A stretch of 64,000 nucleotides of DNA. Source: Macrostomum lignano (lineage: Eukaryota). Below the pieces are notes generated by a model, which was given only the letters and a program-made list of their open reading frames with translations, was not told the origin of the DNA and did no database searches. The stretch lies in contig NIVC01001752.1 in NCBI GenBank assembly GCA_002269645.1, positions 1-64,000 of the forward strand, in the 5' to 3' direction. Positions 1-64,000 of this stretch are shown piece by piece (position 1 is the stretch's first letter; every line of letters starts with the position of its first letter). Both the position numbers and the translations under genes were made by a program.

Positions 1-3000
1 GGGGGTAAGAATCGTTAGAAGATTCTTGGGGTAAGAATCGTTAGAAGATTCTGGGGGTAAGAATCGTGAGGTTCTGGGGGTAAGAATCGTGAGGTTCTGG
101 GGGTAAGAGTCGTGAGGTTCTGGGGGTAAGAGTCGTGAGGTTCTGGGGGTAAGAGTCATGAGGTCTCTGGGGTAAGAATCGTTTGTAGAAGATTCTGGGG
201 GTAAGAATCGTGAGGTTTCTGGGGTAAGAATCGTGAGGTTCTGGGGTAAGAGTCGTGAGGTTCTGGGTAAGAGTCGTGAGGTTCTGGGGGTAGAGTCGTG
301 AGGTTCTGGTGGTAAGAATCGTGAGGTTCTTCTGGGGTAAGAATCGTGAGGTTCTGGGGGTAAAGTCGTGAGGTTCTGGTGGTAAGAATCGTGAAGTTCT
401 GGGGGGTAAGAATCGTTAGAAGATTCTGGGGGTAAGAATCGTGAGGTTCTGGGGGGTAAAAATCGTTAGAAGATTCTGGGGGTAAGAATCGTGAGGTTCT
501 GGGGGTAAGAATCGTGAGGTTCTGGGGGTAAGAATCGTGAGGTTCTGGGGGTAAGAATCGTTAGAAGATTCTGGGGGTAAGAATCGTGAGATTCTGGGGG
601 TAAGAATCGTGAGGTTCTGGGGTAAGAATCGTGAGGTTCTGGGGTAAGAATCGTGAGGTTCTGGGGTAAGAGTCGTGAGGTTCTGGTGGTAAGAATCGTG
701 AGGTTCTGGGGTAAGAATCGTTAGAGATTCTGGGGTAAGAATCGTGAGGTTCTGGGGGTAAGAATCGTGAGGTTCTGGGGGTAAGAATCGTTAGAAGATT
801 CTGGGGGTAAGAATCGTGAGATTCTGGGGGTAAGAATCGTGAGGTTCTGGGGGTAAGAATCGTGAGGTTCTGGGGGTAAGAGTCGTGAGGTTCTGGGGGT
901 AAGAGTCGTGAGGTTCTGGGGGTAAGAGTCATGAGGTTCTGGGGGTAAGAATCGTTAGAAGATTCTGGGGTAAGAATCGTGAGGTTCTGGGTAAGAATCG
1001 TGAGGTTCTGGGGGTAAAAGTCGTGAGGTTCTGGGGGTAAGAGTCGTGAGGTTCTGGGGGTAAGAGTCGTGAGGTTCTGGTGGTAAGAATCGTGAGGTTC
1101 TGGGGGTAAGAATCGTAGGTTCTGGGGTAAGAGTCGTGATGTTCTGGTGGTAAGAATCGTGAAGTTCTGGGGGTAAGAATCGTTAGAAGATTCTGGGGGT
1201 AAGAATCGTGAGGTTCTGGTGTAAGAGTCGTGAGGTTCTGGGGGTAAGAGTCGTGAGGTTCTGGTGGTAAGAATCGTGAGGTTCTGGGGGTAAGAATCGT
1301 GAGGTTCTGGGGGTAAGAGTCGTGAGGTTCTGGTGGTAAGAATCGTGAGGTTCTGGGGGGTAAGAATCGTTAGAAGATTCTGGGGGTAAGAATCGTGAGG
1401 TTCTGGGGGGTAAAAATCGTTAGAAGATTCTGGGGGTAAGAATCGTGAGGTTCTGGGGGGTAAGAATCGTGAGGTTCTGGGGTAAGAATCGTGAGGTTCT
1501 GGGGGTAAGAATCGTTAGAAGATTCTGGGGTAAGAATCGTGAGATTCTGGGGTAAGAATCGTGAGGTTCTGGGGGTAAGAATCGTGAGGTTCTGGGGGTA
1601 AGAATCGTGAGGTTCTGGGGTAAGAGTCGTGAGGTTCTGGTGGTAAGAATCGTGAGGTTCTGGGGGTAAGAATCGTTGAGATTCTGGGGGTAAGAATCGT
1701 GAGGTTCTGGGGTAAGAATCGTGAGGTTCTGGGGTAAGAATCGTTAGAAGATTCTGGGGGTAAGAATCGTGAGATTCTGGGGGTAAGAATCGTGAGGTTC
1801 TGGGGGTAAGAATCGTGAGGTTCTGGGGGTAAGAATCGTGAGGTTCTGGGGGTAAGAATCGTGAGGTTCTGGGGGTAAGAATCGTGAGGTTCTGGGGTAA
1901 GAATCGTTAGAAGTTCTGGGGTAAGAATCGTGAGATTCTGGGGGTAAGAATCGTGAGGTTCTGGGGGTAAGAATCGTGAGGTTCTGGGGGTAAGAATCGT
2001 GAGGTTCTGGGGGTAAGAGTCGTGAGGTTCTGGTGGTAAGAATCGTGAGGTTCTGGGGGTAAGAATCGTTAGAAGATTCTGGGGGTAAGAATCGTGAGGT
2101 TCTGGGGTAAGAATCGTGAGGTTCTGGGGGTAAGAATCGTTAGAAGATTCTGGGGTAAGAATCGTGAGTTCTGGGGGTAAGAATCGTGAGGTTCTGGGGG
2201 TAAGAATCGTGAGGTTCTGGGGTAAGAGTCGTGAGGTTCTGGGGGTAAGAGTCGTGAGGTTCTGGGGGTAAGATCATGAGGTTCTGGGGTAAGAATCGTT
2301 AGAAGATTCTGGGGGTAAGAATCGTGAGGTTCTGGGGTAAGAATCGTGAGGTTCTGGGGGTAAAAGTCGTGAGGTTCTGGGGGTAAGAGTCGTGAGGTTC
2401 TGGGGGTAAGAGTCGTGAGGTTCTGGTGTAAGAATCGTGAGGTTCTGGGGGTAAGAATCGTGAGGTTCTGGGGGTAAGAGTCGTGATGTTCTGGTGGTAA
2501 GAATCGTGAAGTTCTGGGGGGTAAGAATCGTTAGAAGATTCTGGGGGTAAGAATCGTGAGGTTCTGGCGGTAAGAGTCGTGAGGTTCTGGTGGTAAGAGT
2601 CGTGAGGTTCTGGTGGTAAGAGTCGTGAGGTTCTGGTGGTAAGAATCGTGAGGTTCTGGGGGTAAGAATCGTGAGGTTCTGGGGGTAAGAGTCGTGAGGT
2701 TCTGGTGGTAAGAATCGTGAGGTTCTGGGGGGTAAGAATCGTTAGAAGATTCTGGGGGTAAGAATCGTGAGGTTCTGGGGGGTAAAAATCGTTAGAAGAT
2801 TCTGGGGGTAAGAATCGTGAGGATCTAGGGGTAAGAATCGTGAGGTTCTGGGGTAAGAATCGTGAGGTTCTGGGGTAAGAATCGTTAGAAGATTCTGGGG
2901 TAAGAATCGTGAGATTCTGGGGTAAGAATCGTGAGGTTCTGGGGGTAAGAATCGTGAGGTTCTGGGGGTAAGAATCGTGAGGTTCTGGGGGTAAGAGTCG

Positions 3001-6000
3001 TGAGGTTCTGGTGGTAAGAATCGTGAGGTTCTGGGGGTAAGAATCGTTAGAAGATTCTGGGGGTAAGAATCGTGAGGTTCTGGGGGTAAGAATCGTGAGG
3101 TTCTGGGGGTAAAATCGTTAGAAGATTCTGGGGTAAGAATCGTGAGGTTCTGGGGGTAAGAATCGTGAGGTTCTGGGGGTAAGAATCGTGAGGTTCTGGG
3201 GGTAAGAATCGTGAGGTTCTGGGGGTAAGAGTCGTGAGGTTCTGGGGGTAAGAGTCATGAGGTTCTGGGGGTAAGAATCGTTAGAAGATTCTGGGGGTAA
3301 GAATCGTGAGTTCTGGGGGTAAGAATCGTGAGGTTCTGGGGTAAGAGTCGTGAGGTTCTGGGGTAAGAATCGTGAGGTTCTGGGGGTAAGAATCGTGAGG
3401 TTCTGGGGGTAAGAATCGTGAGGTTCTGGGGGTAAGAATCGTGAGGTTCTGGGGTAAGAGTCGTGATTCTGGGGTAAGAATCGTGAGGTTCTGGGGGTAA
3501 GAATCGTGAGATTCTGGGGGTAAGAATCGTGAGGTTCTGGGGTAAGAATCGTGAGGTTCTGGGGGTAAGAATCGTGAGGTTCTGGGGGTAAGAATCGTGA
3601 GGTTCTGGGGGTAAGAATCGTGAGGTTCTGGGGGTAAGAATCGTTAGAAGATTCTGGGGGTAAGAATCGTGAGATTCTGGGGGTAAGAATCGTGAGGTTC
3701 TGGGGGTAAGAATCGTGAGGTTCTGGGGGTAAGAGTCGTGAGGTTCTGGGGGTAAGAGTCGTGAGGTTCTGGTGGTAAGAATCGTGAGGTTCTGGGGGTA
3801 AGAATCGTTAGAAGATTCTGGGGGTAAGAATCGTGAGGTTCTGGGGTAAGAATCGTGAGGTTCTGGGGGTAAGAATCGTTAGAAGATTCTGGGGGTAAGA
3901 ATCGTGAGTTCTGGGGGTAAGAGTCGTGAGGTTCTGGTGGTAAGAATCGTGAGGTTCTGGGGGTAAGAGTCGTGAGGTTCTGGGGTAAGAGTCGTGAGGT
4001 TCTGGGGGTAAGAATCGTGAGGTTCTGGGGGTAAGAATCGTTGAAGATTCTGGGGTAAGAATCGTGAGGTTCTGGGGTAAGAATCGTGAGGTTCTGGGGT
4101 AAGAAGTCGTGAGGTTCTGGGGGTAAGAGTCGTGAGGTTCTGGGGTAAGAATCGTGAGGTTCTGGGGTAAGAATCGTGAGGTTCTGGGGTAAGAATCGTG
4201 AGGTTCTGGGGGTAAGAATCGTGAGTTCTGGGGTAAGAATCGTGAAGTTCTGGGGTAAGAATCGTGAGATTCTGGGGTAAGAATCGTGAGGTTCTGGGGG
4301 TAAGAATCGTGAGGTTCTGGGGTAAGAGTCGTGAGGTTCTGGGGGTAAGATCGTGAGGTTCTGGGGTAAGAATCGTGAGTTCTGGGGTAAGAATCGTGAG
4401 ATTCTGGGGGTAAGAATCGTGAGGTTCTGGGGGTAAGAATCGTGAGGTTCTGGGGGTAAGAATCGTTAGAAGATTCTGGGGGTAAGAATCGTGAGGTTCT
4501 GGGGGTAAGAATCGTGAGGTTCTGGGGGTAAGAATCGTGAGGTTCTGGGGGTAAGAATCGTGAGGTTCTGGGGTAAGAATCGTGAGGTTCTGGGGGTAAG
4601 AATCGTTAGAAGATTCTGGGGGTAAGAATCGTGAGATTCTGGGGTAAGAATCGTGAGGTTCTGGGGTAAGAATCGTGAGGTTCTGGGGTAAGAATCGTGA
4701 GGTTCTGGGGGTAAGAGTCGTGAGGTTCTGGTGGTAAGAATCGTGAGGTTCTGGGGGTAAGAATCGTTAGAAGATTCTGGGGGTAAGAATCGTGAGATTC
4801 TGGGGGTAAGAATCGTGAGGTTCTGGGGGTAAGAATCGTGAGGTTCTGGGGGTAAGAGTCGTGAGGTTCTGGGGTAAGAATCGTGAGGTTCTGGGGGTAA
4901 GAATCGTGAGGTTCTGGGGGTAAGAATCGTGAGGTTCTGGGGGTAAGAATCGTGAGGTTCTGGTGGTAAGAATCGTGAGGTTCTGGGGGTAAGAATCGTG
5001 AGGTTCTGGGGTAAGAATCGTGAGGTTCTGGGGTAAGAATCGTGAGGTTCTGGGGGTAAGAATCGTGAGGTTCTGGGGTAAGAGTCGTGAGGTTCTGGGG
5101 TAAGAATCGTGAGGTTCTGGGGTAAGAATCGTGAGGTTCTGGGGGTAAGAGTCGTGAGGTTCTGGTGGTAAGAATCGTGAGGTTCTGGGGGTAAGAATCG
5201 TGAGGTTCTGGGGGTAAGAGTCGTGAGGTTCTGGGGTAAGAATCGTGAGGTTCTGGGGGTAAGAGTCGTGAGGTTCTGGGGGTAAGAGTCGTGAGGTTCT
5301 GGGGTAAGAATCGTGAGGTTCTGGGGGTAAGAATCGTGAGGTTCTGGGGGTAAGAATCGTGAGGTTCTGGGGTAAGAATCGTGAGGTTCTGGGGTAAGAA
5401 TCGTTAGAAGATTCTGGGGGTAAGAATCGTTAGAGGTTCTGGGGGTAAGAATCGTGAGGTTCTGGGGGTAAGAATCGTGAGGTTCTGGGGGTAAGAATCG
5501 TGAGGTTCTGGGGGTAAGAGTCGTGAGGTTCTGGTGGTAAGAATCGTGAGGTTCTGGGGGTAAGAATCGTGAGATTCTGGGGGTAAGAATCGTGAGGTTC
5601 TGGGGGTAAGAATCGTGAGGTTCTGGGGGTAAGAATCGTGAGATTCTGGGGGTAAGAATCGTGAGGTTCTGGGGTAAGAATCGTGAGGTTCTGGGGGTAA
5701 GAATCGTGAGGTTCTGGGGGTAAGAATCGTGAGGTTCTGGGGGTAAGAATCGTGAGGTTCTGGGGGTAAGAATCGTTAGAAGATTCTGGGGGTAAGAATC
5801 GTGAGGTTCTGGGGGTAAGAATCGTGAGGTTCTGGGGGTAAGAGTCGTGAGGTTCTGGGGGTAAGAGTCGTGAGGTTCTGGGGGTAAGAGTCGTGAGGTT
5901 CTGGGGTAAGAATCGTGAGGTTCTGGGGGTAAGAATCGTGAGGTTCTGGGGTAAGAATCGTGAGATTCTGGGGGTAAGAGTCGTGAGGTTCTGGGGGTAA

Positions 6001-8126
6001 GAGTCGTGAGATTCTGGGGGTAAGAATCGTGAGGTTCTGGGGTAAGAATCGTGAGATTCTGGGGTAAGATCGTGAGGTTCTGGGGTAAGAGTCGTGAGGT
6101 TCTGGGGTAAGAGTCGTGAGGTTCTGGGGTAAGAATCGTTAGAAGATTCTGGGGTAAGAATCGTGAGGTTCTGGGGTAAGAGTCGTGAGATTCTGAGGGT
6201 AAGAGTCGTGAGATTCTGAGGGTAAGAGTCGTGAGATTCTGGGGTAAGAGTCGTGAGATTCTGGGGGTAAGAATCGTTAGAAGATTCTGGGGTAAGAATC
6301 GTGAGGTTCTGGGGTAAGAGTCGTGAGATTCTGGGGGTAAGAGTCGTGAGATTCTGAGGGTAAGATCGTGAGATTCTGGGGTAAGAATCGTGAGATTCTG
6401 GGGGTAAGAATCGTGAGATTCTGGGGTAAGATCGTGAGATTCTGGGGGTAAGATCGTGAGATTCTGGGGGTAAGAATCGTGAGATTCTGGGGTAAGAATC
6501 GTGAGATTCTGGGGGTAAGAATCGTGAGATTCTGGGGTAAGAATCGTGAGATTCTGGGGTAAGATCGTGAGATTCTGGGGTAAGAATCGTGAGATTCTGG
6601 GTAAGAATCGTGAGATTCTGGGGTAAGAATCGTGAGATTCTGGGGTAAGAATCGTGAGATTCTGGGGTAAGAATCGTGAGATTCTGGGGTAAGAATCGTG
6701 AGATTCTGGGGTAAGAATCGTGAGATTCTGGGGGTAAGAATCGTGAGATTCTGGGGGTAAGAATCGTGAGATTCTGGGGGTAAGAATCGTGAGATTCTGG
6801 GGGTAAGAATCGTGAGATTCTGGGGTAAGAATCGTGAGATTCTGGGGGTAAGAATCGTGAGATTCTGGGGTAAGAATCGTGAGATTCTGGGGGTAAGAAT
6901 CGTGAGATTCTGGGGTAAGAATCGTGAGGTTCTGGGGGTAAGAATCGTGAGATTCTGGGGTAAGAATCGTGAGATTCTGGGGTAAGAATCGTGAGATTCT
7001 GGGGGTAAGAATCGTGAGGTTCTGGGGTAAGAATCGTGAGATTCTGGGGTAAGAGTCGTGAGGTTCTGGGGTAAGAATCGTGAGATTCTGGGGGTAAGAA
7101 TCGTGAGGTTCTGGGTAAGAGTCGTGAGGTTCTGGGGTAAGAATCGTGAGATTCTGGGGTAAGAATCGTGAGATTCTGGGGGTAAGAATCGTGAGATTCT
7201 GGGGTAAGAATCGTGAGGTTCTGGGGGTAAGAATCGTGAGGTTCTGGGGGTAAGAATCGTGAGGTTCTGGGGGTAAGAATCGTGAGATTCTGGGGTAAGA
7301 ATCGTGAGATTCTGGGGTAAGAATCGTGAGATTCTGGGGTAAGAGTCGTGAGGTTCTGGGGTAAGAGTCGTGAGGTTCTGGGGGTAAGAATCGTTAGAAG
7401 ATTCTGGGGGTAAGAATCGTGAGGTTCTGGGGTAAGAATCGTGAGATTCTGGGGGTAAGAATCGTGAGATTCTGGGGTAAGAATCGTGAGGTTCTGGGGT
7501 AAGAATCGTGAGATTCTGGGGGTAAGAATCGTGAGATTCTGGGGTAAGAATCGTGAGGTTCTGGGGGTAAGAATCGTGAGATTCTGGGGTAAGAGTCGTG
7601 AGGTTCTGGGGGTAAGAAGATTCTGGGGTAAGAATCGTGAGGTTCTGGGGGTAAAAATCGTTAGAAGATTCTGGGGTAAGAATCGTGAGGTTCTGGGGGT
7701 AAAATCGAGTTCTGTAAGAATCGTGAGGTTCTGGGGTAAGAATCGTGAGAAGAGGTTCTGGGGTAAGAGGTTCGTGAAGATTCTGGGGTAAGAATCGTGA
7801 GGTTCTGTGAGTCGTGATTCTGAGGGTAAGAATCGTTAGAAGATTCTGTAAGAGTGTTCTGAGGGTAAGAGTCGTGAGATTCTGAGGGTAAGAGTCGTGA
7901 GATTCTGAGGGTAAGAGTCGTGAGATTCTGAGGGTAAGAGTCGTGAGATTCTGAGGGGAGTCGTGAGATTCTGGGGGAATCGTGAGATTCTGGGGGTAAG
8001 CATCGTGAGATTCTGGGGGTAAGCATCGTGAGATTCTGGGGGTAAGCATCGTGAGATTCTTGGGGTAAGAATCGTGAGATTCTGGGGGTAAGCATCGTGA
8101 GATTCTGGGTGTAAGACTCGTGAGAT
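1..8126 (+). repeat. 22-23 bp G-rich minisatellite (GGGG[G]TAAGAATCGTGAG[G/A]TTCT), roughly 350 units, intronic in RIO2; continues beyond the window start
   Basis: The unit is readable throughout. The GAGGTTCT variant dominates 5' and GAGATTCT dominates from ~6200. The array ends ~45 nt before the RIO2 acceptor. Confidence 0.97.
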
Positions 8127-8172
8127 CCCAAAATGATGATTATTCAGCATCTCCCGCATTCTTCATCAACAG

Positions 8173-8628
8173 GTATCGGCAGTCAGATTGGTGTTGGCAA
8201 AGAAAGCGATGTCTACTTGGCTTGCGATGCGGATGGCGGCGAAGTGTGCGTGAAGTTGCACCGACTTGGTCGAACGTCTTTCCGTCAGTTAAAGAACAAG
8301 CGCGACTATATTGGTGCCCGACGTCACTTCAACTGGCTCTACGTGAGCAGACTATCAGCTGAGAGAGAGTTCGCCTTCCTGCAGGCTCTGCACTCCGAAG
8401 GCCTGCCAGTGCCCAAGCCGCATGGTCACAATCGACACGCTGTTGTCATGGAGTTTGTCACCAATTCCAGTCCGCTGAATAGCGTGTCCAGCGACCATCC
8501 TGATGCGGAGTCCCTGTACCTGCAGTGCCGGGCTGGACTGGAGCGACTGGCGGAGCTGGGACTGGTGCATGGCGATTATAATGAGTTCAATCTGCTGGTG
8601 CAGGAGCCCAGCGATGAAGGGCCTGATG
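8173..8628 (+). CDS. RIOK2: RIO2 atypical kinase, internal exon (N-lobe to catalytic loop)
   Basis: Translation has IGSQIGVGKESDVY, KLHRLGRTSFRQLKNKRDY, WLYVSRLSAEREFAFL, PVPKP..NRHAVVME and HGDYNEFN, all RIO2 hallmarks. Acceptor CAACAG ends at 8172; donor G|GTTGGT at 8629 (phase 1). The winged-helix exon(s) lie upstream of the window. Confidence 0.95.
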
Positions 8629-8744
8629 GTTGGTGTCTCTGGGTTTAGGGATTTTGGAGCTTTTGGATTTGTTTTAGGATCAGTTGCGATTGCTTTCAGA
8701 TCGGTTAGGATGTTTTGGGATTCATTGGGACGGTTTTGGGATTT

Positions 8745-9100
8745 TTAGAAATGTTTTAGGATTTTAAGGATTTTTCGGGATCTTAGGGATTTGTTTTTGG
8801 GATCTTAGGGATTTGTTTTTGGGATCTTAGGGATTTGTTTGGTATCTTAGAGATTTGTTTGGGATCTTAGGGATTACTTTGGGATCTTAGGGATTTGTTT
8901 TGGGATCTTGGGGATTTGTTTTGGGATCTTAGGGATTACTTTGGGATCTTGGGGATTTGTTTTGGGATCTTAGGGATTTGTTTTGGGATCTTTGGGATTT
9001 GTTTGGGATCTTTGGGATTTGTTTGGGATCTTAGAGTTTGTTTTGGGATCTTAGGGATTTGTTTGGGATCTTAGAGATTAGTTTGGGATCTTAGGGACTG
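8745..9100 (+). repeat. ~20-21 bp intronic minisatellite (TTTGGGATCTTAGGGATTTG)
   Basis: Tandem units visible inside intron 8629-9258. Confidence 0.9.
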
Positions 9101-9258
9101 CTTTACGATTCCGGGCAATGTTTTGGAGTTTATTTTTGGATCCAAGGGGTTGTTAGGGATGTTTAAACTTATTTTGGCTTTAGGTTTTTTTCTGGATCTC
9201 AAGTATGTTCGGGAATGTTTTGGATTGTTTCATCACCATTGCCAACAATTTTTCGCAG

Positions 9259-9497
9259 GCAAACCGCTCGTGCGCATCATCGACCTGCCGCAGTGCATCT
9301 CGCGGCGGCACCCACAGGCTGTTGAGCAGTACAACAGGGACGCCGGCTGTCTGGTGACCTTCTTCCTGCGCAAGTTCGAACAGCTGCGTCACGGCTGGCT
9401 GCAGGAGCGCGAGCCAACTCGCCTGTCAGACATTTCCCGGGATGCCCGGGGTGTCCGGCTGGACGAGAAACTGAAAGCATCCGGTTACAGAGCTGGG
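9259..9497 (+). CDS. RIOK2: RIO2 internal exon (metal-binding loop DLPQ, C-lobe)
   Basis: Acceptor TTTTCGCAG ends at 9258. G+GC completes the Gly from the previous exon. IIDLPQCISRRHPQA..Y.RD..C...FF.RKF..LD..LKASGY matches the RIO2 C-lobe. Donor GGG|GTGAGC at 9498 (phase 0). Confidence 0.93.
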
Positions 9498-9510
9498 GTG
9501 AGCTCAAGAC

Positions 9511-12443
9511 AAAATCCCCATCATTATCCCAAATCTAGAGTCCCCATCATGATCCCAAATATAGAATCCCCATCATGATCCCAAATATAGGATCCCCATC
9601 ATGATCCCCAGTCTAGAATCCCCATGATGATCCCAATCTAGAATCCCCATCATGATCTGCAATCTACTCGTAGAATCCCCATCATGATCCCCAAGTCTAG
9701 AATCCCCATCATGATCCCCAGTCTAGAATCCCCATGATGATCCCAAATATAGAATCCCCATGATGATCCCAAATATAGAATCCCCATCATGATCCCAATC
9801 TTGAATCCCCATCATGATCCCAATCTAGAATCTCCATCATGATCCCAATCTAGAATCCCCATCATGATCCCAATCTAGAATCCCCATCATGATCCCAATC
9901 TAGAATCCCCATCATTATGATCCCAAATCTAGAATCCCCATCATGATCCCAAATCTAGAATCCCCATCATGATCCCAAATCTAAAATCCCCATCGTGATC
10001 CCCAATCTAGAATCCCCATCATGATCCCAATCTAGAATCCCCATCATGATCCCAATCTAGAATCCCCATCATTATGATCCCAAATCTAGAATCCCCATCA
10101 TGATCCCAAATCTAGAATCCCCATCATGATCCCAAATCTAAAATCCCCATCGTGATCCCCAATCTAGAATCCCCATCATGATCCCAATCTAGAATCCCCA
10201 TCATGATCCCAATCTAGAATCCCCATCATAATCCCCAATCTAGGATATCCATCATGATCCCAAATCTACAATCCCCATCGTGATCCCCAATCTAGAATCT
10301 CCATCATGATCCCAATCTAGAATCTCCATCATGATCCCCAATCTAGAATCTCCATCATAATCCCCAATCTAGAATCCCCATCATGATCCCAAATATAGAA
10401 TCCCCATCATGATCGACAATCTAGAATCCCCATCATGATCTGCAATCTACTCGTAGAATCCCCATCATGATCCCAAATATAGAATCCCCATCATGATCCC
10501 CAATCTAGAATCCCCACCATTATCCCAAATCTAGAATCCCCAATATGATCCCCAAGTCTAGAATCCCCATCATGATATCCAAATCTAAAATCCCCATCGT
10601 GATCCCCAATCTAGAATCCCCATCATAATCCCAATCTAGAATCCCCATCATAATCCCAATCTAGAATCCCCATCATGATCCCAATCTAGAATCCCCATCA
10701 TGATTCCAAATCTAGAATCCCCATCATGATCCCAATCTAGAATCCCCATCATGATCGACAATCTAGAATCCCCATCATGATCCCAAATCTACTCGTAGAA
10801 TCCCCATCATGATCCCCAATCTAGAATCCCCATCATGATCCCCAGTCTAGAATCCCCATCATGATCCCCAATCTAGAATCCCCACCATTATCCCAAATCT
10901 AGAATCCCCAATATGATATCCAAATCTAGAATCCCCATCATGATTCCAAATCTAGAATCCCCAATATGATCCCCAAGTCTAGAATCCCCATCATGATTCC
11001 CAATCTAGAATCCCCATCATGATCCCAATCTAGAATCCCCATCATGATTCCCAATCTAGAATCCCCACCATTATCCCAAATCTAGAATCCCCAATATGAT
11101 ATCCAAATCTAGAATCCCCATCATGATTCCAAATCTAGAATCCCCAATATGATCCCCAAGTCTAGAATCCCCATCATGATTCCCAATCTAGAATCCCCAT
11201 CATGATCCCAATCTAGAATCTCCATCATGATTCCCAATCTAGAATCCCCATCATGATCTGCAATCTACTCGTAGAATCCCCATCATGATTCCCAATCTAG
11301 AATCCCCATCATGATTCCCAATCTAGAATCCCCATCATGATCCCAATCTAGAATCCCCATCATGATTCCCAATCTAGAATCCCATCATGATCCCAATCTA
11401 GAATCTCCATCATGATCCCAATCTAGAATCCCCATCGTGATCCCAATCTAGAATCCCCATCATGATCTGCAATCTACTCGTAGAATCCCCATCATGATTC
11501 CCAATCTAGAATCCCCATCATGATTCCCAATCTAGAATCCCCATCATGATCCCAATCTAGAATCCCCATCATGATTCCCAATCTAGAATCCCCATCATGA
11601 TCCCAATCTAGAATCCCCATCATAATCCCCAATCTAGAATCTCCATCATGATCCCAAATATAGAATCCCCATCATGATCCCCAATCTAGAATCCCCATCA
11701 TGATCTGCAATCTACTCGTAGAATCCCCATCATGATCCCCAATCTAGAATCCCCATCATGATCCCCAATCTAGAATCCCCATCATGATCCCAATCTAGAA
11801 TCCCCATCATGATCCCAATCTAGAATCCCCATCATGATCCCAATCTAGAATCCCCATCATGATTCCAAATCTAGAATCCCCATCATGATTCCAAATCTAG
11901 AATCCCCATCATGATCCCAATCTAGAATCCCCATCATGATCCCAATCTAGAATCCCCATCATGATCCCAATCTAGAATCCCCATCATGATCCCAATCTAG
12001 AATCCCCATCATAATCCCAAATATAGAATCCCCATCATGATCTCTAGAATCCCCATCATGATCTCTAGAATCCCCATCGTAATCTAGAATCCCCATCATG
12101 ATCCCCAAGCTATCTAGAATCCCCATCATGATCCCCAAGTCTAGAATCCCCATCATGATCCCCAGTCTAGAATCCCCATGATGATCCCAAATATAGAATC
12201 CCCATCATGATCCCAATCTTGAATCCCCATCATGATCCCCAATCTAGAATCCTTATCATTATCCCCAAATCTAGAGTCCCCATCATGATATCCAAATCTA
12301 AAATCCCCATCGTGATCCCCAATCTTGAATCCCCATCATAATCCCAATCTAGAATCCCCATCATGATCCCCAATCCAGAATCCCCATCATTATGATCCCC
12401 AATCCAGAATCCCCATCGTGATCCCAATGATAGATCCCATCAC
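9511..12443 (+). repeat. ~24-26 bp minisatellite (CTAGAATCCCCATCATGATCCCAAT) filling the last RIO2 intron
   Basis: Starts ~13 nt after the donor and ends ~12 nt before the acceptor. Each unit holds TCTAGA and ATCATGAT palindromes. Confidence 0.96.
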
Positions 12444-12455
12444 CATCCTTTTAAG

Positions 12456-12896
12456 GACGTGGTTGCTGAGGAAGAGGAGGATTCAAACGAAGACTCAGAC
12501 TCGACAGCTAATGAGGATTGCGATGAAGCCGCTAAGGCTAAGGAAGCTGGAGCAACAGCAAATTCTGATGCAGACAAACCCGGCGAAGAAGGAGAAGATA
12601 AAGATGAAGACGTCTCAGACTCCGATGCAGACTCGAACAGCGAGGAGTCAGGCGAGTCGGCAGAAGACTCAGAAGCTGCAGGTGCTGTTGGAGCAACAGG
12701 TGCCAAGTCAACTGGGAAAAGTTCTCGTCGATCCAAACCTCCCGACGACCCATCGACCGCCAGGCGCCGGGTGCGCGCTGAGCGCCAGCGCGAGATGCGC
12801 CGGGCCGGTCTGCGCGCTGGCAGACGCGCAGCTAAGCGCGAACGAACGGCGCGCGATCGGCGAGACATGCACGAAGAGCTGACGACCTGGGGCTGA
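12456..12896 (+). CDS. RIOK2: RIO2 terminal exon (acidic linker, basic C-terminus ending TTWG*)
   Basis: Acceptor CCTTTTAAG ends at 12455, phase 0 as required. A D/E/S-rich tract is followed by an Arg-rich helix and a terminal Trp-Gly, as in RIO2 C-termini. Stop TGA at 12894-12896. Confidence 0.88.
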   Translation, partial: DVVAEEEEDSNEDSDSTANEDCDEAAKAKEAGATANSDADKPGEEGEDKDEDVSDSDADSNSEESGESAEDSEAAGAVGATGAKSTGKSSRRSKPPDDPSTARRRVRAERQREMRRAGLRAGRRAAKRERTARDRRDMHEELTTWG

Positions 12897-12950
12897 TTTA
12901 AAGTTTTCTCCTGGTTGAAGGTTGAACCGCATTTGTCCTTCTGTCGTTGA

Positions 12951-13010
12951 AATAAAATGGGAAGAAATATATCAGCAAAAAAATTTAAAATGGACTTGTT
13001 CGGCAATAAA
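12951..13010 (+). terminator. Candidate RIO2 polyadenylation signals (AATAAA at 12951-12956 and 13005-13010)
   Basis: Two AATAAA hexamers 55-110 nt after the stop, with T-rich sequence downstream. Confidence 0.55.
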
Positions 13011-13066
13011 ATAACTTGATATTATTGATTGCCTTCTGTTGAAAATTTCTTTTGTCTGTAAAGTTT

Positions 13067-13103
13067 ACGCTTGATTTTCTTATATTTCTACTTTAAGTAG
13101 CTT
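13067..13103 (+). repeat. 37-bp exact direct repeat, copy 1 (copy 2 at 18309-18345)
   Basis: ACGCTTGATTTTCTTATATTTCTACTTTAAGTAGCTT is identical at both sites. Confidence 0.9.
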
Positions 13104-13717
13104 CCTATATACTAAAAATGAAAATCTTGCTTGCTTGCTTGTAATCGATTAGAGAAAAAATGGCTGGACCGATTTTGTTCGAACTTGCACTGTTCGATCA
13201 GAAATTTTCCCGTGACTGTACATGCATCGTGGCTAAGAAATTGCTCGATGCTAAAGGCATTAAATATTCGAAAAACATGCTTTTTTGCAAAGTTCAAGCA
13301 AAGTTTTCGACTTGAAATGCATTGTAAGAATGCTAGAGAAAAAATTGACTGGTTGAATTCTGATTCTGAAATAGATTGCATCATAACTGAATTGTAACTC
13401 CGACTTGAATTGAAAATGCAGTGTGGAAGCGTAGCACCAGACTTGATTTAAATTGCGTAACCATATTGTTAACTGATACTGACTGACTGAGAAACTGATT
13501 ATGTCATAACTGCTTCGTGTGATTTGCTCGATGCTTGGATTTTAAAGTGTTGAATTATATAAGTGCAAAATTTCATGTTATCAAAACGATGAGAGCTAGC
13601 CTAAAGGTGAACAAACTGAACTGCTAAATGCAGCGACGATGGTTCGAATTTTCATTGAGTATAATTTTTTTAATTAAAGCTTTTCAACGTCAGGAAAACT
13701 AAAAGACTTTTTAAAAA

Positions 13718-16700
13718 GAAGCGTCATGTAAAAATCATAAAAGCGTCATGTAAAAAATCATAGAAGCGTCATGTAAACAATCATAGAAGCGTCATTTAAA
13801 AATCATAGAAGCGTCATTTAAAAATCATAGAAGCGTCATTTAAAAATCATAGAAGCGTAATTTAAAAAATCATAGAAGCGTCATGTAAACAATCATAGAA
13901 GCGTCATATAAAAATCATAGAAGCGTCATGTAAACAATCATAGAAGCGTCATGTAAAAAATCATAGAAGCGTCATGTAAACAATCATAGAAGCGTCATGT
14001 AAACAATCATAGAAGCGTCATGTAAAAAATCATAGAAGCGTCATGTAAACAATCATAGAAGCGTCATGTAAAAAATCGTAGAAGCGTCATTTAAAAATCA
14101 TAGAAGCATCATTTAAAAAATCATAGAAGCGTCATGTAAAAAATCGTAGAAGCGTCATATAAAAATCATAGAAGCGTCATTTAAAAAATCATAGAAGCGT
14201 CATGTAAAAAATCATAGAAGCGTCATGTGAACAATCATAAAAGCGTCATGTAAACAATCATAGAAGCGTCATGTAAAGAATCATAGAAGCGTCATGTAAA
14301 CAATCATAGAAGCGTCATTTAAAAGATCATAGAAGCGTCATGTAAACAATCATAGAAGCGTCATTTAAAAAATCATAGAAGCGTCATGTAAACAATCATA
14401 GAAGCGTAATTTAAAAAATCATAGAAGCGTCATGTAAACAATCATAGAAGCGTCATTTAAAAATCATAGAAGCGTAATTTAAAAAATCATAGAAGCGTCA
14501 TGTAAACAATCATAGAAGCGTCATATAAAAATCATAGAAGCGTCATGTAAACAATCATAGAAGCGTCATGTAAACAATCATAGAAGCGTCATGTAAAAAA
14601 TCGTAGAAGCGTCATATAAAAATCATAGAAGCGTCATGTAAAAAATCATAGAAGCGTCATGTAAACAATCATAGAAGCGTCATGTAAACAATCATAGAAG
14701 CGTCATGTAAACAATCATAGAAGCGTCATGTAAAAAATCATAGAAGCGTCATGTAAACAATCATAGAAGCGTCATTTAAAAAATCATAGAAGCGTCATGT
14801 AAACAATCATAGAAGCGTCATGTAAAAAATCATAGAAGCGTCATTTAAAAATCATAGAAGCGTAATTTAAAAAATCATAGAAGCGTCATGTAAACAATCA
14901 TAGAAGCGTCATATAAAAATCATAGAAGCGTCATGTAAACAATCATAGAAGCGTCATGTAAAAAATCATAGAAGCGTCATGTAAACAATCATAGAAGCGT
15001 CATGTAAACAATCATAGAAGCGTCATATAAAAATCATAGAAGCGTCATGTAAACAATCAAAGAAGCGTCATGTAAAAAATCATAGAAGCGTCATGTAAAC
15101 AATCATAGAAGCGTCATGTAAACAATCATAGAAGCGTCATGTAAAAAATCGTAGAAGCGTCATGTAAACAATCATAGAAGCGTCATGTAAAAAATCGTAG
15201 AAGCGTCATATAAAAATCATAGAAGCATCATTTAAAAAATCATAGAAGCGTCATGTAAAAAATCGTAGAAGCGTCATATAAAAATCATAGAAGCGTCATT
15301 TAAAAAATCATAGAAGCGTCATGTAAAAAATTATAGAAGCGTCATGTAAACAATCATAGAAGCGTCATGTAAACAATCATAGAAGCGTCATGTAAACAAT
15401 CATAGAAGCGTCATTTAAAAGATCATAGAAGCGTCATGTAAACAATCATAGAAGCGTCATTTAAAAAATCATAGAAGCGTCATGTAAACAATCATAGAAG
15501 CGTCATTTAAAAAATCATAGAAGCGTCATGTAAACAATCATAGAAGCGTAATTTAAAAAATCATAGAAGCGTCATGTAAACAATCATAGAAGCGTCATTT
15601 AAAAATCATAGAAGCGTAATTTAAAAAATCATAGAAGCGTCATGTAAACAATCATAGAAGCGTCATATAAAAATCATAGAAGCGTCATGTAAACAATCAT
15701 AGAAGCGTCATGTAAACAATCATAGAAGCGTCATGTAAAAAATCGTAGAAGCGTCATATAAAAATCATAGAAGCGTCATGTAAAAAATCATAGAAGCGTC
15801 ATGTAAACAATCATAGAAGCGTCATGTAAACAATCATAGAAGCGTCATGTAAACAATCATAGAAGCGTCATGTAAAAAATCATAGAAGCGTCATGTAAAC
15901 AATCATAGAAGCGTCATTTAAAAAATCATAGAAGCGTCATGTAAACAATCATAGAAGCGTCATGTAAAAAATCATAGAAGCGTCATTTAAAAATCATAGA
16001 AGCGTAATTTAAAAAATCATAGAAGCGTCATGTAAACAATCATAGAAGCGTCATATAAAAATCATAGAAGCGTCATGTAAACAATCATAGAAGCGTCATG
16101 TAAAAAATCATAGAAGCGTCATGTAAACAATCATAGAAGCGTCATGTAAACAATCATAGAAGCGTCATGTAAAAAATCGTAGAAGCGTCATATAAAAATC
16201 ATAGAAGCATCATTTAAAAAATCATAGAAGCGTCATGTAAAAAATCGTTGAAGCGTCATATAAAAATCATAGAAGTGTCATTTAAAAAATCATAGAAGCG
16301 TCATGTAAAAAATCGTTGAAGCGTCATATAAAAATCATAGAAGTGTCATTTAAAAAATCATAGAAGCGTCATGTAAAAAATCATAGAAGCGTCATGTGAA
16401 CAATCATAAAAGCGTCATGTAAACAATCATAGAAGCGTCATGTAAACAATCATAGAAGCGTCATGTAAACAATCATAGAAGCGTCATTTAAAAGATCATA
16501 GAAGCGTCATGTAAACAATCATAGAAGCGTCATTTAAAAAATCATAGAAGCGTCATGTAAACAATCATAGAAGCGTAATTTAAAAAATCATAGAAGCGTC
16601 ATGTAAACAATCATAGAAGCGTCATGTAAACAATCATAGAAGCGTCATTTAAAAAATCATAGAAGCGTCATTTAAAAATCATAGAAGCCTCATTTATAAA
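13718..16700 (+). repeat. 22-23 bp AT-rich satellite (ATCATAGAAGCGTCATGTAAACA) with ~1.0-1.1 kb higher-order repeat
   Basis: Tandem units. Rare variants recur at ~1.0-1.1 kb spacing (GAAGCATC ~14106/15225/16207; AAAAGATC ~14320/15415/16490). Confidence 0.95.
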
Positions 16701-16899
16701 CTAATGAAAGTGTCATTTAAAAAATTAAGAAGCATCATGGTAGAATAAAAGAAGCGTCATGTCAGACATGAAGGGTGTCATGTAAAAGTTAAATGCAGCT
16801 ATAATGCTGTGCTGGGGAGAAAAACTGAGACGTAAAGGCTCTCAGAGAATATGAGACGTAAAGGCTCTCAGAGAATAACTGAGATTACGGGGGGGGGGT

Positions 16900-17920
16900 T
16901 TCTGAGATGTCAAAGCAAAAGTCAGAAGCTACTTCAAAGTTCATGTACTTTACTCAATTTTTTTATTGCATTCTTTGTTGGCTCGCCACGGGGGGCGCTG
17001 ATAGAAGAAGAGTCATGTAAAAAATAAAAGTAGCACTATGTATACATAAAAGAAAAGTCATGTCGAAGTTAAAAGATTCATTTGGGAATTGCTACGATGT
17101 CAAAGCTTGGTGGAAATCGTTATAGTGCTGTGATTCTTAAAGAAGGAATCACTAAAATGTCAAGGCTTAGGGGAGAAGAATTGCTGAGATTTCAAGGCTT
17201 TAGGTTGGGTTAAAGTTAGGTTAGGTCAGGTTTGGGTTGAGGGTTATATTTTATCGGGTTTCAAGGTTAACAGGGGATTTTTTAGTTTTCAAGGTTTATG
17301 GGGGCCATCGCTGACATGTCAAGGCTTACGGGGGGAATAGCTGAGATGTCAAGGCTCACGGGGGTATAAATGAGATTTCAAGGCTAAAGTCAGAAGCTAC
17401 ATGTAGTTTATTGAAAACTTATTGTAACTTTTTATTACATTATTTGATGCCTCCTCAGGGGAGGGATCGCTGATAATAAAAAAGCGTAATGTAAAAAATA
17501 AAAGCTTCATGTCGAAGTTAAGAGATTCATTTGGGAATCCCTACGATGTCGAGGCTTGTAGGGAATCGCTATAATCCTGTAGTAGTGCTATTATGACTCT
17601 TAGAGAGAATTACTGAAATTTCAATGCTTTAGGGTTAGGTTAGGGTTATGGTTAGGGTTAGGGTTAGGGTTAGGGTTAGGCTAGGGTTAGGGTTAGAAGG
17701 TTGACAGATATTTTTAGATTTCCAAGGCTTATTGGGGGCATTGCTGAGATGTCAAGGGGGGGAAGTTGATATGTTAAAGCTTGTGGGGGGGGGGAATTAC
17801 TGACATGTCAAGGCTTACAAGGTTTGACAGGAGATTTTTTAAGATTTCAAGGATACATGTAGCTTATTAAAAAAACGTGTATTGCATTTCTTTGGCTCCC
17901 CAACGGGGGGCGTAGATTGC
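16900..17920 (+). repeat. Degenerate ~450-470 bp tandem duplication (two copies plus a partial third)
   Basis: GTCAGAAGCTAC at 16921 and 17389; CATGTCGAAGTTAA..GATTCATTTGGGAAT at ~17059 and ~17508; many CTGAGATGTCAAGGCTT sub-repeats. Confidence 0.75.
17629..17696 (+). repeat. Interstitial telomeric-type (TTAGGG)n tract, ~11 units
   Basis: TTAGGG units are readable directly. A more degenerate equivalent lies at ~17200-17245 in the upstream duplicate. Confidence 0.85.
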
Positions 17921-17944
17921 TAGTAAATAGCTAAGTAGCTTAGG

Positions 17945-18304
17945 GGGGCCGTAGCCCAGCGGTCTAGCGCAGCTGCTCTGGTGAGCCAGCGACCCAGGCT
18001 CGATTCCAAGTGCAGTCACATTAATTTGGGGCTGAATTGGAATCTCGGCTTGGCTCTGCTCGTGCAATTAACGGCCTTGAGAGCCAACCCCCCAAGGCAC
18101 AGTAAAGTGTACATGCCTAACGATAATATAAAGTTAGGGTCGCTGTACACTCCTGTGTGAGTGTGTGCCTGCGTACGTATCCGCGCGCTTGTATGCCTGC
18201 TCAGGGAAGTCGGCGGAATGGGCAGTAATGCCTCTCGCCGGTTGTGTGCCTATGTCGCTTAAAGTGCGCCAGGGTGCACACAACCCCCTGCCTCTAATAA
18301 AAAA
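17945..18304 (+). mobile_element. tRNA-derived SINE (~360 bp)
   Basis: A box TAGCCCAGCGG 17952-17962, B box GGCTCGATTCC 17997-18007, anticodon-arm-like stem, no acceptor-stem pairing, non-tRNA body, AATAAAAAA-type tail at ~18296-18304. Confidence 0.75.
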
Positions 18305-18308
18305 GTTG

Positions 18309-18345
18309 ACGCTTGATTTTCTTATATTTCTACTTTAAGTAGCTT
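18309..18345 (+). repeat. 37-bp exact direct repeat, copy 2
   Basis: Identical to 13067-13103; lies just after the SINE A-tail. Confidence 0.9.
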
Positions 18346-19148
18346 AAATAGTCAGAATTCTATTTTTTATTTAAACTAGGATAAAGAGAAGAGAGAGAAG
18401 TCTGAAGAGACAAAAACCTTGGATTGCTTTTGTGAAGTTTCAAAAGACCCGATTGCGCCGGATAGCGAAGCTTTGGGGGCCGGAGTTTTCCCAAAACCCT
18501 GGTTTAATCTTTGTCTTAAAAAAATCTCGATATGTTATCACGGATTTCTAAATTACAAATGATGCTTAATTGAAATTCAGAACTTTACGTTGGAAGTGTA
18601 ACCCCCGGTAATCATTCAACATTATCTGCGGTTAAATTAACTGCATATTATATAGTTACGTCATCGTGAATAGAATTTCAACAATAATGGATTTCGGGGT
18701 CCCTCGCATTTAGTGTCAGTTTTACGACATCAAGCGCTTAACGCCATCTACTTAATTGTAAATTCTTGGCCTGCCTTTTGTGCTGAAGATCTGGTAATTT
18801 CCTGAAGCAACTAACTTGATGAAGTTCCAGCCTAAGCTATGCTGGGAACTACCCGCTACTTAACAGCAGATGATGAAGAAGTGAGAAATCTGAGTTGGTT
18901 GGAGGCTTTATAAAAGCCCTAATCTTGCGCCGGTTTTAATTCTGGCTAGACAACGCTTCTAATATCCATTTTAACTACGAGGTCAAATTTAATGTGTGTC
19001 CTGAGCTCTTACGAGTATGTCAACTCTCTTGAACTGATTTTGAGGCTTTGAATTCTTCAAGTCGGAGAAATATTCCGCTTCGAATTTCATGAGGTCACTA
19101 CCGACTGCTCATCCAGGTGCTCAGCTCGCTGTCATGTCACTGACGACA

Positions 19149-20600
19149 ACCAAGAGACGGGGGGCGCCCATTCAAGAGACGGGGCGCCCACTAAGAGACA
19201 GGGCTCTCACCAAGAGACGGGGGCATCCACCAAAGACAGGGGCACCCACCAAGAGACAGGGCTCTCACCAAGAAACAGGGGCACCCACCAAGAGACAGGG
19301 CTCTCACCAAGAGACAGGGGCACCCACCAAGAGACAGGGGCACCCACCAAGAGACAGGGGCACCCACCAAGAGACAGGGGTGCCCACCAAGAGACAGGAG
19401 CGCCCACCAAGAGTCAGGGGCGCCCACCAAGAGACAGGGCTCTCACCAAGAGACGGGGGCATCCACCAAAAGACAGGGGCACCCACCAAGAGACGGGCAC
19501 CCACCAAGAGACAGGGGTGCCCACCAAGAGACAGGGGCGCCCACCAAGAGTCAGGGGCGCCCACCAAGAGACAGGGCTCTCACCAAGAGACGGGGGCATC
19601 CACCAAAAGACAGGGGCACCCACCAAGAGACAGGGCTCTCACCAAGAGACAGGGGCACCCACCAAGAGACAGGGGCGCCCACCAAGAGACAGGGGCACCC
19701 ACCAAGAGACAGGGGCATCCACCAAGAGACAGGGGCGCCCACCCAAAGTCAGTGGTGCCCACCAAAAGACAGGGGCGCCCACCAAAAGACAGGCGCCTAC
19801 CAAGAGACAGGGCTCTCACCAAGAGACAGGGGTGCCCATAAGAGACAGTGGCACCCACCAAGAGACAGGGGCGCCCACCAAAAGACAGGGCTCTCACCAA
19901 GAGACAGGGACGCCCACCAAAAGACGGGCGCCCACCAAGAGACGGGGGCGCCCACCAAAAGACAGGTGCCTACCAAGAGACAGGGGCGCCCACCAAAAGA
20001 CAGGGGCGCCCACCAAGAGACAGGGGCGCCCACCAAGAGACAGGGGCACCCACCAAGAGATAGGGGCGCCCACCCAAAGTCAGTGGTGCCTACCAAGAGA
20101 CAGGGGCGCCCACCCAAAGTCAGTGGTGCCTACCAAGAGATAGGGGCGCCCACCCAAAGTCAGTGGTGCCTACCAAGAGACAGGGGCGCCCACCAAGAGA
20201 CAGGGGCGCCCAACAAGAGACAGGGGCGCCCATAAGAGACAGGGACGCCCACCAAGAGACAGGGCTCTCACCAAGAGACAGGGCTCTCACCAAGAGACAG
20301 GGACGCCCACCAAAAGACGGGCGCCCACCAAGAGACGGGGGCGCCCACCAAAAAACAGGTGCCTACCAAGAGACAGGGGCGCCCACCAAGAGACAGGGGC
20401 GCCCACCAAGAGACAGGGGCGCCCACCAAGAGACAGGGGCACCCACCAAGAGACAGGGGCGCCCACCAAGAGACAGGGGCGCCCACCAAGAGACAGGGGC
20501 GCCCACCAAAAGTCAGTGGTGCCCAGCAAGAGACAGGGACGCCCACCAAAAGTCAAGGGCGCCCAGCAAGAGCCAGGGACGCTCTCCAAAAGACCCCACC
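19149..20600 (+). repeat. ~20 bp GC-rich minisatellite (CACCAAGAGACAGGGGCGCC)
   Basis: Tandem units with GGCGCC/GGCACC/GGTGCC variants. Explains the many overlapping repeat ORFs here. Confidence 0.95.
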
Positions 20601-21354
20601 AAGAGGCACCCTGGCATACATAGGCCTCATAATGATTAAAAATATGAACAAAACGATACGATCCCGCCCGAGAAAATGATCGACAATTATAAAACCATGG
20701 CTATAATAAAGCTGAGCCTACAGCAGAAACACAGTTTCACTTGGAAGACAATATCTAAGCTACATGTATATCCTACGATGATTAAGACTTGAGGGGGATC
20801 CCAGCTAAAGCTGCAGTTTGTTTGTCTACTCAGCTTGAAGCCGCTGGGCGCGTCGCTAGTAGCTTCATCAACAATTACGAAAAAAAGAATCCGAACTGGT
20901 CGGACAACATGTGACGCTAGTGCAGTCATTTTGTTTCGGGTTTGGGGATCCTTAATGATCCTGCCTTGTAATTATTCATACTTGTGCCCCGCCGTATTAA
21001 GCGAAGAAAAGAAAGATTCGCTTTTCACTTCCTACCACAACACAACTGGTCGAGTAATTGGGGGTCTGGGGGCCGATGGAGGAAGTAAAAAAAAACAAGA
21101 AAGCCGCCAGAATGAATGACAATGACCCCGGGCCGACTGTCTCTGTGTGCACAGGCGGGATTGGTGCAAATGTTATGGCTGTGGGGCTTCTATGTATCTA
21201 TCTCTTGTGCCTTGCGACTCCTTTCGTGTCTGCCTACCAATTTAGTAGTAGACAGGTTTAACGACTCGCTTTAATTGCTGGGATGCCAATTTTTTGTTTC
21301 CTCAGTTTTGCCTGTTGTCGAGATTTGCTTGGTCTAAAATCTGAATGCTGAACT

Positions 21355-22330
21355 AGCACCCGGATTTAAATTGTGGCGCCAAATAGCACCCAGATTGTGG
21401 TGCCATTAGCATTCAACTTGTGGCGCCATCAGGATTTAAAACTGTGGCGTCATTAGCATCCAAATTGTGGCGCCATTAGCATCTACCTAAGATTGTGGCG
21501 CCATTTGCATCCAAATTGTGGCGCCATTAGCATATAAAATTGTGGCGCCATTACATCTAAATTGTGGCGCCATTGCATCCAAATTGTGACGCCATTAGCA
21601 TCCAAATTGTGACGCCATTAGCATCCAAATTGTGGCGCCATTAGTCTCCAGATTGTCGCGCCATTAGCACCCAAATTGTCGCGCCAATAATAGACATATT
21701 GTGGCGCCATTAACATCCAAATTGTGGTGCCATTAGATTCCAACTTGTGCCGCCATTAGATTCCAAATTGTGGCGCCATTAGCATCCAAATAGTGGCGCC
21801 ATTTGCATCCAAATTGTGGCGCCACTAGCATCCAAATTGTGGCGCCATAGCATTCAAATTGTAGCGCCATTAGCATCCAAATAGTGGCGCCATTAGCACC
21901 CAAATAGTGGCGCCATTAGCATCCAAATAGTCGCGCCTTTAGCATCCAAATAGTGGCGCCATTAGATTCCAAATGTGGCGCCATTAGCATCCAAATTGTG
22001 GCGCCATTAGCATCCAAATTGTGGCGCCATAGCATTCAAATTGTAGCTCCATTAGCATCCAAATAGTGGCGCCATTAGCACCCAAATAGTGGCGCCATTA
22101 GTATCCAACTTGTGCCGCAATTAGCATCCAAATAGTGGCGCCATTAGATTCCAAATGTGGCGCCATTAGCATCCAAATTGTGGCGCCATTAGCTTCCAAA
22201 TTGTGGCGCCATTAGCATACAAATTGTGGCGCCATTAGCATCCAAATTGTGGCGCCATTAGCATCCAAATTGTGGCGCCATTTGCATCTAAATTGTAGCG
22301 CTAGTAGCATACAAATTGTGGCGCCATTAG
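21355..22330 (+). repeat. ~22 bp minisatellite (AAATTGTGGCGCCATTAGCATCC)
   Basis: Tandem units with a GGCGCC core. Confidence 0.95.
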
Positions 22331-22904
22331 CACGTGAATCAGGGTCAGTATTTCACACAAAAAACTGCAAGTTAATTCTTGCGTTTCTCCAAACAGCAGG
22401 TGCGCCATTTCTCTGCTCGACAGTGAAACCGTATGAAACAGGATTATGTAATTTTCACTCGCACTTACACTTCGTACTCATTTTTGCTCTGCCCATTGCT
22501 GCTGTTTAAACTTTTTTCTGATCAGCCGCGATATATATGTATATAGGTGGCCGCCATTCCCAATGCCGCTACAATCGTGACTGGTTTGTTATGAGCGGCT
22601 CCAGACTTGTCAATCACTTTCACCGCGCTTAAGTTATAAATGTAAAAAAAACTAGAAATTCTAGCAGACGTTTGACCAACTGCTTGCGCTGCGGGGCGGG
22701 ACATTGGATTAGGGTGTTGGGGGGGGGGGGATTTCGGAGTTGTTCGCACAGCTGTTTCATTTATACTGTGCGGTGTGACATGAGTAATGATATATAATAA
22801 ATCCGCCCTTTGTTTATGCCTGGCCAAAACCCTGATCTCAAGGCCATACTTACAAACTGTTTGAGGAGCGATCCAGGTGAATGAAAAACAATGCTATGAT
22901 GTCA

Positions 22905-24448
22905 GATTTGATGTAGTGTCATTTCACTTGATGTAGTGTCATTTCACTTGATGTAGTGTCATTTCACTTGATGCAGTGCCATTTCACTTGAAAGAGTGCC
23001 ATTTCACTTGATAGAGTGCCATTTCACTCGATGGAGTGCCATTTCATTTGATGGAGTGCTATTTCACTTGACTGAGTGCCAATTCACTTGATGAAGTGCT
23101 ATTTCATTTGATGGGGTGCCATTTAACTTGATAGAGTGTCATTTAACTTGATGGAATGCCATTTAACTTGAGAGAGTGCCATTTCACTTGATTGAGTGCC
23201 ATTTAATTTGATGGAGTGCCATTTTATTTGATGGAGTGCCATTTCAATTGATGGAGTGCCATTTCACTTGATAGAGTGCCATTTTAGTTGATGGAGTGCC
23301 ATTTTACTTGATGGAGTGCCATTTTGCTTGATGGAGTGCCATTTTACTTGATGGAGTGCCATTTCACTTGATAGAGTGCCATTTCACTCGATGGAGTGCC
23401 ATTTCACTTGATGGAGTGCCATTTCACTTGATTGAGTGCCATTTCACTTGATTGAGTGCCATTTCACTTGAAAAAGTGCAATTTCACTTGATGGAGTGCC
23501 ATTTCAATTGATGCAGTGCCAATTTACTTGATGGAGTGCCATTTCAATTGATGAAGTGCCATTTTGCTTGAGAGAGTGCCATTTCACTTGATGGTGTGGT
23601 CATTTAACTTGATGGAGTGTCATTTCACTTGATGGAGTGCCATTTCACTTGAGAAAGTGCAATTTCGCTTGATGGAGTGCCATTTCACTTGATGGAGTGC
23701 CATTTCACTTGAGAGAGTGCCATTTCGCTTGATGGAGTGCCATTTCACTTGATGGAGTGCCATTTTACTTGATGGAGTGCCATTTCACTTGATGGAGTGC
23801 CATTTCACTTGATGGAGTGCCATTTTACTTGATGGAGTGCCATTTCACTTGATGGAGTGCCATTTCATTTGATGGAGTGCCATTTCACTTGATGGAGTGC
23901 CATTTCAATTGATGGAGTGCCATTTTGCTTGAGAGAGTGCCATTTCACTTGAGAAAGTGCCATTTCACTTGATGAGGTGCCATTTCACTTGAGAGAGTGC
24001 CATTTCACTTGAGAGAGTGTCATTTCACTTCATGGAATGCCATTTAACTTGAGAGAGTGCCATTTAACTTGATGGAGTGCCATTTCACTTGATGGAGTGC
24101 CATTTCACTTGATGGAGTGCCATTTCACTTGATGGAGTGCCATTTTACTTGATGAAGTGCCATTTCAATTGATGGAGTGCCATTTTGCTTGAGAGAGTGC
24201 CATTTCACTTGATGGAGTGCCATTTCACTTGATGGATGCCATTTTACTTGAAGGAATGCCATTTCACTTAAAGGAGTGCCATTTCACTTGAAGGAGTGCC
24301 ATTTCACTTGAGAGAGTGCCATTTAACTTGAGAGAGTGCCATTTAACTTGATGGAGTGCCATTTCACTTGATGGAGTGCCATTTCACTTGATGGAGTGCC
24401 ATTTCACTTGATGGAGTGCCATTTCACTTGATGGAGTGCCATTTCATC
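22905..24448 (+). repeat. 20 bp minisatellite (ATTTCACTTGATGGAGTGCC), ~75 units
   Basis: Tandem units in near-constant register. Confidence 0.96.
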
Positions 24449-24877
24449 TCTCATATCGTCAGTAAATTCTGTGACTGGAGAGAGAGAGACCAACGGGTAG
24501 CATCATGAGCTGCATAGAGGCTGAAGCTCACCACACAAAGTGTCACTCAATGCCCTTAATGCGCAGTTTACCTGTCTTTCAACTACAAAAAACACTAATT
24601 GAGTAGGTGAATTGTTGGATCTAGAATTTGGTGGAGGGGGGGAACAATACACTCTCAGCCAGATGGTTGAAGCCCTCTGAAATATTTGCTCGCTAAACCT
24701 GGTTAGTTGTAAACAGCAACTCGACATTGTCCATCAATTTTTGCTTGTAGGGGCCGGCGTTAATTGCTCTAATGCGTCCCATGATGCAGATTGGTGTGAA
24801 AAATATTATGTATCATCACCTGAAATATAACTTGTTATCTACTTACTTCTGACAATTTTCATCTGCACATCTCTATG

Positions 24878-25345
24878 TGTAGATCTCATCCTATTGCTCA
24901 TCCATCTACTGTAGATCTCATCCTACTGCTCATCCATCTACTGTAGATCTCATCCTACTGCTCATCCATCTACTGTAGATCTCATCCTACTTCTCATCCA
25001 TCTACTGTAGATCTCATCCTACTGCTCATCCATCTACTGTAGATCTCATCCTACTGCTCATCCATCTACTGTAGATCTCATCCTACTGCTCATCCATCTA
25101 CTGTAGATCTCATCCTACTGCTCATCCATCTACTGTAGATCTCATCCTACTGCTCATCCATCTACTGTAGATCTCAACCTACTTATCTCTCTCTCTTGTA
25201 GATCTCACCCAACTTTTATCTCACCCCTAGAGATCTCACCCTACTTCTTATCTCTTCCCTGTAGATCTAAACATACTTCTCATCTTTCCCCTGGAGATCT
25301 CACCCTACTTCTCATCTCTCTGTTTTAGATCTCACCCTACTTTTA
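24878..25345 (+). repeat. 32 bp minisatellite (GTAGATCTCATCCTACTGCTCATCCATCTACT), ~10 clean copies then degenerate
   Basis: Head-to-tail units without spacers; contain TCTAC-T-GTAGA and AGATCT palindromes. Confidence 0.93.
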
Positions 25346-26089
25346 TCCTCCCACCTAAAAAACTAGAATTTCATTATTCACCACAGTAGTGGTTTATAGA
25401 ATCTCTTGAGTCGGGCGATCCCTTCAGTACGAACTCAGCAAGTCCATCTGTACCGGGCGAGTCAGACTTGCAGTTTCCCATTTCCTGTCAACTTTTCCTG
25501 CTTCTTTTTTGTCGAAATTTTCTTCAAATATTTCGCGCTGCCGTGAAACAGACAGCTGGGAGCAGTCGGTCATGCCGTTCTCCGCGAGAGGTCGGAGACT
25601 GCTCAAAGCTAAACCCGCTCCATCTCAAGGCGCGATGATTCTGCGTTGGCCTTTTAATCAGTCAGAGAGGATCAGAGCAGCAATCCCCCCCCTGCGCGCG
25701 CTCCAGATCCCCAGATCTGTCGTCATCCGGTTGATTAGCTTGGCAACGCTGCCGCTACAGAATCTCGGGCATCTCAGGATTAACTCGAATGGAATTAGGA
25801 GATAATACCCTGTGTGTGTGTGTAGCTTCGCATGCAGCTATCTATAGGAATTCCGAGAGCTCGGAGTAGAGGCTCAAACTCTCGCGCGTGTGACCGGGTG
25901 TGAAATTCGCCACACTTCCGCTGTACAAGTCCCATCCGTTATGCACACCTATCACTGTAGATATCTTGCCGTTATTATAGTATTTAGACTATACTGCTAT
26001 AGTAATGCATATTATGAGACTAGCTAATGCTCAATATTAATATGCAGTACAGCCTACTGAGGTCTGTAATGTGGCTCTTTCCCTCTGTC

Positions 26090-26860
26090 CCAGTATCTCA
26101 CTCCCAGTCTCATTATCTCATTCCCAGTCTCAGTATCTCACTCCCAGTCTCATTATCTCACTCCCAGTCTCAGTATCTCACTCCCAGTCTCAGTATCTCA
26201 CTCCCAGTCTCAGTATCTCACTCCCAGTCTCAGTATCTCATTTTCAGTTCCAGTATCTCAATCCCAGTCTCAGTTTCTCACTCCCAGTCTCAGTATCTCA
26301 TTTTCAGTTCCAGTATCTCAATCCCAGTCTCAGTATCTCATTTTCAGTTCCAGTATCTCAATCCCAGTCTCAGTATCTCATTTTCAGTTCCAGTATCTCA
26401 ATCCCAGTCTCAGTATCTCATTTTCAGTTCCAGTATCTCAATCCCAGTCTCAGTATCTCACTCCCAGTCTCAGTATCTCATTTTCAGTTCCAGTATCTCA
26501 ATCCCAGTCTCAGTATCTCATTTTCAGTTCCAGTATCTCAATCCCAGTCTCAGTTTCTCACTCCCAGTCTTAGTATCTCACTCCCAGTCTCAGTATCTCC
26601 CTCTTAGTCTTACTATCTCACTCCTAGTCTTACTATCTCACTCCTAGTCTTACTATCTCACTCCTAGTCTTACTATCTCACTCCTAGTCTTACTATCTCA
26701 CTCCCAGTCTCAGTATCTCATTTTCAGTTCCAGTATCTCAATCCCAGTCTAAGTTTCTCACTCCCAGTCTCAGTATCTCAACTCTCAGTCTCAGTATCTC
26801 ACTTCCAGACTCAATATCTAACTCACAGTCCTAGTATCCCACTCTCAGCTTCAGTATTTG
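26090..26860 (+). repeat. 20 bp minisatellite (CTCCCAGTCTCAGTATCTCA) with a 40-bp dimer variant
   Basis: Tandem units. Confidence 0.93.
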
Positions 26861-27504
26861 GTCCAGTAAATGTTTTCAAAATGAAAATTAAATAATAAAA
26901 CTACAGTTTGTATCCATTGTCCAAGTCAGCGCAGCAACAACCCGTGAAGGAGAGAGAGAGAGAGAGAAGCACACATGAATTCACATCCACAAAGTCACTG
27001 AACTGGAAAACGAAGTCGCTCCCCGCTAAGCCTATCTTATCTGTAATAATAATAAAAATGTGTCTCAAATGACACCCAGCTCACTTGTTCAGCACGCCGC
27101 CCCAGTTCTCAGTCCATGGCAGGCAACAGGCAAAGGGCGTCAGACTATACAGTTGCTTGGCCATAAAAATCGTAACAGCTTCTTCTTAGTTTCAGGTAGA
27201 CTACCTCTCGCTCACACACAACATTTAGCTGTATATGACAAACTTGTTGCTCAAAAATCGCACCTTTCTGTCTGGAGTTGCAGTGCGCGCTTGACAATTA
27301 AATTTTATTACTTTTTGTTGTGTAGGCATTTAATTATACTCTGGTCTTGGCTGAGTTGCCGTGGCATGTTTTGTACTCGTTTGTGTTTGTCGTAAAAATT
27401 TCTTGAAATTTTGATTTTTCATAAAGTAGCTGTCTATAATGCATGCACACTGTGGATGCCAGAAAGGTTTCTTTGGATGTCAGACGTGCCAGTTTAAATG
27501 TAAG

Positions 27505-27965
27505 AGGCGCAAAATCCAAATTGGAGTGTCAGTGGCGCCGAATCTAACTTGGTTGTCAGGTGGCGCCAACTCCAAAGCTGGTTGTCAGGTGGCGCCAAAT
27601 CCAAAGCTGGTTGTCAGGTGGCGCCAAATCCAAAGCTGGTTGTCAGGTGGCGCCAAATCTAAATTGGGTTGTCAGTGGTGCCAAATCCAAATTGTGATGT
27701 CAGTGGCGCCGAATTCAAACTGTGCTGTCAGTGGCGCCGAATTCAAACTGTGCTGTCAGTGGCGCCGAATTCAAACTGTGCTGTCAGTGGCGCCAAATCC
27801 AAATTGGAGTGTCAGTGGCGCCGAATCTAACTTGGTTGTCAGGTGGCGCCAAATCCAAAGCTGGTTGTCAGGTGGCGCCAAATCCAAAGCTGGTTGTCAG
27901 GTGGCGCCAAATCCAACTTGTTTTTCAGTGACGCCAAATCCAACTGAGATTTAAGTGGCGCCAAT
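27505..27965 (+). repeat. ~29 bp GGCGCC-core minisatellite (GTCAGGTGGCGCCAAATCCAAAGCTGGTT)
   Basis: Tandem units. Confidence 0.9.
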
Positions 27966-29884
27966 TCCAATATTTTCGGTGCCCAATAGTTAGGAATTAA
28001 AATGAAATTAAAGAAACGGATAATTTTTAGCAATTCTATGAAAGCAACGGTTTGAAATGATTCGTACGCCGTCAAATGAAAGAAAAGCGACATGCCGTGT
28101 CACGGGAATGAAAAATCACAATTGAGTTTTAATTCGCTCAAAGATCAAGCTTAAGATAAAGAGGAGAGTGGGGAGATCATTTTTTGAAGCAAAAAGAAAA
28201 TCCCAGCCCATATGGCCCCCTGCAGACAGTGAGAGTCAGTTTAAGCTCAAGAAATTAAAAGCAATGATTTTCTCTTGACCGCTGGCTACCTGCAGGAGTG
28301 ACGCAATCGGGCGCAGTTTCCGTGTTTCGGTTTTTTTTCTAAGTCTTCTTTTTTTCTATAAAAAAAGAACCCCGGCTTTTGTTATAATAGACGAAGCAGA
28401 GAAATGAAATTTGAGACATTGAGTTCTGTGCGGAGCACGCTACCGCTTAAAATGTTATTATGTAATCTATATATACTGTATGTATAGCTCAACATATACT
28501 CGTATTTTATATTGCCAATACTGGCATGAGTTGTTGCGCTAAGTATTGGTGACTCTCGGACGATATAAGCCCCTCTGTTGCTTTCGGCTTACAAGATTTC
28601 AGTCCCCTGATTAGCTTTGGTTCTTTGGAAAGGATTTTTTCTCTAAATTCTGAATTTGGCTGGGGCTTGCGGTCAAGGAGACCCACAGAGATAGAGATCC
28701 TGGACAAGTTCAGGCTGACTTCAAGTTTTCATACAGGTGGGATATTTGGGTATTTAGTGCTCAAAAAACCCCCTGAAAACTTCCCAAACTGCAGAATTGG
28801 AGCCAAGCCAAAAAGTTTTCTGCATTTCTGAGGATTTAAGGCAGGAGCTGGCGAACCAAGTTTCTGGCTCTAGACCTTGTCGGCATGGATGACCCCACAC
28901 TGACTCAGGGGGGGGGGGCTGAGCAAATTAATAGAAAATCTCTGTAAGCCCCGGCTTTGTTGCCCCCAACAAAACGAAGTCTAAAGAAATCCGACAGATC
29001 ACGGAAAGCGTTGCATTGCGGACAAGAAAATTGTGATTGTCGGATATCCGCTTCGTTTTTCGTGCACGGACTTGGAATAGAAGCCAACAAATTATCTGTA
29101 CAAGATTCCCCATTTTAACTTTATCGAGGGCTCAATTTAAGCATTTTGTCTTTGAGCATTTCGGTAATGTTGCAATTTTTTCAAATTCACTAAGATTTGA
29201 ACCATTATAAAATTCTAATTGATACTTAAATTATTTAGATATTTGAGTAATTTATTCAGAATTTATTCAGCTTTTGAACGACTTCTTAGTTTTACAAATT
29301 GAGCATACCGTTTTGAAATTATGTTGAAAAAAGTGAAGGCACTCTACTCAATTTGACTATCTTCCTGTGCATAAGACTCATCCGGACTGATCAGAGATGA
29401 GCCCTGTTGATAAATTTGATCAGCTTCCACTTGTTCAACTACAAAATTTAAGATTGACAGTTTGAGATAAGCACCGGAAAACACGCTGGATGAAGTTTTT
29501 TGGATAAACCTATAGATGGGCATTTATACTCGTATGGAAGTTTAGCAGGGAAAGTTTAATTAGAGCCAAACGAGCCGCAGAACAAAGACTCTCTGTGGAG
29601 AAGCTTGCTTTTCCTTAGATCGCCACCTGGACCACCTGTTGCTCTTGGCTTTATTCGTAGTCTGCGATATTTTCTACATGCCAAAAATGTCGGTTGATGC
29701 AAGTCAGCTGCCTTCATTCAAAACTCGTATAGAGGTTGAGGCTGGGAAGATGGAAAGGGGATATGACGTAAGAGCCTTTTTGGCACTAATTAGCACAGCA
29801 ATTATTCCGTGACTAAATCCCCACGGCTACACTGGGGTGGCCTCTTGACTCCCAATCTTAGAGCCTCATAACTTTGAATATGGT

Positions 29885-30385
29885 GGGCGCCCCTTGACTC
29901 TGAATTTTGGCGCCACTTGACTCTAGATGTTAGCGCCACTTAACTCTAGATGTTAGCGCCTCTTGACTCTGGATGTTGGCTCCACTTGACTCTGAATATT
30001 GGCGCCCCTTGTCTCTGAATACTGGCGTCACTTGACTCTGAATATTGGCGCCATTTGACTCTGAATCTTGGCGTCCTTGACTCTTAATCTTGGCGCCCTA
30101 CTGACTCTGAATGTTGGCGCCCTGTTGACTCTGAATGTTGGCGCCACTTGACTATAAGTGTTGGCGCCCCTTGACTCTGAATATTGACGCCACTTGACTC
30201 TGAATATTGGCGCCACTTGACTCTGAATAATGGCGCCACTTGACTCTGAATATTGGCGCCACTTGACTCTGAATATTGGCGCCACTTGACTCTCAATGTT
30301 GGCGCTCTGGTGACTCTAAATATTGGCGCCTCTTGACTCTTGGTGTTGGCGCCCCTTGACTCTGAATATTGACGCCCCGTTTACT
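29885..30385 (+). repeat. ~23 bp GGCGCC-core minisatellite (TGGCGCCACTTGACTCTGAATAT)
   Basis: Tandem units. Confidence 0.92.
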
Positions 30386-30877
30386 CCTCGCAGTTAAACT
30401 GAAACCAAAGCAGACAGTCTTGCATCATGCTTAGCTAGCGGCCACTTTCACCGAGGAACAAAGGAAAAGAAAGTTTCTTTTATTGCTCGCATTGGTTATC
30501 AGCATCTAGCCGCTGGTGCAGGGTCCAGTCTGGGGGCAGGGGGTATGGCCAGAGGCTGCAATGCAAAGGAAAAAATGGAAAGAAGGTTGCGGCAAGCAGC
30601 CTTTAATTCCCAATGACCAGCCTCTATTATGGCTTCTACGGTTGCTCCCGCAGGGGGTCACTATATTATTATATATATATATATATATATAATTTCTTCT
30701 ATGCCTCATAATTTGCTTTTCCTGTATCTATGGATAGCAAAATCCGCAGATTTTCGGCTGTGTTTATTGTTATATCATATTGTGCCACTGTGATATTTTT
30801 GCACAGGTATTCGTACAGTCTGTGCGGATGATATATGCCATGCCTCGCTTTGTGCCCCGTTTTTAATCCAGAGAAAG

Positions 30878-31420
30878 CGCCTCTCATACCCGAAAAATGG
30901 CGCCTCTCATAACCTGAGAAAAAGCGCCTCTCATAACCTGAAAAATGGCGCCTCTCATACCCGAAAAATGGCGCCTCTCATAACCTGAGAAAAAGCGCCT
31001 CTCATAACCTGAAAAATGGCGCCTCTCATACCTGAAAAATGGCGCCTCTCATACCTGAGAAATGGCGCCTCTCATACCTGAGAAATAGCGCCTCTCGTAT
31101 ATGAGAAATGGCGCTTCTCATATCCCAGAAATGGCGTCTCTCATAACCTGAAAAATGGCTCTTTCATACCTGAGAAATAGCGCCTCTCGTACCTTAAAAT
31201 GGCGCCTCTCAAATCTGAAAAACGGTACCTCTCATGCCAAAAAATGGCGCCTCTCATACCTGAGAAATGGTGCTTCTCATATCCCAGAAATGGCGTCTAT
31301 TTTACCCGAAAAATGGCGCCTGTTATAACCTGAGAAATGCGCCTCTCATAACCTGAGAAATAGCGCCTCTCATAACCTGAGAAATAGCGCCTCTCATACC
31401 TGAGAAATGCGCCTCTCAAA
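30878..31420 (+). repeat. ~23-24 bp GGCGCC-core minisatellite (AATGGCGCCTCTCATACCTGAGA)
   Basis: Tandem units. Confidence 0.92.
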
Positions 31421-32148
31421 ATCCAATAAAGAATCGCAGTACAGACGCATAAACGAAGAAGTTTGGAACCCCAAAAAACTGACCAACCAACCGAAGAATG
31501 AGATAATGATTTACAATCATAAATATAAATCTACAGGTCAATTCGTTGCGAAAACAAAGACAGCAGCTCCAGCTCTTACAAGCGGCTTGGAAACTTTCAA
31601 AGGCCAATTATAATTTATGGCTACACTCCAAAACAAAGGGACAGTCGCGAGAAACGAATGCCAAACGGCTTATTTACGATTGGGGGTCAGTGTTTATTAT
31701 TGCTAATTAAATATTACACCTGCTGATTTACATTTTGATGGCGCTTTGATCTGTTAATTAGTTTCCAAAGCCAAGGCACGTTCGTGGTTACTTGAAGAGG
31801 ACACGTCTCGAAGACAAGAAGTCGTTTCTTCCTCAACAGGCCGACTGCATGCACTTTTCCTTGTCTGACGTGCCAGGCAAAACTTGTCGCGTAAAACCGG
31901 AATGGGAATTATGCAAATCAGGCCCGGCTGCGACTGTTGCTGCTGTGAGATGCTTATCGATGCTACAGCGATCTGGGGAGGCGCTCGCGGAGGTTGGGAG
32001 GTCCTGGTTTGTTGGGAGAGAATCTTGGGCACCGATAATTGGGCACTTATCCCGCCTTTGCAAGAAAATCCTTCAAGCGTTGGAGGCCTCTGTGGAGAAT
32101 TAGCTGGGAAACTGCGGGATCTGAGCTGGGAGCAAAGCAATGGGGAAT

Positions 32149-32547
<399 letters not shown>

Positions 32548-32763
32548 CCGGTATCGAAGTATATATCTATGTATCTATCATCATTAGCATTATTATCCTA
32601 AACACCTCAATCACTCTCTACCCAGCACAAGGTGGCCACACCCTGGAGGCGCACTGGCACAAAGGAATTGTTAATCTGCTGTCTCCAGCCTTTCCCAATG
32701 GAATTATGTCCCTGAGATAGCCGCAGCATATTTATCGCCCTGCAGATTTCACGCTTCACCGCC

Positions 32764-33144
32764 CACTCTTCCCCTGAAGTAGGATATTGGTCCATGAAAT
32801 ATACCAAGAAAGCGGTTTGTTTCCCATAGATCTGTGTCCTTATAGTAGCCTAAAACAATGTTCACTGAAATCCTATCGCATTGTCTGTACACCGTACAGG
32901 TATATTAATTAGTCCAGTACTAGCTGGCTGTTATAGTTGGTATTTACTTCACACTGGGGCCTCTGAATTGAATATTTATAGTAAAATTCAGACATGGATA
33001 TGCAGTTAAATACTTCAATAGATTCAATCCATTCGCACCTGCATATATCAACATTTGCACCTGTGTAATAACTACCTTTATATGCACCTTGACACCTGTA
33101 ATTTTTTTATCGTAAGTGCGAAACTGCCGTAACTGCGAAAAAAT
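32764..33144 (+). repeat. Left TIR of the transposon
   Basis: Reverse complement of 35752-36120. Confidence 0.93.
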
Positions 33145-33446
33145 CCATATAATAGATGGGCAAGGGGTAAAAACTATATATTCTACAGCTGTCACTTCAA
33201 AAAGCTAAAAGCACAACAGACTTTGTTTGTCAATCAAGATTTTCAAGCCTTGTCAGTGGTAGGCTTATGAGAAGGGAAATTTTAAATCGATCTCTTCCAT
33301 AGACATTTGATTTTGTTTCACAAGTTTTTGTTGGTATGTACACTGGTGTTGAGGGTTTGGCCATAGACAAAAGTCTTGAGGAGATGAGCTGACTGTCAGT
33401 GTGAAATTTATGCCTTTATATTTTTTGGCTTTCATTGCTTCTCAAA

Positions 33447-35498
33447 ATGCCTAACAGTAGGCGAACACACGAAGAAAGTCGAAACAGTGTGTGCATTTTA
33501 TGCTTTCGCAAGGGTGACCGACAATTGACTGTAAGTCTGGAAGCCTTAATCGAGTGCTATGTCCTGCCTGGATTTGCTCAACACCGAGCATTTCTGCCGT
33601 CAGGTATCTGCAACTCCTGCCGGATCAAGTTGTCATCGCAGAACAGTGCAGCACCAGCACCTCTTCCGCCTCGCTTGCCATACGAAAAAGTAATAGATGA
33701 TCTGCGCTACCTTCCACCACTCACTCGTGAACGTCCTGAGTGCAGCTGCTGGATCTGCAATGTCGCCTCCAGCAGGGCTAACAAGAACGTGAATGTAGCG
33801 CACCCCTACATGTCAGATGAGTTCAATTCAGGGGTAGCAACTCCACTTGGCCGTCCTCTGAACTGTGCACCTGGATCCGTGAAAGACAGCGTCAAACATT
33901 GCGGCACATGCTCGTCACCAGTGGCGCGGGGAGTGCGACATGAATGTGGACAAGCCGCAAAGCTGCGCTACCTCAGCACCTTGAGTCCAAGTTCAATGGA
34001 GCATGTAGCCTGCAGTTTTCTCCGCAAAAAACTAAACGCAGCAGACGTGTCTTCTTCCGGAGATGCTGCAACAGCTAGTCTGTCTTCTGGTTTCGGTGGG
34101 CATCCAATCCAAGTCCAAGCTGTTGACACATCAACCAGCCATGTCCCACAAATGTTGCACAGCACAATGAGGGCCATGAAAACTGCCTTGAACCTAAGCA
34201 CCAACCAGACCATTCAAGCTGCGCAAGTGATAAGAGAGGCGTCTGGCAACAGAAAAGCAATTCAACCTGGATTGAAGGAGTTCCTGTTTTCTGAAGGCCA
34301 GAGTGTCGCTCATTTCTTTGCTGTGGAGCAGCTCCAGTTCATCTGCAAGCAACCATCTGGGCAAGTAATTTCAATTGATCGTTCAGCTGTGTTCTGTTGC
34401 AATGTGAGTGAGTTCTTGGCTTATGTTTGCAGTTTGAGAGGCATGGCTGAGATGGAACATCATCTCAAGCTTGGAATTGATGGTGGAGGGAATTCATTGA
34501 AGATTTGCATCAGCGTTACTGATAGTGATGGGCTCCTGGCACAAGCTTCAATGCCTGGGCCATCCAATAGATTTCTCAACTCGGGGGTTAAAAAGCTTTT
34601 CGTCCTGGCCATCGTAGAGGATGTCAAAGAGTGTTACGAGAATGTCAAAACTCTATTATCCACCATGGACATCAGTTCCTTCCTATTCACTTTGGCCTGT
34701 GACTTCAAGCTAGCCAACATCATCTGTGGCATTCAAAGCCATGCTTCGACGCATCCTTGCCTTTACTGCGAGGGCAAGTCTCCATGGACCACTCCAGCAC
34801 CAAGCAGAACACTTGGCTCAGTGAGGCGGCTGGCAAACGAGTTTCAGTTGGCCGGCGGACATCAGCCTGCTGCCAAACACTTTGCCAACTGTGTTCAGTC
34901 TCCACTGCTGCCTGGACTGGATTCCACTGAACTGATTGAGTTGGTGCCACCACCTGAGCTGCACATTATGCTTGGCATTGTGAACCGTTTGCTGGATGAG
35001 CTCAACAACCGATGGGGCAATGATATGGCCTACAAGTGGGCCCATGGAGCAGGGATCTGTCGTCAGCAGTATCATGGAGGTTGCTTGGAAGGTCCAGCAT
35101 GCAAGAAGCTGCTTCTAAAGGCTGGCGAGCTATGGAACATTTTACCTGCGCACCTGAAAATGTTTGCCGTTGCACTTCAGGATTTCAATGCAATTCGGCT
35201 AGCCTGCTTTGGCCAAACTCTTGCCAATGACTTTGCTTTGCATATTGCTCGATTTCAGACGACATGCCAGTTCCTCCAGCTAAATGTGACACCCAAGATG
35301 CATGCACTATTCCACCATGTGCCAACATTCTGTTCAAAGTCTGGCAAGGCATTGGGGAGCTTTAGTGAGCAGACAGTGGAGTCAGCTCACAGTGATTTCG
35401 AGGCCACCTGGCAAAGATATCGGCGCCCTTTCAATCATCCACAGTACACCGCAAACCTTCTTCAGGCTGTTGTGAACTATAATTCGTTTCATATTTGA
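33447..35498 (+). CDS. DDE transposase, 683 aa, with Chapaev-type N-terminal zinc finger and RAG1/Transib-like catalytic core
   Basis: N-terminus: H8-X7-C16xxC19, P51-X3-C55xxC58, C99xC101xxC104, C152xxC155..H165xC167. Core: LGID345GGG, ACD419FKLANIICGIQ..C438xxC441, PPELHIMLG, H619xxxxH624, SEQTVE645SAH. No stops or frameshifts. Confidence 0.92.
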   Translation: MPNSRRTHEESRNSVCILCFRKGDRQLTVSLEALIECYVLPGFAQHRAFLPSGICNSCRIKLSSQNSAAPAPLPPRLPYEKVIDDLRYLPPLTRERPECSCWICNVASSRANKNVNVAHPYMSDEFNSGVATPLGRPLNCAPGSVKDSVKHCGTCSSPVARGVRHECGQAAKLRYLSTLSPSSMEHVACSFLRKKLNAADVSSSGDAATASLSSGFGGHPIQVQAVDTSTSHVPQMLHSTMRAMKTALNLSTNQTIQAAQVIREASGNRKAIQPGLKEFLFSEGQSVAHFFAVEQLQFICKQPSGQVISIDRSAVFCCNVSEFLAYVCSLRGMAEMEHHLKLGIDGGGNSLKICISVTDSDGLLAQASMPGPSNRFLNSGVKKLFVLAIVEDVKECYENVKTLLSTMDISSFLFTLACDFKLANIICGIQSHASTHPCLYCEGKSPWTTPAPSRTLGSVRRLANEFQLAGGHQPAAKHFANCVQSPLLPGLDSTELIELVPPPELHIMLGIVNRLLDELNNRWGNDMAYKWAHGAGICRQQYHGGCLEGPACKKLLLKAGELWNILPAHLKMFAVALQDFNAIRLACFGQTLANDFALHIARFQTTCQFLQLNVTPKMHALFHHVPTFCSKSGKALGSFSEQTVESAHSDFEATWQRYRRPFNHPQYTANLLQAVVNYNSFHI

Positions 35499-35751
35499 AC
35501 TTCTAACGTTATGGTTTGATCAACTGGACATAAACTGACTGACCTTGCCTGATTTATTTGTTTCTTCAATAGTGAGTTGCTAGTCTGTTTTAGTTGTATT
35601 GTATGGTTCTTTGTATTGTATTGTCTTTTGTATGGTTCTATTTCTGGTTTCTATTTCTAAACAATGTTCTATTCAGCAACATCTTTCGTATACATTCAGA
35701 ATACAAGCAACTTTTTAGACTTACTTATTATATCACTTTCAATCACTGTGA

Positions 35752-36120
35752 ATTTTTTCGCAGTACTTACGGTAGAAAAAAATTGAAGGTGTCAAGGTGC
35801 ATATAAAGGTAGTTATTACACAGGTGCAAATGTTGATATATGCAGGTGCGAATGGATTGAATCTATTGAAGTATTTAACTGCATATCCATGTCTGAATTT
35901 TACTATAAATATTCAATTCAGAGGCCCTAGTGTGAAGTAAATACTAACTATAACAGCCAGCTAGTACTGGACTAATTAATATACCTGTACGGTGCACAGA
36001 CAATGCGATAGGATTTCAGTGAACATTGTTTTAGGCTACTATAAGGACACAGATCCATGGGAAACAAACCGCTTTCTTGGTATATTTCATGGACCAATAT
36101 CCTACTTCAGGGGAAGAGTG
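35752..36120 (-). repeat. Right TIR of the transposon
   Basis: Reverse complement of 32764-33144. Confidence 0.93.
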
Positions 36121-36644
36121 CGCCTAGAAGCGTCTTTGACTTTCTGTTTAGCCAAACTAAACCCGACTGAGGGTCACCGCGCACCCCGACCATCAGATGA
36201 GAACATTGAAATCGCAATTTAAATACGCATTAAGCAGAAATTCAGCATAAACCGGATTTCAACAAAGCCTTCACAGGAAACCCGAAAAGCTTCATCATCA
36301 AAGACTCGAACGAAAAAAAAACTTAAGCCCGATCCATTGAAGTTTGCTTGGTTTTTTGTTCATAAAGCAACAACCGGCTTCGCCTATTTCCAAAATAGAA
36401 TTTAATAAAAACAGAAATTGTGTCTGTCATTGAAAAAATACCAGTTTAGGAAGGTTTGAAGCCATGGCGACCCAGAGCCAGAAGCTGGAGTTGCCAATTC
36501 GTCAACTTTTACACCAATTTTATCATAACTTAGCTTGGTTTGTCACTCTGTGAGTTGGCCAGCAGGGGTTGATAAACTGGGGTCCCCGAAGCATCTCTCT
36601 TTGAAACTTTACAGTAGCAATCCTGCCTGCTCATGATTTATGTC

Positions 36645-38438
36645 TCTTCTCAGCTCTCTGCTCTCTTCTCTCTCCTCTGCTCGCCTCTCTCTCCTCTTTT
36701 CTCCTCTGCTCTCCTCTCCTCTCCTCTCCTCTCTTTCCTCTCTTCTCCTCTCTCTCCTCTCTCTCCTCTCTCTCCTCTCCTCTCCTCTCCTCTCCTCTCC
36801 TCTTCTCTCCTCTCCTCTGATCTCCTCTCCTCTCCTCTCCTCTTTTCTCCTCTGCTGTCCTCTCCTCTCCTCTCCTCTCCTCTCCTCTCCTCTCCTCTCC
36901 TCTCCTCTCCTCTCCTCTCCTCTCCTCTCCTCTCATCTCCTCTCCTCTCCTCTCCTCTCCTCTCCTCTCCTCTCCTCTCCTCTCCTCTCCTCTCCTCTCC
37001 TCTCCTTTCCTCTCCTCTCCTCTCCTCTCCTCTCCTCTCCTCTCCTCTCCTCTCCTCTCCTCTCCTCTCCTCTCCTCTCCTCTCCTCTCCTCTCCTCTCC
37101 TCTCCTCTCCTCTCCTCTCCTCTCCTCTGATCTCCTCTCCTCTCCTCTCCTCTCCTCTCCTCTCCTCTCCTCTCCTCTCCTCTCCTCTCCTCTCCTCTCC
37201 TCTCCTCTCCTCTCCTCTCCTCTCCTCTCCTCTCCTCTCCTCTCCTCTCCTCTCCTCTCCTCTCCTCTCCTCTCCTCTCCTCTCCTCTCCTCTCCTCTCC
37301 TCTCCTCTCCTTTCCTCTCCTCTCCTCTCCTCTCCTCTCCTCTCCTCTCCTCTCCTCTCCTCTCCTTTCCTCTCCTCTCCTCTCCTCTCCTCTCCTCTCC
37401 TCTCCTCTCCTCTCCTCTCCTCTCCTCTCCTCTCCTCTCCTCTCCTCTCCTCTCCTCTCCTCTCCTCTCCTCTCCTCTCCTCTCCTCTCCTCTCCTCTCC
37501 TCTCCTCTCCTCTCCTCTCCTCTCCTCTCCTCTCCTCTCCTCTGATCTCCTCTCCTCTCCTCTCCTCTCCTCTCCTCTCCTCTTTTCTCCTCTGCTCTGC
37601 TGTCCTCTCCTCTCTCTCTCCTCTCCTCTCCTCTCCTCTCCTCTCCTCTCCTCTCCTCTCCTCTCCTCTCCTCTCCTCTCCTCTCCTCTCCTCTCCTCTC
37701 CTCTCCTCTCCTTTCCTCTCCTCTCCTCTCCTCTCCTCTCCTTTCCTCTCCTCTCCTCTCCTCTCCTCTCCTCTCCTCTCCTCTCCTCTCCTCTGATCTC
37801 CTCTCTCTCCTCTGCTCGCCTCTCTCTCCTCTTTTCTCCTCTGCTCTCCTCTCCTCTCCTCTCCTCTTTTCTCCTCTGCTCTGCTGTCCTCTCCTCTCCT
37901 CTCCTCTCCTCTCCTCTCCTCTCCTCTCCTCTCCTCTCCTCTCCTCTCCTCTTTTCTCCTCTGCTCTGCTGTCCTCTCCTCTCCTCTCCTCTCCTCTCCT
38001 CTCCTCTCCTCTCCTCTCCTCTCCTCTCCTCTCCTCTCCTCTCCTCTCATCTCCTCTCCTCTCCTCTCCTCTCCTCTCCTCCTCTCCTCTCCTCTCCTCT
38101 CCTTTCCTCTCCTCTCCTCTCCTCTCCTCTCCTCTCCTCTCCTCTCCTCTCCTCTCCTCTCCTCTCCTCTCCTCTCCTCTCCTCTCCTCTCCTCTCCTCT
38201 CCTCTGATCTCCTCTCCTCTCCTCTCCTCTCCTCTCCTCTCCTCTCCTCTCCTCTCCTTTCCTCTCCTCTGATCTCCTCTCCTCTCCTCTCCTCTCTCTC
38301 TCCTCTCCTCTCCTCTCCTCTCCTCTCCTCTCCTTTCCTCTCCTCTCCTCTCCTCTCCTCTCCTCTCCTCTCCTCTCCTCTCTCTCTCCTCTCCTCTCCT
38401 CTCCTCTCCTCTCCTCTGATCTCCTCTCTCTCCTCTCA
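36645..38438 (+). repeat. (CTCCT)n polypyrimidine satellite, ~1.8 kb
   Basis: Almost purely C/T pentamer run. Confidence 0.98.
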
Positions 38439-39174
38439 CATGGCATCTTCTCTTTCTATTCTTCTCTCTTTTCTATTCTTTCTCTTTCCTCTTTCACCTG
38501 GCTGTTGCAGTAAACTTAGGATCTGGCTTTCAAATCTCCAGGTGATGAAGCCAGCCGAACAAAAACCTTATCCTCATTTTTTGTCAGTCTCTCAGACAGA
38601 AATCGTCGGCAACTTCCCTCAGCCGGTCAGGGGGCCGGGGGACCCCTGCAGCAAACACTTTTGTTAATCCACCCTCTACTCCCCCCCGCCCCGCCCTCCT
38701 CCTGCGTGCTTTTATTTCTAGTGGGTCTGTAAATTCTCTGTCTGGGGCGGGGCTCCCCCCCCCCCCCCGGGGTCCCGTCTTGTCTGGTCCTGTCTGCAAA
38801 GGTAGAGCTCGCAATTCAAGTTGCCTGACTAAAGTTGGGATTTGCTTGCTGTATAGTTTATTACTGCTTCTAGGGGCAAGTTTTCTGTTGCAAAGTTCTG
38901 TGTAGAGCCAAGGGGAAACATAATTTGTAGAATGAGGGCTCAAGTGCGGGGTTTTTTTCTCTTCAACTCCCATTGTCCCTTTTTTCTGAAAAAAGACAAT
39001 GCTTCCGCTCGTGTCTATTATTGTGCCTCCATGCTCTGATCTTTGAGCACTGCACTGAGGCTGACTGACTGGCTCAGGCCTCTGTTTAGAGATTGTCGGT
39101 TTGAGAGTAAAATAAGGGAAAGTTTGGTTTAAAAACACTGGGTGATAGAGACAATCCAAACTGGTAGGAATGAC

Positions 39175-40350
39175 TGAGTGGAGTGGGAGAGAGTGGAGAG
39201 AGGAGGGATAGACAGAAAATTGAGGTAGACAGGGGAAGGAGGGAGAGGGAGAGAGGGGAAAGAGAGGGAGAGAGGAGAAGGAGAGGGAGAGAGGGGAAAG
39301 AGAGAGTGAGAGGGGAAAGAGAGGGTGAGAGGGGGAGGAGAGGGAGAGAGGGGAAAGAGAGGGTGAGAGGGGAAGGAGAGGGAGAGAGGAGAAGGAGAGG
39401 GAGAGAGGGGAAAGAGAGGGTGAGAGGGGAAAGAGAGGGAGAGAGGGGAAAGAGAGGGTGAGAGGGGAAAGAGAGGGAGAGAGGAGAAGGAGAGGGTGAG
39501 AGGGGAAGGAGAGGGAGAGAGGAGAAGGAGAGGGAGAGAGGGGAAAGAGAGGGTGAGAGGGGAAAGAGAGGGAGAGTGGGGAAGGAGGGAGAGAGGGGAA
39601 GGAGGGGAGAGAGGGGAAGGAGGGGAGAGAGGGGAAGGAGGGAGAGAGGGGGAGGAGAGGAGGAGAGGAGAGAGGGGAGGAGAGGAGAGAGGGGAAGGAG
39701 GGGAGAGAGGGGAAGGAGGGGAGAGAGGGGAAGGAGGGAGAGAGGGGGAGGAGAGGAGGAGAGGAGAGAGGGGGAGGAGGGGAGAGAGGGGAAGGAGGGG
39801 AGAGAGGGGAAGGAGGGAGAGAGGGGGAGGAGAGGAGGAGAGGAGAGAGGGGAGGAGAGGAGAGAGGGGAAGGAGAGGGAGAGAGGGGAAGGAGGGAGAG
39901 AGGGGGAGGAGAGGGAGAGAGGGGAAGGAGGGAGAGAGGGGAAGGAGGGAGAGAGGGGAAAGAGAGGGTGAGAGGGGAAAGAGAGGGAGAGTGGGGAAGG
40001 AGGGAGAGAGGGGAAGGAGGGGAGAGAGGGGAAGGAGGGGAGAGAGGGGAAGGAGGGAGAGAGGGGGAGGAGAGGAGGAGAGGAGAGAGGGGGAGGAGAG
40101 GAGAGAGGGGAAGGAGAGGGAGAGAGGGGAAGGAGGGAGAGAGGGGAAGGAGGGAGAGAGGGGGAGTAGAGGAGAGAGGGGGGGGAGAGGAGAGAGGGGA
40201 AGGAGAGGGAGAGAGGGGAAGGAGGGAGAGAGGGGAAGGAGGGAGAGAGGGGGAGTAGAGGAGAGAGGGGGAGGAGAGGAGAGAGGGGAAGGAGAGGAGA
40301 GAGGGGAAAGAGAGGGAGAGAGGGGGAGGAGAGGAAAGAGGTTAAGGAGA
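39175..40350 (+). repeat. G/A polypurine minisatellite (GGAGGGAGAGAGGGGAA-like), ~1.2 kb
   Basis: Almost purely G/A with recurring units. Confidence 0.96.
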
Positions 40351-40914
40351 GATAGAGATTAGCGAGAACTAATAGGGAAAGTTTTCCATAGCACAAGATA
40401 TATGAATATGAATGCGCAAAGCTAAAATCGGAGGTCAGTGAAGGTGCCACCAGGAATTGCTCTCAGTAATTGCTAACTATTCCGGAAGCGACCAGTCCAC
40501 ATACCTGCCAACTTTATAAAGCTTTGAACTTTCCCGTAGCTCACATTTATTATTGGCCTTTGCCACAGCAACTGTTCAAAAAATAGTCATTTCTATCTTT
40601 ATAATTTCTTTTTCTTGCAAGGAAGCCCAATTAGTGCGGCAAGGACCAAGGAGTGCGGAGTGTTCCAGGAATGCTGGGCCACCAAAGCTGGCCTTCCTTT
40701 TTTGCCCTTCACTTTCACCACCACCCTGTTCAGGATGGTTGTGGCGAGATCGCTTCCACAACCAGAGTGCTCAAAAAAGTCACCCTGTGCGATCGCGTGT
40801 GTATGAGTGGATTGATAGACGAAAAGCCTTCAAGATGTTAATTGGAGATGCCAAAATCCAGAGGCAGAGCTCACGTCTTCTTGAGCTGAGCTGATTTGAT
40901 ATCGTCAGGATCGT

Positions 40915-41560
40915 GAGGATTAGATGTCGTTGAGATGGGTCAACTGACCTATTAGATGTCCTTGAGATGGGTCAACTGACCTATTAGATGTCGTTGAGAT
41001 GGGTCAACTGACCTATTAGATGTCGTTGAGATGGGTCAACTGACCTATTAGATGTCGTTGAGATGGGTCAACTGACCTATTAGATGTCGTTGAGATGGGT
41101 CAACTGACCTATTGGATGTCGTTGAGATGGGTCAACTGACCTATTAGATGTCGTTGAGATGGGTCAACTGACCTATTGGATGTCGTTGAGATGGGTCAAC
41201 TGACCTATTGGATGTCGTTGAGATGGGTCAACTGATCTATTAGATGTCATTGAGATGGGTGAACTGACCTATTAGGCATTTTTAGAATGGGTCAACTGAC
41301 CTATTAGACATTTTTAGGCATGAGTCAACTGACCTATTAGACATTTTTTATAATGAGTCAACTGACCTATTAGACATTTTTAGGATGAGTCAACTGACCT
41401 ATTAGACATTCTTAGAATGAGTCAACTGACCTATTAGACATTTTTAGAATGAGTCAACTGACCTATTAGACATTCTTAGAATGAGTCAACTGACTTATTA
41501 TACGATTTTAGGATGAGTCAACTGACCTATCAGACATTGGATCAGGATGGGTCAACTGAA
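40915..41560 (+). repeat. 32 bp minisatellite (GATGTCGTTGAGATGGGTCAACTGACCTATTA)
   Basis: Tandem units; shares the GTCAACTGACC core with the 30-bp array at 44.6-48.7 kb. Confidence 0.93.
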
Positions 41561-42427
41561 TCGTGACTCACTCACAAGAACGATTTAATTAATTTCCCTA
41601 TTGAGCACATTACTAATGATTTAAACACTGACACATGTGTAACATCCCTTAAAACATTGAGCACATTAATCCTGAACAGTTCCTCATTGTAGCCAAAGTT
41701 AATTATCCTCTTTTGTCTGTCGACCAACTGACTAACTGCCCACGCGCCGCCGGGGCCGAAGCATTATTTGGAGCAATTATTTTTTATTTGATTTTTACAG
41801 CACAGCCCGAGCTGATAGGGTCGTAAATTTATGGTGTACAACATGAGTGCAACCTTGACCACAGTCAAGCACTGTGACACACGCATTTATTAATGTTACT
41901 AAAATGGCCTGATAGCTAGCAGTTTCAAAGCTGGGCCCCAATTTTTATTAACCTCAATAAACTGACTGTGGCTGACACCGGGGCTTCCTGTCTGCCTCGT
42001 CTGCTTCCTCTCCTGGAGGCAGGGAAACCGGCATCTGCCCTTCCCTCCCCATCTGCCTCTGGAAGAAGAGAGAGTGGCAATTCCCAGCGATTCCCCCCCT
42101 CGTTTCCGAAACTGACACCGCATCGGTTAAAATCTCGTTTTCTAAGAAATGGATCCTGATTGCATGTCGCCGCCTGAAATGCATTTTTAGATATCTTCGT
42201 TGATGTGCCTGCCAATAAGGTGGTTTGTTATCAAATGATCTTGTAGGCTATTTGGCAGGATGCCGTGATTATTAAGTGCTGTAATTTAATTTTTTCTAGC
42301 TTTGAACTGTTGCCATCGATTTCTGGTAATCCGAATTTTGCTGAGTTTCTTGCCGCAGCTCTTGCTGGCACGCTGAGATACATGCTCTGGCTGAGATGCG
42401 GAATGAACTGGATTTGTGCACCCCATC

Positions 42428-44040
42428 CATTTCCTTCTCCATCTCCATCTTCCTCTCCATCTTCATCTCCCTCTCCCTCTCCCTCTCCCTCTCCCTCTCC
42501 CTCTCCCTCTCCATCTCCCTCTCCATCTCCCTCTCCCTCTCCCTCTCCCTCTCCCTCTCCCTCTCCCTCTCCCTCTCTATTTCCCTCTCCATCTCCATCT
42601 CCATCTCCCTCTCCATCTTCCTCTTCCTCTCCCTCTCCCTCTCCCTCTCCCTCTCCCTCTCCCTCTCCCTCTCCCTCTCCCTCTCCCTCTCTATTTCCCT
42701 CTCCATCTCCATCTCCCTCTCCCTCTCCCTCTCCCTCTCCCTCTCCATCTCCCTCTCCATCTCCATCTCCCTCTCCATCTCCATCTCCCTCTCCCTCTCC
42801 CTCTCCCTCTCCCTCTCCCTCTCCCTCTCCATCTCCCTCTCCATCTCCATCTCCATCTTCCTCTCCCTCTCCCTTTTCCTCTCCCTCTCCCTCTCCCTCT
42901 CCCTCTCCCTCTCCCTCTCCCTCTCTATTTCCCTCTCCATCTCCATCTCCATCTCCCTCTCCCTCTCCCTCTCCATCTCCCTCTCCATCTCCATCTCCCT
43001 CTCCATCTCCATCTCCCTCTCCATCTCCATCTCCCTCTCCCTCTCCCTCTCCCTCTCCCTCTCCCTCTCCCTCTCCCTCTCCCTCTCCCTCTCCCTCTCC
43101 ATCTCCCTCTCCATCTCCCTCTCCATCTCCCTCTCCATCTCCATCTCCCTCTCCATCTCCATCTCCCTCTCCCTCTCCCTCTCCCTCTCCATCTCCCTCT
43201 CCATCTCCATCTCCATCTTCCTCTCCCTCTCCCTTTTCCTCTCACTCTCCCTCTCCCTCTCCCTCTCCCTCTCCCTCTCCCTCTCCCTCTCTATTTCCCT
43301 CTCCATCTCCATCTCCATCTCCCTCTCCCTCTCCCTCTCCATCTCCCTCTTCATCTCCATCTCCCTCTCCATCTCCATCTCCCTCTCCCTCTCCCTCTCC
43401 CTCTCCCTCTCCCTCTCCCTCTCCCTCTCCCTCTCCCTCTCCCTCTCCATCTCCCTCTCCATCTCCCTCTCCATCTCCCTCTCCATCTCCATCTTCCTCT
43501 CCCTCTCCCTCTCCCTCTCCCTCTCCCTCTCCCTCTCCCTCTCCCTCTCCCTCTCTATTTCCCTCTCCATCTCCATCTCCATCTCCCTCTCCCTCTCCCT
43601 CTCCATCTCCCTCTCCATCTCCATCTCCCTCTCCATCTCCATCTCCCTCTCCCTCTCCCTCTCCCTCTCCCTCTCCCTCTCCCTCTACCTCTCCCTCTCC
43701 CTCTCCATCTCCCTCTCCATCTCCCTCTCCATCTCCCTCTCCATCTCCATCTCCATCTCCCTCTCCATCTCCCTCTCCATCTCTCCATCTCCATCTCCCT
43801 CTCCATCTCCATCCCCCTCTCTCCCTCTCCCTCTCCATCTCCCTCTCCATCTCCCTCTCCATCTCCATCTCCATCTCCCTCTCCCTCTCCCTCTCCATCT
43901 CTCCATCTCCATCTCCCTCTCCATCTCCATCCCCCTCTCTCCCTCTCCATCTCCATCTCCCTTTCCACCCCCTCTCTCTACCTCTCCATCACTATTTTCC
44001 TTTTCATCCCCTGTCTCTCTCCCTCTCCCTCTCCGCCATC
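42428..44040 (+). repeat. (CTCCCT/CTCCAT)n hexamer polypyrimidine tract
   Basis: Hexamer run; reverse complement of the 58.5-60.4 kb tract family. Confidence 0.97.
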
Positions 44041-44624
44041 CCTATCTCTTACATCTAATTCTATTCTTTTCAAAAGGAGAACTTTTTCTTCCCACCCTCC
44101 TAACTTCACTGCTCCGCCGTCAAAGTCTTCCCAAGAAACCGTTTTCCTCGTGACCTACTCAACTCGCTCGCTCAACCAAAAAACCCCTCATATTTCTCAT
44201 TTTCCAAATGTCACAAGCAGAAAAGAATCCTATGAAAGGAATACCAGGATCGCCTCTCTATTGCGTTTGCAAACTTTTATCCCATCGAACTCTGTCTCAT
44301 CTCAATCCCTTCGCATTTCCTATCTACTTCCCAGCTATAGTACTGCCCTCGAACTTAATTTTGACCCTCTATACCTAAGCCAGGGGTTAGGGAGGTCCAC
44401 CATTCTTGGAGAAAGAATTTCTCATTCGAACGGAACTCCTTCGGCTGGCACAAAATCAATTTGGGTTCGAGTTTTTCAGCTCAAGCTCAGATTTAGTCAT
44501 GGCTTGCTTTCTTGGAGCCCGAGCTAGACAGCCGCAGAACCCTAATTTAAGCCCATTCATCTGCGTTTCATTCAAATCCTCAGTCAAATCGTAATCTGCA
44601 CTTTTGCATTGATCCGCTACCGGT

Positions 44625-47600
44625 AGACTCTGAGAATGGGTCACCTGACCCACTAGATCTTCATTATGGGTCACCTGACCCACTAGATTCCAGAATGAGT
44701 CAACTGACCCACCAGATCTTCAGAATGAGTCAAATGACCCACTAGATCTTCATCATAGGTCACCTGACCTGACCCACTAGATCTTCAGAATGAGTCAACT
44801 GACCTACTAGATCCCATAATGGGTCAACTGACTCACTAGATCTTCAACTGACCTACTAGATCTTTTGAATGGGTCAACTTACCCACTATATTTTCATCAT
44901 GGGTCAACTGACCCACTAACTCTTCATAATGAGTCAACTAACCTACTAGATCCCAGAATGGGTCAATTAATCTACGGAATGGGTCAACTGACCTACTAGA
45001 TCTTCATCATGGGTCACCTGACTTGACCCACTAAATCTTCAGAATTAGTCAACTGACCTACTAGATCTTCAGAATGAGTCAACTGACCTACTAGATCTCC
45101 AGAATGGGTCAACTGACCCACTAAATCTTCAGAATGAATCAACTGACCCACTAGATCTTCAGAATGAATCAACTGACCTACTAGATCTTCAGAATGAATC
45201 AACTGACCCACTAGATCTTCAGAATGAATCAACTGACCTACTAGATCTTCAGAATGAATCAACTGACCTACTAGATCTTCAGAATTAGTCAACTGACCTA
45301 CTAAATCTTCAGAATTAGTCAACTGACCTACTAAATCTTCAGAATTAGTCAACTGACCCACTAAATCTTCAGAATTAGTCAACTGACCCACTAAATCTTC
45401 AGAATTAGTCAACTGACCTACTAGATCTTCAGAATGAGTCAACTGACCCACTAAATCTTCAGAATGAATCAACTGACCCACTAGATCTTCAGAATGAATC
45501 AACTGACCTACTAAATCTTCAGAATGAATAAACTGACCTACTAGATCTTCAGAATTAGTCAACTGACCCACTAAATCTTCAGAATTAGTCAACTGACCCA
45601 CTAAATCTTCAGAATTAGTCAACTGACCCACTAAATCTTCAGAATTAGTCAACTGACCTACTAGATCTTCAGAATGAGTCAACTGACCTACTAGATCTTC
45701 AGAATTAGTCAACTGACCTACTAGATCTTCAGAATTAGTCAACTGACCTACTAGATCTTCAGAATTAGTCAACTGACCTACTAGATCTTCAGAATGAGTC
45801 AACTGACCTACTAGATCTTCAGAATGAGTCAACTGACCCACTAGATCTTCAGAATGAATCAACTGACCCACTAGATCTTCAGAATGAATCAACTGACCTA
45901 CTTAATCTTCAGAATGAATAAACTGACCTACTAGATCTTCAGAATGAATCAACTGACCCACTAAATCTTCAGAATTAGTCAACTGACCCACTAAATCTTC
46001 AGAATTAGTCAACTGACCCACTAAATCTTCAGAATTAGTCAACTGACCTACTAGATCTTCAGAATGAGTCAACTGACCTACTAGATCTTCAGAATTAGTC
46101 AACTGACCCACTAAATCTTCAGAATTAGTCAACTGACCTACTAAATCTTCAGAATTAGTCAACTGACCCACTAAATCTTCAGAATTAGTCAAGTGACCTA
46201 CTAGATCTTCAGAATGAGTCAACTGACCCACTAAATCTTCAGAATGAATCAACTGACCCACTAGATCTTCAGAATGAATCAACTGACCTACTAAATCTTT
46301 AGAATGAATCAACTGACCTACTAGATCTTCAGAATTAGTCAACTGACCCACTAAATCTTCAGAATTAGTCAACTGACCCACTAAATCTTCAGAATTAGTC
46401 AACTGACCTACTAGATCTTCAGAATGAGTCAACTGACCTACTAGATCTTCAGAATGAGTCAACTGACCCACTAAATCTTCAGAATGAATCAACTGACCCA
46501 CTAGATCTTCAGAATGAATCAACTGACCCACTAGATCTTCGGAACGGGTCAACTGACCCACTAGATTCCAGAATGAATCAACTGACCCACTAAATCTTCA
46601 GAATTAGTCAACTGACCTACTAGATCTTCAGAATTAGTCAACTGACCTACTAGATCTTCAGAATGAGTCAACTGACCTACTAGATCTTCAGAATGAGTCA
46701 ACTGACCTACTAAATCTTCAGAATTAGTCAACTGACCTACTAGATCTTCAGAATGAGTCAACTGACCTACTAGATCTTCAGAATTAGTCAACTGACCCAC
46801 TAAATCTTCAGAATTAGTCAACTGACCTACTAGATCTTCAGAATGAGTCAACTGACCCACTAAATCTTCAGAATGAATCAACTGACCCACTAGATCTTCA
46901 GAATGAATCAACTGACCCACTAGATCTTCGGAACGGGTCAACTGACCCACTAGATCTTCGGAACGGGTCAACTGACCCACTAGATCTTCGGAACGGGTCA
47001 ACTGACCCACTAGATTCCAGAATGAATCAACTGACCCACTAAATCTTCAGAATTAGTCAACTGACCTACTAGATCTTCAGAATTAGTCAACTGACCTACT
47101 AGATCTTCAGAATGAGTCAACTGACCCACTAAATCTTCAGAATGAATCAACTGACCTACTAGATCTTCAGAATGAATCAACTGACCCACTAGATCTTCGG
47201 AACGGGTCAACTGACCCACTAGATTCCAGAATGAATCAACTGACCCACTAAATCTTCAGAATTAGTCAACTGACCTACTAGATCCCAGAATGGGTCAACT
47301 GACCTACTAGATCTTTTGAATAGGTCAACTTATCCACTATATTTTCAGATTGGGTCAACTGACCCACTAACTCTTCATAATGAGTCAACTAACCTACTAG
47401 ATCCCAGTGTTGTGTCGCAAATGACTAAGAAGAGTTCATTCTGTGAGTTTTGGAACGAGCCGAGATAAATTCTTTATTTCAAAGAGCGATAGTCAATAGC
47501 AAAATATTATATAGCGATCAGGAGAGAGTGGTGGAAGGTGACAATATTTGGGGTGGTGGGTAAGGCGCACACAGGTAGACAGAGTGTACTAGAGAAAATG

Positions 47601-48680
47601 AGTATGTACTTGCAGAGGAATAAAATAAGTAAGAACAGAAAATATAATAAACAAGTTGCGATGCAAAATAAGTCAGTCAGCTCAAATCCACATAAGTTCA
47701 TCGAGTCATTCAAATAAGTTAAAGTCAAACGCCGCCTCACCCAGAATGGATCAATTAACCCACTAGATCTTTAGAATGAGTCAACTGACCCACTAGATCT
47801 TTAGAATGAGTCAACTGACCCACTAGATCTTTAGAATGAGTCAACTGACCCACTAGATCTTTAGAATGAGTCAACTGACCCACTAGATCTTTAGAATGAG
47901 TCAACTGACCCACTAGATCTTTAGAATGAGTCAACTGACCCACTAGATCTTTAGAATGAGTCAACTGACCCACTAGATCTTTAGAATGAGTCAACTGACC
48001 CACTAGATCTTTAGAATGAGTCAACTGACCCACTAGATCTTTAGAATGAGTCAACTGACCCACTAGATCTTTAGAATGAGTCAACTGACCCACTAGATCT
48101 TTAGAATGAGTCAACTGACCCACTAGATCTTTAGAATGAGTCAACTGACCCACTAGATCTTTAGAATGAGTCAACTGACCCACTAGATCTTTAGAATGAG
48201 TCAACTGACCCACTAGATCTTTAGAATGAGTCAACTGACCCACTAGATCTTTAGAATGAGTCAACTGACCCACTAGATCTTCAGAATGGGTCAATTGACC
48301 TACTAGATCCCATAATGGGTCAACTGACCCAACAGATATTCAACTGACCTACTAGATCTTTTGAATGGGTCAACTTACCCACTAGATCTTCATTATGGGT
48401 CAACTGACCCACTAAATCTTTCGAATGAGTCAACTGACCCACTTAATCTTCAGAGTGGGTCAATTGACCCACTAGATCTTTAGAATGAATCAACTGGCCA
48501 ACTAGATCCCATAATGAGTCACCTGACCCACTAAATCTTCAGAATGAGTCAACTAACCCACTAGATATTCATCATGGGTCACTTGACCCACTAGATCTTT
48601 ATAATAGGTCAAGTGACCCAATAGATCTTTAGAATAGGTCACTTGACCCATTAAGATCTTCAGAATGAGTCGCCTGACCC
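44625..48680 (+). repeat. 30 bp minisatellite (GTCAACTGACC[C/T]ACTAGATCTTCAGAATGA), interrupted by a solo LTR at 47408-47739
   Basis: Tandem units; 17 identical copies at 47761-48270. Confidence 0.96.
47408..47739 (-). mobile_element. Solo LTR (332 bp) of an LTR retrotransposon
   Basis: TG...CA termini and 5-bp TSD CCCAG (47403-47407 and 47740-47744). The uninterrupted site ACTAGATCCCAGAATGG is seen at ~44945-44961. The minus strand has TATATAA (47507-47513) followed by AATAAA (47473-47478) and ends ACAACA. Confidence 0.85.
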
Positions 48681-49069
48681 AATAAATAGCGAAGGAACCG
48701 AGAACAAACTCTATGATTTTATGAATTATTATGAATCGATTATTTTAGACCAACAATACAGTCAGCCATTCTCAAAGTTAAACCAGTCAGTGAAATGAGT
48801 CATCCTGTCAATATTCGTGAATTGCGTGCCAATTTTGCCTTGCTATAACAAAACTTTTTTTTCGCTCGACTTGTCAAGTCAGAAATTAATTGGCAGAAAA
48901 ATTCTTTTACCAATTAATGTAAATTTGTGGAGGCTTTGTGTAAAATTTTGAAAATTAAACAGCGGCAAAAAGCAGCTGGTTGTCACGGCTGGTTGGCGAA
49001 AATGTTTTTCTAATTTCTACTGGTGAATATAGATTTGAGACCAAGATTAGGCTATGAGAAACGCATGAG

Positions 49070-49322
49070 AATTTCAGAGCTATGAGAAATGCATGAGAAA
49101 TACAGAGCCATGAGAAATGCATGAGAAATACAGAGCCATGAGAAATGCATGAAAAATACACAGCTATGAGAAATTCATGAGAAATATAGAGCTATGAGAA
49201 ATGCATGAGAAATACTGAGCTATGAGAAATGCATGAGAATTTCAGAGCTATGAGAAATGCATGAGAAATACAGAGCTATGAGAAATGCATGATAAATACA
49301 CAGGCATGAGAAATGCATGAGA
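49070..49322 (+). repeat. ~28 bp minisatellite (GAGCTATGAGAAATGCATGAGAAATACA)
   Basis: Tandem units with an ATGCAT core. Confidence 0.9.
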
Positions 49323-49395
49323 ATCAAATGATTTTGTCTCTAATAGAAAGAAGATACTGAGCAAAATATCTCAAGTTAGCATCTCGGAACCCGCG

Positions 49396-49409
49396 GTTGC
49401 CATGGTGAC
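49396..49409. promoter_or_regulatory. Candidate RFX X-box (GTTGCCATGGTGAC) at the start of a GC-rich island
   Basis: Close match to the canonical GTTGCCATGGCAAC, in CpG-rich unique sequence. Function untested. Confidence 0.4.
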
Positions 49410-50235
49410 AGAACCTCGCTTATCCACGCCATGCTCGATAATGAATGCGAGCCGTGCTCATCAGTCAGGGGCTCGGCATTCGAGTCGCTAATCACCTGGG
49501 GAGAAAATCAGGGAGGCGGGCGCGCGGACCTCCCCCTCCGCGTGCTCGCCTCCCGAAATCCCCAGATGAATTTGCCGCTCCGTTTTTTGAAAAATTAATC
49601 TACTCTTGGCCTCCGCGGTGGGGAAGAGACTGAAGGCAGCCGAGGGGATTAAGGAATTAAACTAGCAATTAGTAATTGTGATTTTGTCTACAGATTACAC
49701 AACTATTCAATTTTTGGTTATTAATTTCAAAGGCCGCATTTCAACTAAACTAAAATTAATATTTCATTATTACAATTACTGGGGTTTTCCCTGGTAAAGG
49801 CCAAAAAATTCCTACGGAGTGACAATTCCCCATGGTCGTATAGCTGAAAGGGGACAGGGGGGGGGGGGAGCAGATATTCTGAAACAAGAAAACTTACTTT
49901 AAAGGCTACAGGAGGGTCCGGGTCTGGAGGATGCGGCCTTGGCTCGCTTATTGGCAAAACACTTTCATGCCTTCAGCGCGGGGGACCCGAAATGCCCCCC
50001 ACCATGACTTGACTTGATGGGAATCTGCGGTGCGCCATCCATCTGCTGCTGCCGTCACTGCACTTGTGGCCTTCGGCCGCTCTGTTTAGCCCGCTTTAAG
50101 AAGCAGAAAAAAGAGCAAGACTGATGAGGCATAGTGAAGATTACCTGGGAAGTTAATTAGGAAGCTGAATGCTTTTGTGTCAACTGCCGCGCTGTCGGGA
50201 GGGGATTGAGTCTCGACTACTATCCTGAAAAATAA

Positions 50236-50459
<224 letters not shown>

Positions 50460-51171
50460 CTCTGAGGTGGGTCTCCACGAGATTATACATTTAGTCCGCC
50501 AAGCTCCCGCAAATTCCAAATAATGGAATTTCACAGCCCCAAGCAGGAAGAGCCAGGATTGCAAGCAGCAGCCAGAATGCGCATTCGAAGCCCCCTGGGG
50601 GCAGGTGACAGATCAAGATTGGTTGCGAAGTGGCACCCTGGGGTGACGGGCAAACAGCTGCCCCCATTGTGAGGCGGGGAGGCCGCCACACCCACCGCCC
50701 TCACTTGAGCTGCTCAGCTCTCAGGCAGAATTCAATTATGACCACTGCTCACCTTTATCTACTCGGCTCTTCACTTTACAATTTAAGTCCCTAATCACTC
50801 TGCAACTATTCCCCCCTAAAGGCTTGTTTTATAGTTGCTAAGCTGTTGAAAATAATTTTGCCACTTTTAATGTGTTGAGTTCTGACGCATTTTTACACTT
50901 TTATTATATGGCTTATACTTAGCCGGCAGATGCAAAAGTGATAATGGGCCAGACCTCTGATTTATCTATCTATCTATGTATGTATCTTGTATCTTGTATC
51001 TGGTATCTTGATGGATGTCAGAGTAGATTTATTTGATAATCATCTGTCTAAAAATGACAACTCTCACTAAGGACTTGGTTATTTTTTAATCTCGAATATA
51101 AATTGTAGTACACATTTAAGGACCTCTTGTGTCTTTGAATTGGGGCCATTTAACCAAAAACAATTTGGTCA

Positions 51172-51552
51172 GATTTAGCGCCACTAGGTCAGGTTTGGCG
51201 CCACTGGGTCAGATTTGGCGCCACTATGTCAGATTTGGTGCCACTGGGTCAGATTTGGCGCCACTATGTCAGATTTGGCGTCACTGGGTCAGATTTTGGC
51301 GACACTAGGTCAGATTTGGCGCCACTAGGTCAGATTTGGCACTACTCAGAGTCAGATTTGGCGCCACTAGGTCAGATTTAGCGCCACTAGGTCAGATTTG
51401 ACGTCACTAGGTCAGATTTGACGTCACTAGGTCAGATTTGACGTCACTAGGTCAGATTTGACGTCACTAGGTCAGATTTGGCACTACTCAGAGTCAGATT
51501 TGGCGCCACTAGGTCAGATTTGGCACTACTCAGAGTCAGATTCGGCGCCATA
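51172..51552 (+). repeat. ~20 bp GGCGCC-core minisatellite (GGTCAGATTTGGCGCCACTA)
   Basis: Tandem units. Confidence 0.92.
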
Positions 51553-51780
51553 AAGTAAAATTTCGAAGCCATTGAAATAGTTTAGTCGCCGTTAAACCGG
51601 CGCCACTAAATCAATTTGTATAAGCATTGGATTCGACTCAAATCTGATGCAGCAATCGATAGGAGAGAGATATTAAAACTGCTCACTTTGCGGCCAATAC
51701 AGCTAGCCAGTTCATCCAGTTAACTTTCTCTTCATATCTTTGAGTCAGAGAGATTTCCAGTTTAATGCGGCCGCCAGCGC

Positions 51781-51982
51781 TATATAAGGGGGAAGATGGG
51801 GTCATAAAAATCTGAGCTGTAGCGCTAGAAAAATATCCCTTCGAGGGTGATGGTGAGGTGTGTGGGGATGGTGTGGGGATTCCACAGTTTATGACCCCCA
51901 TCTCCAGCGCCACACGCAACGGCCTTTTTCGACCCCCCCCCAAGGCGGCCGGCCAACCCATCCGTCCGTGCAGAGGGTGAGT
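51781..51982 (+). promoter_or_regulatory. Candidate TATA box (TATATAAG, 51781) and 5'-UTR exon ending at donor AGG|GTGAGT (51977) for the protocadherin
   Basis: Motif matches only. Would splice to the strong acceptor at 53370. Confidence 0.25.
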
Positions 51983-53375
51983 AAGGAAGGAACTGCAGCC
52001 ATAAGACGGGGGGTCACTTCCCGTTTCCCCTAAAAAGAAGAAAAGCCGGCCGCAGATAAAAGCAGAAAAGAGCTTCCTAGGGATTGTTCAAAATAAGTTT
52101 TCTAAGATTAAAACCAACTTCATTAATATAGGGACAATAATTATGAGAAGCTCTGATGCGTCTACTGAGAAAAAAATTATTAGGACCATCAGGCGGCCAT
52201 CTTTGCGAATGACTAACTGAAAAGAATAATTTTGAGCTCAGTGGTGACTCATCGATGCGATGAAAATATTGGCGATGGGTGAAAAAAAGTGATGATTTTT
52301 TTTGTCGACCCACCTGTTGTAAAAATGTTTGAATAACTGTAAATTGAATATACATTTTTATGCGATTAATTAATAAATAATCCGCGTATTGTCCACCGAT
52401 CGATACATTGTTGCAATTATCATTGTTGCTTTCCAATGATCAGTAGATAATCATTTTAACTGCTGGCCTATGAGCACAGGCAGCACAAGCTGAAACGGCG
52501 GCTGCCACTAGATTAATGTATGAATATTTTATCCTTTCAGGGTCATCACGCTTGTAGCGGCTTGTGTTTGGGAATTGGGGAGTTGAGTTGCGTGATGAGG
52601 TGCAGAGGAATCTGTAAGGGGGGGGGCGGCTTCTCAAATCCGCTATAAACCCGCGCGTTCACACACCAAACGTGCACTTGTGAGCTATAGGAACTGCGAA
52701 CTAAAGGCTCTGCTTCAGATCTCCCAGATATCACGCCATCCTCTTGTACTTAATCTGTATTGCTTGAGCCTGAGTCAATATTTAACTGCTCACAAATTGT
52801 ACTAACATAATAATCTTGAGTACAAGTTGTTCCACTACAGAAAGGAGAGAATAGCAGTTGTCTCGAACACTTTATGTTTATCTTCTAGGCGCTGCAATTC
52901 TTTCCTGACTCTTCCAGGGTAACAAAAATTATTTTTTCCCTGTTCGAGAACTATGGAATGATGAATATTTTAAAAGCATTGTCATGGATACCCCATCCCT
53001 GCCTCCCCGTCTGACTGTCGCCTGTCTTTAAAAAAAGAGAAAATTTCTCCAAAAAAAGAAAAAGTCGCCAGAGAAAAGCTTGAATGAATGTAGCAGACAG
53101 ACAACAGCAACGCTCTCAAGCGCCGAGAGACAGAGAGATTAAGTCTGACTGCTTCTCCGCCATTGGCTCCAAGGCCTGGTCCAATGAGAGGGTCCTCAAG
53201 CAAAGCTGGCACAAGCAGGGACTAATGGTGGGAGGCCCAACCAACCCGCGAAGGAGGCGAACGGACTGTGGAAATCCTTTCCAGAAGAAATAGCCAAGCG
53301 ACACACCAAGCTTCGTTTGTAGTCTGCCGCCCCTTCTGAGTGTCCCGACTTTCTGCTTTTTTCTCTTTAGTTAAG

Positions 53376-53393
53376 ATGTTTGAAAATTGCTAG
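53376..53393 (+). other. Short upstream ORF (MFENC*) in the protocadherin leader
   Basis: ATG TTT GAA AAT TGC TAG lies between the acceptor (AG 53369-53370) and the main ATG at 53416. Confidence 0.5.
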
Positions 53394-53415
53394 CAGATTT
53401 TACTCCTCACAAAGC

Positions 53416-56163
53416 ATGCGGATCGTACGAATCTTGAGTCTTCTGCAACTGCTGACTACGGCCGCCTTCGCCGCCATCGAGATGCCTCTGGGAGCTGACG
53501 ATGTCAACTTCAACACCAAGGTGGGAAATCTGGCTCGCCAGGATCGAACGCTGCCAGCGCCTGAGTCCGAGTCCGGTCAGTACGACAGCGTCCGGCTCAT
53601 CCCGCTGAACAGCAGGCTGGCCGGCTACTTCACCATCGATCGTCAGACCACCGTGTCGGCGATGCGCGACATCGACCGCGACGAGATTTGCTCTCTGGCC
53701 GCCTGCTGCGAGACCATCGACTGTCGGCTTGACTACACCGTGTCCATCACCGTGCGAGCCGGCTTCCCCGTGACCAGATCCCTCAGCCTGATCCTGGTTG
53801 ACGAGAACGATCAGAAACCAATCTTCCCCAATCTGGAGCCAATCGACATCGCAGAGGACGCGCCAGTCGGCCTGACTAATATCCGCCTGGCCTCGGCCAC
53901 CGACAAGGACTCGCCGCCGAATCGGGTGAAAAATTACAGCATGACCGACCCAAGCGGCACGTTCGATGTCTTCATCCGGGACGGAGTGGTGCCGTACCTC
54001 AAGCTGCTGGTACCGCTGGACCGGGAGCGCGTGCCCCAGTACCAAGTGACGCTCCGAGCTACAGACGGTGCGCACGAGAGCTCCGTTGTGGTGACAATCC
54101 GCGTCACGGATGTCAACGACAATTCCCCCGTGTTCGTTAGAGATCTGGTGACAACCAGTTTTTCCGAGAACGAAAAAGTTGGCGCGCAAATCACCCCCCT
54201 GTCGGCGAACGACGTCGATACGGGACCGAACGCCAACCTGACCTACAGTATCGAATCAGTGACGCCCGCAGCTCTCGCCAGCCACTTCAGCGTGGGTATC
54301 AAGGACGGTCAGTCGAAACTGTTGCTAGCTAAGAGCTTAGATTATGAGCAACCGGAGCAGCGTTCGGCTAAAATCCTGGTTGTCGCCCGGGATCAGGGCA
54401 CTCCGCCGAGGTCTTCCACCTTGACAATCCAAGTCAGCGTCACAGACTATAACGACAACGATCCAGTGATCAAGGAGCTCAGCAGCCATGTCCTGGAGGA
54501 GCACATGCCGGCGGGCCAGCTGGTGAAAACCCTACTGGTCACTGACGCCGATAAAATTTCCATCGGGCTGGTGATCTGCAAGATCGATTCTTCCAATCCA
54601 CGCTTCCGGCTGCAACTCGGCAGCGCCTCCACCACCCTGGATTCGATGGAGCGGCTGATTTACAACATGACAACGGCTTCATCATTCGACTACGAGGTCA
54701 TGCAGGTGGAGACCGTCAAGATCAAGTGTGTTGACAACGCCTCGCCGGGTCGACACGCGTCTCGAACCTACGAAATTCCAATCAACGAGACCAACGACTT
54801 CGCACCGATCTTTGACAAGAGAAATTACCACGCCGCCGTTTACGAAGATCTCGCCGAAGGCCTCTCAGTCCTGCCCATGCCGGTGCTGGCTACCGATAAG
54901 GACAGGGGCACCTACGGCGTGGTGCTCTATGAACTGGATGCCGAAGGGCAGAAGAACTTCAGCATTCGTGAGTCCAGCGGAATTGTTGAAGTTCGCGGCC
55001 GACTGGACAGGGAAACAGCCACGCATCTGAGCTTCAAGGTGATAGCGAAGAACTACGACGGGCCAAAAGGTGTTCTAAGCGACACGGCCAAGGTGGTAAT
55101 CGAACTTCTGGACGTGAACGACAACAAGCCGCAGTACCTAGGACCTCCAGGCTTCTCTGTTGTCGAGAACTCGCCCCCGGGAACCCTGGTGGGCCGCGTA
55201 CAGTTCCAAGACGACGACGCTGGAGAGAACGGCACCGTTCGCTTCCAGATCAGCGGATCCGAGAACGACAATGTCGCCAACGAGTACCTGCGGCTTGACG
55301 AGGCCGGCAACATCACCGTGCAGAAGAAGATCGACCGCGAGATCCACAGCAGATTCTTCCTGTCCATCAGAGCCAACGACCTTGGCCGGCAGGTCACCCA
55401 AACCACTGTAGTTCAGCTGGATATCGAAGTGCAGGACGTCAACGACTGTCACCCGGTGATCCGCGAGCCCAGGCCGAGCGCCCTGGTCGGCGTAAATCCC
55501 GTCGTTTACACCGATCTGCCGCGCAAATCCATGCTGGTGCTGGTGCTGGCCGAGGACAAGGACCGGGGCGAGAACGGGACCCTGACCTACCGCCTGGGTC
55601 CTGGCAACGCCACCGACCTGCTGGGCATTGACGCCGACAAAGGCGAGCTGCACTCGCTGTGGGACCCTCAGTTGCAGCCGCCGCCGCCCGGAATCTACTC
55701 CGTCACGGTCATCGTGTCGGACCGCGGCACGCCCGAACTGTTGGAGGATCGCGTCGCCTTCTACCTGAAGCTCACCGCGCCTCGCGGGCAACTGTACCGG
55801 TTCGGCTCCGCGGGACTCAGCGGCCTCATTATCTTGGTGGTGATCATTGCCGGCACAGTCATCATCGCTGTTGGATTGATCGCCGCGATCTGCTACGTCC
55901 GCGGACGCTCTGGACTGTCCGCATTTGGCAACGACCCGGCCGACAGCGAGGCGCGGGTCAAGATGACGGACGAGGACGGCGGTTGCGGCGGCTACCGTGA
56001 CAGTCCACGGATCTACGGGAGCCAGCAACAGCAGCAGCTCCTGCTGCAGCAGCAACAGCAGCATCAGCAGCAGATGCACCAGCAGCATCAGCAGCAGTTC
56101 TACACCTGGCAGAGATCGGGATCTCCTATGGGCAGCTTGATGAAGGAAGACTGCAACAGCCAG
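53416..56163 (+). CDS. Protocadherin (delta-like; 7 cadherin repeats, TM helix, polyQ cytoplasmic segment), large coding exon
   Basis: Signal peptide MRIVRILSLLQLLTTAAFA. Six DxND/NxxP linkers (DENDQKP, DVNDNSP, DYNDNDP, ETNDFAP, DVNDNKP, DVNDCHP) plus a 7th repeat. LDRE/DxD motifs, Cys-containing EC1 (IDRDEIC..CC....C), TM IILVVIIAGTVIIAVGLIAAICYV. Donor CAG|GTAAGA at 56164 (phase 0). The C-terminus continues in later exon(s). Confidence 0.95.
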
Positions 56164-56231
56164 GTAAGATGAGCCTGCGGTGCTTTTTTAGTATAAATTT
56201 TGGTAGTTCAATGAGTAGATTGATGGATAGC

Positions 56232-57055
56232 TGGAGGCGCCTAGCAGACATCAGGGGCGCCAATCAGACATCAGGGGCGCCAAGCAGACACCAGGGGCGC
56301 CAAGCAGACACCAGGGGCGCCAATCAGACATCAGGGGCGCCAAGGCCAATCAGACACCAAGGGCGCCAAAACAGACACCAAGGGCGCCAAAACAGACACC
56401 AAGGGCGCCAATCAGACACCAGGGGCGCCAAGCAGACACCAGGGGCGCCAATCAGACATCAGGGGCGCCAAGGCCAATCAGACACCAAGGGCGCCAAAAC
56501 AGACACCAAGGGCGCCAATCAGACACCAAGGGCGCCAATCAGACACCAAGGGCGCCAATCAGACACCAAGGGCGCCAATCAGACACCAGGGGCGCCAATC
56601 AGACACCAGGGGTGCCAATTAGACATCAGGAGCGCCAAGGCCAATCAGACACCAAGGGCGCCAAAACAGACACCAAGGGCGCCAATCAGACACCAGGGGC
56701 GCCAATCAGACACCAGGGGTGCCAAGCAGACACCAGGGGCGCCAATTAGAAATCAGGGGCGCCAAGGCCAATCAGACACCAAGGGCACCAAAACAGACAT
56801 CAGGGGCGCCAAGGCCAATCAGACACCAAGGGCGCCAAAACAGACACCAAGGGCGCCAATCAGACACCAGGGGCGCCAATCAGACACCAGGGGCGCCAAT
56901 CAGACATCAGGGCGCCAAGCAGACACCAGGGGTGCCAAGCAGACACCAGGGGCGCCTAAACAGACACCAGGGGCGCCAAAAAGACACCAGGGGCGCCAAA
57001 ACAGACAGCATGGGCGGCAAAACAGACACCAGGGGCGCCAATCAGACATCCAGAC
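56232..57055 (+). repeat. ~20 bp GGCGCC-core minisatellite (CAGACACCAGGGGCGCCAAT)
   Basis: Tandem units starting ~70 nt into the protocadherin intron. Confidence 0.94.
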
Positions 57056-57477
57056 ATCAAGACCCTCAAAAACCTCATCAAGACCTCAACAGGTGCCAAC
57101 TAGACGATACAATACATACCAAATTGTGCAACCGCAATGCAACATGTAGTTATGCATTAGGCCACTAAGAACATTTAAAATAGTTAGGACTTTATACTGT
57201 ACTGCATGAAGCATCAAACAGACTTAGCAAATAAAAGGTCTTGAGAAACCATGACAGACACACGAAAATAGGTTAGGCGTTTGGGTACACATTCGTAGCG
57301 GGTCGCTGTGTGTGCTATGACACTTCTCCGTTTGCATTGCACTAGCTCTATAGTTTCTTGTTTGAACTATTACATATTGAATGCTAAACATAAATTCCTG
57401 GGAAATTCGTTTTGGTTTAGTTTGCGGGGAAAGTTTTTCTCAGCTGTGGCATAGACAGGGTTGTTTTACATCGGGAA

Positions 57478-57900
57478 GGCGCTATTTCATCCAAGGGGAC
57501 GCTATTTCATCTAAGGGGCGCCATTTTATCTAAGGGGCGCCATTTCGTCTAAGGGGCGCCATTTCATCTAAGGGGCGCCATTTCATCTAAGGGGCGCCAT
57601 TTTATCTAAGGGGCGCCATTTCATCTAAGTGGGCGCCATTTCATCTAAGGGGCGCCATTGCATCTAAGGGGGCGCCATTTCATCTAAGGGGGCGCCATTT
57701 CATCTAAGGGGGCGCCATTTCATCTAAGGGGGCGCCATTTCATCTAAGGGGACGCCATTTCATCTAAGGGGGCGCCATTTTATCTAAGGGGGCGCCATTT
57801 TATCTAAGGGCGCCATTTCATCTAAGGGGTGCCATTTTATTTAAGTGGGCGCCATTTCATCTAAGGGGCGCCATTTTATCTAAGTGGGCGCCATTTCATT
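57478..57900 (+). repeat. 19-20 bp GGCGCC-core minisatellite (AAGGGGCGCCATTTCATCT)
   Basis: Tandem units. Confidence 0.94.
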
Positions 57901-58012
57901 TAAAGTGCCGTTAACCCTAGCTGAGCATAAGTATAAAATTTTTCAACTCAGCCCCAGCGCCCAAGCGCATCTTCATCTCTGGGGCTCTGCTTGTTTCCTT
58001 CATCCTTTTCAG

Positions 58013-58096
58013 CCTGTCGGAAGCCGCTGCCTCTTCAGGGAAAGTGCAGGAAATTGCTGCTGTCACGGCAGTTTTGTTTTAATGCAGCGCCAGTGA
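58013..58096 (+). CDS. Possible short terminal exon of the protocadherin (PVGSRCLFRESAGNCCCHGSFVLMQRQ*)
   Basis: Good polypyrimidine tract plus TTTTCAG ending at 58012, and the phase-0 join is open. No recognisable homology, so weak. Confidence 0.2.
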   Translation, partial: PVGSRCLFRESAGNCCCHGSFVLMQRQ

Positions 58097-58537
58097 AAAG
58101 GACCGCCTTTTCTACTAGAGCTATGTCAGGGACCTCTAGGGGAGATTTGGACTGGTAGCTAACGACAGGCAGTCCTACTAATTGAATCCAGAGGTCCATG
58201 ACAGTAGGCCTGAACAAACTGGGAACTGAAATGTTTGACTAAAAAAATTTAGAAAAATAGAATGTGCGAAGGATGATGAGAGAGGAACTTGGAGGCGGGT
58301 ACGAGACTACAGATTCTGAGTCTGTGTGCTCTATAATAACAAAAAAGTTGCTCAGTCTGCTTTGGCTGAAGAAAAGTATTCACTAGCAAGCATAACTGCG
58401 CTGGGATCGAATTTCAAGCAGACATTCTTTTATTATGCCTTTCACTGTCTTATCGCTATTGACTACAGATGTGCCATTGGGCTCGCATTTTGTTGAATTC
58501 AAAATGCGGGAAATTGGAGATACACAGAAGGAAGCGG

Positions 58538-60378
58538 AAAAGGAGAGAGAGGGGGAAGGGGAGGAGAAGAAGGAGAGAGAGAGAGAGAGGGAGAGGGAGA
58601 GGGAGAGGGAGATGGAGAGGGAGAGGGAGATGGAGATGGAGAGGGAGATGGAGAGGGAGAGGGAGAGTGAGGGAGAGGGAGAGGGAGAGGGAGAGGGAGA
58701 TGGAGAGGGAGAGGGAAAAGGAGATGAAGAGGGAGAGTGAGGGAGAGGGAGAGGGAGAGGGAGAGGGAGATGGAGAGGGAGATGGAGAGGGAGAGGGAGA
58801 GAGAGAGTGAGAGAGAGGGAGAGGGAGAGGGAGATGGAGATGGAGAGGAAGAGGGAGAGGGAGAGGGAAAGGGAGATGAAAAGGGAGAGTGAGGGAGAGG
58901 GAGAGGGAGAGGGAGAGGGAGAGGGAGATGGAGAGGGAGAGGGAGAGAGAGAGTGAGAGAGAGGGAGAGGGAGATGGAGATGGAGAGGGAGAGGGAGAGG
59001 GAGAGGGAAAGGGAGATGAAAAGGGAGAGTGAGGGAGAGGAGAGGGAGAGGGAGAGGGAGATGGAGAGGGAGAGGGAGAGGGAGATGGAGAGGGAGAGGG
59101 AGAGTGAGGGAGAGGGAGAGGTAGAGGGAGAGGGAGAGGGAGAGGGAGAGGGAGAGGGAGAGTGAGAGGGAGAGGGAGATGGAGAGGGAGAGGGAGAGGG
59201 AGAGGGAGAGTGAGGGAGAGGGAGAGGGAGAGGTAGAGGGAGAGGGAGAGGGAGAGGGAGAGTGAGGGAGAGGGAGAGGGAGAGGGAGAGGGAGAGGGAG
59301 AGGGAGAGGGAGAGGGAGAGGGAGAGGGAGAGGGAGAGGGAGAGGGAGAGGGAGAGGGAGAGGGAGAGGGAGAGGGAGAGGGAGAGGGAGAGGGAGAGGA
59401 GAGGGAGAGGGAGAGGGAGAGGGAGAGGAGAGTGAGGGAGAGGGAGAGGTAGAGGGAGAGGGAGAGGGAGAGGGAGAGGGAGAGTGAGAGGGAGAGGGAG
59501 ATGGAGAGGGAGAGGGAGAGGGAGAGGGAGAGTGAGGGAGAGGGAGAGGGAGAGGTAGAGGGAGAGGGAGAGGGAGAGGGAGAGTGAGGGAGAGGGAGAG
59601 GGAGAGGGAGAGGGAGAGGGAGAGGGAGAGGGAGAGGGAGAGGGAGAGGGAGAGGGAGAGGGAGAGGGAGAGGGAGAGTGAGGGAGAGGGAGAGGGAGAG
59701 GTAGAGGGAGAGGGAGAGGGAGAGGGAGAGTGAGGGAGAGGGAGAGGGAGAGGGAGAGGGAGAGGGAGAGGGAGAGGGAGAGGGAGAGGGAGAGGGAGAG
59801 GGAGAGGGAGAGGGAGAGGGAGAGGGAGAGGGAGAGGGAGAGGGAGAGGGAGAGTGAGGGAGATGTAGAGGGAGATGGAGAGGGAGATGGAGAGGGAGAG
59901 GGAGAGGGAGAGGGAGAGTGAGGGAGAGGGAGAGGGAGAGGGAGATGGAGAGGGAGATGGAGAGGGAGAGGGAGATGGAGAGGGAGAGGGAGATGGAGAG
60001 GGAGAGGGAGAGGGAGAGGGAGAGTGAGGGAGAGGGAGAGGGAGAGGTAGAGGGAGAGGGAGAGGGAGAGGGAGAGTGAGGGAGAGGGAGAGGGAGAGGG
60101 AGAGGGAGAGGGAGAGGGAGAGGGAGAGGGAGAGGGAGAGGGAGAGGGAGAGGGAGAGGGAGAGGGAGAGGGAGAGGGAGAGGGAGAGGGAGAGGGAGAG
60201 GGAGAGTGAGGGAGATGGAGAGGGAGATGGAGAAGGAGATGGAGAGGGAGTGGGAGAGGGAGAGGGAGAGTGAGGGAGAGGGAGAGGGAGAGGGAGATGG
60301 AGAGGGAGATGGAGAGGGAGAGGGAGATGTAGAGGGAGAGGGAGAGGGAGATAGCGAGGGAGATTGAGAGGGAGAGTG
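58538..60378 (+). repeat. (GAGAGG/GATGGA)n hexamer polypurine tract, ~1.8 kb
   Basis: Hexamer run; inverted relative of 42428-44040. Confidence 0.97.
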
Positions 60379-60939
60379 GGCGGACACTGCCTCTCTGAAG
60401 CTGTATTAATTTGAATCGTACCCTCGTAATTTAACCTTAATATTAAAAAAACGTTTTTAAAAACTGAAAAACTTTTAAGCCATCCTGACGGGCTAGGAGC
60501 TCCCGAACTCTAAAACCCACCGATATGTAACGAAAACTATTCTGACTCGAGCCAGTGCGAGACACAAGACCGACCCCTGCCGTAGGTTGTGAAAATCAAG
60601 AAGTGAAAAAATCACAGTTGAATTATGTTTCTTCAATTAATTTCAGCTATTTCGAATTGAAAATCGTGGACTGTCCCAATTATAATTCCATTCCTCAGGT
60701 TTTGCGAGCTCTCTGAATGCTTATTCACCAACTTTTCAATATGCTGCGAGTGGTTGATTCGATTTCTGGGAGCAACTTTTTTTGAGCTTCGAATTAGGCG
60801 GTAATATAATATTTGCATGGCAACCGAACCCTCGGGGGCTTAAATAAGAGTTGTTTCGAGGCGAAAAGCTACTTATTTAGCATCAGAGTTCTACTACCGT
60901 GACCTCAGATCTTTGAGATCCCTGGGTGAGCTTATACTG

Positions 60940-61540
60940 CTCATAGTACAGTCGTAGTACAGTCACAGATACTTCTCATAGCACAGTCGTAGATGCTGCT
61001 CATAGCACAGTCATAGACACTGCTCATAGCACAGTCATAGACACTGCTCATAGCACAGTCATAGATACTGCTCATAGCACAGTCATAGATACTGCTCATA
61101 GCACAGTCATAGATACTGCTCATAGCACAGTCATAGATACTTCTCATAGCACAGTCATAGATACTGCTCATAGCACAGTCATAGATACTGCTCATAGCAC
61201 AGTCATAGATACTGCTCATAGCACAGTCATAGACACTGCTCATAGCACAGTAATAGACACTGCTCATAGCACAGTCATAGACACTGCTCATAGCACAGTC
61301 ATAGACACTGCTCATAGCACAGTCATAGACACTGCTCATAGCACAGTAATAGACACTGCTCATAGCACAGTCATAGATACTGCTTATAGCACAATCGTAG
61401 ATACTGCTCATAGCACAGTCATAGACACTGCTCATAGCACAGTCATAAATACTGCTCATAGCACAGTCACAGATACTGCTTATAGCACAGTCATAGATAC
61501 TGCTCATAGCACAGTAATAGACACTGCTCATAGCACAGTC
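60940..61540 (+). repeat. 24 bp minisatellite (CTCATAGCACAGTCATAGATACTG), block 1
   Basis: Tandem units; same family and orientation as 63625-64000. Confidence 0.95.
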
Positions 61541-62437
61541 AGGTCATTCTGAACCAAGAGGAACCTACACCATCAAAAGCTCCATTAGGATCAGAGCAGG
61601 GAGTCCTGCATCAAAAGCAGGCCTCAGCTCAGCAGACATCTCAACGGACTCATTAAAACTTCAGCCTCTCCTTGGCTTGCCCCGCACCATCAAGCAGAAT
61701 TTCATTAGCCGCATGCTGCAAGCTGACTGACTAGCTTCATCATTATAATTCTTTCACAGGACGGCTGAGACTTGTTCCTGTGTCAGCTTTTTTTCTACTT
61801 CGAGCCTTTTTTATCCAGAAGATTTTTTATGCTTTCTCCGCCGCGCCATCTTGTCCTGTAATTCGTGCTCATTGATGCAGCCGTGCCTATTAATTTTCTG
61901 CGGACCAGGGATATCAATCCCCCCCCCCCAAATGTTCGGCCTTCTCATCCCCATTCATCTCAACTGCAAGTTGCCGAGGGACTGTCTGTCCTGTGCGCTC
62001 GACTCCCCTCTGATCACTGGCTGTCTTTTTGTGAGTCAGCCAGAGAGGTAATTGCCGGCTGTTGAGATTGAGAAATCTTCTTGAGAATTGATGACCGAGA
62101 TTTCGGGACTCGCAACTTCAGCGCGGAGCTTATCTTGCACCTCAATCTCCGCTTGTTCTCAGTTCCTTCATTTCCTTCACTCTGCAGCCTCAGGTTTTTG
62201 TATCCTGTTGCTTTTCCCTGATCCCTTATCTCTAATCTCTAATCTCTAGTCGCTATTATCCTATCTCTAATTTCTAGTCTCTATAAACTCTTATCTCTAA
62301 TCGATCTAGTCTCTAATCTCTTATCTCTAATTTACAATTTCTCATATCTAATCTCCCTTCTTTAATCTCTCTTGTCTAATCTTTAATCTCTAGTATCTAA
62401 TCTCTCATCTCTGATCTCTGACGATTAGAAAGTCAGA

Positions 62438-62545
62438 GGCCCGCTGTACACTCTGTGTGAGCGGATTGGGCCGTCAACGATAGGGTTGTGGGACCGATGT
62501 CCCCGAAGGCATTGCTTCAGGGTGGCACACACTTCTCAACTCTTT
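62438..62545 (+). mobile_element. Fragment related to the 3' half of the 17.9-kb SINE
   Basis: CGCTGTACACTC[C]TGTGTGAG (18141 vs 62442) and CAGGGTG[G]CACAC (18270 vs 62518) are shared in the same order. Confidence 0.45.
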
Positions 62546-62599
62546 GCACTTTTAATTATCTTTATGAATATATTCTTTTCAAGTAAGTATTTTAGACAA

Positions 62600-62844
62600 A
62601 TTAAGATATGCAACCGACAGCTCAGCCGCATCTGAAGGCTGCGTACGGCTGTTCAGTCCAAGGACTGGGGGGGGGTGGGGTCGCCACACAGCCTCAATTA
62701 CCCCAGCTAATGCTGGCACCATTTTACAGCTGGGTGAGCTGAAGCAATGCAGAGTTGAGTGTCTCTTGCTCAAGGACACAAATTGTTCCCGAGTGGGTCA
62801 AGAATCGAACCCCCGACCTTCAAACTACTACTAGGCTACGACCC
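62600..62844 (-). mobile_element. tRNA-headed SINE with a conserved-core-like segment (minus strand); 3' boundary uncertain
   Basis: The minus strand reads A-box-like TAGCCTAGTAG, B box GGTTCGATTC, then TGTGTCCTTGAGCAAGA..CAC and CACCCAGCTGTAAAATGG, resembling the central cores of Deu/Nin/V-type SINEs. Confidence 0.7.
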
Positions 62845-63414
62845 TTCGAATTGAAGTTTATTATTATTTCATCAGAAAAAAACACAGAAGCATCTTGGTC
62901 GAATACTCAAAGCAGAGTAGTTGCAATCAAATTTTGCAACTAAGCAGTTACTCAGATTTTTTAAAAAGAATCTTTTAGCGCTCCCTAAGCACAGCGGTCA
63001 TCGTGTAGAAGTCAGTCAGTCAGTCACTCACAACGACGTCCCAAACTGAACCCTTGAGCTCCCCGAAACGTAAATTCCTCTTCAAGGGAAATCTTGTGAC
63101 GGAAGTAAATTCTATATTTTGTTCTGTTCCCCAATTTTTTGACTGACAGGGAAGAGTGTTGTGACAGTTTTATCGGCAGAACGCTGCCAGGTCCCTCAGG
63201 ACAGATTCTCGAGATGATTTCGGCGAAAGAGAGGCTGACATTAGAGGCAGACAGAAATGATTGAGTGAACAAGAATTTCCTAAAGATTTTCTCCGTTTTT
63301 TTCTCTGTCAAGTGCGGACTGAGTTGATTTGCCTGCAAACTGATTTGAGCAACTGCTCAGCGAGTGCGCTTACACCATGAAAATTAAGGCCGTAAATCTT
63401 AGCTTTACTCATGT

Positions 63415-63560
63415 AGGATTCTGCTCATAAACCTATGGATTCTGCTCATTAACCTATGGATTCCGCTAATAAAAATATGGATTCTGCTCATAAACCTATG
63501 GATTCTGCTCATAAACCTATGGATTCTGATCAAAAACCTATAGATTCTGCTCATAAAACA
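63415..63560 (+). repeat. 21 bp minisatellite (GGATTCTGCTCATAAACCTAT)
   Basis: About 6-7 tandem units. Confidence 0.85.
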
Positions 63561-63624
63561 TTACACTTGTAAATTCATGGATTTTGTTTAAAATATCAAA
63601 GTTTGATTTTTAACAAATTGTGCT

Positions 63625-64000
63625 CATGGCACAATCATAGATACTGCTCATAGCATAGTCATAGACACTGCTTATAGCGCAGTCATAGATACTGCTAATA
63701 GCATAGTCATAGACACTGCTCATAGCACAGTCATAGACACTGCTCATAGCACAGTCATAGATACTGCTCATAGCACAGTCATAGATACTGCTCATAGCAC
63801 AGTCATAGATACTGCTCATAGCACAGTCATAGATACTGCTCATAGCATAGTCATAGACACTGCTCATAGCACAGTCATAGACACCGCTCATAGCACAGTC
63901 CTAGACACTGCTCATAGCATAGTCATAGACACTGCTTATAGCGCAGTCATAGATACTGCTCATAGCATAGTCATAGACACTGCTCATAGCGCAGTCATAG
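63625..64000 (+). repeat. 24 bp minisatellite, block 2 (runs off the window end)
   Basis: Same unit as 60940-61540. Confidence 0.95.

What the first reader, a model, noticed from the sequence alone, without database searches (positions are those of the whole stretch)
32760..36124. Intact Chapaev-like transposon with a RAG1-like catalytic core and very long (~370 bp) TIRs
Seen: CAC...GTG ends, 4-bp TSD CGCC, near-identical long TIRs and an uninterrupted 683-aa ORF. The ORF has H-X7-CxxC / P-X3-CxxC / CxCxxC zinc-finger motifs, plus D345, D419, E645, CxxC and H-x4-H. Established: Chapaev elements have CAC ends, 4-bp TSDs and an N-terminal zinc finger shared with the RAG1 non-core region. Transib and ProtoRAG elements have CAC ends with 5-bp TSDs, and a DDE core with a CxxC/HxxxxH zinc site (RAG1 SEGNE962S aligns here with SEQTVE645S). 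Inference: a young, possibly active element that combines both RAG1-like modules in one intronless gene with no RAG2-like partner, which could inform RAG1 ancestry and serve as a transgenesis tool.
Basis: partly seen in the sequence, partly recalled or inferred. Interest (0 to 1): 0.82.

Follow-up and report, generated by a model that had tools for sequence, protein, structure and literature searches.

The report
Young Chapaev DNA transposon in flatworm
This is an intact, recently mobile cut-and-paste transposon of the already described Chapaev family in what is almost certainly the flatworm Macrostomum lignano; its RAG1-like enzyme is real but typical of the family, so it is a good specimen rather than a discovery.

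Summary
Window 32764-36120 is a 3357-bp element with CAC...GTG ends and a 4-bp CGCC duplication. Its inverted repeats differ at 4 of the first 334 nt, and it carries one intact 683-aa ORF.

The RAG1-like reading also holds. The only significant PDB matches to the predicted structure are the RAG1 core (E 5e-13) and HzTransib (E 2e-7). A profile alignment puts D419, C438/C441, H619/H624 and E645 on RAG1 D708, C727/C730, H937/H942 and E962.

It is a member of a known family:
- The N-terminal zinc domain matches the published Chapa domain of Hydra Chapaev-2_HM (BLASTP 8e-17, profile 1e-21).
- Relatives hit Pfam DUF1280, which the literature equates with Chapaev.
- Five independent insertions all fit a 4-bp duplication.
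- The family is large: 9609 clusters at 50% identity.

Kapitonov and Koonin (2015) already described the Chapa domain plus Transib-like core architecture and used it to argue RAG1 ancestry, so the novelty claim fails.

What remains is a young, possibly active autonomous Chapaev in a laboratory flatworm. A second copy is about 99% identical but frameshifted. Long inverted repeats (160-335 nt) are shared with relatives. Verdict: new member of a known kind, low to moderate interest.

The parts
32760..32763 (.). Left copy of the 4-bp target-site duplication, CGCC
   Evidence: Only a length of 4 matches on both sides.
32764..33098 (+). Left terminal inverted repeat, starting CACTCTTCCCCTGAAG. The near-perfect part is shown; weaker similarity with indels continues to about 33140.
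   Evidence: 4 mismatches in the first 334 nt.
32865..32921 (+). Conserved subterminal block TGAAATCCTATCGCATTGTCTG...GTACAGGTAT..TAATTAGT, about 100 nt inside the left end. Inferred to be a transposase-binding site.
   Evidence: conserved with the 71%-identical paralogous family (L001); a similar motif lies at about the same offset from the ends of L004, a 52%-identical relative.
33447..35498 (+). Intronless transposase gene, 683 aa plus stop codon
   Evidence: Homologues. dN/dS of 0.11 against the paralogous family.
33468..33947 (+). N-terminal Chapa-type zinc domain, aa 8-167. Conserved candidate zinc ligands (zinc binding inferred): H8, C16, C19, C55, C58, C99, C101, C104, C152, C155, H165, C167.
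   Evidence: for conservation. for matches to the published Chapaev-2_HM and Chapaev-1_AA Chapa domains. Model pLDDT is 80-92 over residues 11-90.
34158..35495 (+). RAG1/Transib-like catalytic core, aa about 238-683. It contains D345 (34479-34481), D419 (34701-34703), C438/C441, the LH motif (L505-H506), H619/H624 and E645 (35379-35381).
   Evidence: Foldseek; hhalign; invariant columns. The three codons were read directly.
35963..36019 (-). Mirror copy of the conserved subterminal block in the right repeat
35786..36120 (-). Right terminal inverted repeat, ending ...CTTCAGGGGAAGAGTG
36121..36124 (.). Right copy of the 4-bp target-site duplication, CGCC

Best explanation
This is an autonomous cut-and-paste DNA transposon of the Chapaev group. 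That group is filed under the CMC superfamily by Yuan and Wessler and under the Transib superfamily by Kapitonov and Koonin. The element belongs to the subgroup without a RING finger, typified by Hydra Chapaev-1/2/5_HM and Aedes Chapaev-1_AA. It almost certainly sits in the genome of the flatworm Macrostomum lignano.

Shown:
- Its single intronless gene encodes a 683-aa transposase.
- The N-terminus is a multi-zinc Chapa domain.
- The C-terminus is a RAG1/Transib-like RNase-H-fold core with a D345/D419/E645 triad and a CxxC plus HxxxxH set of conserved residues that align with the RAG1 zinc ligands.

Inferred mechanism:
- Transposase multimers bind the long inverted repeats, through the CAC terminus and conserved subterminal blocks.
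- They excise the element. By analogy with RAG and HzTransib this probably starts with a nick next to CAC and forms a hairpin on the flanking DNA.
- They insert the 3'-OH ends 4 bp apart in the target, which produces the 4-bp duplication.

The family was active recently in this genome, and this copy may still be able to transpose.
For: Structure of the element:
- CAC/GTG ends, a 4-bp duplication, near-identical long repeats and an intact ORF.

Mobility, shown by copies at unrelated loci, each with its own 4-bp duplication:
- L003: about 99% identical in nucleotides, duplication CAAT.
- L001 and L002: a paralogous family 71% identical in protein, duplications GTCA and CAGT.
- L007: a 36%-identical relative from another organism, duplication AAAA, with 259-nt repeats.

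Fold:
- All 26 Foldseek PDB hits with E<=1e-3 are RAG1 core or HzTransib. The best is E 5e-13, with TM 0.45-0.54 over about 560 columns.
- hhalign against 22 vertebrate RAG1 sequences gives P=0.0012, with collinear alignment of D2, CxxC, LH, HxxxxH and E.

Chapaev membership:
- BLASTP of the N-terminus against the published Chapaev-2_HM Chapa domain gives 8e-17.
- The family profile against Chapaev-2_HM gives 1.2e-21, and against Chapaev-1_AA 3.6e-10.
- 13 of 63 relatives hit Pfam DUF1280. Majorek 2014 equates DUF1280 with Chapaev transposases.
- The C(2)C, LH and H(4)H motifs are present. PMC4079192 lists them as Chapaev hallmarks.

Selection: dN/dS is 0.11 between the two flatworm subfamilies.
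Against: - No transposition assay, transcript evidence or empty site was available, so current activity is inferred only.
- The window protein itself hits no Pfam model, including DUF1280 and the RAG1 models.
- Full-length Repbase Chapaev transposases were not available. Subgroup placement rests on the N-terminal domain, taken from a machine-read PDF supplement.
- hhalign probability for the core against RAG1 is only 19%, despite P=0.0012.
- The hairpin mechanism is borrowed from RAG and Transib and has never been shown for a Chapaev element.
- The other full copy of this exact subfamily that was retrieved (L003) is frameshifted.
Confidence: 0.88

Rival explanations
1. It is a true Transib, ProtoRAG or RAG1-like element, closer to RAG1 than ordinary Chapaevs are. 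That would make it a missing link carrying both RAG1 modules.
For: The best structural matches are RAG1 and HzTransib. The DDE, CxxC and HxxxxH residues align with RAG1. The invariant N-terminal H/C/P positions line up with invariant RAG1 positions H106, C114, C117, P175, C179, C182, C214 and C217.
Against: - The duplication is 4 bp, not 5, in 5 of 5 insertions.
- No Pfam RAG1 model is hit. Only 1 of 63 relatives gives a weak RAG1_imp_bd hit, at E=0.033.
- Sequence similarity to RAG1 is marginal: profile against the PDB gives E=0.91, and the N-terminus gives P=0.022 with 2 of 120 shuffles scoring as high.
- Matches to published Chapaev domains are far stronger, at 1e-21.
- There is no RING finger and no RAG2-like ORF.
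- The PDB holds no CMC transposase, so RAG1 would be the nearest solved structure for any Chapaev.
Confidence: 0.04
2. It belongs to another CMC branch: Chapaev3, CACTA/EnSpm or Mirage.
For: It has CAC termini, and the first five bases, CACTC, resemble CACTA. The C(2)C and H(4)H motifs are shared across the CMC superfamily.
Against: - Chapaev3 makes 3-bp TWA duplications and has 11-19-nt repeats. None of the five duplications here is TWA or 3 bp.
- The family profile against the Chapaev3-5_HM N-terminus gives only E=0.049.
- No relative reaches E<=0.01 for Pfam Transposase_21 (CACTA) or DUF1258 (Mirage); the only DUF1258 hit is one member at E=0.096.
Confidence: 0.05
3. It is a dead copy, or a domesticated host gene, that merely looks intact.
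For: No expression or excision data exist. The sister copy L003 carries a 1-bp deletion that splits the ORF. This exact protein is not on record in the gene-call collection.
Against: - Both repeats and the duplication are intact, and the repeat arms differ by about 1.2%.
- The two copies differ by about 0.9%.
- All catalytic and zinc-ligand residues are conserved.
- A domesticated gene would not keep repeats and duplications, and would not sit at several unrelated loci.
Confidence: 0.3

Closest known systems
Chapaev transposons, subgroup without a RING finger (Repbase Chapaev-1_HM, -2_HM, -5_HM of Hydra; Chapaev-1_AA of Aedes). Kapitonov and Jurka 2007; Kapitonov and Koonin 2015.
   Same: CAC/GTG termini and a 4-bp duplication. 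The N-terminal Chapa zinc domain has the same pattern: HE..R..VC.LC...K.DR, then P..IC..CR, then TR....C.C.IC, then K.C..C.S.I. Matches are E 8e-17 and 1e-21. It also has a DDE core with C(2)C, LH and H(4)H motifs, a single ORF and no RING finger.
   Different: About 30% identity to Chapaev-2_HM in the N-terminal domain, so it is a separate family in a different phylum (Platyhelminthes). The repeats are very long, 335-370 nt. I could not check how this compares with Repbase Chapaevs, but relatives retrieved here have 160-320-nt repeats, so it is a trait of the clade and not of this copy.
RAG1 core, amphioxus ProtoRAG RAG1L and HzTransib transposase
   Same: They share the overall fold (the only significant PDB matches). 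The second catalytic D, the CxxC pair 19 residues after it, the HxxxxH pair and the catalytic E about 20 residues later are all collinear. The element ends begin with CAC.
   Different: The duplication is 4 bp rather than 5. Sequence identity is only about 12%, and no Pfam RAG1 model is hit. There is no RAG2-like partner, no RING finger and no heptamer-spacer-nonamer ends. The repeats run to hundreds of nt instead.
Chapaev3 (Merrow, Garfield and Conan families)
   Same: CAC termini, a CMC-type DDE core and a Chapa-like N-terminal zinc finger.
   Different: Chapaev3 elements make 3-bp TWA duplications between A and T and have 11-19-nt repeats (PMC4079192, PMC3014272). The N-terminal profile match is only E=0.049.
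CACTA/En-Spm and Mirage
   Same: The same CMC superfamily in the Yuan and Wessler scheme. CAC(TA)-like ends, with subterminal repeats serving as transposase-binding sites.
   Different: Their duplications are 3 bp and 2 bp. They match different Pfam families (Transposase_21 and DUF1258). They have no Chapa domain, and CACTA elements usually carry a second gene.

Membership tests
Chapaev | Terminal inverted repeats with invariable 5'-CAC...GTG-3' ends | tested here: met
   Window element; L001, L002 and L003; L007. The definition is taken from PMC4079192.
Chapaev | Target-site duplication of 3-4 bp | tested here: met
   CGCC, CAAT, GTCA, CAGT and AAAA at five unrelated insertion sites. The L003 site could also be read as a 9-bp duplication, because the target is itself a short repeat.
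Chapaev | DDE transposase with C(2)C, LH and H(4)H motifs | tested here: met
   D345, D419, C438, C441, H506 and E645 are invariant, and L505, H619 and H624 are at least 90% conserved, in 63 relatives.
Chapaev | N-terminal Chapa zinc-finger domain | tested here: met
   BLASTP 8e-17 against the Chapaev-2_HM Chapa domain. Profile 1.2e-21. Chapaev-1_AA 3.6e-10. Reference sequences were read from Additional file 5 of PMC4411706, which is machine-read text that may contain errors.
Chapaev | Match to Pfam DUF1280 (PF06918), which Majorek et al. 2014 equate with Chapaev transposases | tested here: inconclusive
   13 of 63 family members match. The best is E 6.4e-7 and 29.6 bits against a cut-off of 25, covering residues 209-345 of P0017. 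The window protein itself does not match at E<=1.
Chapaev | Phylogenetic placement among full-length Repbase or Dfam Chapaev transposases | not testable with these tools
   Neither Repbase nor Dfam is available. Only N-terminal fragments from a supplement could be used.
Transib / RAG1-like | 5-bp target-site duplication | tested here: not met
   4 bp at all five sites.
Transib / RAG1-like | RAG1-type fold: RNase H domain with an inserted CxxC/HxxxxH zinc module | tested here: met
   Foldseek E 5e-13 to RAG1 and 2e-7 to HzTransib, with no other significant PDB fold.
Transib / RAG1-like | Significant sequence match to RAG1 or Transib models | tested here: not met
   No Pfam RAG1 hit. The family profile against PDB RAG1L gives E=0.91. 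Only profile-profile comparison reaches P=0.0012.
Transib / RAG1-like | RAG2-like partner gene (TransibSU and ProtoRAG only) | tested here: not met
   The element carries one credible ORF. The other ORFs are 81-85 aa; two lie antisense inside the transposase gene and one lies on the minus strand within the left repeat.
Chapaev3 | 3-bp TWA duplication, with insertion between A and T | tested here: not met
   None of the five duplications is TWA or 3 bp.
CACTA/EnSpm and Mirage | 3-bp or 2-bp duplication, with a Transposase_21 or DUF1258 domain | tested here: not met
   The duplications are 4 bp. Transposase_21 is not among the listed hits, and the only DUF1258 hit is one of 63 members at E=0.096, which is not significant.

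The most novel reading that the evidence does not exclude
The window copy is a currently active, autonomous Chapaev element in a laboratory flatworm that can already be made transgenic. To my knowledge (not checked in the literature search here) no Chapaev transposase has been characterised biochemically, so this would be the first tractable one. It would allow three direct tests:
- whether a Chapaev transposase cleaves by the RAG/Transib nick-and-hairpin route without a RAG2-like partner;
- what the Chapa domain shared with the RAG1 N-terminus does;
- whether the conserved block about 100 nt inside each end acts as a second binding site, loosely like the RSS nonamer.

A side lead: the first zinc module scores as a ZAD (Pfam zf-AD) domain in 16 of 63 relatives. 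That hints at a structural link between ZAD domains and the RAG1 N-terminus.
Probability: 0.35. Interest if true: 0.5.

Novelty: new member of a known kind. Interest (0 to 1): 0.28.

Why it matters
It matters modestly.

Kapitonov and Koonin 2015 describe a transposase joining the RAG1 N-terminal zinc domain to a RAG1-like core, and Majorek et al. 2014 group Chapaev with RAG1.

This copy adds three things:
- a clean, intact, young example with well-defined ends and duplication, in a model flatworm;
- independent structural support that a Chapaev core folds like RAG1 and Transib;
- the observation that long repeats of 160-335 nt, with a conserved subterminal block, are shared across this clade.

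It could serve as starting material for the first biochemical study of a Chapaev transposase, or as an endogenous insertion tool in Macrostomum. It also needs to be masked or annotated correctly in flatworm genome annotations, where its relatives are currently labelled 'hypothetical protein'.

Tried and rejected
- Pfam scan of the window protein: no hit, even at E<=1.
- Single-sequence and profile searches of PDB sequences: only noise (OXA beta-lactamase) and a non-significant RAG1L hit at E=0.91. The fold search was needed to see the relationship.
- Bacterial-type promoter and terminator scan: irrelevant for a eukaryotic element and not above the shuffled background.
- The GCACCTG repeats in the inner part of the repeats looked like possible binding sites. 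They are not conserved in the paralogous family, so I dropped them in favour of the block at 102-158 nt.
- Cluster look-ups to obtain organism names for the closest relatives: only unnamed metagenome and read-archive (Logan) proteins came back.
- Exact look-up of the window protein: not on record, so no count of identical copies was possible.
- Literature search for a published Macrostomum Chapaev: nothing specific found.
- Direct test of the N-terminus against the vertebrate RAG1 N-terminus: only marginal, P=0.022 with 2 of 120 column shuffles scoring as high. I treat that homology as supported mainly through the published Chapa alignment.
- L005 and L006, contigs from distant relatives: L006 is cut off inside its repeats, and L005 shows no terminal repeats at all. 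No termini or duplications could be read.
- Left unused as not decisive: the third homology search, the second structure job and the viral fold library.
Full report
**1. The observation**

- The element spans 32764-36120 (3357 bp). It begins with CACTCTTCCCCTGAAG and ends with the exact reverse complement.
- CGCC lies immediately outside both ends, at 32760-32763 and 36121-36124. Only a length of 4 gives identical flanking words.
- The repeat finder reports inverted arms of 358 nt at 97%. Thirteen of those nt are flank, because the insertion site is itself a small palindrome.
- Inside the element the first 334 nt of the two arms differ at four positions. Similarity then continues with indels to about 370 nt.
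- One ORF (33447-35498, + strand, ATG start, 683 aa) fills the middle. The only other ORFs of 80 aa or more inside the element are three short minus-strand ones, so there is no RAG2-like partner.

**2. It is a mobile family, and the duplication length holds**

The closest database proteins are 'hypothetical proteins' of the flatworm Macrostomum lignano. The window is therefore almost certainly from that species or a very close relative. I fetched their loci.
- L003 holds a second copy of the same element at an unrelated site. Homology starts and stops exactly at the element ends.
- The two copies differ by 29 substitutions and 3 indels. A 1-bp deletion at window position 33928 splits the ORF in L003. 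Its duplication is CAAT. A 9-bp reading is also possible there, because the target is a short tandem repeat.
- A paralogous family, 71% identical in protein, is present at two further unrelated loci, L001 and L002. It has 322-nt repeats at 99%, ends CACGCCTCCCCTGAAG, and duplications GTCA and CAGT.
- A 36%-identical relative on a 259-kb contig from another organism (L007) has CACTGTTG...CAACAGTG ends, 259-nt repeats at 98% and the duplication AAAA.
- A 52%-identical relative (L004) has repeats of about 160 nt. Its right end reads CACGCCCCATCTGAAATCC; at the left end the first two bases (CA) are not seen, because a (CG)n tract abuts the repeat.

All five insertions with readable ends fit a 4-bp duplication. 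Long repeats are a property of this clade, not a peculiarity of this copy. dN/dS between the two flatworm subfamilies is 0.11, although dS is saturated. That indicates purifying selection on the transposase.

**3. What the protein is: the catalytic core**

Pfam gives nothing for the window protein. Sequence searches of the PDB give only noise plus a non-significant RAG1L hit.

An AlphaFold2 model built on a 12-sequence alignment has mean pLDDT 75 and is well ordered over residues 11-90 and from about 270 onward, apart from a disordered loop at about 361-381. I searched it against the PDB with Foldseek.
- All 26 matches with E<=1e-3 are RAG1 core structures (best E 5e-13, TM 0.45-0.54 over about 560 columns) or HzTransib (E 2e-7).
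- The next hit has E=0.06.

A profile of 63 diverse relatives was aligned to a profile of 22 vertebrate RAG1 sequences. The alignment covers 256 collinear columns at P=0.0012. RAG1 numbering below is the mouse numbering, from my knowledge of the RAG1 literature.

| This protein | RAG1 |
|---|---|
| D419 | D708 |
| C438/C441 | C727/C730 |
| L505-H506 | the 'ALH' motif |
| H619/H624 | H937/H942 |
| E645 | E962 |

D345, D419, C438, C441, H506 and E645 are invariant, and L505, H619 and H624 nearly so, in the 63 relatives.

**4. What the protein is: the N-terminus and family membership**

Twelve conserved candidate zinc ligands, enough for three sites, are invariant or nearly so: H8, C16, C19, C55, C58, C99, C101, C104, C152, C155, H165 and C167.

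Additional file 5 of Kapitonov and Koonin 2015 prints the 'Chapa domain' of RAG1, RAG1L and Repbase Chapaev elements. Its rows for Chapaev-1/2/5_HM (Hydra) and Chapaev-1_AA (Aedes) show the same pattern as this family.

| Comparison | Result |
|---|---|
| Window N-terminus vs Chapaev-2_HM fragment, BLASTP | E=8e-17, 30% identity over 133 aa |
| Family profile vs Chapaev-2_HM | E=1.2e-21, probability 99.4% |
| Family profile vs Chapaev-1_AA | E=3.6e-10 |
| Family profile vs Chapaev3-5_HM | E=0.049 |

A second, independent line supports this. Thirteen of 63 relatives hit Pfam DUF1280, the best above the curated cut-off, over the region just before the first catalytic D. Majorek et al. 2014 state that DUF1280 corresponds to Chapaev transposases and that it clusters with RAG1.

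The hallmarks listed for Chapaev in PMC4079192 are all met: CAC/GTG ends, a 3-4-bp duplication, and C(2)C, LH and H(4)H motifs. Chapaev3 is excluded by its 3-bp TWA duplication and short repeats. Transib is excluded by its 5-bp duplication.

The direct comparison of the N-terminus with the vertebrate RAG1 N-terminus is only marginal: P=0.022, with 2 of 120 column shuffles scoring as high. Even so, the invariant H/C/P positions of the family fall on invariant RAG1 positions.

**5. Size of the family**

A profile search of 1.84 billion cluster representatives found 9609 clusters with E<=1e-3 and 1437 with E<=1e-30. Many are full-length proteins of 640-730 aa. This is a large, widespread family, not an oddity.

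**6. How it most likely works**

Shown: a DDE transposase gene between long inverted repeats, and repeated insertion that creates 4-bp duplications.

Inferred from the RAG1/HzTransib-like fold and from established knowledge of those enzymes:
- A transposase dimer or tetramer pairs the two ends and nicks beside CAC.
- It releases the element, probably through a hairpin on the flanking DNA.
- It joins the 3'-OH ends to target phosphates 4 bp apart.

Conservation between the two flatworm subfamilies is concentrated in a few blocks:
- the terminal 16 nt;
- a block at about 25-42 nt;
- a block at 102-158 nt, TGAAATCCTATCGCATTGTCTG...GTACAGGTAT..TAATTAGT.

The rest of the repeat has diverged. L004 carries a similar motif at about the same offset, and GAAATCCTA also occurs in the repeat of L006, a 33%-identical relative. 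These blocks are candidate binding sites, for the Chapa domain or for the helical region before the core.

**7. Comparison with what is known, and novelty**

Kapitonov and Koonin 2015 already state the following:
- Chapaev and Chapaev3 carry the Chapa domain shared with the RAG1 N-terminus.
- Their cores are distant members of the Transib superfamily.
- The fusion of Chapa (and RING) with the core predates RAG1.

What is new is limited:
- a flatworm member, about 30% identical to the Hydra reference in the N-terminal domain;
- an intact and apparently young copy;
- structural confirmation of the RAG1-like fold;
- the long-repeat and subterminal-block anatomy.

I found no paper describing Chapaev elements in Macrostomum. 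I could not check Repbase or Dfam.

**8. Verdict**

The element is a new member of a known kind. Confidence in the classification is about 0.9. Whether this copy is active now is open, at roughly one in three. Interest is about 0.28. It is useful as a clean substrate for the first Chapaev biochemistry, or as a flatworm insertion tool, but it would not surprise a specialist.

Noticed in passing
window 32865-32921 and 35963-36019; L001 about 2211-2267; L004 about 176-215 and 2768-2806: A block about 100 nt inside each end (TGAAATCCTAxC..ATTGTCTG...) is conserved between elements whose transposases are only 52-71% identical, while most of the surrounding repeat sequence has diverged. GAAATCCTA also lies in the repeat of a 33%-identical relative (L006). 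It may be a second transposase-binding site.
   Followed up: partly
window 32751-32763 and 36121-36133: The pre-insertion target reads ACGCTTC-AC-CGCC-TA-GAAGCGT. That is a 7-bp palindrome placed symmetrically around the 4-bp duplication. The L001 site shows no such symmetry on inspection; the other three sites were not checked for it. It may be chance.
   Followed up: partly
window protein residues 16-58 (nt 33492-33620); relatives P0014 and P0017, residues 12-65: The first CxxC...CxxC module of the Chapa domain scores as Pfam zf-AD (the ZAD domain of insect zinc-finger proteins) in 16 of 63 relatives, best E 6.8e-8. This suggests a ZAD-like treble-clef fold for this part of the domain, and by extension for the matching part of the RAG1 N-terminus.
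   Followed up: partly
window 53380-56172 (+): A 930-aa ORF made of cadherin repeats (Pfam Cadherin E 1e-72, five repeats). It is probably a large exon of a host cadherin or protocadherin-type gene.
   Followed up: partly
window 1-8000, 36000-38400, 42000-44500, 58000-60400; also 32053-32560: Long low-complexity tracts with extreme strand skew (GC skew about +/-0.65 to 0.83), for example (CTCCT)n-like runs starting about 500 bp downstream of the element. An 8-bp-period microsatellite lies about 200 bp upstream of it. These tracts create long spurious ORFs.
   Followed up: no
L007 8479-9811 (-): Next to the distant Chapaev relative lie fragments with weak zf-BED and ZBED1 RNase-like hits, probably the remains of a hAT-type transposon.
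   Followed up: no
L003 3528-5590: In the public M. lignano annotation the sister copy is called as a 529-aa 'hypothetical protein' (P0001). A 1-bp deletion splits the transposase ORF, so transposon genes are being annotated as host genes in that assembly.
   Followed up: yes
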